A DNA stretch of 64,000 nucleotides. Origin: an uncultured Alphaproteobacteria bacterium. Its GTDB lineage: Bacteria; Electryoneota; RPQS01. The stretch spans positions 153,443-217,442 of the forward strand of contig CAZPKG010000004.1 of assembly GCA_964587105.1 (NCBI GenBank), read 5' to 3'. Positions 1 to 64,000 of the stretch are shown one piece after another. Positions within the stretch are counted from its first letter, which is position 1, and each line of letters starts with the position of its first letter. The notes under the pieces were generated by a model that did no database searches, had not been told where the DNA came from, and saw nothing but the letters and a program-made list of their open reading frames with translations. The position numbers and the translations under genes are program-made.

Positions 1-1016
1 TACGAAATCCCCAACGAGTATTTATAAATAGCATCAAAGCGGCCAAAATCTTCATAGGCCGCATCGAGTGCGAACGACGGGCCGCCGCGAGTTTTGAAGT
101 GAACACCGAATCCCGCGGTCAAACCTTCTTCAGAATCTTTGAGGAAAAGTGACTTGTATCCGGCCCGGAAGAATAATTGTTCGCGGAACGAATATTCGGA
201 GCCGAAATTTACGGATTCTTCATTGTCGTTGGGATGCAGAGCATCAGCGGCTACAGACAGGCGGTGCTTCTCATTCTGAAATGCTTCCATCGCCAAACCG
301 AACCGCATGGTGAGCGGTAACGGCCATTTGTCTGTACCAAGATTGGCGACGACGCTGCGGTTGTTGCCTTCGCGGGTTTCATCTACGTCATAGAGGCGCG
401 TCAAGTCACGGCCCGTCATCTGCATCTTGCCACCGAAGTTCGTGATGGCAATGCCGATGCGCATGCCGTTCAAATCGGTGCGATAGACGCTGCCGAGGTC
501 AATCGCGGCAGTGGCAGCCGATTCGTGCCAGATCCACTCGCGAATGTACTTTCCTGTGAAGCCAAGCTTGAACCGATCCGTGAACTGCTTTCCGTAGCTC
601 AATTGCATTGCCATACTGCCTGCACTGAAGAAATACCCCGCTCCGTCCTGTTCACCTTGCTGCGTCGTTGTGACTTCTTGATCCGGCATTGTAAGCAAGG
701 TGATTTGCGCGCCGAGTGCGTCGTCGTGCTCAAGCGGTAACACCGCCCCGATTACGTCATAACGCAAATCGGTTAGCCAGTCCGTGTGAATCAGCGTCGT
801 TTGAAACTTGTCAATGCCGGAAATACCTGCCGGGTTCCAATACAGAGCGGTGGCGTCATCTGCCATCGCTGTGAACGCGCCGCCCATACCGATCGCGCGC
901 GCACCGACCGCGATGTTCAAAAAAGGAGCAGCGGTCGAGCCGACTTTGCTCACTGCAAATGCGGATACCGACAAACTCAGAAGGGCGGATGCGAGAATAA
1001 TGGTCTTAAGCTTCAT
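1..1016 (-). CDS. PorV/PorQ-family (UPF0164-like) outer-membrane protein; stop codon lies just outside the window
   Basis: Absent from the ORF track because it runs off the edge. Manual translation from ATG 1016 (overlapping the upstream TGA): MKLKTIILASALLSLSVSAFAVSKVGSTAAPFLNIAVGARAIGMGGAFTAMADDATALYWNPAGI, the typical PorV-family N-terminus. The same frame reads ...GRFDAIYKYSLGIS at the window start. Confidence 0.8.
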   Translation of the reverse strand, partial: MKLKTIILASALLSLSVSAFAVSKVGSTAAPFLNIAVGARAIGMGGAFTAMADDATALYWNPAGISGIDKFQTTLIHTDWLTDLRYDVIGAVLPLEHDDALGAQITLLTMPDQEVTTTQQGEQDGAGYFFSAGSMAMQLSYGKQFTDRFKLGFTGKYIREWIWHESAATAAIDLGSVYRTDLNGMRIGIAITNFGGKMQMTGRDLTRLYDVDETREGNNRSVVANLGTDKWPLPLTMRFGLAMEAFQNEKHRLSVAADALHPNDNEESVNFGSEYSFREQLFFRAGYKSLFLKDSEEGLTAGFGVHFKTRGGPSFALDAAYEDFGRFDAIYKYSLGIS

Positions 1017-4000
1017 CACTTGATTACCGCAAACCTTCCCGTCTTCTCACCGTAGGGCGAGTCAACATGATATAGATAAACGCCATACGCGACATTCAAT
1101 CCGTCACGATTGCGCAAGTCCCAATTCTCCGTGCCGTCGTCAATTCCTGCATTGTGCTCGAGTGTGTCAACCAAGTCGCCGCGCAGCGTGTAAATGCGAA
1201 TCGTGCAGCGGTCCGGCAAATGATTGAACGTAATCCGCCGCTCGCCGCGCCCTTCATTAAAGGGGTTGGTTGGCTCTTGCACGTTAGCTGCAACATACGG
1301 ATTCGGATAGACATTGATTCTGTCGAGTTCAACCGCCGCCGCATTCACGCGCGCTGAGTTGGTCGAGTATTGGAATACATCAGCGTCAGAATACGGCTGA
1401 TAGAGTTTCAGATTGATCGCGTCTCCGGCGGTTGGTCGGACGGTATCTCCGGTCGCCGTTCTCGAGCGGAATTCCAAAGCCCATGTAACGACAGAGTCTT
1501 GCATGAAGATGATGACTTCGCCGTTATCCACAACTCCATTCGTAGTTGCGGTCTGTTCATCAAACGCGAATTTCAAATACTCATTCGTGCTGACATTCTT
1601 CACACGGAAATCAACGGGTGTTGCCGGCAGTACAAACAAATCAAACCAATTGAAATCTTCTGATGTATCCGCCACGCCTTCATCCCATTCCACCTGAAAG
1701 TCTCCTGGAATGCTCTCGCCGACAAGGAAATACTGACTGTAATTTGTCAGACCAAAACGGAATTCATACAATCCCTTTGAGGTGTCAGCCCAGCCCGACG
1801 CCTGCTGGATCAAAGTGGTTTGCCGAGGAGTCAGCATATAGGCGCGCTGACCGTCAAACAACTCCGTTCCTGCAACTCGGAAGTATTGCGCGGGATCGTA
1901 AGTTCCCGGCTGCAAATTGAACAAGGAATCGTAGTAGCTTGAGAAGCGATCCGCCTGACCGATCAAATTCTCCTGTGGGACAAGCGGGAGGTTCTCGGCT
2001 ATTGTATCCGTTCCGTTCGGGCCGTTGCGCGTAACAGTGTATGTTACACCCGAAGTATCACTGGGCTGATCAAACGAGAACTGGTATTGCGTGTTGCTTC
2101 CCACCAAACGCGGATCTACAACTTCAAGTGCAATGGTTCCCGTCGCCGATCCCGATACGTGGTTAACGGCGCTGAATTGCGGGTCTTCATAGCCCAATGC
2201 CGGCGCGCGCGGAACAATCGTAATCGTATTGATGTCTGGAGTTACGTTGCCGCCCGCATCTACAACAATTGTTTTGCTATTCTCGGCCGGCAAAATCTCT
2301 TTCTCAATGTCGCCCCGGTCGTAAGCCACGATAGCATAATAGTAAGTCTGCCCGTTCTCGACAGTTGTGTCCGTCCACGCATGTTCAAGACCACTGTCAT
2401 TGCCGAGGAAATAAATCACCGAATTGCGAATGACCGGGAAGAAACCTGCATTGCCGTTGTCAAGGTCAAACTGTGCAATGGGTTGATGGAAAACTTTGCG
2501 GCCCAAACCGTCTGTGATGGTGAAGACTTCGTTGAAACCCGGGTCGGTAGAGCGATAGATTTTGTACCCTTCAAAATCGAATCCGGTCACCGGATCGTAA
2601 GAAGCTTCAGCTATGTCATCCCAATAAAGTGTGACTTCGCCGTCACCCGGCACAGCCCACAAAGTAGGTTTGTCGGGCGGACGCGCGAAGTTGTAGTTCT
2701 CATCATAGATTTGCTGTACCGTGATTTTGTTATCCGTGATATCGAGCAAATCCTGTCCATAGGCCAAAGCCATTGAGAAGCGTTCGGTTTGACCGGGACG
2801 AAGCGGGAAAAAGCCCGATCCATAGATGAAGTCGCCGTCTTGCGGTTCAGTCGAAACGACGTCGAATCGGCCCGGCGTCATTCTTTCCCACAAGGCCGCG
2901 TCATCACGCATACGGACGGAACCCGGAGGCGAGAAGTACTCAAATGATGTCAAACCAATTTGGTCAGATTCATCCACGTCAGTCTTATCAAAGTGCGGTT
3001 CCCCATTGGTCGGGCGGCCATCGCCTTCACCCGCGTCACCCGTCAAGGCCACACCGTCGGCACCAACGTCATCAGTCAGAACATCCCAGTCGCCGTCGTT
3101 ATCAATACCGTCATCGCGAGCTTCGTCAAGCAATAGATCAGTCAAACCGCGTCCGGTTGTGTAATCTACATAAGCCAGATCACGATGGTCATTCCGCTCG
3201 TCAATCAATCCGTTCAAGTTGTCGTCAATACCGTTACCGCCGTCTTCAACGACTTGCTGGCCGGGCAACAATGTGATCTCGTCGTCACGAATGAAATATC
3301 TCAGCGGCCCGGTTTGCGGAAACGTGGTCACCGTGCGCTCGTAAGTATTATAATCAATCAAAACGACCGTCTGTCCCGGCCCAAATGAACGTGGCTGCAA
3401 AAATGTTCCCAACACGTCACCCGTGAGGTGTGGGCTGTTGGGGTCTTGACTGTCACCATCGTTGTCAATGCCGTCCACAGGATTACCCGGCGATTCCAAG
3501 AAGGCGTAGCCGACGTAGCCGACATTATTCGTTTCTGAAACCGGTACCCAGCCCGGGGAGCCTTGGTCGTCACTGTCAAAGCTGTAAGTAATGTCGTTTT
3601 CAAGATCAAAGTAAGCCAAGTCGTCTTCAGAGTCCTGACGGCCACCGGAAAGCGTCCCGACAACCATACCGAAGGCAACTTTGTCATAGGTATGCGTGCT
3701 GACATTCGTAATCTCATACAACCAGAAGATCACGTCTTGAGCCAGAAAGTGCGACCACTGCAAACCGCGAACAGAAACGCGCAAACCCAAACCTCGGCGC
3801 GCTGAATCCTGCTCATGCGGATAGTAATGATACACATTACCGGAGCTATCCGTCCGCTCAAACCATTCGAGATCGGCCTGATCGTCCATCTGGAAATAGC
3901 ATTCCTGATCGGCGTTCGAAACATTCTTGCCGAAGTAACCATTCCATGCACCGTGCCATCCCGGATCAGTCGCGTCGCGCACCCATGCTTTGTCACCTGA

Positions 4001-4483
4001 AAGCGAGTCGGTAATACTCTTGTCCGGCCATGCTGTCGGCCATGTGCTGGGCTGGTTACTCATTGCGACCAGTGGATCTTCACCAATCGCAGGCGGAGCT
4101 GCAAAACCCTTCAGCGGTTCAAAGCCCCAGAATGCGCCGCCGCCGGGAGGACCGTCCGGATTTCCGCGTGGACCGTCTGAAGTGCACACCGCACGCAGCG
4201 TGTCGCCGGACGGGTGAACAAACTCGATCCCGACAAGTGGAGATACGTCGCCGACATATTCGTCGCCCGTGCCAATTGGCCATTCACCGGAAATTTCGCC
4301 GATATTGCCGACCAATCCGTAATTATAGTAGGTGGTGCGCACAAGGTTTCCGCTCATCACGTTTTTCGCGCGGTAGAGCGGGTTCCCACGATAATTGAGC
4401 ATGGAATCAACTTGAGCGACCGCCGTCGTTGCCAATAGCGCGAGCGCGGCAACGCAGAGTGTATATTTGAAAATGGGTCTCAT
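1016..4483 (-). CDS. Large secreted protein (1155 aa) with Asp-rich Ca-binding-like repeats, an FN3-like domain and a T9SS-type C-terminal sorting domain
   Basis: Signal peptide; DGIDNDGD / NGIDDNLNGLIDE repeats; FN3-like segment (VTLYWD...FEGYKIYRS...YYYAIVAYD); C-terminal VYPNPY...IRIYTLRGDLV...WDLRN...GVYLYHV...FAVIK. Confidence 0.8.
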   Translation of the reverse strand: MRPIFKYTLCVAALALLATTAVAQVDSMLNYRGNPLYRAKNVMSGNLVRTTYYNYGLVGNIGEISGEWPIGTGDEYVGDVSPLVGIEFVHPSGDTLRAVCTSDGPRGNPDGPPGGGAFWGFEPLKGFAAPPAIGEDPLVAMSNQPSTWPTAWPDKSITDSLSGDKAWVRDATDPGWHGAWNGYFGKNVSNADQECYFQMDDQADLEWFERTDSSGNVYHYYPHEQDSARRGLGLRVSVRGLQWSHFLAQDVIFWLYEITNVSTHTYDKVAFGMVVGTLSGGRQDSEDDLAYFDLENDITYSFDSDDQGSPGWVPVSETNNVGYVGYAFLESPGNPVDGIDNDGDSQDPNSPHLTGDVLGTFLQPRSFGPGQTVVLIDYNTYERTVTTFPQTGPLRYFIRDDEITLLPGQQVVEDGGNGIDDNLNGLIDERNDHRDLAYVDYTTGRGLTDLLLDEARDDGIDNDGDWDVLTDDVGADGVALTGDAGEGDGRPTNGEPHFDKTDVDESDQIGLTSFEYFSPPGSVRMRDDAALWERMTPGRFDVVSTEPQDGDFIYGSGFFPLRPGQTERFSMALAYGQDLLDITDNKITVQQIYDENYNFARPPDKPTLWAVPGDGEVTLYWDDIAEASYDPVTGFDFEGYKIYRSTDPGFNEVFTITDGLGRKVFHQPIAQFDLDNGNAGFFPVIRNSVIYFLGNDSGLEHAWTDTTVENGQTYYYAIVAYDRGDIEKEILPAENSKTIVVDAGGNVTPDINTITIVPRAPALGYEDPQFSAVNHVSGSATGTIALEVVDPRLVGSNTQYQFSFDQPSDTSGVTYTVTRNGPNGTDTIAENLPLVPQENLIGQADRFSSYYDSLFNLQPGTYDPAQYFRVAGTELFDGQRAYMLTPRQTTLIQQASGWADTSKGLYEFRFGLTNYSQYFLVGESIPGDFQVEWDEGVADTSEDFNWFDLFVLPATPVDFRVKNVSTNEYLKFAFDEQTATTNGVVDNGEVIIFMQDSVVTWALEFRSRTATGDTVRPTAGDAINLKLYQPYSDADVFQYSTNSARVNAAAVELDRINVYPNPYVAANVQEPTNPFNEGRGERRITFNHLPDRCTIRIYTLRGDLVDTLEHNAGIDDGTENWDLRNRDGLNVAYGVYLYHVDSPYGEKTGRFAVIK

Positions 4484-7182
4484 TAGAATTCGTAGCTCAC
4501 ACCAAGTTTAATCAAGCGGGGCCGCGAGTATTGTGACGGATCGGGATAGACTTCGTTCAGCGTGTTGATCTCGGGAACTTCAACCGCGTCATTTTCGACG
4601 ATCGTATAACCGGCGCGGCCCGTGTCATTGTAAACGCGATCCTCATTCTTAATGTCAAAGAGGTTCTGGATCGTCGCGATGATCATGATCTTCTTTCCGC
4701 CCAGCGGGAACGCTTTGAACGCGTTCAAATCAAGATTATAATAATCCGGGCGGCGGCCATCGTTCTCAAAGCCGGTGCGAATGCCGTCGTCGGTTGGAGA
4801 ATAAGGCAAGCCGCTGCCATATTTACCTAACAGAGTCGCACCGTAACCTCGCTGCCCGGGTTTCGCGTAAGACAAGCTCGCATTCAACGTGTGGCGGCGG
4901 TCCCAATCGAGCGGAACAAGTTGCTGCTCGGGTTCGCGCGGGTTGTTTCCCTTTAAGTCGTTGTAAGCGGATTGCGGATCGCTGGCGTTGCCTTCGGCGA
5001 TTTGATAAGTGTAATCCACAAACGCGCTGAAGTTGTTTGCCATCCGCTTATCGAAAGAGAGTGTGATACCTTTCACTTCGCCGAAACTGCGGTTCACATA
5101 TTGTGCGTATTTTGTTCCGGATGAGTAAGTCTCGACAATCCTGTCAGTGGCGACAAGACTGCGGATATCACGGAAGAACAGCGACGTGGAGAGTGAAACA
5201 TCTTCCTGAATCTGCTGCTGAAAGCCAAATTCATAGGTAACGGTCTCTTCCATATCCAAATCAGGATTTCCCATCACCGTATTCAGTCCGACTCCAGATT
5301 CGAGTTCGTATTCCGGATTGGCATACATCCGCTCAAATGTGGGGCGCTGTACGAAATGACCGTAAGCAAAGTGGAAGACCCCTTCATCTGACATCGGGTA
5401 AGCGATACCAAGTCGCGGCGAGATTCTGTATTTCGCGTCAACTTTTTTATACCAATAACCAAGTCGTTCTTCCAGACTTTGAGCCGCGCGTTCGGGGAGC
5501 AACGGATTATATACATTTGGATCCTTCGGGTCAGACGGCAGGCGGCCATCCGGCTCAAAGTAATCCAACCGCAAGCCGACATTGACAATCAAAGAAGGCA
5601 ACTCAAACTTGTCCTGGGCAAACAAGGCCAGCTCATACGGATTGTTTTTGTACAGGTCGTGCGACGGGAACGAAATTGGTTCAATCGAGAACCTGAAACT
5701 ATCATCGCCGACATTAACCGGAACGAGGTTGATGTCTTCATAGAACAGTTCGTGCGCCTTGACGTCCACACCGAGCTTCAACAGATGGAGCTTGCTGGCC
5801 TGATACGATAGATTGCCGGTAAGTTGGTTGCTGTTTGTCCAGCGGCGAAAACGAGCTAAATCAGTTCCGGCTATGTTTAGCGTATATGGCGGATTGATAT
5901 CCTGATACTCGGGGTGCAAGTAACGCGGGTCGTCCGCATTATCAAAAAGCTGGTGATGGTATTCACTGAACGTGTTCGTTGCCGCGACTTCGTAGAACAT
6001 TGCGGCGCTCAGTGAGTGATTCATCTTCAGCACGTTTGTCCTGCCATCACGATAGCGGCGGAGAATGCCGTCTGGCACGTACTTCCAGTCATGCGAATAG
6101 TCGCGATAAGTCCTGCCGCTATAGAAAGTGGAGTAGTTTAGCTTGATCTGATCCGTGAGCGGATAAGTTAGCTTTAGGTTGCCCCACTTCTCCAGATTGT
6201 AGTTCATCGCAACGTAGCTATTATCGCCGTCGCGTGAAATGTAAGTTGTATTTCCATTATTCGGATTGTAAACGTTCCATCTTCTCTGCCCGTATTGCCA
6301 ACCGTCGTCATCTAAATAACGCAAGCTCCCATAAAATGAGAGCTTGTCAACAAGAGGCACGGGGCCATACAGAGTCGCGTTATAATCCTGAATATCCAGC
6401 GGCGAGACATGATCAATATTCATCCATGTCCGGGAATGCTCTGAGACATAGTCACCAAATTCAGTGGACACGGTGCCGTGATAATCCAGCGCGCCCTCCT
6501 TGGTGACGATGTTCACGATACCTGACATTGCCTGGCCATACTCAGCATTAAACGTTCCGCTGATGACCTGCAACTCCTGAACGGCATTGTTGTCAACTTG
6601 TGTACCTTGACTATTGTCGTAGGCGTCGGTAACGGAAATACCGTCCACCAGATACATCACTTCGCTACTGCGTCCGCCGCGGAAGTGGCCATCCACAACG
6701 CCGGCTTGAATCTCAATCACCTGTCCGAGATTTGTGACAGGCAGCGCTTGTATATCCGAGCTTCCCACCGTGGAAGTCGCAAAGGTGCGATCATTCTCAA
6801 TCAGTTTTCGCTCAGCGGTAATCACAACCTCGCCGGTTGTGACTGCTTCAACTCCCAACACCATATTTGCGTTGGTCGTTTGGTCCGTGATGACACGCAG
6901 GCCTTGCAGTGTCTTCGGTGAGTACCCGATCGCGGATACGCGCAAGGTAACATCACCCGGTGGCACATTAAGGATAAAAAATTCGCCATTAATATCCGCC
7001 GCAGCACCCAGGGATGTTCCCTCGACCATAACGGCAGCACCGATAATGGGATCGCCGTTTTCGGCGTCGGTTATTCTACCCGCGATTTTGCCGGTCGTAC
7101 CAGCAAAAACAGCCGAGCACATGACTACAAATAGCCACAGCCCGGCCGTTCCACCTCGGAAACTCCGATTTCCCAACCACAT
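4483..7182 (-). CDS. TonB-dependent receptor with N-terminal carboxypeptidase-regulatory-like domain
   Basis: GKIAGRITDAENGDPIIGAAV N-domain, plug motif (YLVDGISV...VISGTFNAEYGQAMSGIVNIVTK), NPDLDMEET, C-terminal ...LGVSYEF ending in Phe. Confidence 0.9.
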   Translation of the reverse strand: MWLGNRSFRGGTAGLWLFVVMCSAVFAGTTGKIAGRITDAENGDPIIGAAVMVEGTSLGAAADINGEFFILNVPPGDVTLRVSAIGYSPKTLQGLRVITDQTTNANMVLGVEAVTTGEVVITAERKLIENDRTFATSTVGSSDIQALPVTNLGQVIEIQAGVVDGHFRGGRSSEVMYLVDGISVTDAYDNSQGTQVDNNAVQELQVISGTFNAEYGQAMSGIVNIVTKEGALDYHGTVSTEFGDYVSEHSRTWMNIDHVSPLDIQDYNATLYGPVPLVDKLSFYGSLRYLDDDGWQYGQRRWNVYNPNNGNTTYISRDGDNSYVAMNYNLEKWGNLKLTYPLTDQIKLNYSTFYSGRTYRDYSHDWKYVPDGILRRYRDGRTNVLKMNHSLSAAMFYEVAATNTFSEYHHQLFDNADDPRYLHPEYQDINPPYTLNIAGTDLARFRRWTNSNQLTGNLSYQASKLHLLKLGVDVKAHELFYEDINLVPVNVGDDSFRFSIEPISFPSHDLYKNNPYELALFAQDKFELPSLIVNVGLRLDYFEPDGRLPSDPKDPNVYNPLLPERAAQSLEERLGYWYKKVDAKYRISPRLGIAYPMSDEGVFHFAYGHFVQRPTFERMYANPEYELESGVGLNTVMGNPDLDMEETVTYEFGFQQQIQEDVSLSTSLFFRDIRSLVATDRIVETYSSGTKYAQYVNRSFGEVKGITLSFDKRMANNFSAFVDYTYQIAEGNASDPQSAYNDLKGNNPREPEQQLVPLDWDRRHTLNASLSYAKPGQRGYGATLLGKYGSGLPYSPTDDGIRTGFENDGRRPDYYNLDLNAFKAFPLGGKKIMIIATIQNLFDIKNEDRVYNDTGRAGYTIVENDAVEVPEINTLNEVYPDPSQYSRPRLIKLGVSYEF

Positions 7183-7453
7183 ATGTATTCCTCTAAACTA
7201 GCCGGTCGCCACAAAAAACATGGCATTATTCCTTATTTTTCTTCGTACCCTTAAGTTAAGGGAGAGCTTTATGTTTGTCAAGTGTTTGCGTCACAATTCT
7301 CGATTTTCACCCCCTGCAATTCTTCGTATTTCCTTTGAATAATCATCGTAAAAGCCTCTTTAGGGTGCTTTCTGTGGCTCCTCGAAGGGCGTGCATTTTA
7401 ATCAGAACAGCCATATATTCAAGTACTCACGTCAATCGACCCGGAGGCACAAC

Positions 7454-8893
7454 ATGCGCTTCTCACAGATAATACTACTTGTCATCTTCCATGCCTCTCT
7501 TGGAGAGGCCCAGACATTCAGCGATTTTCTTTCTCGCGTCAATTCCGCGCCCAACGCTGAACGGCCTGCTATTGTTGATAGCTTCATGGCTGCAGTCCCA
7601 GCCTTTCCTTATATAGAGTCCACGCTGCAGGTTCATTTCCTCTATCGAGGGACTGCCGGAACAGTTCAGGTTCCGGGTGACATGAATGGTTGGACTCCCG
7701 GCGCCGCGAATATGACGCAGGTTTCGGGAACAGACCTTTGGTACTACAGCCGCATCTTTGAAGCAGATGCCCGGCTCGATTATAAGTTCGTGACCAACGG
7801 CTCGAACTGGATTCTCGATCCCCGAAACCCGTTCACCGTTACAGGCGGGTTCGGACCAAATTCCGAACTTCGGATGCCTGAGTTTGTTCAGCCCCCCGAA
7901 ATTGAGAACTATCCCGATGTACCACAAGGCGCAATCCGGGACACCATGTTCACCAGTTCAGTCATGGGGAACACTCGGCGTGTTCGGGTCTACACCCCGC
8001 CCGGTTATGCGGAGTCACAGAGTCGCTACCCGCTCCTGCTCGTTCATGACGGCCTTGAGTTCATTACTTTGGCGAGGTGCGAGCGGGTATTGAACTACCT
8101 GATCCACCACAACCAAATCCAGCCACTGATCGCTGTTTTCGTCCCCCCTGTCAGTCGAGAGGCCGAGTACGCAGGAAACCTGCAAGACCAATTTGGGCAG
8201 TTCATCACCACCGAACTTCTCCCCTTCGTCGATTCTGCCTATCGAACCGAGACCAACCCAATCCTCCGGGGAACAATGGGGTCCTCAAACGGTGGCAACA
8301 TTGCCCTTTGGCTCGGAGTCACGTATCCCGAAGTTTTCGGACAGATTATCGCCTTTTCAAGCAATGTGGAGGGCAACATTAGCTCGGTACTTGAGCAGAA
8401 CGCCGATCTTCCTTTGAGGTTCTACATCGACATCGGCACCTACGATATCGCAGTCCTAATTCCGCTCGTGCATGATTTGCAACAAACTCTTGAAAATCAA
8501 GGATATCCGTATTTCTATCAGGAAATCCACGACGGCCACAGTTGGGGAAACTGGAGAAACCACATTGACGATGCGCTGAGGTTTACTTTCCCCTCGCAGG
8601 TAAGTGCGCCCGAGCCGCCTAAGCTTCCGGTGATTATGGAGCTTGCGCAAAATTATCCAAATCCATTTAATCCAATAACTAACATTGAATTTACGCTGAT
8701 TCATCGTCAGTTTGTGAGCCTTGATATCTTTGACACAACCGGACGGCTCGTAACCACTCTCGCATCAGATTTCTATGATGCTGGTTTACATGAATTTGTA
8801 TTCAATGCTACAGCTGAATCGTCAGGTACCTACTTCGCTCGCCTGATCGCCGGCGGCCAGGTAGACGCGATCAAGATGGTTCTGATTAAATGA
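7454..8893 (+). CDS. Secreted enterochelin-esterase-like alpha/beta hydrolase with CBM48-like N-domain and T9SS-type C-terminal domain
   Basis: Start placed at ATG 7454 after GGAGG; signal peptide; VPGDMNGW/YKFV CBM48-like domain; nucleophile motif GSSNGG; HDGHSWGNW; C-terminal QNYPNPFNP...GTYFARL...KMVLIK. Confidence 0.85.
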   Translation: MRFSQIILLVIFHASLGEAQTFSDFLSRVNSAPNAERPAIVDSFMAAVPAFPYIESTLQVHFLYRGTAGTVQVPGDMNGWTPGAANMTQVSGTDLWYYSRIFEADARLDYKFVTNGSNWILDPRNPFTVTGGFGPNSELRMPEFVQPPEIENYPDVPQGAIRDTMFTSSVMGNTRRVRVYTPPGYAESQSRYPLLLVHDGLEFITLARCERVLNYLIHHNQIQPLIAVFVPPVSREAEYAGNLQDQFGQFITTELLPFVDSAYRTETNPILRGTMGSSNGGNIALWLGVTYPEVFGQIIAFSSNVEGNISSVLEQNADLPLRFYIDIGTYDIAVLIPLVHDLQQTLENQGYPYFYQEIHDGHSWGNWRNHIDDALRFTFPSQVSAPEPPKLPVIMELAQNYPNPFNPITNIEFTLIHRQFVSLDIFDTTGRLVTTLASDFYDAGLHEFVFNATAESSGTYFARLIAGGQVDAIKMVLIK

Positions 8894-8987
8894 GGGGACA
8901 CCACAAGATTCCCACTTCCAAGTCACGATCACATTTTTCCGATTTTCCATTTTTCAAAAAGTGTGAAAAAAGAATCCCCTAACACGC

Positions 8988-9019
8988 TCACATTACTCTT
9001 ACATTATTCTATTACTCTT
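8988..9019 (+). promoter_or_regulatory. Direct repeats (TCACAT/TTACAT at 11-bp spacing, ATTACTCTT repeated) upstream of the OmpR-family regulator; possible autoregulatory box
   Basis: tcacattactc-ttacattattct-attactctt, directly upstream of the response regulator start. Confidence 0.4.
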
Positions 9020-9042
9020 GGGTGTTCCTAAGACCAAAACCC

Positions 9043-9738
9043 ATGAGCAACAAGATGAAGAATACAGTTTTAGTAGTTGAAGATGAGCACGATATTCGCG
9101 AGCTTCTTGAGTACAATCTGACCCGCGACGGGTTCAACGTCCGGGCTGTTGAAACCGGCGAACAAGCTCTTTCGGCTGTGACAACCATGCCGCCTGATCT
9201 GATCTTGTTGGACCTGATGCTGCCCGGAATCGACGGCTTACAGGTTTGCCGCAGACTCAAGTCGGATGCCGCTACGGCAAATATTCCTATATTAATGTTG
9301 ACGGCAAAAGATGAGGAGACCGATGTTGTAACCGGCCTCGAACTCGGCGCCGACGACTATGTGACCAAGCCGTTCAGCCCGAAGGTCGTGGTTGCTCGTG
9401 CCCGTGCCGTTCTGCGGAGGTTGTCGGAGCCGGTTCACGGCGAGGACGAAGTCTTGAATTTCGACCAGATGACAATCCACCCGGGCCGTCATGAAGTTCT
9501 CGTAGAGGGCAAACTGATCGATCTGACCAACTCCGAGTTTCGCATCCTTCACCATATGGCCCGCCGCCCCGGATGGGTGTTTACGCGCTATCAACTCGTA
9601 GATGCAGTTCACGGAGAGAAGCATGCCGTCTCCGATCGGTCGGTTGATGTGATGATTGTGGGCCTTCGCCGCAAGTTAAACGAATGTGGAAATTACATTG
9701 AAACAGTCCGGGGAGTAGGCTACCGCTTCCGCACCTGA
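9043..9738 (+). CDS. phoB: OmpR/PhoB-family response regulator
   Basis: Receiver domain (VVEDE, LLDLMLPG, GADDYVTKPF) plus winged helix (RSVDV...LRRKL...IETVRGVGYRF), paired with a PhoR-like kinase. The orthology call is tentative because no pst genes are adjacent. Confidence 0.7.
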   Translation: MSNKMKNTVLVVEDEHDIRELLEYNLTRDGFNVRAVETGEQALSAVTTMPPDLILLDLMLPGIDGLQVCRRLKSDAATANIPILMLTAKDEETDVVTGLELGADDYVTKPFSPKVVVARARAVLRRLSEPVHGEDEVLNFDQMTIHPGRHEVLVEGKLIDLTNSEFRILHHMARRPGWVFTRYQLVDAVHGEKHAVSDRSVDVMIVGLRRKLNECGNYIETVRGVGYRFRT

Positions 9739-9779
9739 TCAACTGATTCGGGCTGGCGGTCGGACTTAACCTCACGCAT

Positions 9780-11555
9780 ATGGCTCGCCAAAAGCCGCTT
9801 TTTCGCAGACTCTTCATCCCCTATGTTGGTGTGGCCTTAGTCACGCTGGTCTTACTGTTGCTGTTCATTGGCTCAGCATTCCGGCGAGCCGAATTGAACC
9901 AACTCGAAACCAGTATCGGCCAGCGCGTCAATCTGACTCTTCCCGATATCGCGGAACGAATGGAATCCGCAACGCACGAACACCTCTGTAGCCTGCTTCG
10001 CGATCATGCGGATGCAGGCGATTTTCGTTTAACCCTGATCGATCGCACGGGCAACGTCATCGCTGAAAGTGATACAGTTCCGGAAGCTGTTCCAAACTTG
10101 GCCAATCGCCCTGAGATTTTGGTGGCGCTGCTTGGTCGGCGGGGAAGCTCAATCCGCGAAAGTCAGGAGTTCGGTTATACCTATTGCTTTGTGGCCGAGC
10201 CGATCATAATGGACGGCATGGTCATCGGGGCTTTGCGCGGTGGCGAGCGGATTATTGCTTCACGATGGGAACTGCTGAAGCGGACCGGCGGACTAATCGG
10301 AGTATCCGTCTTCTTGGTCGGATTCGGCGTTATCCTGATCTTTTTCGTTGTTCGGCGTGTCGCCGTCCCGATTGAAACGCTTCGACAAGGCGCATCGCGC
10401 TTCGCGCAAGGCAAACTCGACGAACGTCTCGATGAACCAGACACAACTGAACTGGCGTCGCTAAGCCATGCGCTGAACCACATGGCAGGCCAACTCGATG
10501 ACCGCATCCGCACTGTGGAACGCCAGCGGGAGGAGCAGGAGGCCGTACTCACGGCCATGCTCGAGGGAGTGCTCGCGGTTGATCGCGACGGTCAAGTCAT
10601 TATGATCAATAGCGCTGCCGCCAGACTCTTTGAAGTTGACCGAGAGCGCGCCAAAGGGCGCACCATTGAAGAAGCTGTTCGCAGCACGGACATTCACAAC
10701 TTCGTCAGGCTTACACTCAGCGCCGCCCAGCCGGTGGAGCGCGAGATTATTCGCTACGAAAATCAGGAGCGTGTACTCCAATTACGCGGTACACCGATTT
10801 TGGACGGCGGCGACGTTGCAGGCGTCGTGATCGTAATCAACGACGTCACGCAAATGCGCCGTCTCGAAGTTACCCGCCGCGAGTTTGTTGCCAATGCCAG
10901 TCACGAACTAAAAACTCCCGTTACGGCCATTAAGGGTTCAATCGAAACCTTGCGGGAGGGTGCGATGGCCAACCCGCGCGATGCCGAACGCTTTCTGGAT
11001 ATGATGGCACGGCAAGCCGATTACTTGCAATCGATCATAGAAGATCTGCTTAGTCTGGCGCGAATTGAACAAGCCTCGGAGAGTAACAAGCTTGCGGCTG
11101 AACGGCAAGAATTGCTTCCAATTCTCCAAGACGCCGTCGAGGCCACCTCCACCTCAGCCGAAGCCCGCGGCCAAAAAGTCGTGCTTACATGTCCGGAAGA
11201 ATTGTCTGCGACCTTCAATCCGTTCTTGATTCGGCAGGCGGTCATTAACTTGATTGACAATGCCTGCAAGTATAGCCCGGAGCGCACGCAAGTGGACGTA
11301 CGAGCCGAAATCAAAAACAAGATGCTGGTCATCTCAGTGGAAGATCGCGGCCCCGGCATTGCCGAGAAACATCTGCCGCGCATCTTTGAACGGTTCTATC
11401 GCGTCGAAGCATCGCGCAACCGAAAGTATGGCGGCACCGGTTTAGGGCTTGCCATAGTAAAACATGCAGCCTTAGCGCACGGCGGTACGACTGAAGTTGA
11501 CACGCAGTTGGGACGCGGCAGTACATTTTCAATTCACATCCCCACCGAACGTTAA
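9780..11555 (+). CDS. phoR: PhoR-like sensor histidine kinase (TM, HAMP, PAS, HisKA, HATPase)
   Basis: FVANASHELKTP H-box; NLIDNACKY; DRGPGI; FERFYRV; GGTGLGLAIVKH. Confidence 0.75.
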   Translation: MARQKPLFRRLFIPYVGVALVTLVLLLLFIGSAFRRAELNQLETSIGQRVNLTLPDIAERMESATHEHLCSLLRDHADAGDFRLTLIDRTGNVIAESDTVPEAVPNLANRPEILVALLGRRGSSIRESQEFGYTYCFVAEPIIMDGMVIGALRGGERIIASRWELLKRTGGLIGVSVFLVGFGVILIFFVVRRVAVPIETLRQGASRFAQGKLDERLDEPDTTELASLSHALNHMAGQLDDRIRTVERQREEQEAVLTAMLEGVLAVDRDGQVIMINSAAARLFEVDRERAKGRTIEEAVRSTDIHNFVRLTLSAAQPVEREIIRYENQERVLQLRGTPILDGGDVAGVVIVINDVTQMRRLEVTRREFVANASHELKTPVTAIKGSIETLREGAMANPRDAERFLDMMARQADYLQSIIEDLLSLARIEQASESNKLAAERQELLPILQDAVEATSTSAEARGQKVVLTCPEELSATFNPFLIRQAVINLIDNACKYSPERTQVDVRAEIKNKMLVISVEDRGPGIAEKHLPRIFERFYRVEASRNRKYGGTGLGLAIVKHAALAHGGTTEVDTQLGRGSTFSIHIPTER

Positions 11556-11574
11556 ACACGGCAAAGGTTCATTA

Positions 11575-11609
11575 AAAAGGCCGACGCATTCACGATGCGC
11601 CGGCCTTTT
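11575..11609. terminator. Bidirectional intrinsic terminator between convergent genes
   Basis: AAAAGGCCG-A-CGCAT tcacg ATGCG-C-CGGCCTTTT stem with A/T tracts on both sides. Confidence 0.8.
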
Positions 11610-11626
11610 CTATTGTCAACTCCAAA

Positions 11627-13243
11627 CTATCTGCGAACAAACAACTGAAACCCGTTCAGTTCCTCAGTTGCCGTATAGTGGCTTTCAATATAGCTAAAGT
11701 AGTCGTACTGTTTCAAATAGTCCAGCATTCGAAACTCACGCGGACACGCCTGAGGGTGTTCATTTGACTTAATCGCGATCAGAATCGGCGCTCTTTTCTC
11801 GATATCAGAAAAAAGGTCGCGCAGAAATGTTGATTCAAGTTTGCTCATTTCGGCGAGCTTATGATATTGAAACTCTTTCCGACTATGGTGCTTATCTACT
11901 TCGTAACACAACGGAACAGGTGCCGACACAAGATATCGGGATGCAGGAACCAAACCTAATTGCATGATCATCGGATAAGCGGGAGCAACTCCCGTATCAA
12001 TAAATAGCACAGAGTCACCGGGTTGTGTATATCGATCAACAGCTTTGTAAAGTTCCGTCGGAACGCTGCGTTCGTGCAGGAAGCGATCCATGCTGTAAAC
12101 TCGAAAGACACAAAATACGAGTACTCCGGCCAGTGCAACACGACCAAGCACAATTGAAAAATAAGGAATTGCGATAGAACTGCGAGCTGTGGTGTCAGAC
12201 TCTCTCGCAAAGGCAAGTGAAAACGATCCAAGCAAACTCGCAAGCGTCGCCGCTCCTACTCCGATCGGAATGGCGTGGTACTTCCAGCCTTTTAGCTGTG
12301 CAACATAAACCACTGCAGCGGTTAGAGTCGCATAGGCCAAACCAAGAATGAGTCTGCGACCTTCGCTACCAAAGTATCTGCTGACAAGAATCGCAATGCC
12401 GACCGCAATGGCCGGCACAATAAAATACGTCTTTGCGATTACGGCAACTATGCCGTTTGCATAGGCGTCATAATGCAGGGCCACTTCGGGCGCCCAAACA
12501 TAGAGCAAAGCGTTGATCATCTCCGCCGGAACGAAGAAAAAGTGCGCGACGTAAATCATACCGGCAGCTACAACGAACAAAAACTCAGTGGCAAGAAACG
12601 GTTTGAACCGACGAAAGGCAAGCAGCCAATAAATCTCCGGCGCCAGTGCGATGATAAGGAAGAATGGCTTTAAGCAAACTCCGACAGCGGCAGCTACGCC
12701 AATGGTTGCGGCGCGAAGTAGCGAGACCTCTTCGCCTGTCCAACTCAAGTAACGGAGAAGAATAAAGGGAAAACAGAAACTGACAAAGAGATGCTCGCGT
12801 TGACCAAATTCATTTCCGATGCCCAAGAGCATAAACCCGAGATAGGTCGAAAACACAAATATTGCCGAGCGTGTGCCGTTCTTCTGGTCGAATTGTCTGA
12901 GTGACTTGTAAATGCTGCTTGCAGATAAGATCACAAGTAGCAGCGCAAGAACCGAAAACGTGGGAAGAACATTCAAACCAAGGGCGCGGGAAAGAGCAAC
13001 GGGAATCGTATTGAGGTACATGATCAGCGGCAAGTTGACCTCAACAAAATCAACATAAGGAACCCAGCCATCCAGAATCAGCTGCCCCTGTTGCAGCAGT
13101 AACGCGCAGTCATGATGAATCTGTAATGGAAAACGAGCGATCAGGAAGATCTTGGCCGCAATAAACCCAATCGCAATTATCAAAAAAATTGCAGATAGTC
13201 CACCTCGAGCTAAGGAAGTCTTGGCGATGCCGCTCAAAAACAT
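11627..13243 (-). CDS. Polytopic membrane protein, probable GT-C fold (ArnT/PMT-like) glycosyltransferase
   Basis: About 10-12 hydrophobic segments; first loop HHDCALLL...GWVPYVDFVEVNLPL; KPFF motif; soluble C-terminal domain. Start uncertain (the ORF extends to 13333). Confidence 0.55.
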   Translation of the reverse strand: MFLSGIAKTSLARGGLSAIFLIIAIGFIAAKIFLIARFPLQIHHDCALLLQQGQLILDGWVPYVDFVEVNLPLIMYLNTIPVALSRALGLNVLPTFSVLALLLVILSASSIYKSLRQFDQKNGTRSAIFVFSTYLGFMLLGIGNEFGQREHLFVSFCFPFILLRYLSWTGEEVSLLRAATIGVAAAVGVCLKPFFLIIALAPEIYWLLAFRRFKPFLATEFLFVVAAGMIYVAHFFFVPAEMINALLYVWAPEVALHYDAYANGIVAVIAKTYFIVPAIAVGIAILVSRYFGSEGRRLILGLAYATLTAAVVYVAQLKGWKYHAIPIGVGAATLASLLGSFSLAFARESDTTARSSIAIPYFSIVLGRVALAGVLVFCVFRVYSMDRFLHERSVPTELYKAVDRYTQPGDSVLFIDTGVAPAYPMIMQLGLVPASRYLVSAPVPLCYEVDKHHSRKEFQYHKLAEMSKLESTFLRDLFSDIEKRAPILIAIKSNEHPQACPREFRMLDYLKQYDYFSYIESHYTATEELNGFQLFVRR

Positions 13244-13744
13244 ACAACACCATATATATGACAAAGTCACTGAACAGCATAACACAGCGTTCCGTTCAAC
13301 GTAGAACGTAATGCGATGATTGCAGAAATGCAATGGTTGTCAGCTTGGAAAAGCAGCAAATAAAAGGGTAAAAAAAGTATGTCATAAAAAAGTGTGAAGC
13401 ATTCTTCACACCATTGAACGGCAAGCGCACCAAACTCTAATATCGAAAATTCACCAAACGCTGTCAAAGAATCGAATTGACCTGAATGTCTCGACGCTAC
13501 GAGATCAAATTGTTGACATATTCCGCGAGAGGCATGCTCGAATCCACTCCGAAAAGTGTTCCAGCACGCCGCGCAAGATCTGTCGAAATAAATGAAAAAT
13601 AGAATTTTACGTTTGCTGATAGAATGCTATGCGGCAAAATCAGATGCAAATAACAATAGCGCGGCTCTTGCGTTTGGATGAGTCGCGCCCTACATTTAAG
13701 AAATGGCCTTGGTATGCCGCCACCGATGAGAAACCGGAGGTACT

Positions 13745-16700
13745 ATGAAACGCTTCCTTGTCGCTCTTCTTCTCGTGTTTTCTGTCCATTGTGCTTTTGC
13801 TGCCGGGCCATCCGTCCCGATTAGCATGTTTGGAACGCCGGAGATCACAGGCCTCGCGCCCGATCCGCTCTCAGTTACATCGTCGAGCCCTTCGTTGACA
13901 ACAATCTCGATGGTCAATCCGGCCATTGAGATTACTAACGAAAATCTCGATTTCCAATCTTGCCAAGTGGCCACTCTTTTAGGCGAGCCGGTCGTTTCCG
14001 AACCCGGAGCACCCGCAGTCCCGCGTGTCACGCGATTGTATCGCGTTCCCGAATTAGGTAGCATTGAGTTGGCGATTCGAGCCGCCGAGTTCGATGTGAT
14101 CGAGAATTACAACGCCTTTCCCTTTCCAATTGAAGAAGCCGGATCCATGCGCTATGAGCGGGATCCGGCTTTTTATCGTCAAGACGCATGGTATCCGGAA
14201 AACGTAGCCGAAATATCTGAGCCGATGATCTTCCGCGATTTTCGAACTGTAACCGTTACACTAAACCCGGTGCAGGTAAATCCGGTAACGCATCAAGCGC
14301 GAGTCTATCACAATATCTCGGTGGACATTGTCGCAAGCGATCAGCCCGGCCTCAATGAACTGACGCGCCCGCATCGCCCGTCCGGCGCTTATGCCTCGCT
14401 CTATCGTGGCTCCATTCTCAATTTGGAGGATAGCGCTTTAGATGACGAGACCACCACGCCGGGAACATATCTAATTGTTGCTCGAGATAACGCGACTCTA
14501 AACCCCTGGGTTGATAGTCTGGTCGAATGGCGTACCCGCTGCGGTTTCGACGTGGTGCTCAGAAGATTTACGGCGCTGCCAACTTCGTTGCAAGTGAAAA
14601 ATACGATTCAAGAGGTTTTCGACAACTCAGTTCCGCCCCTTGAGCACGTCTGCATAGTTGGTGATCCGCAAGGCAACTTCGCGATTCCAACCAACTCAAA
14701 TAGCGGCATGGATCATTACTATGCGCGCTTGGCGGGCAACGATATTATCCCCGATGTCTCTATTGGTAGAATCTCTGTTTCTGATCAATCTCAAATGTCA
14801 ACCACATGGCGAAAGCTTGTGGCCTATGAGCGCGAGCCGTTGATTGACAGCACAGGGTGGTTCTCGAAAAGTTTGCTTTACGCCATCGTGGGAATGCAGC
14901 AGCCTACGAATTTGCTCGTAACGCAATGGGCTGATCAACAGCTAAGGGAATTCACGGGAATACAAAACAACACGATTTCTTTTGCGACAGGTCAGGCCAA
15001 CGCGCAGTTTATTCAAAACCAATTCAATTCCGGAATAAGTTTGTTTCTCTATGCTGGTTACTGGATTGGTACGCTACAGGATATCTCATCAAGCTGTTTA
15101 AGCGGGTCGCGGCTGCCGGTTTGCGTTCTAATGGCTGGCGGAACCGGATACTTTGAAAACAACTTCAGCTTAGCTGAAGCATTTACATTTGCTGGCACAC
15201 CTACAAGTCCCCGTGGCGGAGTTGCGGCAATTGGCTACCTCGGCGCCGACGAGAACGGTCCGTTCTTCCGAACTTTCGGTGTCGGCTTCATTCGCGGAAT
15301 TAGCTCGTTGCAATTGGACAGGGTTGGTCTCTGTCAAATGGCAGGGTTCCTGACTCTACATGAAACGTATGGTGGAAACAATCAAATCTACACCCAACGG
15401 TTGCCGCACGTAAATCTCATGGGCGATCCCGCGCTCAGAATGTGGACGGATATTCCGACGACGCTTTCCGTTGTTCACCCGACCGCAATTGCGATTGGCG
15501 CTCGTGAATTTCAAGTCACCGTTTCTGAATCCATGACAGGGATGCCGATTCCCGATGCCTTGGTAGTGGCACAGATACAGAATGAATCTCCCATTCGGGT
15601 GCTAACAGATTCGGCTGGGTTCGCACGCCTGCCTGTAGCGATTGACAACCTCGGAACGCTTAAGTTGACGGTGACTAAGCACAATTGTAAACCCTTTCTT
15701 GCCGATGTACCTTGTCAATCAGCCGACCTAATGGTCTCGATCGACGCCTTGATCATCGACGATGATAACATTGGCGAAACGTCAGGCAACAACAACCACG
15801 AGTTCAACCCAGGCGAGGTGATCGACTTAGATATTGTGCTGGAAAACTTTGGAACAACTATTGAAGGAACAAATATCTCTGCGGAACTTGTTAGTCCGAG
15901 TCCTGAAGTGCAGGTTATAAACTCAATCTCAGGTTATCCGAATTTGCAACCGGGTCAACAGTCAGTCGGCCTGACAGCATTTAGAATCCATGTATCGCCG
16001 AATATGCAGGATGAGAGTTCGACAATGCTTGAACTGCATGTGACGGCTTCCAATGAAGAAAACATTAGCGCCATCCCCGTTCTATGTCATGCCGGAGACG
16101 CCGAATTTGTTTCCTATGAAATCCTCGCGTTGCCGTGGGATCCCGGAACAAGCAGGGATGTCATCTTAACCATTGCAAATCTTGGCACTCTCCCGATGAG
16201 CGGCGTAACCGGCGAATTGATTTCGCGGGACTCGAGTGTCACGGTTCTGGACAATGGCGGTGTTTTCGGAGATATTCAAGTCGGCGGTTCAGCGACCAAC
16301 GCTCCAGATGTTTTTACAGTTGCTGCAAGCTCATTGACGCCTCGTGGCCATCAGGCTCAAATGAGACTGATTATCGAAACCGCAACCGGATTTCATGACA
16401 GTGTGGATTTCAGCATGGCTTGCGGAGCTGCCGCGCCTATCGATCCTGCGGGGCCGGATGCCTTTGGCTACTATGCCTTCGACGACATCGATACGGCCTA
16501 CGACTCACACCCGACCTTTGAGTACTTAGATCTCAGCACAGGCGGCATTGGTGAAGATTTGAACCTGAACGATCCTGGCGAAAAGACCGATCATACGGTA
16601 ATCTATTCTGTCGTTCGCGAACTTCCGTTTCAGTTTACCTATTACGGCCAAACATTTGATACCATCACTATTTGCTCAAATGGCTGGATCGCTTTTGGGA

Positions 16701-18745
16701 ATGAAAGCTGGTGCGACGAGCCATTTGATCGTTCGATTCCTGCGGTGATGGCGCCGCAAAACATGGTAGCAATCTATTGGGATGATCTAAGGACCAGTTC
16801 GACGGGCGACGGAGTCTGGGTTTACTTCGACCATACCATATCTGCATATGTCATTCAGTGGAGAGCAACCGGCGGGGGCGTCGCATATAATCAAGCCGAG
16901 CTTGATTTCGAGATCATGATCCTGGATCCGGCTGTGTATCCTTCAAATGACGAGAATGACAAGCTCGTGTTTCTTTACAGAGATGTTACCATGAATTTGG
17001 GAGCTGTTGATCAATCTGAGGACATCGGCGGTTGCACGATTGGGATTCAGGATCATTCTGGAACTAAAGGATTGCAGCTGGTTCATCGAAATCAATATGC
17101 TCCGGGCGTGGCCGAGATCACAGATGGCCGTGTCATACTTCTTCAAACCGATATCAGACCATTGCGCGGCAATCTGGAAGGTTACGTAACCGACATACAA
17201 ACAGGCGCGCCCTTTCCCAATGCGGTTGTGAGTTTGCTTGGCACGTCACGGCAGGAATCTACCGACGCGCAAGGTTTTTATCGAATAAACGACGTAATGG
17301 TTGGAACCTACACGGCAATCGCCCATAGCGCAGGTTACAATGACGCCGTGGCATCGGAAATCGAAATCATTAATGACAGCACCCTAACCGTAAATTTCGA
17401 CTTACTCCATCCGGAATTTGAAACATCACGCGATACGATTCGTGAGTCATTGGTGGATGGTCCCACGATGCAAACAAGCTTCGAAATTTCCAATGCGGGC
17501 AACGGGCCGTTAGATTACGGGATCGAAATTGTCTTCACAAATAACGGCGAACCGGTGCGGCCATGGGAAAGCTTAGGCCACATCAATATTACGGACTTAA
17601 CTCAGGATACACGCATTCTCGGTTGCGAATTTGCGAATGAAAATTGGTATGCGACAGGTTCAAATGGCACAAACGGCGACAACTTTGTTCATGTCTTTGA
17701 TCGCGATGGGAATTACATTAGATCATTTCCTCAGCCATCCGTTGATCCAATTGGAATGTATGACTTGGCCTGGGATGGGCAGTATCTCTATGGATCGGAG
17801 AGCGGAACCGGAATCCTGCAAGGCTTCAATTTCAACGGCAACGATCAGGCGTCAGTCGCTTGCACCGCAGTCAATCCGGCGCGTGCAATTGCCTATGATC
17901 CCGCGACGGATCATTTTTGGGTGGCCGACTTAACGTCTGACATTTATGAAATTGACCGATCCGGTAACTGGATTTCTTCGATCGAGAACGCCGACGCTAT
18001 TCCGATTTCCGGACTGGCATGGCGCCCCGATGAGCCCAACGGTTATAAGCTATACGCATTGAGTCAGAATAACTCAGTGGCCTTGTGGCGAATTCACCCC
18101 GCAACTCACGCCTTCGAGTTCGTCAGGCAATTGGCCGGCAACGCAAGCGATCAAGCCGCAGGCTGTGCCATCACGACGGATTGGAACAACGCACTCTGGA
18201 CACTCGGTGCTGTCCTTCAAAACCAGGCCGGAGACCGTCTCGAAGTCTTCAACATGGGACTCAGATCGTCATGGATAACCGTGACACCGATAAATGCAAC
18301 GGTTGGCGGAGGTCAAACACAAACGGTGGCGCTTAGTTTTGACGGTTCACATTTGCGGCCTGATCAATATCATGTTTCGCTATTGATTGCTTGCCCAGTG
18401 CTGGAGCGAATTTTTGAAAGGCCGGTTGAGCTGACCGTAATCTACGACAGCGCTCCGTCGAGTGACTATCCAGAGCTTCCCGCGCGATATGCGCTATTCC
18501 AGAATTTCCCCAACCCATTTAACTCCGCTACCACAATCTCCTATGATTTGAAAATTGCGGGGCACACCGCACTAAATATCTACAACATAACCGGCCAGAT
18601 TGTCGAGTCGCTTGTGGACGAAGATCAGCTTGCGGGCAATCACAAGGTCGTCTTCAATAATCCGAGTTTGCCCAGCGGACTCTACTTCGCGCGCCTGACC
18701 AGCGGTGACTTTACAAAGACAACTAAAATGATTCTGCTGAAGTAA
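13745..18745 (+). CDS. Giant gingipain-like (Peptidase C25 family) multidomain secreted protein with T9SS-type C-terminal domain; catalytic residues appear absent
   Basis: C25 propeptide (GEPVVSEPGAPAVP...IFRDFRTVTV), C25 core (VCIVGD, DHYYARLAGND..PDVSIGRI, NLMGDPALRMW), Ig-like, CarboxypepD-like and propeller-like regions, C-terminal QNFPNPFN...GLYFARL...KMILLK. Confidence 0.8.
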   Translation: MKRFLVALLLVFSVHCAFAAGPSVPISMFGTPEITGLAPDPLSVTSSSPSLTTISMVNPAIEITNENLDFQSCQVATLLGEPVVSEPGAPAVPRVTRLYRVPELGSIELAIRAAEFDVIENYNAFPFPIEEAGSMRYERDPAFYRQDAWYPENVAEISEPMIFRDFRTVTVTLNPVQVNPVTHQARVYHNISVDIVASDQPGLNELTRPHRPSGAYASLYRGSILNLEDSALDDETTTPGTYLIVARDNATLNPWVDSLVEWRTRCGFDVVLRRFTALPTSLQVKNTIQEVFDNSVPPLEHVCIVGDPQGNFAIPTNSNSGMDHYYARLAGNDIIPDVSIGRISVSDQSQMSTTWRKLVAYEREPLIDSTGWFSKSLLYAIVGMQQPTNLLVTQWADQQLREFTGIQNNTISFATGQANAQFIQNQFNSGISLFLYAGYWIGTLQDISSSCLSGSRLPVCVLMAGGTGYFENNFSLAEAFTFAGTPTSPRGGVAAIGYLGADENGPFFRTFGVGFIRGISSLQLDRVGLCQMAGFLTLHETYGGNNQIYTQRLPHVNLMGDPALRMWTDIPTTLSVVHPTAIAIGAREFQVTVSESMTGMPIPDALVVAQIQNESPIRVLTDSAGFARLPVAIDNLGTLKLTVTKHNCKPFLADVPCQSADLMVSIDALIIDDDNIGETSGNNNHEFNPGEVIDLDIVLENFGTTIEGTNISAELVSPSPEVQVINSISGYPNLQPGQQSVGLTAFRIHVSPNMQDESSTMLELHVTASNEENISAIPVLCHAGDAEFVSYEILALPWDPGTSRDVILTIANLGTLPMSGVTGELISRDSSVTVLDNGGVFGDIQVGGSATNAPDVFTVAASSLTPRGHQAQMRLIIETATGFHDSVDFSMACGAAAPIDPAGPDAFGYYAFDDIDTAYDSHPTFEYLDLSTGGIGEDLNLNDPGEKTDHTVIYSVVRELPFQFTYYGQTFDTITICSNGWIAFGNESWCDEPFDRSIPAVMAPQNMVAIYWDDLRTSSTGDGVWVYFDHTISAYVIQWRATGGGVAYNQAELDFEIMILDPAVYPSNDENDKLVFLYRDVTMNLGAVDQSEDIGGCTIGIQDHSGTKGLQLVHRNQYAPGVAEITDGRVILLQTDIRPLRGNLEGYVTDIQTGAPFPNAVVSLLGTSRQESTDAQGFYRINDVMVGTYTAIAHSAGYNDAVASEIEIINDSTLTVNFDLLHPEFETSRDTIRESLVDGPTMQTSFEISNAGNGPLDYGIEIVFTNNGEPVRPWESLGHINITDLTQDTRILGCEFANENWYATGSNGTNGDNFVHVFDRDGNYIRSFPQPSVDPIGMYDLAWDGQYLYGSESGTGILQGFNFNGNDQASVACTAVNPARAIAYDPATDHFWVADLTSDIYEIDRSGNWISSIENADAIPISGLAWRPDEPNGYKLYALSQNNSVALWRIHPATHAFEFVRQLAGNASDQAAGCAITTDWNNALWTLGAVLQNQAGDRLEVFNMGLRSSWITVTPINATVGGGQTQTVALSFDGSHLRPDQYHVSLLIACPVLERIFERPVELTVIYDSAPSSDYPELPARYALFQNFPNPFNSATTISYDLKIAGHTALNIYNITGQIVESLVDEDQLAGNHKVVFNNPSLPSGLYFARLTSGDFTKTTKMILLK

Positions 18746-18766
18746 AACTCATTTTCATAAAATAAG

Positions 18767-18794
18767 AAGAGGGGACGCGGTTGTGTCCCCTCTT
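18767..18794. terminator. Intrinsic terminator between convergent genes
   Basis: AAGAGGGGACGC ggtt GTGTCCCCTCTT followed by a T-rich tract. Confidence 0.75.
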
Positions 18795-18880
18795 TGCTCT
18801 TTGCATGAAGCGTCTAAGCTTATGCCCTATTGGACGGTGACAGCGCAACTGCCAATCCACCCGAAATCAGTTCGAACAAA

Positions 18881-19345
18881 CTAAGCCTGCCGTTTCGATC
18901 TCTTTTTTACTGCGGTTTCAAGCAGGCTATTTCGTTGTTCTTCGCGCATCGCGGATAGATCCGCGATGGACGTCGATTTCAAGAAATCCTCGATTGCAGT
19001 TTTTGTTTTCTTCCAGTGCTTGTGGATGCAACAAGCCGTCTCATCACTGCACACACCGCAGCCGAGCAGGCAGTCTTTTGCAAGAGTCAGGCCGTCATAC
19101 AACAGAAAAATATCGTACAGCGAAATAGTCTCAGGCTTCTTAGCCAGTGCAAAACCTCCGCCCGGTCCGCGTGCGCCGGAAACAATTCCGTTTGCCGATA
19201 ATTCTCTTAAAAGTTTGGATAGAAATGGAGCAGGCAAATTTTCAGAATCCGCTATCACGGCTCCCAGCACCGGGCCGTTGGATTTGTTTTGCGCCAGATA
19301 AACTAACGCTCGAATTGCGTAACTCGTTTGCTTGGAAAAAATCAT
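18881..19345 (-). CDS. Rrf2-family transcriptional regulator (Cys-rich, probably Fe-S binding)
   Basis: MIFSKQTSYAIRAL...PAPFLSKLL...GARGPGGGFALAK; CLLGCGVCSDETACCIH. Confidence 0.9.
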   Translation of the reverse strand: MIFSKQTSYAIRALVYLAQNKSNGPVLGAVIADSENLPAPFLSKLLRELSANGIVSGARGPGGGFALAKKPETISLYDIFLLYDGLTLAKDCLLGCGVCSDETACCIHKHWKKTKTAIEDFLKSTSIADLSAMREEQRNSLLETAVKKRSKRQA

Positions 19346-19533
19346 CGGTCTCGAAATGCAATTGGAATACAACACAAAGTATGTTTGTCATACATATATA
19401 ATAGTGAATTAACCTGTCTATTGCCATTGAAGATCAACCACAATCGCGAATTTGCGGGAGTAGATGACTTAGCAGATCAGGAGCTGAGCATTACTGACGC
19501 CAGACCAAGAGTCCTCCTTAGGAAAAATAATTA

Positions 19534-19549
19534 TAGATATTTTTATCCA
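19534..19549. promoter_or_regulatory. Candidate Rrf2 operator 1 (TAGATATTTTTATCCA), overlapping a minus-strand TATAAT at 19530-19535
   Basis: Imperfect palindrome, 15/16 identical to the copy at 19658-19673. Confidence 0.6.
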
Positions 19550-19620
19550 AAAATACGATAAATTTTATCTACTAATTTGTAAATATTACAGATACAGAAA
19601 CAGTTGAATAGCTTCATAAT

Positions 19621-19649
19621 TTGACAAAGGGCTAAACTCAAATTATATT
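19621..19649 (+). promoter_or_regulatory. sigma70-type promoter of the rrf2-moaA-nar operon
   Basis: TTGACA (19621-19626), 17-bp spacer, TATATT (19644-19649), 27 bp before ATG 19676. Confidence 0.7.
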
Positions 19650-19657
19650 TAGATAAA

Positions 19658-19673
19658 TAGACATTTTTATCCA
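19658..19673. promoter_or_regulatory. Candidate Rrf2 operator 2 (TAGACATTTTTATCCA) between the promoter and the start codon
   Basis: Near-identical to operator 1; lies just downstream of the predicted transcription start. Confidence 0.6.
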
Positions 19674-19675
19674 TT

Positions 19676-20107
19676 ATGTTGTTTTCCAATTCAGCAGCAT
19701 ACGCAGTCCGCGCGCTTGTCTGGTTGGCCCGGCAACCCAAAGACAGCCGGTGGCTGGCGACAGATGTAGCCCGCATGGAGGGAATTCCACAACCTTATCT
19801 CAGTAAGGTTCTCGGAGTTCTTTCTTCGCAGGGCTTCATCTCTTCGACTCGCGGACCGAAGGGAGGGTACGTCCTCGTGCAGGCGCCGGACACGATAACT
19901 CTGCTGAAGGTTTCAGAACTGTTCGACTCCGAAAAACGACTTACCTCATGCGTCTTTGCATACACCGCCTGTGGACATTGCGAACATTGTCCGTTTGGTG
20001 AACTCTGGAACGGCACGCGCGACTCGATTCGTCATTTCCTCGAATCTACAACCATTGAAGCGCTTGCACGAATCAATGGAATCAACGAACAGACCTGTAA
20101 TGGTTGA
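19676..20107 (+). CDS. Rrf2-family transcriptional regulator, first gene of the nar operon
   Basis: MLFSNSAAYAVRAL...PQPYLSKVL...STRGPKGGY; CVFAYTACGHCEHCPF. Confidence 0.9.
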   Translation: MLFSNSAAYAVRALVWLARQPKDSRWLATDVARMEGIPQPYLSKVLGVLSSQGFISSTRGPKGGYVLVQAPDTITLLKVSELFDSEKRLTSCVFAYTACGHCEHCPFGELWNGTRDSIRHFLESTTIEALARINGINEQTCNG

Positions 20108-21149
20108 AAGCCCCTCATTGAAAACGTCAGATACAACGAATAGCGCTCAAGGTAGTCGCGACTCCCGCCTAATCGACCGTTTCGGAAGGGTTCATGATTA
20201 TCTAAGAATCTCCGTGACGGACCGCTGCAACTTGCGTTGCACCTACTGCATGCCCGCAGCCGGATTAAAGTGGAGGAGCACCGAGCACCTATTGAGCAAC
20301 GACGAGATAATGGCCGTCGCTAGTCTCATGGCTCAGATGGGTGTTCGCAAAATCCGTCTTACTGGGGGTGAGCCTACAACGCGAATCGATCTCGCTGAGC
20401 TTGTAGCACGGTTAAAAACAATTGAAGGAATAGAGACTGTTTCGCTGACCACGAACGGGGTCTTGTTTGCTCAGTATGCGCAGGCGCTGAAACAAGCTGG
20501 GTTGGACGGAGTAAACATCAGCTTGGACAGCTTAGATCGCGATAATTTCGCCAGAATTGCACGACGGGATATGTTGCCAAAGGTTCTCGCCTCAATCGAC
20601 GCGGCACTCGAATGCGCGTTCCTGCCTCTTAAAATCAATATGGTCGTCATGGCTGGAGTAAATGAGCATGAGATGCTTGACTTTGTCGAGCTGGCTCGCG
20701 CAAAACCCGTAAATGTGCGATTCATCGAGTATATGCCGTTCAAGGGAAACCAATGGGATCCCACAGGAGTCGTCTCCTACGCCGCCATGCGCGCCCGCAT
20801 CGATCAACAATATCCGCTGCACGCCATGCCCGAGACATATATTGAAAACCGCGTCGCGGAGGACTATATGATTCCTGGCTTTCAGGGCAAAATCAGTTTC
20901 ATTGCTTCGATGTCGCGCAGTTTTTGTGCAACGTGTTCACGCCTCAGATTAACCGCCGATGGCGCGCTTAAGGCCTGCCTTTTCTTTCCGGCACAAATAC
21001 AACTGCGTGAACACCTTCGGCGAGGAGCTTCGAATGTTGAACTCAAAGATTTGATTTCACTCGCAGTGCTTGGCAAACCTGAAGGCCATCCCGATCCGAG
21101 TGAACTAACTGCTCTGAATGATTTGAGCATGATTGAAATTGGAGGATAG
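20100..21149 (+). CDS. moaA: GTP 3',8-cyclase MoaA
   Basis: LRISVTDRCNLRCTYCMP radical-SAM motif; FCATCSRLRLTADG..KACLF; C-terminal MIEIGG. Start placed at the ATG overlapping the rrf2 stop. Confidence 0.95.
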   Translation: MVESPSLKTSDTTNSAQGSRDSRLIDRFGRVHDYLRISVTDRCNLRCTYCMPAAGLKWRSTEHLLSNDEIMAVASLMAQMGVRKIRLTGGEPTTRIDLAELVARLKTIEGIETVSLTTNGVLFAQYAQALKQAGLDGVNISLDSLDRDNFARIARRDMLPKVLASIDAALECAFLPLKINMVVMAGVNEHEMLDFVELARAKPVNVRFIEYMPFKGNQWDPTGVVSYAAMRARIDQQYPLHAMPETYIENRVAEDYMIPGFQGKISFIASMSRSFCATCSRLRLTADGALKACLFFPAQIQLREHLRRGASNVELKDLISLAVLGKPEGHPDPSELTALNDLSMIEIGG

Positions 21150-21152
21150 CAG

Positions 21153-21674
21153 ATGTCAGAAAATGTGATCCACTCTGAACATCAAACAGTCAACGGCCGC
21201 ATCGTCGCAATCTCGACAAGCGTCAAGCGGGGAATACCCAAATCGAATCAGAATGAAGTCCGCCTGATCGAGAACTGGGGAATGGAAAACGACGTGCACG
21301 CAGGGAATTGGCACCGGCAAATCAGCATTTTGGCTATGGAAAGCGTCCAGAAAATGCGCGACAAAGGTGTGCCTGTCCGCCCGGGAGCCTTTGCCGAAAA
21401 CCTTACGACGGAGTTTATAGACATTCCCAATTTGAGCATCGGAACTCTCGTTACAATCGGCGAATCAGAGTTGGAAATCACCCAGATCGGCAAGGAATGT
21501 CACCAGAAATGCGCAATATACTATCGCGCCGGAGATTGTGTAATGCCGCGTGAGGGAATCTTTGCGATCGTGAAAAAAGGCGGCGTCATTAAAGTGGGGG
21601 ATCCAGTCGTCGTCCACCTAACCCCGTTTGACAAATCAGCAATTCAAATGAGTGTCAGCGAGGCTGTGTCATGA
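21153..21674 (+). CDS. MOSC-domain protein
   Basis: GMENDVHAGNWHRQISIL, GAFAENLTT, LEITQIGKECH, MPREGIFA. Confidence 0.85.
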   Translation: MSENVIHSEHQTVNGRIVAISTSVKRGIPKSNQNEVRLIENWGMENDVHAGNWHRQISILAMESVQKMRDKGVPVRPGAFAENLTTEFIDIPNLSIGTLVTIGESELEITQIGKECHQKCAIYYRAGDCVMPREGIFAIVKKGGVIKVGDPVVVHLTPFDKSAIQMSVSEAVS

Positions 21675-22453
21675 CAAGGATTGTGATCGCAACATTAATC
21701 ATTTGCTTTTGCACGTTGACTCACGCCCGCGCACAATCGAGCGACTCACTTGCGAGCGCGGACACGACGATGCAAATCGACGTCCCCGCACAGGCCTTTG
21801 CGCAAAAGTGCGCAGGCTGCCACACGGTCGGCGGAGGCAAGCTAACCGGGCCGGACCTGTTGCCGACACAAGCTTGGCCGAGGCAAGAGCTTGCGGCAAA
21901 AGTGAAACTGATGGAACAACGTGTCGGACCTCTTTCGTCCGATGAAATCACTCAATATGTCGAGTTGCTGCAAGATTCACGCGCACAAGACCGCATTCGT
22001 GTTGCGCAAGAACTCGCCAGTAAAGCCGTTGCCGCTACGCTTGAACCTGCCTCGGCGAAGATTGGCAGGAATCTATTCGAGGGTGTAACACCGCTCGCAA
22101 ACGGCGGCGTCGCATGTATTACTTGTCATCGTGCAGGATCCCAAGGTGGAACTCTCGGCCCCGATCTCAGCGCCTTACATTCGCGCATGGGAAAAGTGGC
22201 AATGACATCCGCCATTCAACAAACGAACTTTCCGGTAATGTCGGGAACATACAAAAATAAACCTGTAACCGCACAAGAAGCTGTGCACATTGCCGAATAT
22301 CTCACAAATCCCGAGCTAATGCCGGCGGCGAGCATCGCCGACAACGCTCCGATCTTCGGCGCCTCACTCGGAGTGCTTAGCTTAATAATTGTAGTCGGAC
22401 TTTATCGTAACCGCTCGCGCAGCGGCCTTGCGCGCCAACGAGGTGTAGCATGA
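21671..22453 (+). CDS. Membrane-anchored periplasmic diheme cytochrome c (positionally like Thermus NarC)
   Basis: Signal peptide; CAGCH and CITCH, each followed by GPDL; C-terminal TM helix; overlaps the narG start. Confidence 0.85.
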
Positions 22454-25400
22454 GTTGGATCACCGATCTCTTCGATCCCAAGCAGCGCGAATGGGAAGAT
22501 TTCTACCGTAACCGTTGGTCTTATGACAAGATCATCCGCAGCACGCACGGTGTAAACTGCACAGGTGGATGCAGTTGGAATATCTATGTCAAGAATGGCA
22601 TCGTCACGTGGGAAATGCAGGCGTTGGACTATCCGATTATCGACAAGGATATTCCGCCCTACGAGCCGCGCGGCTGTCAACGCGGCATTTCCTATTCGTG
22701 GTACATTTACAGCCCGATCCGCGTCAAGTACCCATATGTACGAGGCGTGCTGATTGACCTGTGGCGCGAAGCCAAACTGCAATTCCCTGATGACCCCGTC
22801 GGTGCATGGAACTCAATAGTTTCAAATCCCGAATCGCGCGCGAAGTATCATTCCGCACGCGGTAAAGGCGGACTGCGGCGCTTCAGTTGGGACGAAGCGC
22901 TTGAATTGCTTGCCGCTGCGAATATTCACACCGTGATGAAGCACGGCCCCGATCGCATTGCAGGCTTTTCTCCAATTCCCGCGATGTCTATGGTCAGCTA
23001 CGCTGCCGGAGCGCGCTTCATGCAGCTCATGGGCGGCGTATCGCTTTCATTCTATGATTGGTATTGCGACTTGCCTCCGGCGTCTCCCGAAATTTGGGGG
23101 GAGCAAACCGACGTGGCGGAGAGCGCCGATTGGTTCAAGTCAAACTTCATCGCGGTTGTCGGATCAAACGTCTTGATGACACGCACTCCCGACGCACACT
23201 TTCTGGTGGAAGCACGGCATCGCGGCGCGAAAGTCGTTGTGTTCTCACCGGACTTCTCGATGGTGTCAAAAGTTTCTGACGAGTGGGTTCCCATTCATCA
23301 AGGGCAGGACTCTGCGTTTTGGATGTCGGTTGGCCACACAATCTTGCGCGAGAACTATGTTGAGCGCACGGTTCCGTTCTTCGTGGATTATCAAAAGCAA
23401 TACACGGACGGCCCGATTCTGGTTGAATTGCACAAACAGGCCGACGGCACATTCAGGCCCGGGCAATATCTGCGCGCAGCGCAGGTTGAAGAAACCAAGA
23501 GTGTAGACAATGCGCAATGGAAATTCTTCATGCTTGACTCGAAGAGTGGTGAGCTACGCTTACCGCAAGGCACAATCGGTCATCGCTGGCAAAAGAAGAA
23601 GGGTCAATGGAATCTAAAGCTTGAAGATGAGCGGACGGGCAATGCATTTGATCCGCGTTTGATGCTCGATCCAGCGCAAGATGAAAAGATTACGGTGTCA
23701 TTGCCGGAGTTTTCCTCCGAGCAGGGAGACGATTGGGTAAAGACGACTGTTCCCGCACGCAAAATCAAGACTGTGAGCGGCGACGTCTATGTCACAACGG
23801 CATTTGAACTGCTCATTGCAAGATACGGTGTCAATCGAGATGCCGCACACCCGACCCCGTATGACGAGCCGGATCAAGCATATACTCCTGCATGGCAAGA
23901 GAAATTCACCGGAGTCTCCGGCGACGTCGTGCTGCAGTTTGCGCGCGAATGGGCAATGACCGCTGAAAAGAGCGGCGGAAAGTGCAGTGTAATCATCGGC
24001 GCGGGCGTGAATCACTGGTATCACAATAATCTGATCTATCGCTCAATCATCTCAAGTTTAATGCTTTGCGGATGTGTCGGGAAGAATGGCGGCGGATTAA
24101 ATCACTACGTCGGTCAAGAAAAACTTGTGCCGCAGACGTCGTGGGCGCCCATTGCGTTCGGCACGGATTGGTCTGCACCGCCACGGTTGCAGAATACTCC
24201 GTCTTTTCACTATGTAAACTCCGATCAATGGCGTTACGATTCCAAGTTCGACGACATTTGCCCTGTGGCCGATCGTTCTCACAGCATGGCTCACGGCCAC
24301 ACCATTGACAAACAAATTCAAGCCGTGCGATCCGGCTGGCTTCCTTCCTATCCGCAGTTTGATCAGTCATCATTGGAAGTTGCAAAAGAAGCGCGAAACA
24401 GTGGCGCGACAGATGAGGCAACGATAGTCAAGAACGTCGTCGAGAGATTAAAAGCGAAGAAACTGAAATTCGCCGTAGAAGATCCCGATTCACCGAAGTG
24501 CTTCCCGCGGCTGTTCTACATTTGGCGCGGCAACGCACTTCTCTCTTCTGCAAAGGGCCACGAGTATTTCCTGAAACACTACTTGGGCACGCATACAAAT
24601 CTGATTGCGAAAGAGCAGGCCAAAGAGCACGTCGAAGAAGTAACGTGGCATGACAAAGTCGAACTCGGAAAGATGGACCTCGTGGTTGACTTGAATTACC
24701 GCATGGATTCATCCGCCCTCTATTCCGACGTCATTCTTCCCGCCGCGACCTACTACGAAAAGAACGATCTGAACTCAACGGATATGCACAGCTTCATACA
24801 TCCGTTGCAAGCGGCGGTCCCTGCATGTTGGGAATCGAAGAGTGACTGGGATATCTTCCGTGAAGTAGCGAAAGTAACGTCTAAACTTGCCGAACGATAT
24901 CTTCCCGATCCCGTTGAAGACGTTGTAACGGCTCCGCTCGCGCACGACACTCCCGCCGAAATCGCGCAGCCATCCGTCAAGGACTGGTCAAAGGGTGAAT
25001 GTGAGGCTATTCCCGGCAAGACGATGCCAAACATAAAAGTTGTCAAGCGAGACTACAAGAATGTTATCAACAAATTTATCAGTCTCGGACCCAACTTCCG
25101 CAATGGCCTTGGGATGCACGGCGTGCAATTTGAAGTTGCCGACATGTACGACGCTTACATGGAAAATAATCCGACCGAGAAGTGGGGCGGAGGAGTTTAT
25201 CCTTCATTGCGGGAGGACGTACTCGTATGTGAAGCGATTCTGAATTTTGCGCCGGAGACGAACGGCGAATTGGCTTATAGGTCATACCAATCCGAAGCCA
25301 TACGCACGGGTATGGATCATTCACATTCCGCCGAGAAAACGCGCTCGATTCGGATCACATTCGATGATATCGCCGCGCAACCCCGCCGTATCCTCACGAC

Positions 25401-26073
25401 TCCTTTCTGGACTGGAATCACAAGCGACAACCGAACATACTCCGCCTACTGCCAAAACGTCGAAGGACTCGTCCCGTGGCGCACGCTAAGCGGCAGACAG
25501 CACTACTATCTTGATCACGAATCCTATATCGCATACGGCGAGAACCTTCCCACATATAAGCCACGCCCAGTTCGCGAAATTCTTGGCGATTTGTCGCAAT
25601 CCAAGCCCTCAGGCGGAACACTTGTGCTAAATTATCTAACGCCGCACGGCAAATGGTCCATTCACTCGACCTATGGTGACACGTTAAGAATGCGCACGCT
25701 CAGTCGCGGCCACGACCCGATTTGGATAAACGACAAAGACGCGTTGCTGTTAGGAGTGGAAGACAACGACTGGGTTGAAATCTTCAACGATCATGGAGTC
25801 GTGTGCACGGTCGCCAACGTCAGCGCGAGAATTCCTCGCGGCATGTGTTTCATCTATCACTCGCCTGAGCGCACACTCGGAATTCCCAAGTCGCCCGAAC
25901 GTGGCTACCGTCGCGCAGGCGGGCACAACAGTTTAACGCGCGCGCGCCTGAAGCCGCTCTTTATGATTGGCGGCTACGGCCAATTTACCTATGCCTTCAA
26001 CTACTGGGGCCCGCCCGGAGTAAACCGCGACACGTTTGTAGCCGTTAAGAAACTCGAAAAAGTAATCTGGTGA
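22450..26073 (+). CDS. narG: Respiratory nitrate reductase alpha subunit (cytoplasm-facing, no Tat signal)
   Basis: [16 protein letters not shown]0 motif, [40 protein letters not shown]. Confidence 0.97.
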
Positions 26074-26082
26074 AGGTGAACA

Positions 26083-27576
26083 ATGGACATTAGAGCACAA
26101 GTTTCCATGGTATTTCACCTCGACAAATGCATCGGTTGTCACACGTGCAGTGTAGCCTGCAAAAATGTGTGGACGGACAGACCGGGTGCTGAGTACATGT
26201 GGTGGAACAACGTCGAAACAAAACCCGGTACAGGATTCCCGCATCGCTGGGAAGATCAGGAACGCTACAAAGGCGGTTGGAAACTAAACGGCGGCAAAAA
26301 TCTTCAGCTGAAATCGCAGTCCAAGCTCGGCGGCCTCCTTAAGCTCTTCTACAACCCAAATCAACCCGGTCTGGAAGACTATTACGAACCGTGGACCTAC
26401 GAGTACGAGAATTTGTTTGATGCACCGGCCGGCGATGATCAACCGACCGCCAAACCGGTCTCGCAAATCACCGGCGATGAAATGAAGATTGAGCGCGGCC
26501 CCAATTGGGATGACGACCTCTCCGGTTCGCCGCTGTATGCCGCAAACGACGTCAACTACGATCAACTTACACCTGAAGAGCGGCAACAGTTGTTTGAAAT
26601 TCAGCGCGTCGCATTTATGTATCTTCCGCGCATTTGTAACCATTGCGCGAACCCGAGCTGCGTCGCCTCCTGTCCGTCAGGAGCGCTCTACAAACGAGGT
26701 GAAGATGGAATTGTTCTGATAAACCAGGATGTCTGCCGTGGTTGGCGCGCCTGCATTTCCGCCTGTCCCTACAAAAAAATATACTACAATTGGGTGACTG
26801 GAAAATCAGAGAAGTGCATACTCTGTTATCCTCGACTCGAAACCGGTCAGGCTCCCGCCTGTTTCCACTCGTGCGTAGGCCGGATTCGCTATCTTGGAGT
26901 GCTTCTTTACGACGCGGATCGAATTGAATCCGCAATGAAAACAGCCGACCCGATGCTGGTGGAAGCGCAGCGCGATGTAATCTGCGATCCCGAAGACGAG
27001 TCCGTAATCGCTTCGGCGCGCGCCAACGGAGTCAGTGATGAAATGATTGAAGCTGCGCGCAAATCTCCGGTTTACAAATATGTCGTTAAGTGGAAACTCG
27101 CCCTGCCCCTTCACATTGAATACCGGACAATGCCGATGCTGTTCTATGTGCCGCCGCTTCTGCCTGTGATGGGAAAAGACGGCGACCAGCCGTATGATCA
27201 TGCCGAAGACGCATTCTTTACTTCACTCGACAAGTCCCGGCTTTCAATTAAGTACATGGCGCGGCTGTTCAGCGCCGGAAATGAAACGGTAGTGACGGCG
27301 TCACTGAAAAAACTCATGGCTGTTCGCTACTTTATGCGCATGAAGGAAGTGGGAGACGTGAATGATGACCGCGTGCGCCGCATCATGCGCGAAGCAGGAA
27401 CGACGCCGGAAGAGGCGGAAGAAATCTACATGCTAACCGCAGTGCCGACTGTGCACAAACGCTATGTACTTCCGCCGCTCCAGCGTGAAGAAGCGATTGG
27501 CTCCATGTGCGACGTGCAGGATTGTAAAGGCAGCTGCGGCTTCGGCGCCACATCCGGCGCAGAGAGGAGCGTGTGA
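26083..27576 (+). CDS. narH: Respiratory nitrate reductase beta subunit
   Basis: CIGCHTCSVAC, CNHCANPSCVASC, CRGWRACISACPY, CILCYPR...PACFHSCVG. Confidence 0.97.
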   Translation: MDIRAQVSMVFHLDKCIGCHTCSVACKNVWTDRPGAEYMWWNNVETKPGTGFPHRWEDQERYKGGWKLNGGKNLQLKSQSKLGGLLKLFYNPNQPGLEDYYEPWTYEYENLFDAPAGDDQPTAKPVSQITGDEMKIERGPNWDDDLSGSPLYAANDVNYDQLTPEERQQLFEIQRVAFMYLPRICNHCANPSCVASCPSGALYKRGEDGIVLINQDVCRGWRACISACPYKKIYYNWVTGKSEKCILCYPRLETGQAPACFHSCVGRIRYLGVLLYDADRIESAMKTADPMLVEAQRDVICDPEDESVIASARANGVSDEMIEAARKSPVYKYVVKWKLALPLHIEYRTMPMLFYVPPLLPVMGKDGDQPYDHAEDAFFTSLDKSRLSIKYMARLFSAGNETVVTASLKKLMAVRYFMRMKEVGDVNDDRVRRIMREAGTTPEEAEEIYMLTAVPTVHKRYVLPPLQREEAIGSMCDVQDCKGSCGFGATSGAERSV

Positions 27577-28112
27577 TGTCCGCCAGAAATCTCAACCTTG
27601 TATGTGACGAACTTGCCACACTGCTGAGTTACCCGGATTCCAACTACTATTCAATGCTTCAAAAAGCAGTCGAGTCTCCTTCAAGCAGAAAATCCGCCAA
27701 AGCTCTGAGGACGTTTCAAGAGTCAATTGCAAATTTATCCGAATCTGAGTTGCAAGAATTCTATTCAAGCACGTTCGATCTCAACCCGCTCTGTTCGCCC
27801 GCGTTGAGCGTTCACTTGTTCGGCGTGGAGAGTTTCAAACGTTCGCATCTTATGGTAGGCCTGTTAGACATGTATCGAGCCGCCGATTTCCAAACCGTTG
27901 GAGAAACCGCAGATCATATGAGCACGGTCGTGCGCTTCCTGTCGCATTCTTCATCTGAAGAGCGAGAAGAAATCGCTCAGTTTATCCTATTGCCCGGTCT
28001 GACAAAAATCGCCGAATTTCTGGAGTCAAAGTCAAACTCATTCTCTCATCTGGTGAAAGCAGCCGCAATGATAGTGGCAGCCGAAACAGGGAAGGAGGCA
28101 AAATATGCTTGA
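27576..28112 (+). CDS. narJ: Nitrate reductase molybdenum cofactor assembly chaperone
   Basis: LLSYPD, YSSTFDL, ETADHMS; position between narH and narI. Confidence 0.85.
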   Translation: MSARNLNLVCDELATLLSYPDSNYYSMLQKAVESPSSRKSAKALRTFQESIANLSESELQEFYSSTFDLNPLCSPALSVHLFGVESFKRSHLMVGLLDMYRAADFQTVGETADHMSTVVRFLSHSSSEEREEIAQFILLPGLTKIAEFLESKSNSFSHLVKAAAMIVAAETGKEAKYA

Positions 28113-29421
28113 ACTGTTTGCATTTGTCGGTCTGCCCTATGCCGCGATCATCATCTGTATTGTCGGAATTGTGTGGCGCTTCCGCAATGACCGCTACGGA
28201 ATTTCATCGCTGTCGTCGCAATTCCTCGAAAGCAAGAAACTATTGTGGGGTTCTGCGCCGTGGCATATCGGTATTCTTGTGATCTTCCTCGGCCACTTCG
28301 TCGCATTCCTTATTCCGGGAGTATGGCAACGGTTGATGGCTGTGCCGATGCTGTTGGCCATTGCAGAAACGACCGGAATCGCTGCGTCGGTGCTGTGTCT
28401 GTTGGGATTGCTTGTACTCTTCTATCGCAGAGTGACTACAGGCAGACTTCAAAGATCAACAAATATCGGTGACTTCGTCGTAACAGCCTTGCTGTTGGCG
28501 CAAGTAGCTCTGGGCTTAATGGTTGCAGGCGGCTATCGCTGGGGAGCAAGCTGGTCAACCGGAACTCTTTCGCCTTATGTTTGGAGTTTGTTGACACTCA
28601 ATCCGGACGTATCGGTTATTCGCGACATGCCCGTTGTCATTCAAGCTCACGTTGTGGGCGCTTGGTTGATCTTACTGGTGTTTCCATTCACGCGCCTGAT
28701 TCACATGGTATCTGTGCCGATGCAATATCTCTTTCGCTCGCCACAGAAAGTTGTCTGGAACAACCCTCGGCGCAACAATCAAGCCGCCGCCGCGCGGGTT
28801 ACTCAAGAATCGCGCCGTCATTTCATAAAGGCCGCTGTCGGGCTTAGTGCTGCCGGTCTATTATTGTCAGTCGGCGTCCTCGATAAATTGGGCCGGTTCT
28901 TCCAAATGCCGGGATTGCACAACGATGAAGAAGCGAACTTGCTCGAAACCCGTTTACGCCGTTTGCAATTGACCGCAGAAGAGAAGGAACTTGAACTCGA
29001 ACGGCTTCGCAGTGATCACATCTACGTCGCGAAACTGTCCGAATTGAACAACTCCGTCGGAAAATACTTCATTGACTACTCAATGCGTCCCGGTCTTGCC
29101 TTTCGCTCGGACGATGGCTGGCCCATGCTGCTATCCGCGAAATGTACGCATTTGGGTTGCACCGTCGGAAATCAAGTTGATGCGAACGGAAAAATCCTCT
29201 GCCCGTGTCATGTCTCCTATTTTGACATCAAGACCGGAATTCCCAATGAAGGCGCTCCTGCCAAGGCGCCCCTTGACAGAATCGCGTGGGTGTTGAAGGA
29301 TGACCAAGGAAATGAAGTCGCTACAGAAAGCCCTCGTGGTTCACGCACCGGAAGAGTGGACCCAGCGTTGGCGGACGGATATTCTTTGTTTATCGTTAGA
29401 TCTTTGTCGGCGGAGGCGTAA
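28105..29421 (+). CDS. narI: NarI (nitrate reductase gamma subunit) fused to a twin-arginine TM anchor and a Rieske [2Fe-2S] domain
   Basis: NarI His pairs WHIGILVIFLGH and QAHVVGAW...FTRLIH; SRRHFIK at residues 236-242 (28810-28830) then a hydrophobic helix; CTHLGC (29143-29160) and CPCH (29200-29211) in one uninterrupted ORF. Confidence 0.92.
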   Translation: MLELFAFVGLPYAAIIICIVGIVWRFRNDRYGISSLSSQFLESKKLLWGSAPWHIGILVIFLGHFVAFLIPGVWQRLMAVPMLLAIAETTGIAASVLCLLGLLVLFYRRVTTGRLQRSTNIGDFVVTALLLAQVALGLMVAGGYRWGASWSTGTLSPYVWSLLTLNPDVSVIRDMPVVIQAHVVGAWLILLVFPFTRLIHMVSVPMQYLFRSPQKVVWNNPRRNNQAAAARVTQESRRHFIKAAVGLSAAGLLLSVGVLDKLGRFFQMPGLHNDEEANLLETRLRRLQLTAEEKELELERLRSDHIYVAKLSELNNSVGKYFIDYSMRPGLAFRSDDGWPMLLSAKCTHLGCTVGNQVDANGKILCPCHVSYFDIKTGIPNEGAPAKAPLDRIAWVLKDDQGNEVATESPRGSRTGRVDPALADGYSLFIVRSLSAEA

Positions 29422-30518
29422 TGAAACAGCCATTCGTCAATTCAGTGATTGATTTTCTCGCATCCCGCTTGCCATTCCACAAGCTCGATGTCAAGCACAT
29501 GATCACGGAAAAAGAGGTGCCGGTCCACCGCATGTCGTGGGGGTATTACATCGGTGGGCTTGCACTGTTTTTCTTTATCATCCAAGTGTTTACCGGGATG
29601 ATGCTCTTATTCTACTATGAACCAACCGTCAGTGAAGCGCATGAGTCGGTCGAGTACATCACTCATTTCGTGACGATGGGCGGTTTGATTCGGAATCTTC
29701 ACGCCTGGTCGGCTTCGTTCATGATCTTCTGTGTCATCGCTCATATGCTCAGCGCCTTAGCGATGAAGGCCTTTGCAAAGCCGCGGGAAGTAACGTGGAT
29801 CGCAGGCGTACTGCTATTGCTGATCACTTTTGGCTTCGGCTTCACCGGCTATCTGCTTCCGTGGAATCAAATAGCAGTTAACGCGACAAAAGTAGGCTTG
29901 GCGTCAATCGATCAGGTTGGTCAATATCTTCCTGCCGCGCTCTCGCATCTTGCCGAAGATGTGCGCATCACAATTCAAGGTGCGCCTGCCATCGGGCAGG
30001 CAACACTAAGCAGGTTTTTCGCGCTTCACGTTGTCATTCTCCCGCTGCTCGTCTTTGGCGTCATCGGTTTGCATGTGCTGTCGGTACAAATGCATGGAAT
30101 GAGTCCCGGCATCGAGGATAAACCTCGCCGTAAAGAAAAATTCTTTCCGTTCTTTATTCTCAAGGACTTCAAAGAATGGGGGATTGCTTTTCTTGTCTTG
30201 TTCATCATAGCGCTCTGTCTGCCGTTTGATTCGCTCTTTCCGTATCCGTTGCTTGAACCGTATAATGCATTAGGATCGACTCCCGACGGAATTAAACCGG
30301 AGTGGTACTTCTACTTCGTTTACTATCCGATGGAACTGTTGCCGTTCTGGATCATCATCATCGTGATGACCTGTGCAACGCTTGGACTGTTCGCAGCGCC
30401 GTGGATTTTCAAAGGGTCAAGCCACAAGACAATGCGGTGGATCGCGTCGGCAATCGCCGCCTATCTGATTACCATGACTCTTTTCGGCGAAAACATCTAT
30501 CACGCAATCAAGGGGTAA
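29421..30518 (+). CDS. Cytochrome b of a bc-type (Rieske/cytb) complex, with b and subunit IV fused
   Basis: RNLHAWSAS...IAH, FTGYLLPWNQ, RFFALHVV...GLH, Qo-site motif KPEWYF. Confidence 0.9.
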   Translation: MKQPFVNSVIDFLASRLPFHKLDVKHMITEKEVPVHRMSWGYYIGGLALFFFIIQVFTGMMLLFYYEPTVSEAHESVEYITHFVTMGGLIRNLHAWSASFMIFCVIAHMLSALAMKAFAKPREVTWIAGVLLLLITFGFGFTGYLLPWNQIAVNATKVGLASIDQVGQYLPAALSHLAEDVRITIQGAPAIGQATLSRFFALHVVILPLLVFGVIGLHVLSVQMHGMSPGIEDKPRRKEKFFPFFILKDFKEWGIAFLVLFIIALCLPFDSLFPYPLLEPYNALGSTPDGIKPEWYFYFVYYPMELLPFWIIIIVMTCATLGLFAAPWIFKGSSHKTMRWIASAIAAYLITMTLFGENIYHAIKG

Positions 30519-30524
30519 ACTGAG

Positions 30525-31112
30525 ATGCATCGTAAACTCCTTCTAATGCTGATGATCCTGATAGCGGGCCGGTGCTTTGCCTATCCTGAGTTTCAAAAAT
30601 TCTCGCAAACAAATTCAGGTCGCCCCATCAACTGCGCAATGTGCCATGCCAACGGTGACGGCCCCGAAGGCGTGTCCCGCGGACAAATCGGAAGTTTGAC
30701 GCCAAGCGAGTTAAATAGGCTCAACGCCGCACGCGGCGCGTTCGCGCCCGGAATGGTCGTGGAAAACCCGATTCTCAACGCATTCGGGAATAACATTATT
30801 CATACGATCGGCAAAACGAAATTCCTTGAACTTCGCGCCCATCCTGAGCTTTTAGCGGATGTGTACGGGTTTCAAAGTGATTTGGACGAGGACGGAATTC
30901 CTGACGCCCGTGAATACTTGGAGGGCACACACCCTCTGAATAACGTACATGGTAACCCGCTCCGACTCTTTCTGCACAATCTGAATTTTTACAAACTCCA
31001 CGTAATCCTTACCGTTCTGGCCACGATTGCAGGCTTCTACGGTTTTAGTCATTTGCTGCACGGATTCGCCTCCGGCGCATCCGCGAAATTACCCCAAGAA
31101 CGAACATCCTAA
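30525..31112 (+). CDS. Membrane-anchored monoheme cytochrome c-like protein
   Basis: Signal peptide, CAMCH, DLDEDGIPDAREY Ca-binding-like motif, C-terminal TM helix. Confidence 0.7.
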   Translation: MHRKLLLMLMILIAGRCFAYPEFQKFSQTNSGRPINCAMCHANGDGPEGVSRGQIGSLTPSELNRLNAARGAFAPGMVVENPILNAFGNNIIHTIGKTKFLELRAHPELLADVYGFQSDLDEDGIPDAREYLEGTHPLNNVHGNPLRLFLHNLNFYKLHVILTVLATIAGFYGFSHLLHGFASGASAKLPQERTS

Positions 31113-31130
31113 GTACTGCGAGGTCAATTC

Positions 31131-32651
31131 ATGCAAGATCGCAGACGCGCAATTCAAGTTCTGGTATTGAACACATTGGCATTTACCATCTGCTTCGCCG
31201 GATGGATGATGAACGGTGTGTTGATTACCTACCTTGTGGACAATGATATTTTCCGCTGGGACAAAGCCCAGATGGGTTGGTTAATCGGCATCCCCGTGTT
31301 AACCGGATCACTCATGCGATTGCCGGTCGGCGTGCTTACCGACAAGTACGGTGGCAGAAGAGTCTATACAATTCTGATGTTGGTCTCTGCGATTCCGATG
31401 TTCATGACCGGTTTCGCAAGTGAATACTATCAATTTGTATTTGCAAGCTTGGGATTCGGGCTGACCGGCGCCGCATTCGCCGTCGGGATAGCCTACACGT
31501 CGGTGTGGTTCCCCAAAGAGCGGCAAGGGACTGCGTTAGGGATTTTCGGTGTCGGAAATGCCGGTTCGGCCTTGACAAGCATGGGAGCGCCGTTCGTATT
31601 GAAGTGGTTGACCGACAACGGAGCGAATGTCGAAGGCTGGAGAACGCTTCCAAAAATCTACGCCGCCGCATTGGTAGCCATGTCGCTGATTTTCTACTTT
31701 CTGACCTACGAAAAAAAGATCGAACACTCCGCCGGACTCACGCTTCGGCAGCGCCTCGAACCATTGAAGTATGTGCGCGTCTGGCGGTTTGGGCTTTACT
31801 ATTTTCTTGTGTTCGGAGCGTTCGTGGCCTTGGCGCAGTGGTTGATTCCCTACTATGTAAACGTCTATACCATGAGCGTCGCCTCAGCGGGACTCATGGC
31901 TTCAATTTTCAGCTTGCCGTCTGGTTTGATTCGCGCTCTCGGAGGATGGATGTCCGACAAGTTCGGAGCTCGGCGGGTGATGTATTGGGTATTAGGGTCA
32001 TGCTTGGTGGGGTGCGCGCTGCTTTGTGTTCCACGTATGGATATTGAATCGCCCGGTTCAGGTGTTACGGCTGCACGAGCGGGAATCGTAACATTTGTAT
32101 CAGATACGTTGATTCGAGTCGATCAACGCGAGTATAAGACTCGCCCGGAGCCAGCCTCATGGCGGCAAAATCAAGACAACGCATTTCTCGTTTTTCCATC
32201 CGGAGAGTTTTGGCATAAGCCCGTCGTGAAAGAGGGCGACAAGGTCGTTAAGAAGCAACTACTCGCGCGCGGCGTCACACACCTCTTCTTTCAAGCCAAT
32301 ATCTGGATCTTCACCTTCTTAGTATTCATTGTCGGAATTATGATGGGAATCGGCAAAGCGGCAGTGTACCGGCACATCCCGGACTACTACCCCGAGCAGA
32401 TTGGCGTCGTTGGTGGAATCGTCGGCGTCGTCGGCGGCTTAGGTGGATTCTTCTGCCCGATTCTGTTTGGGTACATGCTCAAGTGGACGGGAATTTGGAC
32501 GACTCTCTGGATATTCCTCGGCGCTTTGTCATTCGTGTGTTTGATTTGGATGCATTTTGTCATCCAGAAGATGATGCATAAGAACGCGCCGACTTTGATG
32601 CGTCACATTGAAGATCGACACGATCACCCAATCGAAACCCATCCCGCCTAA
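31131..32651 (+). CDS. narK: NarK1-type nitrate/nitrite MFS transporter with an inserted soluble domain
   Basis: GSLMRLPVGVLTDKYGGRRV, QGTALGIFGVGN, GMGIGKAAVY-like nitrate signature, GGLGGFF. Confidence 0.9.
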   Translation: MQDRRRAIQVLVLNTLAFTICFAGWMMNGVLITYLVDNDIFRWDKAQMGWLIGIPVLTGSLMRLPVGVLTDKYGGRRVYTILMLVSAIPMFMTGFASEYYQFVFASLGFGLTGAAFAVGIAYTSVWFPKERQGTALGIFGVGNAGSALTSMGAPFVLKWLTDNGANVEGWRTLPKIYAAALVAMSLIFYFLTYEKKIEHSAGLTLRQRLEPLKYVRVWRFGLYYFLVFGAFVALAQWLIPYYVNVYTMSVASAGLMASIFSLPSGLIRALGGWMSDKFGARRVMYWVLGSCLVGCALLCVPRMDIESPGSGVTAARAGIVTFVSDTLIRVDQREYKTRPEPASWRQNQDNAFLVFPSGEFWHKPVVKEGDKVVKKQLLARGVTHLFFQANIWIFTFLVFIVGIMMGIGKAAVYRHIPDYYPEQIGVVGGIVGVVGGLGGFFCPILFGYMLKWTGIWTTLWIFLGALSFVCLIWMHFVIQKMMHKNAPTLMRHIEDRHDHPIETHPA

Positions 32652-32675
32652 ACTAAACCGGAAACGGATAAGCAC

Positions 32676-34241
32676 ATGGCTCAAACATTAGTTCGTTGGA
32701 ACGTTGAAGACGATTCGTTTTGGGAAGGCGAAGGCAAGCGCACGGCCTACCGGAATCTTTGGATTTCGATACCCTGCCTTCTGTGCGGATTTGCGGTCTG
32801 GATGTATTGGTCAATTATCACGACAAAGATGCAGGAACTCGGATTCCAATTCGACCCGGACCCGGCCAAGAACAAAGCGATGCTCTACACGTTGATCTCG
32901 ATTGCCGGATTGACTGGCGCGACGCTGCGTATTCCAAATTCCTTCTTCGTGGCCTTAAGCGGAGGGCGAAACGTAATTGCAGTTACGACCGCCTTGCTCA
33001 TTTTGCCCGCGCTCGGTCTTGGCATGGCGCTTCATGCTCCCGGCACGTCGTACTCAACATTTGTTATTCTGTCGGCGCTGTCAGGAATCGGCGGCGGCGC
33101 CTTCGCTTCGTCGATGTCAAATATTAGTTTGTTCTTTCCTAAACGTGTTCAAGGCACTGCCCTGGGACTTAATGCCGGCTTAGGAAATCTCGGCGTCAGT
33201 GTCATGCAAGTTCTCTTGCCGTTCGTAATGACCTTTGGCATGTTTGGAGCATTTGGAGGGAGTGCATGGAAAACTGCCGCCGCAGTCGGCGCGCAGCCTG
33301 CAGGAACACAAGTATGGATTCAGAACGGGGGTTTTGTGTGGGTGCCGATCCTTGCAGTCCTTTCGATTCTTGCCTGGTTGCTCATGAACAATCTTGCCAT
33401 GCACGAAGTGGGCTCGTCTTCTTCGGCCATTGCCAAAATGCTCTATCTCACGCTACTCGGGTTTGCCGGATCGGCTCTGGGCTTATATCTTCTCGTGGCT
33501 CTCAAAGTAAACATGTGGATAGTCCTGCCGATCACGATCCTGATGACGCTCGCACTGATTCGTTACCTCGCGCCGGGTAAAATTCGGCAGAATTTGAGTA
33601 ATCAATTCGCGATCTTCAAAGAAAAGCATAACTGGGTAATGACTTGGCTCTACGTGATGACATTTGGCTCGTTCATCGGGTATTCCGCCGCGTTTCCCAA
33701 ACTTATCCAAGACGTGTTTGGTTCGCTTCCCGACGGCACGGCCAATCCGCACGCTCCTAATCCATTCGCATACGCCTGGCTCGGGCCGTTAGTTGGTTCG
33801 CTCATTCGCCCTGTCGGTGGTTGGCTGTCTGATAAGTTCGGTGGTGCGCGTGTCACACAATGGGACACGGTGATTATGATTGCCGCCGCACTCGGTGTTG
33901 CTTACAACATCAAGGCTGCCAGCAGTTCTCCGACTCCTGAAGCGTTCTTTGTCCCGTTCCTGTTGCTCTTTCTCCTCCTGTTTATTACAACAGGCATCGG
34001 TAACGGATCAACGTTCCGCATGATTCCCATAATCTTTGACTCCAAACTTGCCGGACCTGTGCTCGGTTGGACGTCGGCGATTGCGGCCTACGGCGCGTTT
34101 ATCATCCCCAAAGTATTCGGTGCTCAAATTCAAGCCGGACATCCCGAATACGCACTCTACGGATTTGCGCTTTACTATGTAAGCTGCCTGATCGTAAATT
34201 GGTGGTTCTATGCTCGCAAGAACGCCGAAATCAAGTGCTGA
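32676..34241 (+). CDS. narK: NarK2/NarU-type nitrate/nitrite MFS transporter
   Basis: WNVEDDSFW, RNLWISIP, GGGAFASSMSNISLFFPK, YVMTFGSFIG, GIGNGSTFRMIP. Confidence 0.92.
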   Translation: MAQTLVRWNVEDDSFWEGEGKRTAYRNLWISIPCLLCGFAVWMYWSIITTKMQELGFQFDPDPAKNKAMLYTLISIAGLTGATLRIPNSFFVALSGGRNVIAVTTALLILPALGLGMALHAPGTSYSTFVILSALSGIGGGAFASSMSNISLFFPKRVQGTALGLNAGLGNLGVSVMQVLLPFVMTFGMFGAFGGSAWKTAAAVGAQPAGTQVWIQNGGFVWVPILAVLSILAWLLMNNLAMHEVGSSSSAIAKMLYLTLLGFAGSALGLYLLVALKVNMWIVLPITILMTLALIRYLAPGKIRQNLSNQFAIFKEKHNWVMTWLYVMTFGSFIGYSAAFPKLIQDVFGSLPDGTANPHAPNPFAYAWLGPLVGSLIRPVGGWLSDKFGGARVTQWDTVIMIAAALGVAYNIKAASSSPTPEAFFVPFLLLFLLLFITTGIGNGSTFRMIPIIFDSKLAGPVLGWTSAIAAYGAFIIPKVFGAQIQAGHPEYALYGFALYYVSCLIVNWWFYARKNAEIKC

Positions 34242-34273
34242 GAAAAATTGCATCTAACAACACATAAGTCACC

Positions 34274-34975
34274 ATGAGTATTTCACTTGAAACTCCTGTC
34301 GGCCAATTGGTCGTCGAAAAACCCAACCGCGCACACATCTTTCAGCGCTTTCAAATTGACTACTGCTGCGGCGGAGCGCAGCCACTGAGAGAGGCCTGCG
34401 CGTCAAAGAACGTGGATCCGCAAATTATCCTTGCAGAGATTTCAAATCAAGACGGCCGTGCAGATGTCAGCACGGAACCTGATTGGTCTAAGGCAACGAT
34501 GTCGGCGCTTGTCGAGAATATTCTGAATCAGCACCACGAATATCTCCGGAACGCGCTTCCGCATCTCGGCGAAATGGCGGAGAAGGTTTATCGTGTGCAT
34601 GGTGAGAACCATCCTGAACTGCTTACGATTCTGCAAGTCTTCTCCGGGCTGTTTCAGGAATTAGATTCGCACATGTATAAGGAAGAGAACATTTTGTTCC
34701 CAGCCATCAAGCGTATTGAGCAGGGATCGCTTCCCCGCGAAGCCGGAGCACAGCTGTTCGGCCCGGTCAGTGTCATGGAAGCTGAACACGAATCGGCGGG
34801 CAATGCTCTTAAACGGCTTCGTGAGTTGACCAACAATTATTCCCCACCCGATGGGGCTTGCAATACGTATCGTGGCCTATTCGCAGGTCTTGAGGAGCTT
34901 GAGCGCGACCTTCACTGGCACATTCACAAAGAGAACAATATCTTGTTCCCAAGAGCACTTGCCGGCGCCAATTGA
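34274..34975 (+). CDS. ric: Iron-sulfur cluster repair di-iron protein (Ric/YtfE/ScdA)
   Basis: IDYCCGG, HHEYLR, HMYKEENILFP, ACNTYR, HIHKENNILFP. Confidence 0.95.
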   Translation: MSISLETPVGQLVVEKPNRAHIFQRFQIDYCCGGAQPLREACASKNVDPQIILAEISNQDGRADVSTEPDWSKATMSALVENILNQHHEYLRNALPHLGEMAEKVYRVHGENHPELLTILQVFSGLFQELDSHMYKEENILFPAIKRIEQGSLPREAGAQLFGPVSVMEAEHESAGNALKRLRELTNNYSPPDGACNTYRGLFAGLEELERDLHWHIHKENNILFPRALAGAN

Positions 34976-34999
34976 CGCTCGTCCTTGGTGTCAACACAG

Positions 35000-35036
35000 A
35001 AGCCCCTGCTTACAAGTCAGTAAGCAGGGGCTTTTT
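35000..35036 (+). terminator. Intrinsic terminator ending the nar operon
   Basis: AAGCCCCTGCTTAC aagtca GTAAGCAGGGGCTT followed by TTT. Confidence 0.85.
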
Positions 35037-35189
35037 AGTGCTTATCTCAAAATAATATTGAGTCGTTGTTTTCGCCGAGCGTGGGCGTCCCCGCCCCGCC
35101 GGAATCCGAAAAATCTCGGTTGTTGTGCCAAAAATGTCGCGTACGCCATCAAAGTTTGGGGGATTGAGTTATTTCAAGATAAGCTCATA

Positions 35190-35210
35190 GTGGAGACGGA
35201 GGGAATCGAA
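35190..35210 (-). repeat. att core copy 1: tmRNA-like 3'-end fragment (one mismatch to copies 2 and 3)
   Basis: Minus strand TTCGATTCCCTCCGTCTCCAC = T-loop, T-stem 3' half, acceptor strand CGTCTCC and discriminator A; no T-stem 5' half upstream. Confidence 0.75.
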
Positions 35211-35507
35211 TAATCAATCACTTTTCGCAAACCAGCTCTAACAGATAAAGAAACAGCCCATTAACAGGGGCTGTCCATACTCAGAAACTCTTCGCAAGTT
35301 CAAAGTTTACCATCGGTGCTTCTGGCGATATAGCACATATTTGCACACTGGAAGCGTCTACTTGAAAGTAGCTTCGGACAGGCTCTTTCACCCAATCCGG
35401 ATCGGTGTTTGACAGGCCAATTTGATTTGCATACATCCTTGAGCCTGCAATTGTAATTCTGATCATTTAATGTAACATGCTCTAACGGAGAACAGCGCGA
35501 ATCGGAA

Positions 35508-37139
35508 TCAGTCAGGTGACAGCCACTGAAAAAGTTCATCGGCATTTGTCAGTAATCTTAGACTGTCAATCCGCTGGAGGTCCCGCATTGTTCTCGCCAG
35601 CTCGGATATGCCGGCAAGGTACTCTCCTGACTTGTTCGGAGGGTACATAGCAAGAACAACGAGTTGGACTTTGTTTCTCGCATCGGCGTCGACTATCCCT
35701 TGTCTTGGAATACCTGCCGCCCAATATACAGCACTAAGACCACTGACAACAGCGTGGGGCACGGCAAGACCCTCGTTCAGGAAGGTTGACATTTCAGCTT
35801 CGCGTGTTAGCACGGCTTCAACAGAAGCCGGCTGGACTTCACTTGGACAGCGCTTAACTATTAACTCGTGCAACTCTCTGATTGCGGTCGCTTTCGTCAT
35901 AGGGTGGTCCCAGACCGCCGCAGCCACAAAACGGGGTAGGCTACTCAATGGCCTGTCCACGCGATCTAATTCCACCCTAATCTCGTTTGTTGCGGTGTCG
36001 CCAATTTCTGGAATTCGCTCATCAAGAACTACAATGCGATACCCCGATCCTGCTTCGATAAGTTTTTCTACATTATTCTTAGGTGTGAATACACGCTGCA
36101 TTAAGGTCCTTTTGTTGGGTCTTCCAATCACAACATGACCTACTCGGTAGTCTCGAGCAAACCTCAAAATTGTCTCGACGACGTCCTCACCTTTCAAAGT
36201 GAAGACCATCGCCCCAAGTTGATTGGCAAGCGTGAGTGCATCAGCCAACACTCGCTGTTTGCCAGCATCAATCTTCAAGGGTGTTTCTTTGGGTGTCTGA
36301 ACATGTACAGCATACCAACGCCTGTTTAAGCGACCTGCTAATCGTGATCCGTATCGAAGTAAATTCGCGTTATTAGGGCCTGATGCACTTAGACAAACGA
36401 CAATTTGGTCAGGCGGTACAGCTGCACTATCATCATGCTGTTCGCGTCGTTTGAAATCAATTTGTGAAGCTGTCTCTCGCAAAGTCAGCTCACGCAATTG
36501 CTCAAGCCGTGGAGCTTGAAAATAGTTTTGAGATGCAAGCGAAACACGCTCTTGCGGGTAGATTTTCCCTTTCTCCAGGCGTTTTACAAGATCCTCCGGA
36601 GAAAGATCCACGTTGACGATTTCATCCGCCTGCTTCAAGACGAGATCGGGCACTCGCTCTGCAACTCTCACATTGACAAGCCCCTCAACTGTATTGTACA
36701 GACTCTCCAGGTGTTGGACATTCATGGTTGAGATTACATGGATGCCCGCAGCAAGCAACTCCTCAACATCCATGTAGCGCTTTGAGTTCTTGCTGTCCGG
36801 AGGATTTGTGTGTGCGAGTTCGTCCACCAAAACAATTCGTGGTTTCCTGGACAGTATCGCGTCAGTATTCATTTCCTCGAGCGTTATGCCGCGGTAGGTT
36901 ACTTGCTGACGGGGCACTATTTCAAGGCCTTCCAATAATGCGGCGGTGTCTCCGCGTCCGTGCGTTTCGACAAGCCCAACAACGACATCTACACCTTCTT
37001 GCTTCAAGCGGTGTCCCTCTTGCAACATGAGATAGGTTTTCCCGACGCCCGGAGCATATCCGAGATAGACTTTCAAGCGGCCACGCTCAGAACGCCGAAT
37101 GAGATCGAGGAAACTTGATACTTTGCGATCAGGCGCCAT
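35508..37139 (-). CDS. kdpD: KdpD N-terminal sensor domain + USP domain fused to a PTS EIIA (EIIA-Ntr/Fru-like) domain; no kinase domain
   Basis: RGRLKVYLGYAPGVGKTYLML, LVDELAHTN, STMNVQHLESL; USP segment (IVVCLS...WYAVHV); C-terminal VLTREAEMSTFLNEGLAVPHA EIIA motif. Confidence 0.85.
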   Translation of the reverse strand: MAPDRKVSSFLDLIRRSERGRLKVYLGYAPGVGKTYLMLQEGHRLKQEGVDVVVGLVETHGRGDTAALLEGLEIVPRQQVTYRGITLEEMNTDAILSRKPRIVLVDELAHTNPPDSKNSKRYMDVEELLAAGIHVISTMNVQHLESLYNTVEGLVNVRVAERVPDLVLKQADEIVNVDLSPEDLVKRLEKGKIYPQERVSLASQNYFQAPRLEQLRELTLRETASQIDFKRREQHDDSAAVPPDQIVVCLSASGPNNANLLRYGSRLAGRLNRRWYAVHVQTPKETPLKIDAGKQRVLADALTLANQLGAMVFTLKGEDVVETILRFARDYRVGHVVIGRPNKRTLMQRVFTPKNNVEKLIEAGSGYRIVVLDERIPEIGDTATNEIRVELDRVDRPLSSLPRFVAAAVWDHPMTKATAIRELHELIVKRCPSEVQPASVEAVLTREAEMSTFLNEGLAVPHAVVSGLSAVYWAAGIPRQGIVDADARNKVQLVVLAMYPPNKSGEYLAGISELARTMRDLQRIDSLRLLTNADELFQWLSPD

Positions 37140-37144
37140 GTACT

Positions 37145-37738
37145 TTAGCTTTCCTTGTCCAGGGCAATGTTTAGAACAAGAACATTTACTCCCGGTTCTC
37201 CAAGAAGTTCAAGCGAACGTGAATCTGTTGCGTCATCAATTAGTTGAAAGACGCGTTCTAATGAAATCTCACGTGTTTTCGCAACGCGGGGAGCTTGGAG
37301 TCTTGCATTCTCTATGCTAATATGAGGATCAAGTCCGCTTGCCGAAGCTGTGACTGCATCGGCGGGGATTGGGACGCCGTGCGGGACACCGTTCAGCTCG
37401 CGATAGGCCATGACACGTTGGGCTACTTGGTTAATCAGCGTTTGCGAAAGCGGCCCCAAGTTTGTGCCGCCAGATGAGGTCGCGTCGTATCCATTTCCAG
37501 CCGCGGATGGGCGCGAATGAAAGTAGCGAACATCAGTAAAAGACTGACCTATTAGTGAAGAGCCCACGACCATGCCGGATGAATTTGTGACTAAACTGCC
37601 GTTTGCTTGCGACGGAAAAAGCGCTTGCGCAATCCCCCACACAACCAACGGATAAACGCCGCACAAGATGACTGTAAGCAATATCGTCGCGAAGAGTGCG
37701 GGCCGTAGCTCTTGAAAAAGTACTTTCATTTTAGACAA
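37145..37738 (-). CDS. kdpC: K+-transporting ATPase subunit C
   Basis: [38 protein letters not shown]. Confidence 0.95.
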
Positions 37739-39755
37739 TCTTCAAAGCTGTGATAAGCATATCAATTGCCTTGATACCAATAAAAGGAACGACGATTCCG
37801 CCAAGTCCGTAGATTAACAGATTGCGACGCAAAATAGATCCGGCACTTGCAGGGCGGAATTCGACGCCTCGCAAAGCCAGTGGGGTCAAAGCGATAATGA
37901 TCAGCGCATTAAAGATGACCGCGCTCATAATCGCACTGTACGGGCTATCAAGACGCATAACATTGAGCGGCGCAATTACAGCAAACGTACCCATCAGCAT
38001 TGCCGGAATAATTGCGAAGTATTTTGCGACGTCGTTCGCAATGCTGAACGTAGTTAATGCCCCTCGTGTAATTAGAAGTTGCTTGCCGGTCTCGACGACT
38101 TCTATAAGCTTCGTGGGATTGGAGTCAAGATCGATCATATTACCCGCTTCTTTAGCAGCTTGAGTACCGGTGTTCATGGCTACGCCGACGTCGGCTTGCG
38201 CAAGCGCTGGAGCATCGTTAGTGCCATCACCGGTCATTGCAACGAGATGCCCCTTTGCCTGTTCGCTTCGAATCAACTCCAGCTTGTCTTCAGGTGTTGC
38301 CTCTGCGAGATAATCATCAACCCCGGCTTCCTTGGCAATCGTCGCGGCGGTAAGCGGGTTGTCACCCGTGATCATAACAGTCTTGATTCCCATCGCGCGA
38401 AGTCGCGCGAAACGGTCTGGAAGACCTGTTTTCACAATATCCCTCAAGTAAATGACACCCAAGACTTTTTTGTCCTTGGCAACGACAATCGGCGTTCCGC
38501 CCGCTGTCGCGATTTTCTGCACTGAGTCCTCAACTTCGTTTGGAAATGAGCTGTCAATATATGAGCGAACAGCATCTGCCGCGCCCTTGCGAATCTCCAG
38601 CCTATGGGCGTTCAGACCGCTCATGCGTGTCTTGGCGGTAAACGGTACAAACTCTGCACCCTGAAGTTCTTTGATACTTCTCTCGCGGAAGCCATGTTCC
38701 TTGGCAAGTACAACAATGCTGCGACCCTCTGGAGTTTCGTCTGCAAGTGATGCAAGCTGGGCCGCATCTACCAAGTCGCGGATGTTCACGCCGGGCGCAG
38801 GAATGAACTCCGTAGCCTGACGGTTGCCTAATGTAATTGTACCGGTCTTATCAAGCAAGAGAACGTCCACATCGCCCGCAGCTTCAACAGAGCGACCGCT
38901 CATGGCCAACACGTTTTTTCGTGAAAGGCGGTCGATTCCGGCAATACCGATAGCGCTTAACAAACCGCCAATCGTTGTCGGAATCAGACACACCAGAAGC
39001 GAAACAAGCACAGTAATCGAGAAGCTGACTCCTGAATAGACGCCAAAGGGCTTCAATGTTACAATTACTAACAGGAATATCAGTGTCAATGCTGACAAGA
39101 GAATTGTCAACGCGATCTCATTAGGCGTCTTTTGACGGCGTGCACCTTCTACAAGCGCAATCATTTTATCCATCAGGCTTTCACCGGGATTGGCTGAAAC
39201 GCGCACGAGAATAGAATCAGAAAGTACAACAGTTCCGCCAGTAACCGAACTGCGATCTCCGCCTGATTCGCGCACGACAGGTGCGGACTCACCTGTGATC
39301 GCCGATTCGTTGACCATCGCGGCACCCTCGATGACTTCACCGTCAGCCGGGATCAGTTCACCGGCGCTAACTCGCACAACGTCATCTTTGCATAAAGAGT
39401 CGGACGACACAAGATGATAGCTGCCGTTGCTCATGAGTTTGTTGGCATTCGTTTGTGAGCGGGACTTCCGCAAGGCATCGGCTTGCGCTTTACCGCGACT
39501 TTCTGCCAGCGATTCAGCGAAGTTTGAGAAAAACACGGTGATCCATAACCAGGCCGCAATCTGAAGCGAGAAGGATAGCGGTTCGTCTTGCGTCCAGCCC
39601 AGAATCGGAGCAAGAGAGGTAATAAACGCGCCGATCAACGTAACGAACATCACCGGATTGCGCAACTGCTCGTTGGGATTGAGCTTGCGTAAGGCGGCCC
39701 TCAACGCCGGGACGAGCACGGAACGATCAAGAATGCTTATAGCTTTGGTGCTCAT
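37731..39755 (-). CDS. kdpB: K+-transporting ATPase subunit B
   Basis: [45 protein letters not shown]. Confidence 0.97.
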
Positions 39756-39758
39756 GGA

Positions 39759-41498
39759 TCAAAAGAGTAGCGTGGAATGAGTCATCAGGAATTGTTCAAG
39801 CACTGGCCCTAAGGCGAGCACAGGCAGAAACGTCAATGCGCCGATAATTAGCACAGTTCCGGTTAAGAGCACTGTAAACGTCACACCGGACACAGGGAAA
39901 CTGCCCGCACCTTCGGCAACGAGTCTCTTGGAAGCAAGTTGTCCCGCAATCGACATTACCGGTACGATAATCATGAAGCGGCCAACGAGCATCGCGATAC
40001 CCATAAGAGTATCGTACCACGGAAAGTTTGTTCCAAGACCGGCAAAAGCGCTGCCGTTGTTTCCTGTTGCCGATGAAAAAGCGTACAGCACTTCGCTAAG
40101 TCCGTGCGGACCGCTATTGTTGAGGGATGCTGTTCCCCAATGCGAGACAACGCCCCAAGCGGTAAACCCAAGGATTGAAATCACGGGAACAAGAATACCA
40201 ATGGCCGCAAGCTTTACTTCAGTTGCGCCAATCTTTTTACCCAAATACTCCGGTGTGCGACCGACCATCAACCCGGCAATGAAAATTGCGAGGATGACGT
40301 AAAGGAGCATACCGTACAGCCCTGCGCCGACTCCACCAAAGATGACTTCTCCAATTTGCATATTAAACAAGGGAACGAAACCGCCCATGGGTGTCATCGA
40401 ATCGTGCATCGAGTTGACCGCACCGCAAGATGCATCGGTGGTGATCGTAGAAAAGAGTGCGCTGTTAAAGATTCCGAAACGCGTTTCCTTGCCTTCCATG
40501 TTTCCATCGGCTGCGGCGACACCCAACGCCGTGAGACGCGGATTGCCCGTTGATTCTGCATTCCATGCTACTAACGTGCCGCCGACAAACATTACAGCCA
40601 TTGTGACCCAAACCGCCCAACCGTGTCCCTGTGACTTAACCATGCGGCCAAGATAATACGTCAGTCCTGCCGGGATGAGAAAGATTGAAAGCAGTTGAAA
40701 GAAGTTGGTCAACGGAGTGGGATTCTCATAGGGATGAGCCGCGTTTGCGTTCATAAACCCGCCGCCGTTTGTGCCAAGCATTTTAATTGCGACCTGTGAG
40801 GCCATCGGACCTTGCGCAATTATCTGTGTGGGCGAAAGCGTGCTATCTAACGCCGCGTCTTGCATGATGTTGACTATCTCATAGGATTTGAAATTCTGGA
40901 TCATACCCTGACTGACAAGGAATAGCGCAAATACTAAGCTGATCGGAAGCAATACATATAAGGTGACCCGTGTAAGATCGACCCAAAAGTTACCAATCGT
41001 CTTGGCCGATGCGCGTGCGATTCCTCGCACCAGCGCAGCGGCGATCGCGATTCCGACCGCAGCGGAAGTGAAATTATGAAAAGTCAAGCCGACCATTTGC
41101 GAGAAATACGACATTGTCCCCTCCCCACCATAACTTTGCCAGTTCGTGTTCGTCGTAAAACTCGCCGCCGTATTAAACGTCAAGTGGCTCGACAATGGTC
41201 CAAAGTGTTGTGGATTTAGCGGTAATATATGCTGCATACGGAGAATCGTATATGTGAGCAGCATCCCAAAGAAACTGAACGTCAGAATCGAGAATGTATA
41301 TGACTTCCAGTCTTGCTCCACCGTCGGATCTACTCGCAGCAACTTGTATGTCAGTCGCTCTATTCCTCCGAACACAGGTTCAATCCCCACGCGTGCTTCA
41401 AAGTTAAGCACACGATAGAGATAGACCCCCATCGGCTTAGTTAGCAGCGCTAATATTCCCAGGTATAGGGAAAGTTGAATCCAACCTCCAATGCCCAT
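39759..41498 (-). CDS. kdpA: K+-transporting ATPase subunit A
   Basis: SFTTNTNWQSYGGE, LGTNGGGF, ASCGAVNSMHDS, GGVGAG, NNGSAFAG. Confidence 0.97.
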   Translation of the reverse strand: MGIGGWIQLSLYLGILALLTKPMGVYLYRVLNFEARVGIEPVFGGIERLTYKLLRVDPTVEQDWKSYTFSILTFSFFGMLLTYTILRMQHILPLNPQHFGPLSSHLTFNTAASFTTNTNWQSYGGEGTMSYFSQMVGLTFHNFTSAAVGIAIAAALVRGIARASAKTIGNFWVDLTRVTLYVLLPISLVFALFLVSQGMIQNFKSYEIVNIMQDAALDSTLSPTQIIAQGPMASQVAIKMLGTNGGGFMNANAAHPYENPTPLTNFFQLLSIFLIPAGLTYYLGRMVKSQGHGWAVWVTMAVMFVGGTLVAWNAESTGNPRLTALGVAAADGNMEGKETRFGIFNSALFSTITTDASCGAVNSMHDSMTPMGGFVPLFNMQIGEVIFGGVGAGLYGMLLYVILAIFIAGLMVGRTPEYLGKKIGATEVKLAAIGILVPVISILGFTAWGVVSHWGTASLNNSGPHGLSEVLYAFSSATGNNGSAFAGLGTNFPWYDTLMGIAMLVGRFMIIVPVMSIAGQLASKRLVAEGAGSFPVSGVTFTVLLTGTVLIIGALTFLPVLALGPVLEQFLMTHSTLLF

Positions 41499-41505
41499 TG
41501 TTGCC

Positions 41506-41589
41506 TCAGAATTTCTCTGGTCGAATCATTGCGACGAGCAGATAGATCATCAAGCCAATCGCGAGAGCACCAAGTACGATGTCGGCCAT
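41506..41589 (-). CDS. kdpF: KdpF small membrane subunit (27 aa; not in the ORF track)
   Basis: Manual translation MADIVLGALAIGLMIYLLVAMIRPEKF; ends 7 bp before the kdpA start. Confidence 0.9.
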   Translation of the reverse strand: MADIVLGALAIGLMIYLLVAMIRPEKF

Positions 41590-41591
41590 GT

Positions 41592-41675
41592 TTAGAGTCC
41601 GTCACAAAGTTGAGTGAGTTTGCCCATTAAGGCAAAGAAGGCCGCGGTACCAATCAAGTAAATGAAATCAACCAT
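41592..41675 (-). CDS. Small hydrophobic peptide (27 aa) upstream of kdpF
   Basis: Manual translation MVDFIYLIGTAAFFALMGKLTQLCDGL; single TM helix; 2-bp gap to kdpF. Confidence 0.65.
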   Translation of the reverse strand: MVDFIYLIGTAAFFALMGKLTQLCDGL

Positions 41676-41693
41676 CTCTACACTTTATCTTTC

Positions 41694-43508
41694 CTATTGA
41701 ACACACTTTTGTAAAGTAATACTGAACACTGACCCTTTGCCAAGTTCGCTCTTAACTCGTATGGATCCGCCGTGAGCTTCCACGATTTCGCGTGCGATAG
41801 CCAGTCCAAGTCCAGCGCCGTCAGTGGCTACCTTGGATTTGCCGCGATAGAAGCGATCAAAAATGTGAGGCAGTTCTTCTTTCGGTATGCCCGGCCCTTG
41901 ATCTGCAATTGATATGTCTATGGTCATTTCATTGCAGATTGCTGAAAGGGTCACCTCACCTCCCGCCTGGCTGAACCTTAAGGCATTCGACAGCAGATTA
42001 CTGAATACGTGGGAAATACGCGCTTCGTTTGCAAATACTTCAGGCAAATCCTCAGGTACATCAAGCACTAACTTAACCCCCAGATGCTGATATGCGCTTT
42101 GCGAAACTGCGACAGCACGGTCGATAAGTTTGTAAGTGGACACCGGCACAAGATCGAGCTGCGTCTTTCCTGCTTTATAGCGGGCAACGTCTAACAATTC
42201 ATTAACGATGCCAAACAAGCGCTCAGCATCATCACGAGCTGCGGTTAACAATTCAGCTTGTTTGTCATTGAGTTGACCGACTCTTTCGTCGTGCAGCATG
42301 TGCAGAGCCATTCGGACTGATGTTAAAGGAGTCTTTAACTCGTGTGAAACAGTCGACACCAGGTCATTTTCCAATTCAGACACGCGGCGCAACCGCGTGA
42401 CATCGACGTAGACTAGGATAATCCCGACCGGCAGCCCTTCTGAATCTCTTATGGGCAGTACGCGCGGTAGAAAGAACTTTTCCTTTCCTTTGACAAACGC
42501 TTGCACGACTCGTTCAGATTCTTTGTCCCCAACGAATTGGCCGGAGGTCTCTACATGCAGAGACTTGTGCCACTCGGGCGATGTGTCGTATATGCTCCCA
42601 CCTGGCCGGACCCCTACGATTCTACGTGCGGCCGCGTTGGCAAGCTCTACCGTTGCATCCGGAGCCATGACAATAACTGCATCTGGCAAGCTGTCGAGGA
42701 CCAGTTGCGCGCTTTGCTGACTTCGAGCCAGTTTTGCTTGATCTCCCTGCTTGAGCAACCTGAGTTCTGCGGCCATGTCATTGAACGCTTCCATGAGCTG
42801 ACCCACTTCATCGCGAATTCTGGGCTGGAGTACAAGGTTTAGATTGCCAGATTGAATTTCCCGTATTGATTGAGTTAGAATTTTCAGGGGTTGAAGAACT
42901 GCTCGTCCAGTAACTAAGATCAGGATCAATGCTAATAGAATTCCGGCTATTATCAGGACATAAGTGAATTGCTTTGCTTCTTGCGCACGGCGCTGCGCTT
43001 CTCCATCGACGGCAATCATGTTGGACAAGTTCATGTCCGAAATGTTCTGAATGACTAATTGAAGTCGCTCGACAGCAGGCCTAAACAGTCCATGATAACG
43101 TGCGAGAGTAGTCGAATCACCAAGTGTACCGCCGGTTAGTTGTAGCGCCTCTGCTTGGACTTTTTGCCAGAACTCAATGACAGCTTTGACTGAATCTCTT
43201 TCACCGGATAAAGTGATGTTCCCCTGTTCAAGCTTAAGCATTTGATTAAACTGTTGTGTCGCGGCTTCAATTCTCATGCTGTCAAGGCGCTGGCCGAGTA
43301 CTGTGACATCCTGCACTTCATCGTGAAAATCGCTGAGAGCCTTCTTCAACCCTTCGCAATAGACAATGCTGTCATAGTTTTCCCGTAGAATTTTGGTCAG
43401 AGCATTCCCGTAACTGTTTACAACGCTAGTACCGATTGCGGCTACGAGAACCGCGACGGCAAGAAGTGCCGAAAAACCTACAATGAGTTTTGCTTTAAGG
43501 CTGAACAT
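41694..43508 (-). CDS. Sensor histidine kinase (TM, periplasmic helical domain, TM, HAMP, PAS, HisKA, HATPase) of the kdp cluster
   Basis: Start placed at MFSLK (ATG 43508 after AAGGA); VSHELKTPLTS; NLLSNALRF; DQGPGI; GAGLGLAIA. Confidence 0.9.
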   Translation of the reverse strand: MFSLKAKLIVGFSALLAVAVLVAAIGTSVVNSYGNALTKILRENYDSIVYCEGLKKALSDFHDEVQDVTVLGQRLDSMRIEAATQQFNQMLKLEQGNITLSGERDSVKAVIEFWQKVQAEALQLTGGTLGDSTTLARYHGLFRPAVERLQLVIQNISDMNLSNMIAVDGEAQRRAQEAKQFTYVLIIAGILLALILILVTGRAVLQPLKILTQSIREIQSGNLNLVLQPRIRDEVGQLMEAFNDMAAELRLLKQGDQAKLARSQQSAQLVLDSLPDAVIVMAPDATVELANAAARRIVGVRPGGSIYDTSPEWHKSLHVETSGQFVGDKESERVVQAFVKGKEKFFLPRVLPIRDSEGLPVGIILVYVDVTRLRRVSELENDLVSTVSHELKTPLTSVRMALHMLHDERVGQLNDKQAELLTAARDDAERLFGIVNELLDVARYKAGKTQLDLVPVSTYKLIDRAVAVSQSAYQHLGVKLVLDVPEDLPEVFANEARISHVFSNLLSNALRFSQAGGEVTLSAICNEMTIDISIADQGPGIPKEELPHIFDRFYRGKSKVATDGAGLGLAIAREIVEAHGGSIRVKSELGKGSVFSITLQKCVQ

Positions 43509-43521
43509 GCTTTCCTTGTAT

Positions 43522-43537
43522 TGCGAACGAGATACCA
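43522..43537 (-). promoter_or_regulatory. Candidate sigma54 -24/-12 promoter for the HK-kdpFABC-kdpD' transcript
   Basis: Minus strand TGGTATCTCGTTCGCA (GG-N10-GC). The implied leader is only a few nt, which weakens the call. Confidence 0.4.
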
Positions 43538-43584
43538 ACTGCTTCGTCAACTCGGCCGCCTTGTAAAAGATGAAGTTAAGAACC

Positions 43585-43616
43585 AAAAACGCCTCTCCGG
43601 TAACGGAAAGGCGTTT
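43585..43616 (-). terminator. Intrinsic terminator after the sigma54-dependent regulator
   Basis: Minus strand AAACGCCTTTCCG ttac CGGAGAGGCG TTTTT. Confidence 0.75.
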
Positions 43617-43663
43617 CAAGAATCAATGACAAATCGGCAAAGCATTGAAATTTGAAATGCATA

Positions 43664-44992
43664 TCATATGTTGTATTCTTTGCGCCGCCTCCATAAGGTT
43701 GCCGAGTCTATCCCCAATATGCGCGCGGCGTCTTCCAACGATTTGGTCTTCGCCAAAACACTTCGAATGTGCGCTTCCTCCACGGCGCTAATTGGAATCA
43801 TACCCCCAATTTCTGCACCGCGTTTGCTCTCGCGCAGTTTCTCAGGGAGATGTTCGAGTAGGACAGTCGAACCATGGCAGAGAATCACCGCACGTTCAGT
43901 GATGTTCCTAAGTTCGCGCACGTTCCCCGTCCAGTCATGATTTTCTAAAGCCAACAATGCATCGTCCGCAAATCCGACGATCTTGCGGTGATTCTGCGCC
44001 GAAAAAAAGCTTAAGAAATGCTCGGCCATCTTTACGATATCATCGCGCCGCTCTCGCAACGGCGGAAGTGTGATTTCAAACACATTCATCCTATAATACA
44101 GTTCCTGGCGAAAGGTCCCGGCACTCACAGCTTCTTCCAGATCGATGCTCGTCGCCGCAATAATTCGCACATCGGCCTTGCGGGTTTCTGCTTCGCCGAT
44201 TCGCTCGTATTCATGATCTTGAAGGAAGCGCAGCAATTTCGGCTGCAAAGAGAGCGGAAGGTCGGCAATTTCATCCATAAAGAGAGTGCCACCCTCTGAT
44301 GCAGCTACACGACCCTGCGCGTCCTTTATCGCTCCTGTAAAAGACCCACGTTTGTGTCCAAAAAGCTCACTTTCCAACAGATGCGTTGGAATTGCCGGGC
44401 AAGATATTGTATTAAATGGTTTGTCTGCGCGATCGCTCCACTTTCCAATCATCCTCGCAATCAGGCTCTTACCGGTCCCGCTCTCCCCACGCAATAGCAC
44501 GGTTATATTGGAACGGGCCGCCTCACGAGCGAGATTCAATGCTTGCTGCATGCCCGCATGAGCCGTTGCGAGTTCTATTTCCGGATGAAGCTGATCTAAC
44601 GTCGATTGCAGGGCTTCCACCTTCTGTTCAAGGTTTCGCAATTCACGAACTCGATGCAGTATCACCTGAATCTGCGCAGGCGTAAACGGCTTCGGAACAT
44701 AGTCTGCTGCTCCGCGCTTCATCGCTTCAACGGCCGTCTCAATACTCGCATATGCCGTGATAATCACAATCTTCATCCAAGGTTGTGCGGCCCTCAGCTT
44801 GACGATAAGCTCCATCCCCGAATCAACGCCCAGCCGTAAGTCCACAAAAGCAAGATCAAACGACGTGCGCGACGTCTCAGCCAGAGCATCAATAACGTTG
44901 CTTACCGCGCTGACGCTATGTTCTTCTGTCTCGAGAAGAATCGTGAGGGTTTTGCGAATATTTTGTTCGTCGTCAACGATGAGAATTTGCAT
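43664..44992 (-). CDS. NtrC-family sigma54-dependent response regulator (REC-AAA+-HTH)
   Basis: VDDE receiver; GESGTGKS; ESELFGHKRGSFTGA; FRQELYYRMNV; WTGNVRELRN; ILGIDSATLWRR. Confidence 0.93.
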   Translation of the reverse strand: MQILIVDDEQNIRKTLTILLETEEHSVSAVSNVIDALAETSRTSFDLAFVDLRLGVDSGMELIVKLRAAQPWMKIVIITAYASIETAVEAMKRGAADYVPKPFTPAQIQVILHRVRELRNLEQKVEALQSTLDQLHPEIELATAHAGMQQALNLAREAARSNITVLLRGESGTGKSLIARMIGKWSDRADKPFNTISCPAIPTHLLESELFGHKRGSFTGAIKDAQGRVAASEGGTLFMDEIADLPLSLQPKLLRFLQDHEYERIGEAETRKADVRIIAATSIDLEEAVSAGTFRQELYYRMNVFEITLPPLRERRDDIVKMAEHFLSFFSAQNHRKIVGFADDALLALENHDWTGNVRELRNITERAVILCHGSTVLLEHLPEKLRESKRGAEIGGMIPISAVEEAHIRSVLAKTKSLEDAARILGIDSATLWRRRKEYNI

Positions 44993-45067
44993 GACTGTTG
45001 TCGTAGGGGTTTGTACTCCGGAATATAACGAATTTCTGCGAATACATCCTCGAAGGCTCGATCGAAC

Positions 45068-45132
45068 AACAAAACACCCTTGCTAAGTTCATGCTTAACA
45101 AGGGTGTAATAGTGGAGACGGCGGGAATCGAA
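45068..45132 (-). repeat. att copy 2: 21-bp tmRNA-like 3' fragment (45112-45132) plus terminator-like hairpin (45075-45106)
   Basis: The 65 bp match 52979-53043 with 3 mismatches. Confidence 0.85.
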
Positions 45133-45248
45133 AGAGCCGTCGCATTTCGAACATGCCTTGTAAGACAACTATAATCAACAAGTAAGCTACCTGCGTGGCT
45201 CTTCTCGATTAACTGTTAAGTCTATATTTTAGCATCGAACAGCAACCG

Positions 45249-45270
45249 AAAACAGGACAAAAACAGGACA
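45249..45270 (+). repeat. Tandem 11-bp direct repeat AAAACAGGACA x2; candidate integrase arm-type sites
   Basis: Exact repeat about 120 bp inside the att core. Confidence 0.6.
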
Positions 45271-45367
45271 GTGAAATTAGGGGTGCATGGGGACAAAGTT
45301 ACCCGGGGGGTCGCAAGGGCCGTAAGGCATAACCAGGGATATTTGTGCTGTGATTAGATCTCCAAGT

Positions 45368-46273
45368 TCACTCCTTGAGAGTTGTTGGTGCGCTCGATTT
45401 CTCAATCTGCACAGTACAATGCTCGATGCCGAATTGACATCGGAACAAACTTAACGCAGCCTCGAGAATCAAGTGCGGTTCGGTTCCTTCATCGCAAATG
45501 AGGTGCACCGTCAACACGGGTTCGCCGCTCGCAATCTGCCAGACATGGAGGTCGTGAAACCCCGTTACATTCGGTAACCGTTCAATTTCGTATCCAATCT
45601 CTTGAAGATTCCATGCCACGGGAGTTCCTTCAAGCAGAATATGGATTGACTCCCAAACGAGTTTCCACGTGCTAAACAGAATGAGGATTCCAATAAGGAT
45701 GGATACAACGGGATCAATCCAATACCCTACACCGGCGAGCACTGCTAACCCGGCAGCGATAACACTAATCGATCCAGCTCCGTCAGCTACTAAGTGCAGA
45801 AAGGCCGAGCGGACATTGAGATCGTCATGTCGGTGCTTAGACAACATCCAAGCGCTTCCGAGGTTCGCGAGTAGCCCGAGGACCGCTACGGGTAGCATCA
45901 CCTTTGCATCCACTGGCTGCGGATTTCCAATTCGTTGAAAAGCTGCATACATGATGAAACCCACAACACCCCAGAGTACAAGGCCGTTCAGCAAACCAGA
46001 CAGTACTTCTAAGCGGCCCATTCCATAAGTCTTACTCATGGTTGGAGGACGAGCGGAAATGTGTGCAACCCACAAAGCCGCACTCAGCGCGACAACATCC
46101 GAAAGCATGTGTCCGGCATCGGCCAGCAACGCCAGCGATCCGCTAATCCAACCTCCAACGAGCTCAATTAGGAGAAAGGTGCCATTGAAGATCAGCGCCC
46201 ATCGCAGCGCCCGGATCTTGTTGTAGCGATCCGGAGCGCGCGCGTGGAGTTCATTGTGGAGGATACTAACCAT
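45368..46273 (-). CDS. Cation diffusion facilitator (CzcD/ZitB-like Zn/Co/Cd transporter)
   Basis: SLALLADAGHMLSD, GRLEVL, NVRSAFLHLVAD, DPVVS, HDLHVWQI, HCTVQIE; the start overlaps the upstream RND stop. Confidence 0.9.
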   Translation of the reverse strand: MVSILHNELHARAPDRYNKIRALRWALIFNGTFLLIELVGGWISGSLALLADAGHMLSDVVALSAALWVAHISARPPTMSKTYGMGRLEVLSGLLNGLVLWGVVGFIMYAAFQRIGNPQPVDAKVMLPVAVLGLLANLGSAWMLSKHRHDDLNVRSAFLHLVADGAGSISVIAAGLAVLAGVGYWIDPVVSILIGILILFSTWKLVWESIHILLEGTPVAWNLQEIGYEIERLPNVTGFHDLHVWQIASGEPVLTVHLICDEGTEPHLILEAALSLFRCQFGIEHCTVQIEKSSAPTTLKE

Positions 46274-49200
46274 GATGCCGGTGCTCCGCTTCGACGACTT
46301 CCTCAAGAATGGACTCCTCAGCCTTTCGCTTGGCTCCGAATTTCCAATATAAGGCGGGTAGAACGACCATGTTAAGCGCTGTTGATGTCAGAAGACCGCC
46401 CAAAATGACAATTGCCATCGGCGTCTGAATCTCCTTACCTGGTTGCCCGCCACCCAATGCTAATGGAAGCAGTGCTAATCCGGCGCAAAGAGCCGTCATT
46501 AGAATGGGGTTCATTCGCTCCATACTGCCACGGATGATCGCGCTACGGGCGGACATCCCCTCCTTGTCAATCAGATCATGGAAATGGGCAATCATCAGAA
46601 TACCGTTTCTGGCTGCAATTCCGAACAATGTCACAAAGCCAACCAACGCCGCAATGGAGACAATACCGCTGGTGAACTTGATGGCGAACACCCCGCCGAT
46701 TAGCGCAAGTGGCAGGTTGACCATGACCAGAAATGCATCACGAAACGTTCCGAACTCCATGTAGAGTAGAACGAGAATTGCACCCAACGACAGGAGTGAA
46801 AGCAACAGGATGACTCGACTCGCGGCCTCCGCGCTTTCGAACTGTCCGCCGTACGAAATGAAGTATCCGTCGGGCATCTTCACATTTGCCGATACCTTCG
46901 TTCTAACCTCTTCGACCACGCTTCCAAGATCGCGTCCTGCGATATTCGACTGCACCACGATCTTTCGACTTACATTTTCTCTGCTGATCGAGTTTGGTCC
47001 GCTTGAGCGATACACTGTTGCCATCTCATTCAGCGGCACTTGCGGCCCCGCCGGTGTCGCGAAGAGACTGGTGCGAATCAGTTCGTCATCCTTCCGTGCG
47101 TCTTCAGGAAATCTAACAACAAGATCAAAGGGAAGCTGGCCTTCCAATACCTGTCCCACAACCTCGCCGTTGAATGCCGTCTCAATGTTCTCAGCGAGAT
47201 CGGCGACTTGCACACCATAGACCGCCATCGCATCGCGGTTCATCTCGACGCGAAGTTGGGGCACGTCCACCTGAGGCTCTACGGCCAAGTCCACCAGACC
47301 ATCGACAGTCTGCATTTGCGCCTTTACTTGTTGGGCAATATTCCGAAGCTCATAGAGGTTGCTTCCGAATATCTTTACGGCCAGCGCGGCCTGCGTTCCG
47401 CTCAGCATGTGATCAATCCGGTGCGAAAGCGGCTGACCGATACTGATGATAGCGCCGGGTACGTCGGTAAGCAATTCTCGCAGCTCATGGAAGACTTCTT
47501 CCTTGCGGAATCCCTCCGGACTGAGCCGGACCTCCAGTTCAGTTTGATTGCTTCCGAAGGCATGTTCATCCAACTCGCCTCGGCCCGTTCGTCTGGCCAC
47601 CGACAGCACCGCAGGATGTGTCATTAACTTTTGCTCAACCAATTCTCCAATATCTGTAGATTCCTGCAGCGACGTTCCCGGTGGTGTGATGCAGATCACT
47701 GTGGCGGATCCTTCGTTAAACTCAGGCAGGAACGATCGGCCCAACTGAGTGTACACGACAAGAGTTATCGCGATTAAGCCCGCAGAAAACGCGATGACCC
47801 AGTTGCCTCGTTTTAGAGCCCATTCCAAAGCTGGCCGGTAGCCCGTCTTAAGTTTACGTACAACCCATGTTTCGTGATGTGCTGACTTCTGCTTCAATGC
47901 GGGCAGCAGGTAGAGGCTGAGTGCCGGTACGATAGTTACTGCAACCATGAGTGAAGCGAACACCGCGATCACGAAGGCAAAACCAAGCGGCAACAGCAAT
48001 CGGCCTTCAATGCCTGACATGAAGAACAGTGGCGCAAATACGGCGATAATAATGAACGTTGCAACAACCATTGGCTGCCGTATTTCGTTGGATGCCGCGA
48101 AAATGACTATCAATGATGGCCGCTGCTTTTCCTCCGGTAATGCCTTGTTCTCTCGGAGTCTCCTAAAGACGTTTTCCACGTAGATGATGGCGTCGTCAAC
48201 CAGCACGCCAACAGCGATAGCCATTCCTCCAAGCGTCATAGTGTTCACGGTCAACCCCAACCAGTACATCGCAAGTATTGCGATAATCAACGACAAAGGA
48301 ATAGAAACCAGACTGATGAATGTCGTGCGCATGTTTGCTAGGAAGAGGAGCAGGATAATCGTAACCAATATCGCCCCGTCACGCAGTGCTTCAACGACAT
48401 TATGGATACTCACATCGATGAAGTCCGCTTGCCGGAATACATGATTGTTGAGTTCCACGTCAGCTGGTAGTATCGGTTTCATTTCCTCGATCAATGCGTC
48501 GAGTCGCTCTGTGAGTTCCAGCGTGTTGGCATTAGGTTGCTTCTGAATGGACAGGACAACCGCATCGCGGCCGCTGATCGAAGATGTTCCGAGCACGGTT
48601 CCAGAACCGACCTTGACATCAGCCACGTTCTCGACAAGTACCGGACTTCCATCCCGAACTGTCACCACAGCTCGCTTTAAGTCTTCAAGCTCTTCAATTC
48701 TCCCAAGTCCGCGTATCAGGTATTCGTTTCCACTTGCCACAAAAAAACCACCTGTCGAATTCAAATTTGCCTTGCTCACGGCTTCCTTAAGCTCTTCCAG
48801 GCTGATCTGGTAGGCGGCTAATCTCTCCGGGCTTGCAAGGACTTGATACTGCTTCCGTTCACCGCCAATTGCGATGACTTGCGAGACTCCCGATATGGCA
48901 AGCAATCGCCTTCTCAAGATATTGTCTGCGAAGGACCGCAATTCCATCGCTGGCAGCGAATCACTCGACACCCCAACGAGCATGATCTCACCCATCAGAG
49001 AGGAAACAGGAGCCATCATGGGCGGATCCATTCCCGGTGGCAACAGGCTGAGAACCGATTGCAGTTTCTCCGCCACGATTTGTCTTGCTTGGAACACATC
49101 CGTGCCCCATTCGAATTCAATCCAAATAACAGCAAGGCCGGTGGCGAGCGACGAGCGCACGCGGCGAACTCCGGACGCACCATTCATGGCCGTTTCAATT

Positions 49201-49403
49201 GGGAAGGCAACCAATGTCTCCACTTCTTCAGGCGCCATGCCGTGTGCGTCTGCAAGGATGGTCACGGTTGATGCCGTTAAGTCGGGGAAGACATCAACAG
49301 GCAATCTGAAGGTTACAAAATAACCCAAGAACAGAATCAGCACTGAAGCGAGCACAACGATGAAGCGATTCTCGAGCGAGAACCTGATTATCTTTTCAAA
49401 CAT
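46266..49403 (-). CDS. CusA/CzcA-family heavy-metal RND permease
   Basis: LPVDVFPDL, GVLVDDAIIYVEN, GFVTLFGIAARNGI, RMNPILMTAL; His-rich C-terminus. Confidence 0.93.
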   Translation of the reverse strand: MFEKIIRFSLENRFIVVLASVLILFLGYFVTFRLPVDVFPDLTASTVTILADAHGMAPEEVETLVAFPIETAMNGASGVRRVRSSLATGLAVIWIEFEWGTDVFQARQIVAEKLQSVLSLLPPGMDPPMMAPVSSLMGEIMLVGVSSDSLPAMELRSFADNILRRRLLAISGVSQVIAIGGERKQYQVLASPERLAAYQISLEELKEAVSKANLNSTGGFFVASGNEYLIRGLGRIEELEDLKRAVVTVRDGSPVLVENVADVKVGSGTVLGTSSISGRDAVVLSIQKQPNANTLELTERLDALIEEMKPILPADVELNNHVFRQADFIDVSIHNVVEALRDGAILVTIILLLFLANMRTTFISLVSIPLSLIIAILAMYWLGLTVNTMTLGGMAIAVGVLVDDAIIYVENVFRRLRENKALPEEKQRPSLIVIFAASNEIRQPMVVATFIIIAVFAPLFFMSGIEGRLLLPLGFAFVIAVFASLMVAVTIVPALSLYLLPALKQKSAHHETWVVRKLKTGYRPALEWALKRGNWVIAFSAGLIAITLVVYTQLGRSFLPEFNEGSATVICITPPGTSLQESTDIGELVEQKLMTHPAVLSVARRTGRGELDEHAFGSNQTELEVRLSPEGFRKEEVFHELRELLTDVPGAIISIGQPLSHRIDHMLSGTQAALAVKIFGSNLYELRNIAQQVKAQMQTVDGLVDLAVEPQVDVPQLRVEMNRDAMAVYGVQVADLAENIETAFNGEVVGQVLEGQLPFDLVVRFPEDARKDDELIRTSLFATPAGPQVPLNEMATVYRSSGPNSISRENVSRKIVVQSNIAGRDLGSVVEEVRTKVSANVKMPDGYFISYGGQFESAEAASRVILLLSLLSLGAILVLLYMEFGTFRDAFLVMVNLPLALIGGVFAIKFTSGIVSIAALVGFVTLFGIAARNGILMIAHFHDLIDKEGMSARSAIIRGSMERMNPILMTALCAGLALLPLALGGGQPGKEIQTPMAIVILGGLLTSTALNMVVLPALYWKFGAKRKAEESILEEVVEAEHRHHG

Positions 49404-49414
49404 TGATTTGCTCC

Positions 49415-51076
49415 TTAGTGTCCGTGACCGGCATGACCTGCATCGGCGGCGCTAATCTTCAATGATGCAAGTCGGACCTTGTATGCACCAATGCTCACAA
49501 CACGCTCGCTTGCATTTAGCCCGCTAATGACTTCGACGTATCCTTCATCCTTTGCGCCAGTCTCCACAACTCGTCGGGCAAACTCCTCTCCTCCGACCTG
49601 TACATAGACTACAGATGTACCATCCTCATCGAGAACTGACGATTCGGGAACCGCCAGTGCTTCCCGCGACGATCGGGTCTTTAGATACACCTGCGCATAG
49701 CTGCCGGGGCGGAAAAGCGAATTAGAGTTATTGAGTTCGAAAATCACTGGAACGCGTCGCGTCACCGGATCAAGCAAAGTACTCACGGTGACAAGTCTGC
49801 CTCCAAGACTGGACACCCGGTAGATCTCGTTGGAACCACTCAAGGAAAATGTGGCATCGTCCACTTGATCCAGTCGGTCGGATTCTGAAACCGGGACTTG
49901 TACTTCCAGCCAAATCCGAGATGGATTAATGATGTTGAAGAGATGCTCCCCCATCACAACGTGCTGACCATAACGCAAATGAATGTCCGTGATTACTCCA
50001 CTGGCCGGAGCACGCAGGTGAAAGTGCTCTCCTTCAGAGAGCATCTCGTCTATGTCTGAGTCCAGTCCGCCAAGCGTGCCTCTTACGCGACTTCGCTTAT
50101 TCTCCAAGTCCAGTCTGGCTTCTTCCTTGCGTTTAGCCGAAACCGCTCCTTCATCCGCGAGCCGGCTGACTCGCTCGTACTCAGCCTTAGCCAGCCTGTA
50201 ATCATTCAGCAACTGCGTCCATCCACTTTCCGGGCCGCCTGACGGTGCAACGCGAGCCAGCACTTCGCCTTTGGAAACTTGCTGCCCCGGCCGAACGATT
50301 CCGTGTTGAGGATCCGGCACTAAGACTCCGTCAAACGGAGCAAATACTTCCGCTTCACCGACACCTGCCGCCTTGATTTCGCCAAGTGCACGAATATTGT
50401 CAGATATGGTTCGACGTTCAACAGGGCGAGATGCAAACTCAACCTGCCATTGCTGCTCTTTTAGAAAATTCACAATCTCTTCGGAAGATCCATTTGCAGA
50501 GCCTTCGTGCCCGGATGATTCGGCGTGTGCTTCACCATCGTCGTGGCCATGCTCTTCACCTTCCGCATGAGCTGCATGATCGTGACCGGCGTGAGCTTCA
50601 CCTTCTGTAGCAAACACGTCAACGTCGTCGAAAACGACACGCTGGATGCGCCCCTCTCGTGTCAGACTAAATACCATCTGATACTCACCTGCGGCGGGAG
50701 CTGTTACATCTAAGTCAAATATTCCCGGACGCGCGGGGCCGGCGGCATCCGCTCTTTGCACTTCCCGATCACGTTGCATGAATTGCAAAGTCAGTGAACC
50801 GGCTCCGACTGGCTTGTTTGTGGCCAAGTCCGTGACATGCGCCAGCACTTCTGTTTCCTGCCCGCCGAGCATTTTCGTCAACTCGACGAAGACTTCAAGG
50901 CTATCTTGCCACACCGTGAAGGACAGCGCCTCGTCGCCGTGAGCATGACCAGCGTGCTCTGCACCGCTCTCTTCGTTGTGGACATTCTGATCGGTGTCTG
51001 TCTTGGACTTACAGCCGAAAATTACAAGCGTGGCTACTAATGACGACACCGTGATCAATGAAGGGTATTTTTTCAT
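49415..51076 (-). CDS. CusB/CzcB-family periplasmic adaptor lipoprotein with His-rich segments
   Basis: Lipobox IFGC; HAGHAHGD and HAGHDHAAHAEGEEHGHDDGEAH tracts; MFP motifs (APFDG, APASGVI, LFRPGSYA, LAVPESSV). Confidence 0.9.
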   Translation of the reverse strand: MKKYPSLITVSSLVATLVIFGCKSKTDTDQNVHNEESGAEHAGHAHGDEALSFTVWQDSLEVFVELTKMLGGQETEVLAHVTDLATNKPVGAGSLTLQFMQRDREVQRADAAGPARPGIFDLDVTAPAAGEYQMVFSLTREGRIQRVVFDDVDVFATEGEAHAGHDHAAHAEGEEHGHDDGEAHAESSGHEGSANGSSEEIVNFLKEQQWQVEFASRPVERRTISDNIRALGEIKAAGVGEAEVFAPFDGVLVPDPQHGIVRPGQQVSKGEVLARVAPSGGPESGWTQLLNDYRLAKAEYERVSRLADEGAVSAKRKEEARLDLENKRSRVRGTLGGLDSDIDEMLSEGEHFHLRAPASGVITDIHLRYGQHVVMGEHLFNIINPSRIWLEVQVPVSESDRLDQVDDATFSLSGSNEIYRVSSLGGRLVTVSTLLDPVTRRVPVIFELNNSNSLFRPGSYAQVYLKTRSSREALAVPESSVLDEDGTSVVYVQVGGEEFARRVVETGAKDEGYVEVISGLNASERVVSIGAYKVRLASLKISAADAGHAGHGH

Positions 51077-51078
51077 GG

Positions 51079-52323
51079 TTAGTTCTCCAGGGGTTCAAGA
51101 CCAGCCACCCGGCGCATTTCGGCGCGGGCCAGGGCCAGTGAGTTTCTCAATCTTAGAGCTGCATCCTGTGCCTCGATGCCGGTACGCAACGCATCCACCA
51201 ATTCCAGCGCACTCATCTCGCCCTCCAAGTACAACCGCACTCCACGCTGCATGTTAACGTTGGCGCTGTCTTCCAGCGAGCCATTCAATGAGAAGTTTAT
51301 CTGCTCGGCAAGCTGAAGTTGTCTGAAAGCTGATCGAACTTGCTGTTCCACAAGTTGTCGCTGACTCCTGTGCTGAATCTCGGCCTGCGCAAGCTCCGAT
51401 CTTGCGACATTTGTTTCGCTTCTACGTTGGCCCCACAATGGGATTTCCAGCTCGCCTTCCACATAGAGTCCGCCGGGACCGGGATCCATAGTCTTGTCGC
51501 CAATTCCAAAACTCATGTCCGGAAATTGACTCCAGCGTGCTTGACTAAGGGCCTTTTGTGCGGCACCGAGTGACTTTTCAGAACGGACGAGTTCTGCTCG
51601 ATGTTGTAGCGCATAGCTCACCGCTTCGTCTTCAGATTTGAACAAAGTTGACGGCGGTTCAGTAAGCTCTATCGTCTGAAAACTCTCAGGCGAAAGCCCC
51701 GTCAAGTGAATCAATTCGGACAGGGCGTTCGCAACCTCTTGCTGGAGCTCCTGTTTGTGATTCTGAAGCTGTATCTTCTCCAACACGAATCTCTGCTCAT
51801 CGTAAGGGGCGATGTCTCCAAGTTCGCGACGAGCTGCGGTCGCTTTCGACAGATGCTCTGACTGCATCAGCACGCTATCCATTAGTTCGCTTTGACGTTG
51901 GAAGCGATCGTATTCATAAGCTTGAGTCAGCACTCGTACAATGAGCTCGCGCTTCGCTTCGACATATTCGGCCTGAGCCGCTTCATAAGCTGACTTGGTC
52001 GAACCACGCTTTGATGCCTGTGACCAGAGAAAGCCCAGGCTCTGCCGCACTCCTATGATGCGCTCGGTAGTTCCGGCGTTATCATTCAGGGATTCTTGCG
52101 ATCCGAACATTGAGGGATTGGGGAAAGCTCTGCTGCCCGTGTATGCTGAACGGGCACGAGATAAATTCGTTTGTGCCTCGGCCAATACGGGTGATGTAGA
52201 GTCGAGAGATGCGATTATCTGCTGAAGCGATAGTGCATGGGGTTGTGCAGCGGAAGGTGAGAAAGGGACTGTAACAAAAAACGCTCCAAGCAGGAGCGTC
52301 AACCAAGTTAGTTGAGATGGCAT
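51079..52323 (-). CDS. TolC/CzcC-family outer-membrane efflux protein
   Basis: Signal peptide; FPNPS; two OEP helical repeats; YLEGEMSALELVDA. Confidence 0.88.
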   Translation of the reverse strand: MPSQLTWLTLLLGAFFVTVPFSPSAAQPHALSLQQIIASLDSTSPVLAEAQTNLSRARSAYTGSRAFPNPSMFGSQESLNDNAGTTERIIGVRQSLGFLWSQASKRGSTKSAYEAAQAEYVEAKRELIVRVLTQAYEYDRFQRQSELMDSVLMQSEHLSKATAARRELGDIAPYDEQRFVLEKIQLQNHKQELQQEVANALSELIHLTGLSPESFQTIELTEPPSTLFKSEDEAVSYALQHRAELVRSEKSLGAAQKALSQARWSQFPDMSFGIGDKTMDPGPGGLYVEGELEIPLWGQRRSETNVARSELAQAEIQHRSQRQLVEQQVRSAFRQLQLAEQINFSLNGSLEDSANVNMQRGVRLYLEGEMSALELVDALRTGIEAQDAALRLRNSLALARAEMRRVAGLEPLEN

Positions 52324-52390
52324 TCCTGTACTCCAAGTTCACATGAGTGTTAGCGCACCTTTTGAGGCGCGGAGTCATCCTATGGGTGAA

Positions 52391-52723
52391 TCAGGAGAAC
52401 AGTCGAGGAGGGCGTTCTATGGCAAGTAGGAAGGTCTCTAAGGTAGGGTTAACGTGGAAGTGCTCAGCCTTTGACACGGGCAAGTGGTGAGCATCATGCG
52501 ATGTTGTTAAGACGCCAATTACGACAGTGTGGCAAAAGCAGCCGCATTTGCAGTCATCGTGTTCTCCGCCTGCAGTCGATGAGGAGTGCTCATGCCCATC
52601 CTCGCAATCATGACCCATCGTCCGAACCAGCGGCGACGCGATGATTAGCAAGCTGAAGACGGTAAGACTGATGATTAGAAGTTGACTTTTCACAATATGG
52701 ACGGCATGTATACCCTTGAGCAT
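52391..52723 (-). CDS. Small exported/membrane His/Cys-rich protein leading the efflux operon (CzcI/DUF2946-like position)
   Basis: Hydrophobic N-terminus; GHDCEDGHEH...HDDCKCGCFCH; ends IERPPR. Start uncertain. Confidence 0.55.
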   Translation of the reverse strand: MLKGIHAVHIVKSQLLIISLTVFSLLIIASPLVRTMGHDCEDGHEHSSSTAGGEHDDCKCGCFCHTVVIGVLTTSHDAHHLPVSKAEHFHVNPTLETFLLAIERPPRLFS

Positions 52724-52978
52724 CAAACTGCAATATACGCCTTTTTGTTCCGTGAAACAATAACTGGGCCGGGATAACACCTGACACATAAGCCACGTCT
52801 ACCTATCGGTCTACCGTCCTCATCTGATAGAGACGGCGGGATGTTTTCTCGCGTTCGCTACAGAAATCACTCGCCATAACTATATATATTACATTGCTAT
52901 AACTCTTAGCTTCTGTCCGGTCTTTCGATCGATGTACTGTTTTTGTCCTGTAAAATTTGTCACTATTTGCTGCCAGAT

Positions 52979-53043
52979 AACAAAACACCCTTGCTAAGTT
53001 CATACTTAACAAGGGTGCAATTGTGGAGACGGCGGGAATCGAA
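52979..53043 (-). repeat. att copy 3: 21-bp tmRNA-like 3' fragment (53023-53043) plus terminator-like hairpin (52986-53017)
   Basis: Minus strand TTCGATTCCCGCCGTCTCCAC; 62/65 identity with 45068-45132. Confidence 0.85.
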
Positions 53044-53138
53044 TTATTAGTCCACTTCTGGTCGTGTACTCTAACAGAAAAAAGAAACAGCCCCTTACAG
53101 GGGATGTCTTCGTCTCAGGATTCTACATAAGTTCAATA

Positions 53139-53180
53139 TTTAGCACGTAACTTCATGCGGATTTAGCACGTTTTTAGCAC
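53139..53180 (+). repeat. Three TTTAGCAC direct repeats (53139, 53162, 53173); candidate arm-type sites
   Basis: The last two are spaced 11 bp apart; related TAGCAC/TTGCAC pair at 35331/35341 in the homologous arm of island C. Confidence 0.55.
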
Positions 53181-53466
53181 ACCTGAATTGTTCTAAGGAA
53201 ACCTTCGCTCGCGCGATTCAAAATATGAATTCGATAAGTCGTGTTCAGAGCCAAATCGAGTGTACTATGACTTCCCGTCGCCATCTGCGTCAATACCCCC
53301 ATGATGTGAACCGCACTTGTGGAATTATCTGATCGACAAGTCAACCTTGTCCCGAACCAATTGATCAAGAGAAAGTGGGTTGACGTTGTTATTATACGAA
53401 GTACATCGCAATCACGACAGTTTTGGGACAGATTGGCACCACGTTGCACGCACCCGACACGAATAA

Positions 53467-53931
53467 CTAAGGATTGTTCACCAGCACGATGTAATATTGC
53501 TGCGTCGCCGGGCCTGCCAGCACATTCGTGTCCGTGTAAAACGTGTCCGTCACGGTTGCAACGAAGTTGCCGGGACCTGGTACAAAATCAATCGAAGGAG
53601 CACGGTGAATCGAATAGCTGCCCGCTCCGGCCCGCGTCTCCCAATAGAGCCGCGCATCCGGTGTCGCTTCTTTGATGACCAGGCGTTGAATCGGCGAGAG
53701 CGGTGATACTTGCAACACGGGCGAGAGGAATCCCGCGTACAAGTTGAAATTCGCGCTCGACTGCACGCCAATTGGCGTCGGCTGCCCGAACGCCGACACC
53801 AGCCCGAAATTCGTTGTACTCGACGCGCCGCCGCCGGCATCCATCACGCTCTTGGTCAACCTGAAATTCTCGCTCTGCGATTGCGCCCACAACAGGGTAG
53901 GGAGGAGGAGAAGAAAAAGTGCCTTCTTCAT
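53467..53931 (-). CDS. Small secreted protein (154 aa) with Gly-rich N-domain and FN3-like C-domain
   Basis: Signal peptide MKKALFLLLLPTLLWA; SVMDAGGG...GQP...YAGF; LYWE...SYSIHR...DTFYTD. Confidence 0.7.
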   Translation of the reverse strand: MKKALFLLLLPTLLWAQSQSENFRLTKSVMDAGGGASSTTNFGLVSAFGQPTPIGVQSSANFNLYAGFLSPVLQVSPLSPIQRLVIKEATPDARLYWETRAGAGSYSIHRAPSIDFVPGPGNFVATVTDTFYTDTNVLAGPATQQYYIVLVNNP

Positions 53932-53942
53932 GGTTCTGTTCC

Positions 53943-56393
53943 TTACTGCTTATCTGAAGTATTCAAACTGCCAAATTGCAAAATCGCGGCCTCTAGCTGC
54001 TTCACACGTTCGTCGAGATTTGCGATTCGCTCGTCCTTCGTCCGGTTGCCCGTAATCAGCTCCGCATTCTGCTTCGCCAACTCCTGCACCGCCGCGAATA
54101 ACACACCGTCCGCGTCAATCGTCGAGATACCGAGCGAGTCGCTGCCCAGTTGGAACGCATTCCAAAAATCCTGCGCCATCGGACCGATGTGCTCGGTGCC
54201 TTCAGCTTCTGACTTGTACTCCCAGTTCTTGATCGGAAGCGCCGCCACTTTGTCCAGAACGGCCTTGGTGTCGGTCAGATGAATGTCGCGCTTCCTTGTG
54301 CTATCAGATACGGCAACCCAAGCGTTTGCGCCGGCCGGAAGGATCGCACCGGACGTTTGTCCCGCATTGGAGTACAAACGGAAACCACCTGCCGCACGGG
54401 CGTTAAACTGATTGGCTACTGAAGATGACAGTACCGATCCGCTGTTGTCCGCGAAGACAAAACAGCCAGAATTGGCCGCATAAGCTTGCCGCCCCATTGC
54501 GACCGAATAGCTCCCCTGCGCCTCATTGCTTCTCCCTCCTGGCACTGATGAATAATCCCCTGAAGCAATGTTCTCGCTGCCGCCACCGATGGTGGAATAG
54601 AATCCTGATGCAAAGTTATTGCTGCCAGCACCAATGAAAGCATGCGTGCCTGAACAAGTATTCCCGGCGCCTCCGACGATTGAGGCATATTGATCGGAAA
54701 CAGAGTTATCCGAGCCGCCTCCGATAAAGCCATATTGAGAAGGCCCTGTAAGGACATTCCGAGCCCCCGCCCCAATAAACGAAAAAGCGGACCTGTTCTC
54801 ATTCGAGGAGCCTCCGACGGTTGCTGCGTTCAGACCAGAAACCAAATTGTCAGAGCCGCCTCCAAGAAACCCATGTTGAGAAGCGCTTTCAAGGGTGTTT
54901 CGAGCGCCCCCTCCTATGACGGAAAAGGCGGAAGTAATATCGTTGCGTTGGCCACCTACAATTGCTGAATAATTGCCCCGAACAGAATTCGAATCAGCTG
55001 CACTAAGTCCGCCGCCTCCACCTATGAACGAGTAATTGCCATGTGCTTTGTTTTCGCGGCCGCCAACGACGACCGAAGAAAGACCGTGTGCAACATTGGA
55101 CACACCGCCGCCAATTATTGAATGTTCCCCGGACGCAACGTTCGCGAAACCCCCACCGACTACCGAAGCAAACTGACCGGATGCGGTGTTACTTTCCCCA
55201 CCGCCAACAGATGAACCATTGCCGGATGCCAAATTGGACAACCCTCCTCCAACGTATGCGTAATGGTCTGTGGCAACGTTGTACTGCCCGCCCCCAACGG
55301 TCGCAAAGTTGCCGAGTGCGGAGTTCCCCAGGCCTCCGCCCGACGTCGAGCCGAGACCTTCGGATTGATTCCCTTGCCCTCCACAGACTGTCGACCACTC
55401 TCCCGATGCCGTATCCTGCACTCCTCCACCGACAAAAGAATATACTCCCGATGCGACGTTGTCCCGTCCTCCTGCCACCACCGCAAAGCTGTCCGATGCT
55501 GTGTTGTTCTGCCCACCGCCAATACGCGCACTAAAGCCGGTCGCGTCATTCTGCTGGCCACCGCCGATGGACGACAAGTACCCTTGCGTGCGATTGATAT
55601 AGCCGGATTGTATGCCGGAATAGAACCCGTCCGCATAATTCCCCGCGCCACCACCCACCACGGCGTAATTGCCCCGCGCGCTGTTCGAGTCCAGAGCTGC
55701 ACTCCCACCGCCACCGCCAACAGTCGCATATATGCCGTTCGCACGGTTAAACCTGCCGCCGCCAATGGCTGTGTTCTGACCGATCGCACGGTTGTCATTG
55801 CCGCCCGCGACGACCGAGTTCTGTCCGCTGGCGGTATTATCCGAGCCGCTGAGAACCGCCGCGCGGTTTGCCGTCGCGCTGTTCGTTCCACCGAGCGCAA
55901 TCGAGTTCGACCCCGAGGCTGTGTTGTTTGACCCTGCCACAAACGAGTTGCTCCCCGAGTTAGTCTGTCCGGGTCCAAATGTCCCCTTGCCCGTGACGGT
56001 GAGGTCGTTGAAGACGGTGCCACCCAGCGCACCGTCCACCGTTCCCACGCGATAAGCGTGACCGACCGAGACGACTTGATTTCTCGGACTCATTTCCGTA
56101 TCTGCACCAATCGTCACGCCCAGCCAACGGTTGACAGCAAACGAGTCCGGCAGCACGGTCACGGAACCTAACAATACGTTGAACAGCCCATCTGTCACCG
56201 TTACGGCTGGATGCGACTCTGTCCAAATCGCCGTTCCGCCTCCGGCGGAGCCGTAAAGCCTAAACGTCATCGCCACCGTCGTGTCGAGCGGTGCGCCGCC
56301 CAACGAGGTCAATTGTCCCTGATAGTTGACAAGTTGCGGTATCGCAAAGGCGTTCAGGGCCGCGGCCAAAAGGGCTGCAAGTGCGGTTTTCAT
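53943..56393 (-). CDS. Secreted trimeric fibre-like protein: Gly/Asn-rich beta-repeat shaft plus Peptidase S74 intramolecular chaperone domain
   Basis: Signal peptide; VNYQGQL...MTFRLY...WTESH...DGLFNVLLGS; about 30 repeats of GG..N.A.G..S; SDSTRK and HIGPMAQDF; terminal coiled coil. Confidence 0.85.
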   Translation of the reverse strand: MKTALAALLAAALNAFAIPQLVNYQGQLTSLGGAPLDTTVAMTFRLYGSAGGGTAIWTESHPAVTVTDGLFNVLLGSVTVLPDSFAVNRWLGVTIGADTEMSPRNQVVSVGHAYRVGTVDGALGGTVFNDLTVTGKGTFGPGQTNSGSNSFVAGSNNTASGSNSIALGGTNSATANRAAVLSGSDNTASGQNSVVAGGNDNRAIGQNTAIGGGRFNRANGIYATVGGGGGSAALDSNSARGNYAVVGGGAGNYADGFYSGIQSGYINRTQGYLSSIGGGQQNDATGFSARIGGGQNNTASDSFAVVAGGRDNVASGVYSFVGGGVQDTASGEWSTVCGGQGNQSEGLGSTSGGGLGNSALGNFATVGGGQYNVATDHYAYVGGGLSNLASGNGSSVGGGESNTASGQFASVVGGGFANVASGEHSIIGGGVSNVAHGLSSVVVGGRENKAHGNYSFIGGGGGLSAADSNSVRGNYSAIVGGQRNDITSAFSVIGGGARNTLESASQHGFLGGGSDNLVSGLNAATVGGSSNENRSAFSFIGAGARNVLTGPSQYGFIGGGSDNSVSDQYASIVGGAGNTCSGTHAFIGAGSNNFASGFYSTIGGGSENIASGDYSSVPGGRSNEAQGSYSVAMGRQAYAANSGCFVFADNSGSVLSSSVANQFNARAAGGFRLYSNAGQTSGAILPAGANAWVAVSDSTRKRDIHLTDTKAVLDKVAALPIKNWEYKSEAEGTEHIGPMAQDFWNAFQLGSDSLGISTIDADGVLFAAVQELAKQNAELITGNRTKDERIANLDERVKQLEAAILQFGSLNTSDKQ

Positions 56394-56810
56394 CGGGATT
56401 CTCCGTGATTTCAGTATTCAACAAGGTATTCTACAATTTACCCTTTGATAAGCAGACGTGTCAACAAACTCATATGTGCTCGAGTATTGTGGTTCGATAT
56501 GCTTCAAGGGTGTTAAAATAATGTAAAATCAAGTTTTAAACACCCGCGATGGGTCATCAAAACAGTGTATACACAAAAACCGAGGCGAAGCACTAATTGT
56601 GGCAGTTTATGCAGCTTGTGAACAAAAATCTAATCCGGTCAGGCCCTAAATTGTAGCAATACTGTGTTTACTGACTACCTTGCTTCGGAGCGTGAAAGAA
56701 GCCGAGTGACCAAGTTCCTGACTGCTGACTCCAGTTCAGTTCGGTCGAAAAGACTCACAAATTGCACTGCTCGCGAATCATACAAAATATTTGACTAACC
56801 ATGAAAAGTA

Positions 56811-56839
56811 TTGACATACCAGCGCCACATTGTTAAATT
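56811..56839 (+). promoter_or_regulatory. sigma70-type promoter with extended -10
   Basis: TTGACA (56811-56816), 17 bp, TG-n-TAAATT (56834-56839); about 40 bp before the GGAGG-preceded GTG at 56879. Confidence 0.6.
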
Positions 56840-56878
56840 CAGGGAAATCCAATTGATTTGAGAAAGCGGAGGCAAATC

Positions 56879-58198
56879 GTGCAGAGGTCATTTCTGTGGA
56901 TTGCATTGATTGTTTCGATAGTTCTCGTCGGCTGTACCAGCGAAAGCGACAACGATGAGTCTAATGGTGCAGCTCGAATTGAAGTAACATACCCTGAATC
57001 CGGCGCAATTCTCGATCTCGGACGTGCGCGTACCCTTCGGTGGGAGTGGCGTGATTTTTCCGGCCCGGTGAGAATCAGCTTGACGGACACACCTTCAGGA
57101 TTCGAGAAGCTGATTGCCGAAAGCGCATCGAACATCGGCACCTATCCAGACTTTGCGCCGGATAGCGTGTGCTTCGGTTGTCGAATCAGAATAGAGAGCG
57201 TGGAACAGCCTGAGGTTTATGACGAAAGCGGACAGTTCAGCGTCGTTTATCCGTGGAGTGTTACATATTTGCAAGAAAACGCTTTGTATGGTGTCGATTA
57301 CGTAGATGATGGCGGTGGAACTGGCGGCCTGTTCGCATGCGGGGGTGACGGTACAATCGTCCATTGGTCGGAGGAATATGGCAGTTACACTACCGTCGTT
57401 ATCGACTCAGACATCGACCTGTATGCAGTAGATGCTGTCTCCGAGACCAGGGCTTGGGTGGTTGGTCAAGGAGGAGCAATCTATCATGCCGCATCTAATC
57501 ATTACGACTGGCAGCCACAGAATTCAGGAGTTACTGTTCCATTGCGTTCGGTCTATTTTGCCAATGATGGATTGACAGGCTATGTTGTTGGCGGCGTTCT
57601 TGGGGCAGGAGGTGTCCTATTGCGAACCAACGATGGAGGCGAGACGTGGAGTGGCAGCATCCTCTCTCTGAGCGCTGCTGCGCTGTGCGTTCACGGCGAC
57701 AGCACGGTGGTATGGATAGGGCAGGAGGACGGCGTAATCTGGAAGCTGCAGGATGGAACAGCAACTACCGACACAACTGACCTCGGGGCAATCACGGATG
57801 TTGCCGCAGACTGGCAACCAGGATTCTTTGGCCAACTGGTCGCGCCAGCCGTTTACGCGATTTCACAGTCGGGCGCCATTCAGCGTTACATCGACTACAG
57901 TGATGGTGGAGTCTGGGAGCCTCTGGCCGAAGGGACATCCGAATCGGCCAATTGGGGCAAACTGTTCGCTAACGAACCATATGACTATTGCTGGGCGGCT
58001 GGTCCCGGATCAGTGCTGCGAACCGGCGGGCCGTACTCATCAGGCTGGTACACTTCAATTGTAGATCCTGAGATTGGCGACGCGTGGGTAATGGACATAA
58101 CCGGTTGGCGGCAATACCGTGATGGCAACTGGTACTTGTGGGCCGTTACGGAGGGAGGCGCGATCTTAACCGCATTCAACGGTGCGCTCGATTATTGA
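56879..58198 (+). CDS. Lipoprotein with Ig-like N-domain and YCF48/BNR-type beta-propeller
   Basis: Lipobox LVGC; WVVGQGGAIY, LRSVYFAND..GYVVGG, LLRTNDGGETW. Confidence 0.75.
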   Translation: MQRSFLWIALIVSIVLVGCTSESDNDESNGAARIEVTYPESGAILDLGRARTLRWEWRDFSGPVRISLTDTPSGFEKLIAESASNIGTYPDFAPDSVCFGCRIRIESVEQPEVYDESGQFSVVYPWSVTYLQENALYGVDYVDDGGGTGGLFACGGDGTIVHWSEEYGSYTTVVIDSDIDLYAVDAVSETRAWVVGQGGAIYHAASNHYDWQPQNSGVTVPLRSVYFANDGLTGYVVGGVLGAGGVLLRTNDGGETWSGSILSLSAAALCVHGDSTVVWIGQEDGVIWKLQDGTATTDTTDLGAITDVAADWQPGFFGQLVAPAVYAISQSGAIQRYIDYSDGGVWEPLAEGTSESANWGKLFANEPYDYCWAAGPGSVLRTGGPYSSGWYTSIVDPEIGDAWVMDITGWRQYRDGNWYLWAVTEGGAILTAFNGALDY

Positions 58199-58272
58199 AA
58201 TCACGCAGCGAGACTGCGCTCCCGATAACCGGCGGTTCTATGGACCATGGCGGTAATGCTTGGAAGACTCTC

Positions 58273-59922
58273 ATGAGTAATCAGCTGTTGCTCGCGGCGC
58301 TTGTGCTCGTCACGTCACTAGCCGCCTTTGCGGGACCACGCCCGCCGCTCTCGTTGGACGGGCAGCTGAACCTAAATGGCAGCACAAACGGTTCGTCCAC
58401 CACTCCGAGTGGCAGCGATCCCAATAGCTATATCGTTACGGGATCCCTCCGGCTTCGTTTGTACGATTGGGAGTTTCCCGTATCTGTCACGTACTCTGAC
58501 AAAGAAAAGTCGTTTCAGCAGCCGTTCAACCGCTACGGCATGACCGCTCAGCGCAAGGGCATCAAATTGCTCGTCGGTTGGCGATCGCTTGCGCTTTCCA
58601 AGTATACGACTGGCAGCAGCACATGGCTTGGTGGCGGATTTGAGTTAAATCCAAAAGGGTTCTGGTTGGCCGGGTACTACGGACGCATGCAGCGTGCCGT
58701 TGAGCCGGACAGCACGGACCCTTCTGTCATTGCAGCATTTGAGCGCTGGGGCTGGGGAGGCGGGATCGGTTATCGTGCAGGTAACAGCAAAATTGAAATC
58801 ACAGCTGCGTCAGCGTGGGACAAAGGCGAAGGAAACCTCGACTCCCTAAACAGGCTTTCGCACCCGCAAAAGAGCACCGCAGCAAGCGTGGCATTACGAA
58901 TACCGATTCTAAAGAGAGTGAAGCTGTCTGCCGAAACCGCGGCCAGTTTACAAACCACAAATCTCAACGGTCTTCCAATTGACGCCACTGATGAAATTCC
59001 CTCAGGGTTGATAGGGACGCTCGGACTGAACCAGTCCACCTTTCTGTCGACTGCCAGCGACGCCGGAGTTTCTTATGATGATAGAATTTTCGGTCTCAAG
59101 ATTGGCTACCTTCGGATCGACCCGGAATACGGGACACTTGGGGCAAGTTACATGCGCGGTGACATCGAGAAGATTCACATCGCGCCGCGATTGCGGCTGC
59201 CAGCAGGCAATATCGGGATCAGCGGCTCTATCGGAATTGAGCGCAATAATACCGACAATGCGCGTCGCTTAACGACAAGTCGTCAGGTCGCATCGGCATC
59301 GGCGGATTGGGCACCGAGCAAATGGTTTGGTATCTTTGCGACACTCTCCAACAGCAGCCAAGATCAAGAGGCAAACAGGCCTGAAATCGCCGATTCCTTG
59401 AGGCGGGGTTACACCGATGTGTCCTGTTCACTTTCGCCGCGGTTTACGATGCGAGAGTCAGCCCGAACTCATACAATTTCGCCAAATCTTGATTATGGGA
59501 AGTTCGTCGCCAGCAACGACGACAATGGTGCAATGAACTTTGCGACGCAGACGCTTCGCATCGCTTATCAATTGGGGTGGCGCCGGACTGGGCAGAGCAT
59601 ATCGTTCAGTTATTCGAGAATTCGAGTTCACGATTCTACATCCGATCCTACGAGTTCGACCCTTTCTCTGGCCTGTTCATCACCTCTGCGCACTGACAAG
59701 ATAATCGGTACATTAAGCGTTTCCCGATCTTCAGCAGAAGCTGCTGCGATTCAAACCGAGAATCATGGTGCTGAGATATCGTTTCAGATTTTGCCAACTC
59801 GCGAAGACCGTATTCAATTGGCAGGCGCTTGGCACAGAACAGTGACAGACGGTGTGAACAGCGAGACGATCACCAACTCTCGCCTATCACTAAACTACAA
59901 CCGACGTTTTCAGTTACTATAG
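58273..59922 (+). CDS. Probable outer-membrane beta-barrel protein
   Basis: Signal peptide; QQPFNRYG; many alternating amphipathic strands; C-terminal ...SLNYNRRFQLL. Start uncertain (the ORF opens at 58138). Confidence 0.65.
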   Translation: MSNQLLLAALVLVTSLAAFAGPRPPLSLDGQLNLNGSTNGSSTTPSGSDPNSYIVTGSLRLRLYDWEFPVSVTYSDKEKSFQQPFNRYGMTAQRKGIKLLVGWRSLALSKYTTGSSTWLGGGFELNPKGFWLAGYYGRMQRAVEPDSTDPSVIAAFERWGWGGGIGYRAGNSKIEITAASAWDKGEGNLDSLNRLSHPQKSTAASVALRIPILKRVKLSAETAASLQTTNLNGLPIDATDEIPSGLIGTLGLNQSTFLSTASDAGVSYDDRIFGLKIGYLRIDPEYGTLGASYMRGDIEKIHIAPRLRLPAGNIGISGSIGIERNNTDNARRLTTSRQVASASADWAPSKWFGIFATLSNSSQDQEANRPEIADSLRRGYTDVSCSLSPRFTMRESARTHTISPNLDYGKFVASNDDNGAMNFATQTLRIAYQLGWRRTGQSISFSYSRIRVHDSTSDPTSSTLSLACSSPLRTDKIIGTLSVSRSSAEAAAIQTENHGAEISFQILPTREDRIQLAGAWHRTVTDGVNSETITNSRLSLNYNRRFQLL

Positions 59923-59938
59923 CGATCGGAAGCAGGGC

Positions 59939-62900
59939 ATGAAAAGACTCATTGTTGCAGCACTCGCATTCTTTTTGCAGGCGGTGCCAGAAACAGCTTC
60001 GATCCTGCAAGCGCAGGAAATCGTGAACATAAGCGTAAACGTTGTGCCGCCTTTTAGTGCTCGCTTCAGCTATTATCAGGAAGCCAACGTGATTCTCATC
60101 ACGATGAATTGGACACCGTCGCCAAACAACACCTTGGAAGTCCTGCCAGTCAAGCTTGCGGCACGTGTTGATCAGCTTGATGGTGACATTCAAGTTTGGA
60201 CGAGTTCGAATCTGCCCATGATAGAATTGCCACGCAACGCCCCATTTATCGTCCGGGCGACCGATGTCAGCCAGATGATAGACGCAAACAATATCAGCAC
60301 CGAGGGCATTGAATACCAAAGCCTCGTAACCGGCGACAGGCTACCCGAAGGCGACTATCGTTTGTGCGTCTATGCGCTTGACCCCGTGACGGAAGACACA
60401 ATTTCGTCCGCAGATCGCGTGCGCTGTGCAAACATCCTGATTGAATACTCGACCCCGCCTCAACTTGTTTCGCCGTGTGAGGAGTCCGGAGGCCTTATTG
60501 TGTATCACGGGGACGATATTCAGTTTCGTTGGACTCCTGTGTTCGATGGAACATTGGATGTGCTGTATGAACTGATTGTTGAAGACGTCGTTCTCGGAGA
60601 TACTCGAGAACCAGAAGTGATTTTGCAAGAGTCGCGAGGAAGTTGGAAATTCGACCCGGATCCCGTGACCACCCCCTTCGCGATTATGCCGTATCACGAA
60701 TATCGCTTTGCCGAGTCCGACCAGTTTGTATGGCAAGTGCGCGCGTATAGGTTGGACGAAACCGTCGCATTTGAAAACGATGGGAGAAGCGAGGTCTGCC
60801 AATTTGGATTGAGCACAATAGGGCGGGACGACGAAGGAGTAGATCTTGTTTATCCGAACTGCCTCTTCGCCAGCGACGAAGAACAGTGCATCGCTGATCG
60901 TATCCCTCCCTTCGTGATTCGCGTTGATCAGAATAGTCCTCCTCGTGACATTCTATTAACGATTCAGGATCTGGGAGGCGTTGATGGAAGCGGACCGACG
61001 CGAGGCAGTCAGTCGTACTATGCATTCGATGCAACTCTCCCCTTGTCTGAAGAAGTGATACTCCTCAATGCGCCTGCTGGCCACGTAATGGACGCGCTGT
61101 GCGAAGGCGACAATTACGAGTTTGAGCCGGGACACCGGTATATGTGGCGCGTGGAGCTTGAGCAACCTACTGACGAGCGGGAGGAACCTCGGCGCGACTT
61201 ACAGGCAGAGGCAACAGTCGTTTGCTTGCCCGAATTAGCGTGCATTTACCCGCCCAATGGTGCCGAAATCGATCGATTCGAGACTCGTAGTGCAGAGTTC
61301 GAATTGCGTATTGAACCTCGACCAACATCCGTTACTGGAACAATTCCAACACATCCAGCGGATTGCCAGCTTAGGATCATTCGGATAGACACTCCATCGC
61401 CAACAGTAGTCCTGGATCAGCTGGTGGTGGCGGAGTTTCCGGTCGGTGACAATCAGATTTTACTTGATCAAGCGTTCCCCAATCTCGCGCCCGGCAACTA
61501 CCAGATCGAGGCACGCTGGCTCGCATACCCGGACCTGGCTGCTTCGAGCGAATTCACGATCACCGATGGTGCGGACGAATGCCTAACGGTTGAAGGTGTA
61601 TTCCCTGTAGACCATGCTTCCGTCCCTGGCTTGGCCGTCGCCGAAGAACCCTCGTTCTCCGTCAGGATCTCACCGAATTTCAACGAGGCATCGTTAGTTT
61701 CCGGCGAATTCAAGCTTTGGCATAAGGATCCGGAGGATGAAGATTGGCGAGAGATATACCGCGGCCGGCCCGATGCCACCTATTTCTTTGACAGACTTGA
61801 GATTCGTGAAAGAACACCCTCGGGAATACTATATGCAGACTTTGTTCCAAGAACACCGGATGGACGACCGGTTGACTTTCGATTGGGTGACGAATGCGTA
61901 TGGCAGGTTGAGCTAGTTGTGGATCCCACAAGTGCACGCACGGATGGCGTCATCTGCGAAGAGGATGGATACTCAAGTATCTACTACCACTTCACGGTTG
62001 GCGAACGGCCCGGATTGGTTTCAGAAGACTCGCTTGGAGGGAGTGAAGAACGCTCACATGATGGTGACACAGATCGAGATACGGATGAGCGGACGCCCGT
62101 TGTAGAGTGCAATCCGCCATCCTCAAATCAAGCACCCATTTCTCGACACGATGCCGTCGCTGACACGCTGCGAATCGGGGGTGCAAGATTGCTATGGAAT
62201 CGTCCTGAATGCCGCTTCAATGAGCGCCACGAGCTCTCAGGCGTTGGCCACGTTCTATATCGCGGCAAAGGTTATCTTGTCGAATTCGACAATCTCGTCC
62301 TCAATTCAGACAATGAAGTGATACGGGGCCAAGCAATCGTCCAATCACTGAGCGTACCGGGCCTTGTTGACAATATTGGGCGTGAGGTCGAACTAAATGC
62401 TGAACAGATACGCAGGGTGAAACAGATTTGGCAAGTCGGTGGGAATCTCTATGACACGGCAACGGACAATATCAGGGTTCCATATGGCATCGATTTAGAC
62501 TTTGGCAATCCGGACAACAGCGAGCCAGGCGGATGGGCATTTAAGGCAACGACCGTTCGACTAGCTTTTGAGCCAAATTTGGTCAAGTACGATGAGGTGA
62601 TTGCAGTTCGTGTACCCATGACAACCGCAGAGGGTCCGGACTTCAACTGGATCGGAGTTTACGCGCAAAACATCCCAATGTGCGAAACGGAGGATGCTGA
62701 ATGGCTGGTTGCATACAGGCTTTACGAGGACATTCAGGTAACTTTCCCTGAAGCAGGCAACACAACTTTCAGGATTCGCGGGAGCGCAGCAGAGGATCTT
62801 ACAAACGACTACGTGCTTGAACCAGGCGACGGCACAGCAATCCTGGCCAGCCATCGCGGTTTCGAGCAGTTCCACATAGAGGGCGAACTTACTTTGCCAC

Positions 62901-64000
62901 GGTCTGTAGTTGTACCGTTAGAGGGCGACAATGCGGAAAGTTGGACGCCGGCAGCATCGGGGCAGGTTACCGTGCGAGGAATGTATGACGTTATGCTAAG
63001 TGGCAGAGTTGACGAAAGCGACCCATCTCAGACTCTTGCAGGAGGCATGTACCTCGCATTTGACCTTCCCCCATGCATGATTGCAACTACCTCCGCAAAA
63101 TTGCAAGCTGAGCGGGCCGTGCTTGATCTGTCGAATTACTGGACACCCGCGTCAACGGGCACATCCGACGTTACATTCGATTTTCTTGGAAGGGTTGTCA
63201 TTCCGTCGGAACCGCGTCCAGTTGCGGCATACGAACCGGAATGGCGAGGTTTTTATGTGGGGCAAGGTGCCGTCATGGTTCCAGGGGTTGGAGAAATCGC
63301 GTTTGGTGTTTCCAACGCCTACTGGGGAAGTCCTGTGAGTATGAGCATTTTCGCTGCGCCGCATTTTGAGACGAAACTCTTTGACACTCTGCACGTTCGA
63401 TTGGATACCGTGGATTTCGAGATTGATCACGGTAACTTCGAAAGAGCGCGTGTGATGACCAGTCTGTCTTTGCCTGGCACGAACTCTGGGCGTGCGCATC
63501 TTGATCTGACGTATCATCAAGTGCCGGATGATTCTGCGTGGGATGGTGGGGCTGCCTTAAGCGCACGTCTGTATGCCAGCCCAGGCACAAAGTTCGGACT
63601 TACTGATTACGCCGAATTCACTTTGGCAGACGGTTCCGCAGCGGCCGTAACTGCCGTTGCTCATCCTCCTGCGGGGCAGAGTCCGTATACTGTCCAATTT
63701 GACCTCAGTGGTACGTTAGGGCTGGTTAAACGATCGGACGACAACACAGTCTTTAAACTCGCCGGGATAGAATTCGAACACTTCCGTTATGCTTCGGACG
63801 GACGTGGTATTGAGGCTCCGCGAATTACGTATCTCGGCCGAAACCTAGAACAAGGCGATGGCGATGAGTCCGAAGATACAGAAGGAGATTCGGATGAAGA
63901 TCCAGAAGAAGCCCTATCCATGGGAGACAACCAACAAGCAGGTGGTTTTCCGATTGGCTTGGAAGATATCGATTTTGAGTTTCGTAACGGCGGCCGAAGT
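59939..64000 (+). CDS. Giant secreted protein (>1350 aa, truncated by the window) with TANFOR-like N-terminal domain
   Basis: Not in the ORF track, consistent with no stop in the window. Manual translation MKRLIVAALAFFLQAV...EIVNISVNVVPPFS...RLPEGDYRLCVYALD...PPQLVSP...QFRWTP; the frame was spot-checked as open through to ...EDIDFEFRNGGRS at 64000. Confidence 0.75.
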   Translation, partial: MKRLIVAALAFFLQAVPETASILQAQEIVNISVNVVPPFSARFSYYQEANVILITMNWTPSPNNTLEVLPVKLAARVDQLDGDIQVWTSSNLPMIELPRNAPFIVRATDVSQMIDANNISTEGIEYQSLVTGDRLPEGDYRLCVYALDPVTEDTISSADRVRCANILIEYSTPPQLVSPCEESGGLIVYHGDDIQFRWTPVFDGTLDVLYELIVEDVVLGDTREPEVILQESRGSWKFDPDPVTTPFAIMPYHEYRFAESDQFVWQVRAYRLDETVAFENDGRSEVCQFGLSTIGRDDEGVDLVYPNCLFASDEEQCIADRIPPFVIRVDQNSPPRDILLTIQDLGGVDGSGPTRGSQSYYAFDATLPLSEEVILLNAPAGHVMDALCEGDNYEFEPGHRYMWRVELEQPTDEREEPRRDLQAEATVVCLPELACIYPPNGAEIDRFETRSAEFELRIEPRPTSVTGTIPTHPADCQLRIIRIDTPSPTVVLDQLVVAEFPVGDNQILLDQAFPNLAPGNYQIEARWLAYPDLAASSEFTITDGADECLTVEGVFPVDHASVPGLAVAEEPSFSVRISPNFNEASLVSGEFKLWHKDPEDEDWREIYRGRPDATYFFDRLEIRERTPSGILYADFVPRTPDGRPVDFRLGDECVWQVELVVDPTSARTDGVICEEDGYSSIYYHFTVGERPGLVSEDSLGGSEERSHDGDTDRDTDERTPVVECNPPSSNQAPISRHDAVADTLRIGGARLLWNRPECRFNERHELSGVGHVLYRGKGYLVEFDNLVLNSDNEVIRGQAIVQSLSVPGLVDNIGREVELNAEQIRRVKQIWQVGGNLYDTATDNIRVPYGIDLDFGNPDNSEPGGWAFKATTVRLAFEPNLVKYDEVIAVRVPMTTAEGPDFNWIGVYAQNIPMCETEDAEWLVAYRLYEDIQVTFPEAGNTTFRIRGSAAEDLTNDYVLEPGDGTAILASHRGFEQFHIEGELTLPRSVVVPLEGDNAESWTPAASGQVTVRGMYDVMLSGRVDESDPSQTLAGGMYLAFDLPPCMIATTSAKLQAERAVLDLSNYWTPASTGTSDVTFDFLGRVVIPSEPRPVAAYEPEWRGFYVGQGAVMVPGVGEIAFGVSNAYWGSPVSMSIFAAPHFETKLFDTLHVRLDTVDFEIDHGNFERARVMTSLSLPGTNSGRAHLDLTYHQVPDDSAWDGGAALSARLYASPGTKFGLTDYAEFTLADGSAAAVTAVAHPPAGQSPYTVQFDLSGTLGLVKRSDDNTVFKLAGIEFEHFRYASDGRGIEAPRITYLGRNLEQGDGDESEDTEGDSDEDPEEALSMGDNQQAGGFPIGLEDIDFEFRNGGRS

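Follow-up and report, generated by a model that had tools for sequence, protein, structure and literature searches.

Tandem islands for metal efflux and potassium uptake, flanked by ssrA-like repeats and lacking an integrase, in an uncultured wastewater bacterium

The 64-kb stretch of DNA analyzed here (hereafter, the window) carries two compact gene islands, denoted B and C, that lie side by side between direct repeats of a short core. How were such islands assembled at one locus, and can they still move, given that neither encodes recognizable machinery for integration or transfer? A preliminary description of the locus had portrayed B and C as minimal cassettes, devoid of integrase, relaxase and phage genes, that retain their own arm sites and accumulate on an integron-like platform at ssrA, with decayed islands as the alternative. 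The gene content bears out the first part of this portrayal. When all large ORFs in the window were scanned against Pfam, no integrase, relaxase, transposase or phage gene was detected, and tblastn searches with 33 integrases of the relevant family yielded no match, so that an integrase gene was found neither within B or C nor elsewhere in the 64-kb window.

The nature of the repeats provides the first clue. The window contains three direct copies of the 20-nt core TGGAGACGG[C/A]GGGAATCGAA, against 0.01 expected, all on the minus strand: copy 1 (35191..35210), with one mismatch, and the exact copies 2 (45113..45132) and 3 (53024..53043). Between copies 2 and 3, the similarity reaches 65 nt at 95% identity, including a terminator hairpin. 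In 25 of the 37 genome loci, the 24-mer pattern of the core is the 3' end of a tmRNA gene called by ARAGORN, which supports a derivation of the repeats from the ssrA 3' end. All three window copies are 3' fragments of ssrA (copy 1, a distal one, from the T-loop to the acceptor end); the tmRNA T-stem does not follow copy 3, which leads into an island arm instead. In the genome locus L012, the core runs on through GAATCGAA and then CCCGCG into the tmRNA body, and the window departs exactly at the junction of these two segments. Thus, direct repeats of the ssrA 3' end bound both islands.

The ssrA gene itself is another matter. Searches with ARAGORN and Rfam detected no tmRNA or tRNA gene in the 64-kb window, so that no intact ssrA stands at the proximal end of the islands or the array within it. 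The gene may lie beyond the window. An indirect link between the array and a live ssrA is suggested by contigs from the source metagenome (X1/X2), in which the 3' flank of tmRNA resembles the TTAGCAC-type right arm of L145. Against the array, in L012 and in one contig of metagenome X4, the tmRNA gene directly adjoins a homolog of the 154-aa ORF that follows core 3 in the window; ssrA is accordingly expected at 53044-53466, where it is absent.

Island B (7.9 kb, between the cores at 45113 and 53024) carries a metal efflux cargo, as claimed, with CDF and czc genes confirmed by Pfam. Its genes (45368..52789, minus strand) encode, according to Pfam and translation, a CDF transporter, a czcA-like RND pump, a czcB-like fusion protein, a czcC-like outer-membrane factor and a 132-aa ORF rich in His and Cys. 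The left arm (45133..45300) consists of CTAAGTCTATATTTTAGCA, two copies of AAAACAGGACA and GGGTGCA; the tandem pair of AAAACAGGACA at 45249-45270 occurs nowhere else in the window (0.03 expected). Close to the right end, at 52933..52954, two 11-nt units, TGTACTGTTTT and TGTCCTGTAAA, form a motif pair inverted with respect to the left-arm pair, with its final base 69 nt from the core. The exact inverted 14-mer, TGTTTTTGTCCTGT, lies within it at 52938-52951, so that both the doubled motif and its inverted counterpart, as initially reported, are real; the inverted repeat between the arms widens to 19 nt, with 18 of 19 positions matching. A terminator module on the minus strand (52979..53023, with a hairpin at 52986-53017) is supplied by island B itself and would end a tmRNA transcript on that strand. 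Thus, B lacks integration and transfer genes and is flanked on both sides by cores and conserved arms. The right end of B also contains a decayed relic of the ssrA 3' region, a fourth copy (52826..52858) with a T-arm-like hairpin and a 12-nt exact match to GAGACGGCGGGA at 52830-52841, which is kept in L017 as well.

Island C (9.9 kb, between the cores at 35191 and 45113) is organized differently. Its potassium uptake cargo (35508..44992, minus strand), with kdp confirmed by Pfam, comprises a KdpD-sensor/Usp/PTS-EIIA protein without the kinase part, kdpC, kdpB, kdpA, a HAMP-PAS histidine kinase and a sigma-54 response regulator. The left arm (35211..35355) contains a terminator-like hairpin (~35254-35276), AAGTTCAA and then ATAGCACATATTTGCACAC (~35329-35347), and aligns with window 53044-53190, L101 and L005. 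The right end (44993..45112) is just 120 nt long, contains neither a TAGCAC nor a ACAGGACA motif, and includes a terminator hairpin (45075-45106) that is 95% identical to that of island B. Hence, cores are present on both sides of C, with an arm of its own type on the left side only; the retention of own arms holds for B, at both ends, and fails for C, with its B-type right end. Judging from this combination, C looks like a deletion chimera, decayed and probably fixed in place.

To the left of core 1 lies a chromosomal flank with scdA, narK and the nar operon. To the right of core 3, an arm of the same type as that of C (53044..53190) contains a hairpin, AAGTTCAATATTTAGCAC and three direct copies of TTTAGCAC (53139-53180), and is 80% identical to L101 5461-5607. 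This type of left arm recurs at window cores 1 and 3, in L101 and in L005. The TAGCAC-type repeats that had been assigned to the arms of islands A and C are limited to the left arms, given that the C right arm has none and the right end of A falls outside the window. The genes that follow (53467..64000), namely, the 154-aa ORF, an 816-aa Peptidase_S74/beta-roll protein, ORFs of 446 aa and 594 aa and a last ORF, 1368 aa or longer, that leaves the window, are either the cargo of a large island A or chromosome.

What could have brought these units to the locus becomes apparent from relatives that do encode integrases. In integrase-bearing relatives located at ssrA (L045, L056, L120, L134, L145 and, with the motif variant ACAAGACA, L138), the order is integrase, motif, terminator, core, tmRNA. 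The integrases are PF00589 tyrosine integrases accompanied by an HTH_17 protein; in L134-L142 and L145-L148, the HTH_17 gene precedes the integrase gene. A conjugation module was not seen in any relative. L134 contains three copies of ACAGGACA, an intact tmRNA and 24 nt identical to window 45252-45275, and in L145, TTAGCACAAATTTAGCACACC adjoins integrase P0007. Thus, the expectation of tyrosine integrases near ssrA holds for the relatives; as for the source organism, there is none in the window, and a search of X1/X2 at 80% or higher DNA identity yielded no member of the integrase family, which counts against the array.

The motifs change along with the integrases. In a handful of loci, ACAGGACA accompanies integrases P0001, P0003 and P0006, ACAAGACA accompanies P0004, TTAGCAC accompanies P0007, and TGACAC, GTCAC or GGCAC accompany P0008 and P0027. 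Because the motif types differ by integrase subfamily, they are most likely arm-type sites bound by the integrase or the excisionase, and the pairing of each motif with its own subfamily supports the earlier suggestion of two arm specificities sharing one core. Both islands show kinship to integrase-bearing elements of equal att specificity: a 24-30-nt block is found beside the integrases of L045, L056, L120 and L134, a TTAGCAC block beside that of L145, and an integrase stump in L101. No left arm of an integrase-bearing element of the ACAGGACA type was recovered; it is from the shared 24-30 nt and L101 that we infer that the B left arm and the integrase-bearing right arms of this type belong to one attP type. 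The orientation of the B right-arm pair speaks against the array: all integrase-bearing right arms seen have the motif the other way round, and L017 has the same orientation as B.

Could the AAAACAGGACA and TTTAGCAC repeats instead be operator or promoter elements of the cargo, or replication iterons, with no role in recombination? The right-hand copy precedes the czc operon, about 145 nt ahead of its first ORF, and the same 19-mer is arrayed like iterons in unrelated phage contigs, where no integrase lies beside the arrays. However, the AAAACAGGACA-type motif keeps its distance to the core across czc, AbiE, T9SS-protein and integrase-module contexts, in integrase-bearing elements it follows the integrase stop codon and precedes the ssrA terminator, and it changes with the integrase subfamily, all of which makes a purely regulatory or replicative role highly improbable.

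In other genomes, both arm types recur with conserved sequence around different cargo. The conserved non-coding arm amounts to ~190-280 nt across genomes whose cargo is unrelated. The left arm of B matches those of L101 (82%) and L118 (69%), with different cargo in both; in L101, the cargo is AbiEi/AbiEii. L017 shares the right arm of B, next to an RND operon that is just 26-31% identical at the protein level; this element adjoins a complete tmRNA (159.6 bits), and there is no integrase within 4.3 kb. In L101, a 49-aa integrase stump lies beside the cassette with the B-type left arm, so that integrase decay, the alternative named at the outset, is documented among the relatives.

The gene content of the locus also varies among metagenomic populations, as predicted. 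All of this evidence is based on k=31 contigs, and these are interrupted at the repeats. The C-B junction was found in X1 and X11, B without C in X3, X4, X6, X7, X9, X12 and X14, and in an X20 contig, scdA is joined directly to core 3, with neither island present. In X14 and X12, B is flanked by two other elements with B-type arms; its left arm, CDF and czcA match the window at 100% identity and its right arm at 99.6%, and czcB-czcC contains a mosaic tract at 94%. The flanks of the window in X14 have only about one-sixth of the depth of B. X4 and X6, in which B occupies other contexts, also contain integrase homologs. The occurrence of B in differing arrays is consistent with mobilization without being proof of it. 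A 7,937-nt self-closing contig (L150) was considered as a potential circular form of B and rejected: two in-branches and two out-branches at single-copy depth mark it as a repeat-resolution artifact. The k=31 contigs thus show neither a circle of the kind suggested earlier nor an excision product.

Taken together, these observations make it probable that the window is the distal part of a tandem array of ssrA islands, with B and C being integrase-less derivatives of the family, of the type known as cis-mobilizable elements (CIMEs). Such an array would have been built by repeated site-specific integration into the ssrA 3' end, from the T-loop to the acceptor end, the target ssrA presumably lying on the minus strand outside the window. 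The complete members carry genes for an excisionase-like HTH_17 protein and a tyrosine integrase at the ssrA-proximal end, with tandem 9-11-nt motifs between the integrase gene and the core. Apparently, B and C lost the integrase after integration. Island B, with both conserved arms kept, seems to have been exchanged recently between genomes; it cannot move by itself and would do so only through the integrase of a sibling element, acting in trans or in cis within a composite, or else by homologous recombination through the conserved arms.

Two other readings have to be weighed against this one. The first takes B and C for inert remnants, ordinary ssrA islands that lost their integrase modules by deletion and are now fixed. 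Vertical divergence, deletions between direct repeats and homologous recombination, rather than site-specific mobilization, would then account for the differences between samples. The chimeric right end of C, the mismatch in core 1, the relic ssrA fragment within B, the L101 stump, the lack of an integrase in the window and the C-B junction that is stable over two studies all fit this reading. Nevertheless, we consider it rather unlikely that both islands are inert, because B is nearly identical among different neighbors in a genome that otherwise differs, with the low depth of the window flanks in X14, and because the non-coding arms are kept despite unrelated cargo.

The second reading, the strong form of the initial model, holds that B, and perhaps C, are maintained, att-flanked minimal cassettes that are routinely moved in trans by integrases encoded elsewhere, with an exchange platform at ssrA and at least two arm 'address codes'. 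It draws on the conservation of the B arms around unrelated cargo with no integrase in view (L101, L118, L017), the inverted right-arm pair common to B and L017, which points to an integrase-less lineage rather than to independent decay, the near-identity of the arms, CDF and czcA of B in the array of another organism, the co-variation of motifs with integrase subfamilies, and the integrase homologs in X4 and X6. However, the k=31 contigs contain no circle, empty site or attP junction, the 7,937-nt contig being explained by branching; C has no right arm of its own type; L101 displays plain integrase decay; an integrase is undetected in the window and in X1/X2; and homologous recombination through the arms could equally have transferred B, given that the mosaic 94% tract shows recombination to occur. 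We therefore regard routine movement in trans as unlikely. We also doubt that B-like cassettes form a self-perpetuating lineage with matched, inverted arm-site blocks, which swaps cargo (czc, the other RND pump of L017, AbiE in L101) and is moved between ssrA arrays by whichever sibling integrase subfamily reads the arm 'address', making the locus a platform rather than a graveyard of islands.

Under the favored array reading, metal-resistance and potassium-uptake operons ride on modular units, the constant parts of which are only the ~200-nt arms and a 20-nt piece of tmRNA; in relatives, toxin-antitoxin and anti-phage genes are found between the same arms. Should B-type units owe their movement to integrases encoded elsewhere, programs that recognize islands by their integrase would overlook gene flow that is active in activated sludge. 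Arm motifs and integrase subfamilies, which vary together, offer a small, testable system for how tyrosine integrases with one shared core site keep their specificities apart. If the units are no more than decayed islands, the locus is simply a well-preserved case of tandem accretion, of an ordinary kind.

Several known systems invite comparison. The attP site of phage lambda contains arm-type integrase sites, and tyrosine integrases target ssrA and tRNA genes at set sublocations. By analogy, a lambda-like attP is suggested by the short core, which matches the 3' end of a gene exactly and lies between arms with tandem 9-11-nt repeats 70-140 nt from it; in a handful of loci, the repeated arm motif stands at a fixed distance from the core and varies with the integrase subfamily. 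As in elements with ssrA- or tRNA-targeting integrases, the element would bring a replacement 3' end and a terminator. In contrast, the motif copies in the two arms of B are inverted, and the arm on the integrase side of integrase-bearing relatives has the motif the other way round. With integrons, the locus shares only the general picture of cargo units lined up in one place: there is no intI, attI, Pc promoter or attC hairpin, the units are 8-10 kb operons equipped with regulators of their own, and the repeats are pieces of the tmRNA gene, so that the label 'integron-like' does not fit.

The closest parallels are CIMEs and the ssrA islands of Dehalococcoides. The CIMEs among the ICESt1/ICESt3-type elements of Streptococcus thermophilus have lost integration and transfer genes while keeping attL and attR (Pavlovic 2004, Bellanger 2011, reviewed in PMC5704250); together with related elements, they form tandem arrays at the target gene's 3' end, and they originate when one element decays and another then integrates at the regenerated att site (PMC5704250). 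The window islands are likewise integrase-less and in tandem, between att-like cores, but they are targeted to ssrA, their host is an uncultured bacterium from a lineage that has type IX secretion (T9SS), the relatives show no conjugation module, and island C is missing one arm. In Dehalococcoides, tandem islands downstream of the single-copy ssrA are bounded by 20-bp direct repeats of its 3' end (McMurdie et al. 2011, PMC3146451), with insertion in the T-loop region and arrays of up to ~100 kb; 15 of these islands have no integration module and were proposed to be CIMEs with adaptive cargo, and a module with a large serine recombinase (DsiB) stands beside attL (PMC3146451). Here, too, each tandem island is bounded by a 20-nt ssrA repeat, and in L148 and L140, core copies are located about 101 kb from a tmRNA gene, but there is no serine recombinase (DsiB/DsiA) module; the relatives use an ssrA-proximal tyrosine integrase and HTH_17 protein and show lambda-like repeated arm motifs. 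Islands B and C are a known kind of decayed or hitch-hiking genomic island, found here in an uncultured wastewater bacterium, and the concept is itself already known, from CIMEs and accretion (PMC5704250) and from the ssrA islands of Dehalococcoides (PMC3146451).

The window contains three copies of a 20-nt repeat, cores 1, 2, and 3, which match the pattern TGGAGACGG[C/A]GGGAATCGAA on the plus strand at 35191 (with one mismatch), 45113, and 53024, compared with 0.01 matches expected in a pattern search of the window. Cores 2 and 3 lie within a 65-nt repeat (45068-45132 and 52979-53043, 95% identity) that, on the minus strand, reads as the 3' end of an RNA followed by a hairpin-plus-U-run terminator; the reverse complement of the core, TTCGATTCCCGCCGTCTCCA, comprises the T-loop, T-stem, and acceptor strand, with U70 and A73. 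Such fragments are too short for Rfam (a permissive search of 45040-45240 and 52700-53600 yielded only noise), and the core was therefore identified by its occurrence at genome loci. A 24-nt version is present in 37 species-representative genomes and coincides with the ARAGORN-called tmRNA 3' end in 25 of these; thus, the preliminary description was right in assigning the repeat to ssrA, the tmRNA gene. No tmRNA or tRNA gene was detected in the window, either with ARAGORN or with Rfam at the gathering threshold, nor near core 3 in the permissive Rfam search. In a related contig, L012, GAATCGAA is followed by CCCGCGTCCGAG and runs on into the tmRNA body, and all three copies in the window depart from it exactly past GAATCGAA, so that, by sequence, they can be recognized as att-type fragments. 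The absence of a T-stem and of any Rfam match ruled out a tmRNA of divergent or two-piece form at 53044-53466. A second case of an orphan ssrA 3' fragment beside housekeeping genes comes from an activated-sludge MAG labelled Calditrichaeota (HK-STAS-AABM5-4), where a terminator and core (L031, 3383-3455), 93% identical to the right arm of island B and lacking a tmRNA body, lie between dnaE and a CHAT-TPR gene.

According to the Pfam searches, the 9.9-kb segment between cores 1 and 2 (island C) encodes a KdpD-sensor/Usp/PTS-EIIA protein, KdpC, KdpB, KdpA, a HAMP-PAS histidine kinase, and a sigma-54 response regulator. The 7.9-kb segment between cores 2 and 3 (island B) encodes a CDF transporter, an RND pump, a fusion protein, an outer-membrane factor, and a His/Cys-rich ORF of 132 aa. 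The kdp regulator is split (35508-37139 and 41694-44992): the protein combining the KdpD sensor with Usp and PTS_EIIA_2 domains has no kinase, and the HAMP-PAS histidine kinase and sigma-54 response regulator are separate. As previously claimed, both islands are integrase-free. Pfam scans of all large ORFs in the 64 kb detected no integrase, transposase, relaxase, or phage genes, tblastn with 33 integrases of the family described below produced zero matches to the window, and the non-coding ends of the islands, under 250 nt, leave no room for a hidden recombinase. The rest of the window encompasses a nar operon, narK-type transporters, scdA, T9SS-sorted proteins, and TonB receptors. At the end of the narGHJI-like cluster (28105-30518), the gene for a NarI-type gamma subunit with a fused Rieske domain precedes a cytochrome b gene; an ORF of at least 1,368 aa without a Pfam match (59894-64000) continues past the window end. 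A GC-rich segment of about 40 nt, CGAGCGTGGGCGTCCCCGCCCCGCCGGAATC (35072-35113), is present in a single copy in the window and, in sludge metagenomes, at high depth in many different contexts, resembling a short dispersed repeat.

The motifs reported for the ends of island B are real. A tandem pair of AAAACAGGACA occupies 45249-45270 and is found nowhere else in the window in a pattern search, and the inverted 14-mer lies at 52938-52951; in full, the inverted repeat measures 19 nt (18/19 matching), and it consists of two 11-nt units. The arms of islands A (to the right of core 3) and C had been described as carrying TAGCAC-type repeats instead. This holds for the left arms, with three copies of TTTAGCAC at 53139-53180 and ATAGCACATATTTGCACAC in the corresponding position to the right of core 1, but not for the right end of island C, where no such repeat was found in 120 nt.

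A metagenome scan with the 19-mer retrieved 89 loci, five of which also contain the ssrA core. In three loci (L045, L056, L120), the motif pair lies past the end of a tyrosine integrase gene (PF00589, with the catalytic sequence LGHSTIVMTERY), in the stretch from its stop codon to the terminator plus core, and in the latter two, the core runs on into an intact tmRNA. The L045 integrase, used as a protein query, defined a family of 33 members (P numbers), and contigs were recovered for P0003, P0004, P0007, P0008, and P0027 (L134-L142, L145-L148). In these contigs, a gene for an HTH_17 (excisionase-like) protein lies directly upstream of the integrase gene, and in six of them (L134-L136, L138, L145-L146), the ssrA core follows the integrase gene at about 150 nt or less. 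In the P0021 contig (L143), the integrase gene begins about 150 nt past the tmRNA 3' end and points away from it, and an HTH_17 gene was not called; here (9497-11125; NCBI assembly GCA_030622545.1), TGTACTGTTTTTGTACTGT is found between the same-family integrase and ssrA. The motif next to the integrase changes with the integrase: L134, which adjoins a tmRNA with the tag ANDTYAMAA (the lineage also has ANDTYALAA), has three copies of ACAGGACA, including 24 nt identical to window positions 45252-45275; P0004 is accompanied by ACAAGACA, P0007 by TTAGCACAAATTTAGCACACC, and P0008 and P0027 by TGACAC, GTCAC, or GGCAC. Given this co-variation, the fixed distance to the core, and the location between the integrase gene and the core, the motifs behave as arm-type integrase/excisionase sites would, with binding a likely but indirect conclusion. 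No distal att site was found within 10 kb in L134, L137, and L140, all of which bear an integrase. A complete 7.5-kb integrase-bearing element is present in L147 (3897-11390) and in L148, with a full core on one side and a truncated one (AATTGAA) on the other; the same left arm of about 160 nt recurs where the next element starts, and a czc-like RND operon lies immediately to the left of the first core. Six matches of the 19-mer in viral contigs proved unrelated, representing coding sequence or iteron-like arrays with no match to the ssrA core; no integrase adjoins the two viral iteron-like arrays that were checked (L040, L044), and searches of viral contigs for the A-type arm and core patterns and for P0007 relatives gave zero matches.

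Comparison with these relatives shows the arms to be conserved modules, unlike the cargo. The left arm of island B, in the order core, hairpin, CTAAGTCTATATTT, motif pair, and GGGTGCA, is 82% identical to that of L101 over 189 nt and 69% identical to that of L118, which lead into a 2-kb AbiEi/AbiEii pair and a T9SS-tail protein, respectively. The right arm is 76% identical to that of L017 over about 280 nt, a stretch that covers the terminator and the inverted motif pair (TGTCCTGAAAC TGTCCTGTTTT) as well as a relic ssrA fragment. The L017 arm directly adjoins a complete tmRNA (Rfam 159.6 bits) and is preceded by an RND operon whose proteins are only 26-31% identical to those of island B; no integrase was found within the 4.3 kb at hand. 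Window cores 1 and 3 have the A/C-type left arm in common with L101 (80%) and L005, and the cargo behind it differs here too, comprising kdp, surface proteins, an OLD-ATPase/UvrD pair, and a histidine kinase plus sigma-54 regulator. Between the two arm types, which are related (AAGTTCAATATTTAGCAC vs AAGTCTATATTTTAGCAT), most of the difference lies in the distal repeats. This conservation across differing cargo, with distinct motif types that co-vary with the integrase, supports the proposal that one core serves two arm specificities; the real number is probably higher. In the ssrA array of L101, an AbiEi/AbiEii toxin-antitoxin cassette (3639-5164) and a Gabija-like pair of an OLD-family ATPase and a UvrD helicase (8896-12559) indicate that the same arms also ferry defence genes.

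The likely position of ssrA itself is less straightforward. In L012 and in one contig of metagenome run X4, the tmRNA gene is immediately beside a homolog (about 68% aa identity) of the 154-aa ORF at 53467-53931, which would place ssrA at 53044-53466; instead of ssrA, however, this interval holds a left arm of the A/C type plus 277 nt that matched nothing. The gap between the core and the 154-aa ORF is 423 nt in the window, compared with 431 nt in L012 (6363-6793), where it contains the complete tmRNA. The junction of core 3 with the A-type arm recurs in independent assemblies of X4, X7, X16, X20, and X27. Furthermore, the genes upstream of the tmRNA differ among L012, L134, and L145, which makes the L012 synteny weak as evidence. 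A tmRNA about 88% like that of L012 is present in X1 (SRR14271333, a run from the source bioreactor) and X2, at a depth similar to that of the window contigs. Its 3' flank (CCCGCCGATTTCGAGAAGAAATGACAAGACAAAACCCCTG...) matches, in L145, the stretch of right arm directly following the TTAGCAC pair, which is the appearance expected of the right end if island A starts at 53044. In a different genome, about 101 kb separates the tmRNA gene from copies of the core. The two hints conflict, and the balance tilts toward an ssrA located beyond the right end of the window.

Several features point to decay. L101 retains only the last 49 integrase codons (84% identity to P0004), preceded by stop codons, directly to the left of the core that opens the cassette with the B-type left arm. 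Island C combines an A/C-type left arm with a right end that is a B-type terminator without any motif, and the simplest reading is that a deletion took away its own integrase end; island C is most likely a fixed, decayed chimera. Core 1 has a mismatch. Within island B, a decayed remnant of the 3' part of ssrA (52826-52858, with a 12-nt exact match) lies about 190 nt to the left of core 3; it has a T-arm-like hairpin and extends beyond the crossover point, and its counterpart in L017 (about 4140-4170) is conserved but differs in the stem bases.

A purely fixed fossil is harder to reconcile with the distribution of island B among populations, given that cassette content and order vary, the outcome that the preliminary description had itself put forward as a test. 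Index searches and contig mapping found the window arrangement in runs X1, X2, X5, and X10 of a single bioreactor study, as well as in a sludge study, and an X11 contig crosses the C-B junction (44701-45776) with zero differences; exact-protein look-ups matched only short Logan contigs of the source sample. Island B occurs without C, at 98-100% identity, in X3, X4, X6, X7, X9, X12, and X14; the window flanks are absent or far below the depth of B in X6 and X9 and at about one-sixth of it in X14. In these samples, the 65-nt segment around the motif pair leads into at least five different downstream sequences, and in X14 and X12, B is flanked on both sides by other elements with B-type arms. There, B shows no differences from the window in the left arm and CDF gene, one in czcA, and 99.6% identity in the right arm. 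The czcB-czcC tract (49415-52323), at 94.3% identity to the X14 contig L150 compared with 99.6-100% for other parts of B, is a mosaic stretch produced by recombination within the cargo. An X20 contig joins the scdA end to core 3 and an A-type arm, with neither C nor B.

The sole candidate for the predicted 7.9-kb circle is L150, a contig of 7,937 nt whose ends overlap by 29 nt, closing B upon itself. In X14, however, B has the same depth (28.5) as long chromosomal contigs (25-29), whereas a shared 46-nt junction unitig (right-arm end, core, AGAG) has doubled depth (60.6). A second in-branch, a 7,338-nt contig whose right arm is of B type, and a second out-branch (GTTCACCAGAATAG...) are also present. 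Thus, both a circle and a tandem duplication were rejected in favor of a repeat-resolution artefact of an E2-B-E3 array, and the check for a circle came out negative in k=31 contigs, in which rare excision products are invisible. A joint in X4 that goes back from 53043 to 45209 is not a circle either, being a 166-nt unitig with a variant left arm that lacks 72 nt.

The idea of att-flanked cassettes accreting at ssrA therefore stands with respect to the ssrA cores, the lack of integrases, the two arm types, and the varying content, but not with respect to the circle, the right arm of island C, or the likeness to integrons, of which the locus shows no defining feature. Mobilization of island B in trans or in cis is plausible. 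The locus belongs to a known kind, tandem CIME-type islands bounded by ssrA repeats, and its structure matches the definition of cis-mobilizable elements (CIMEs) and their tandem accretion (PMC5704250). A close parallel is provided by the ssrA islands of Dehalococcoides, which are tandem, bounded by 20-bp ssrA repeats, inserted in the T-loop, and organized in arrays of up to 100 kb; 16 of these islands have an integration module and 15 lack one, the latter having been proposed as CIMEs (PMC3146451). Unlike Dehalococcoides, which employs serine recombinases, the relatives studied here encode a tyrosine integrase plus an HTH_17 module, the repeated arm motifs are lambda-like and co-vary with the integrase subfamilies, and the host represents a new lineage, an uncultured, T9SS-bearing wastewater bacterium.
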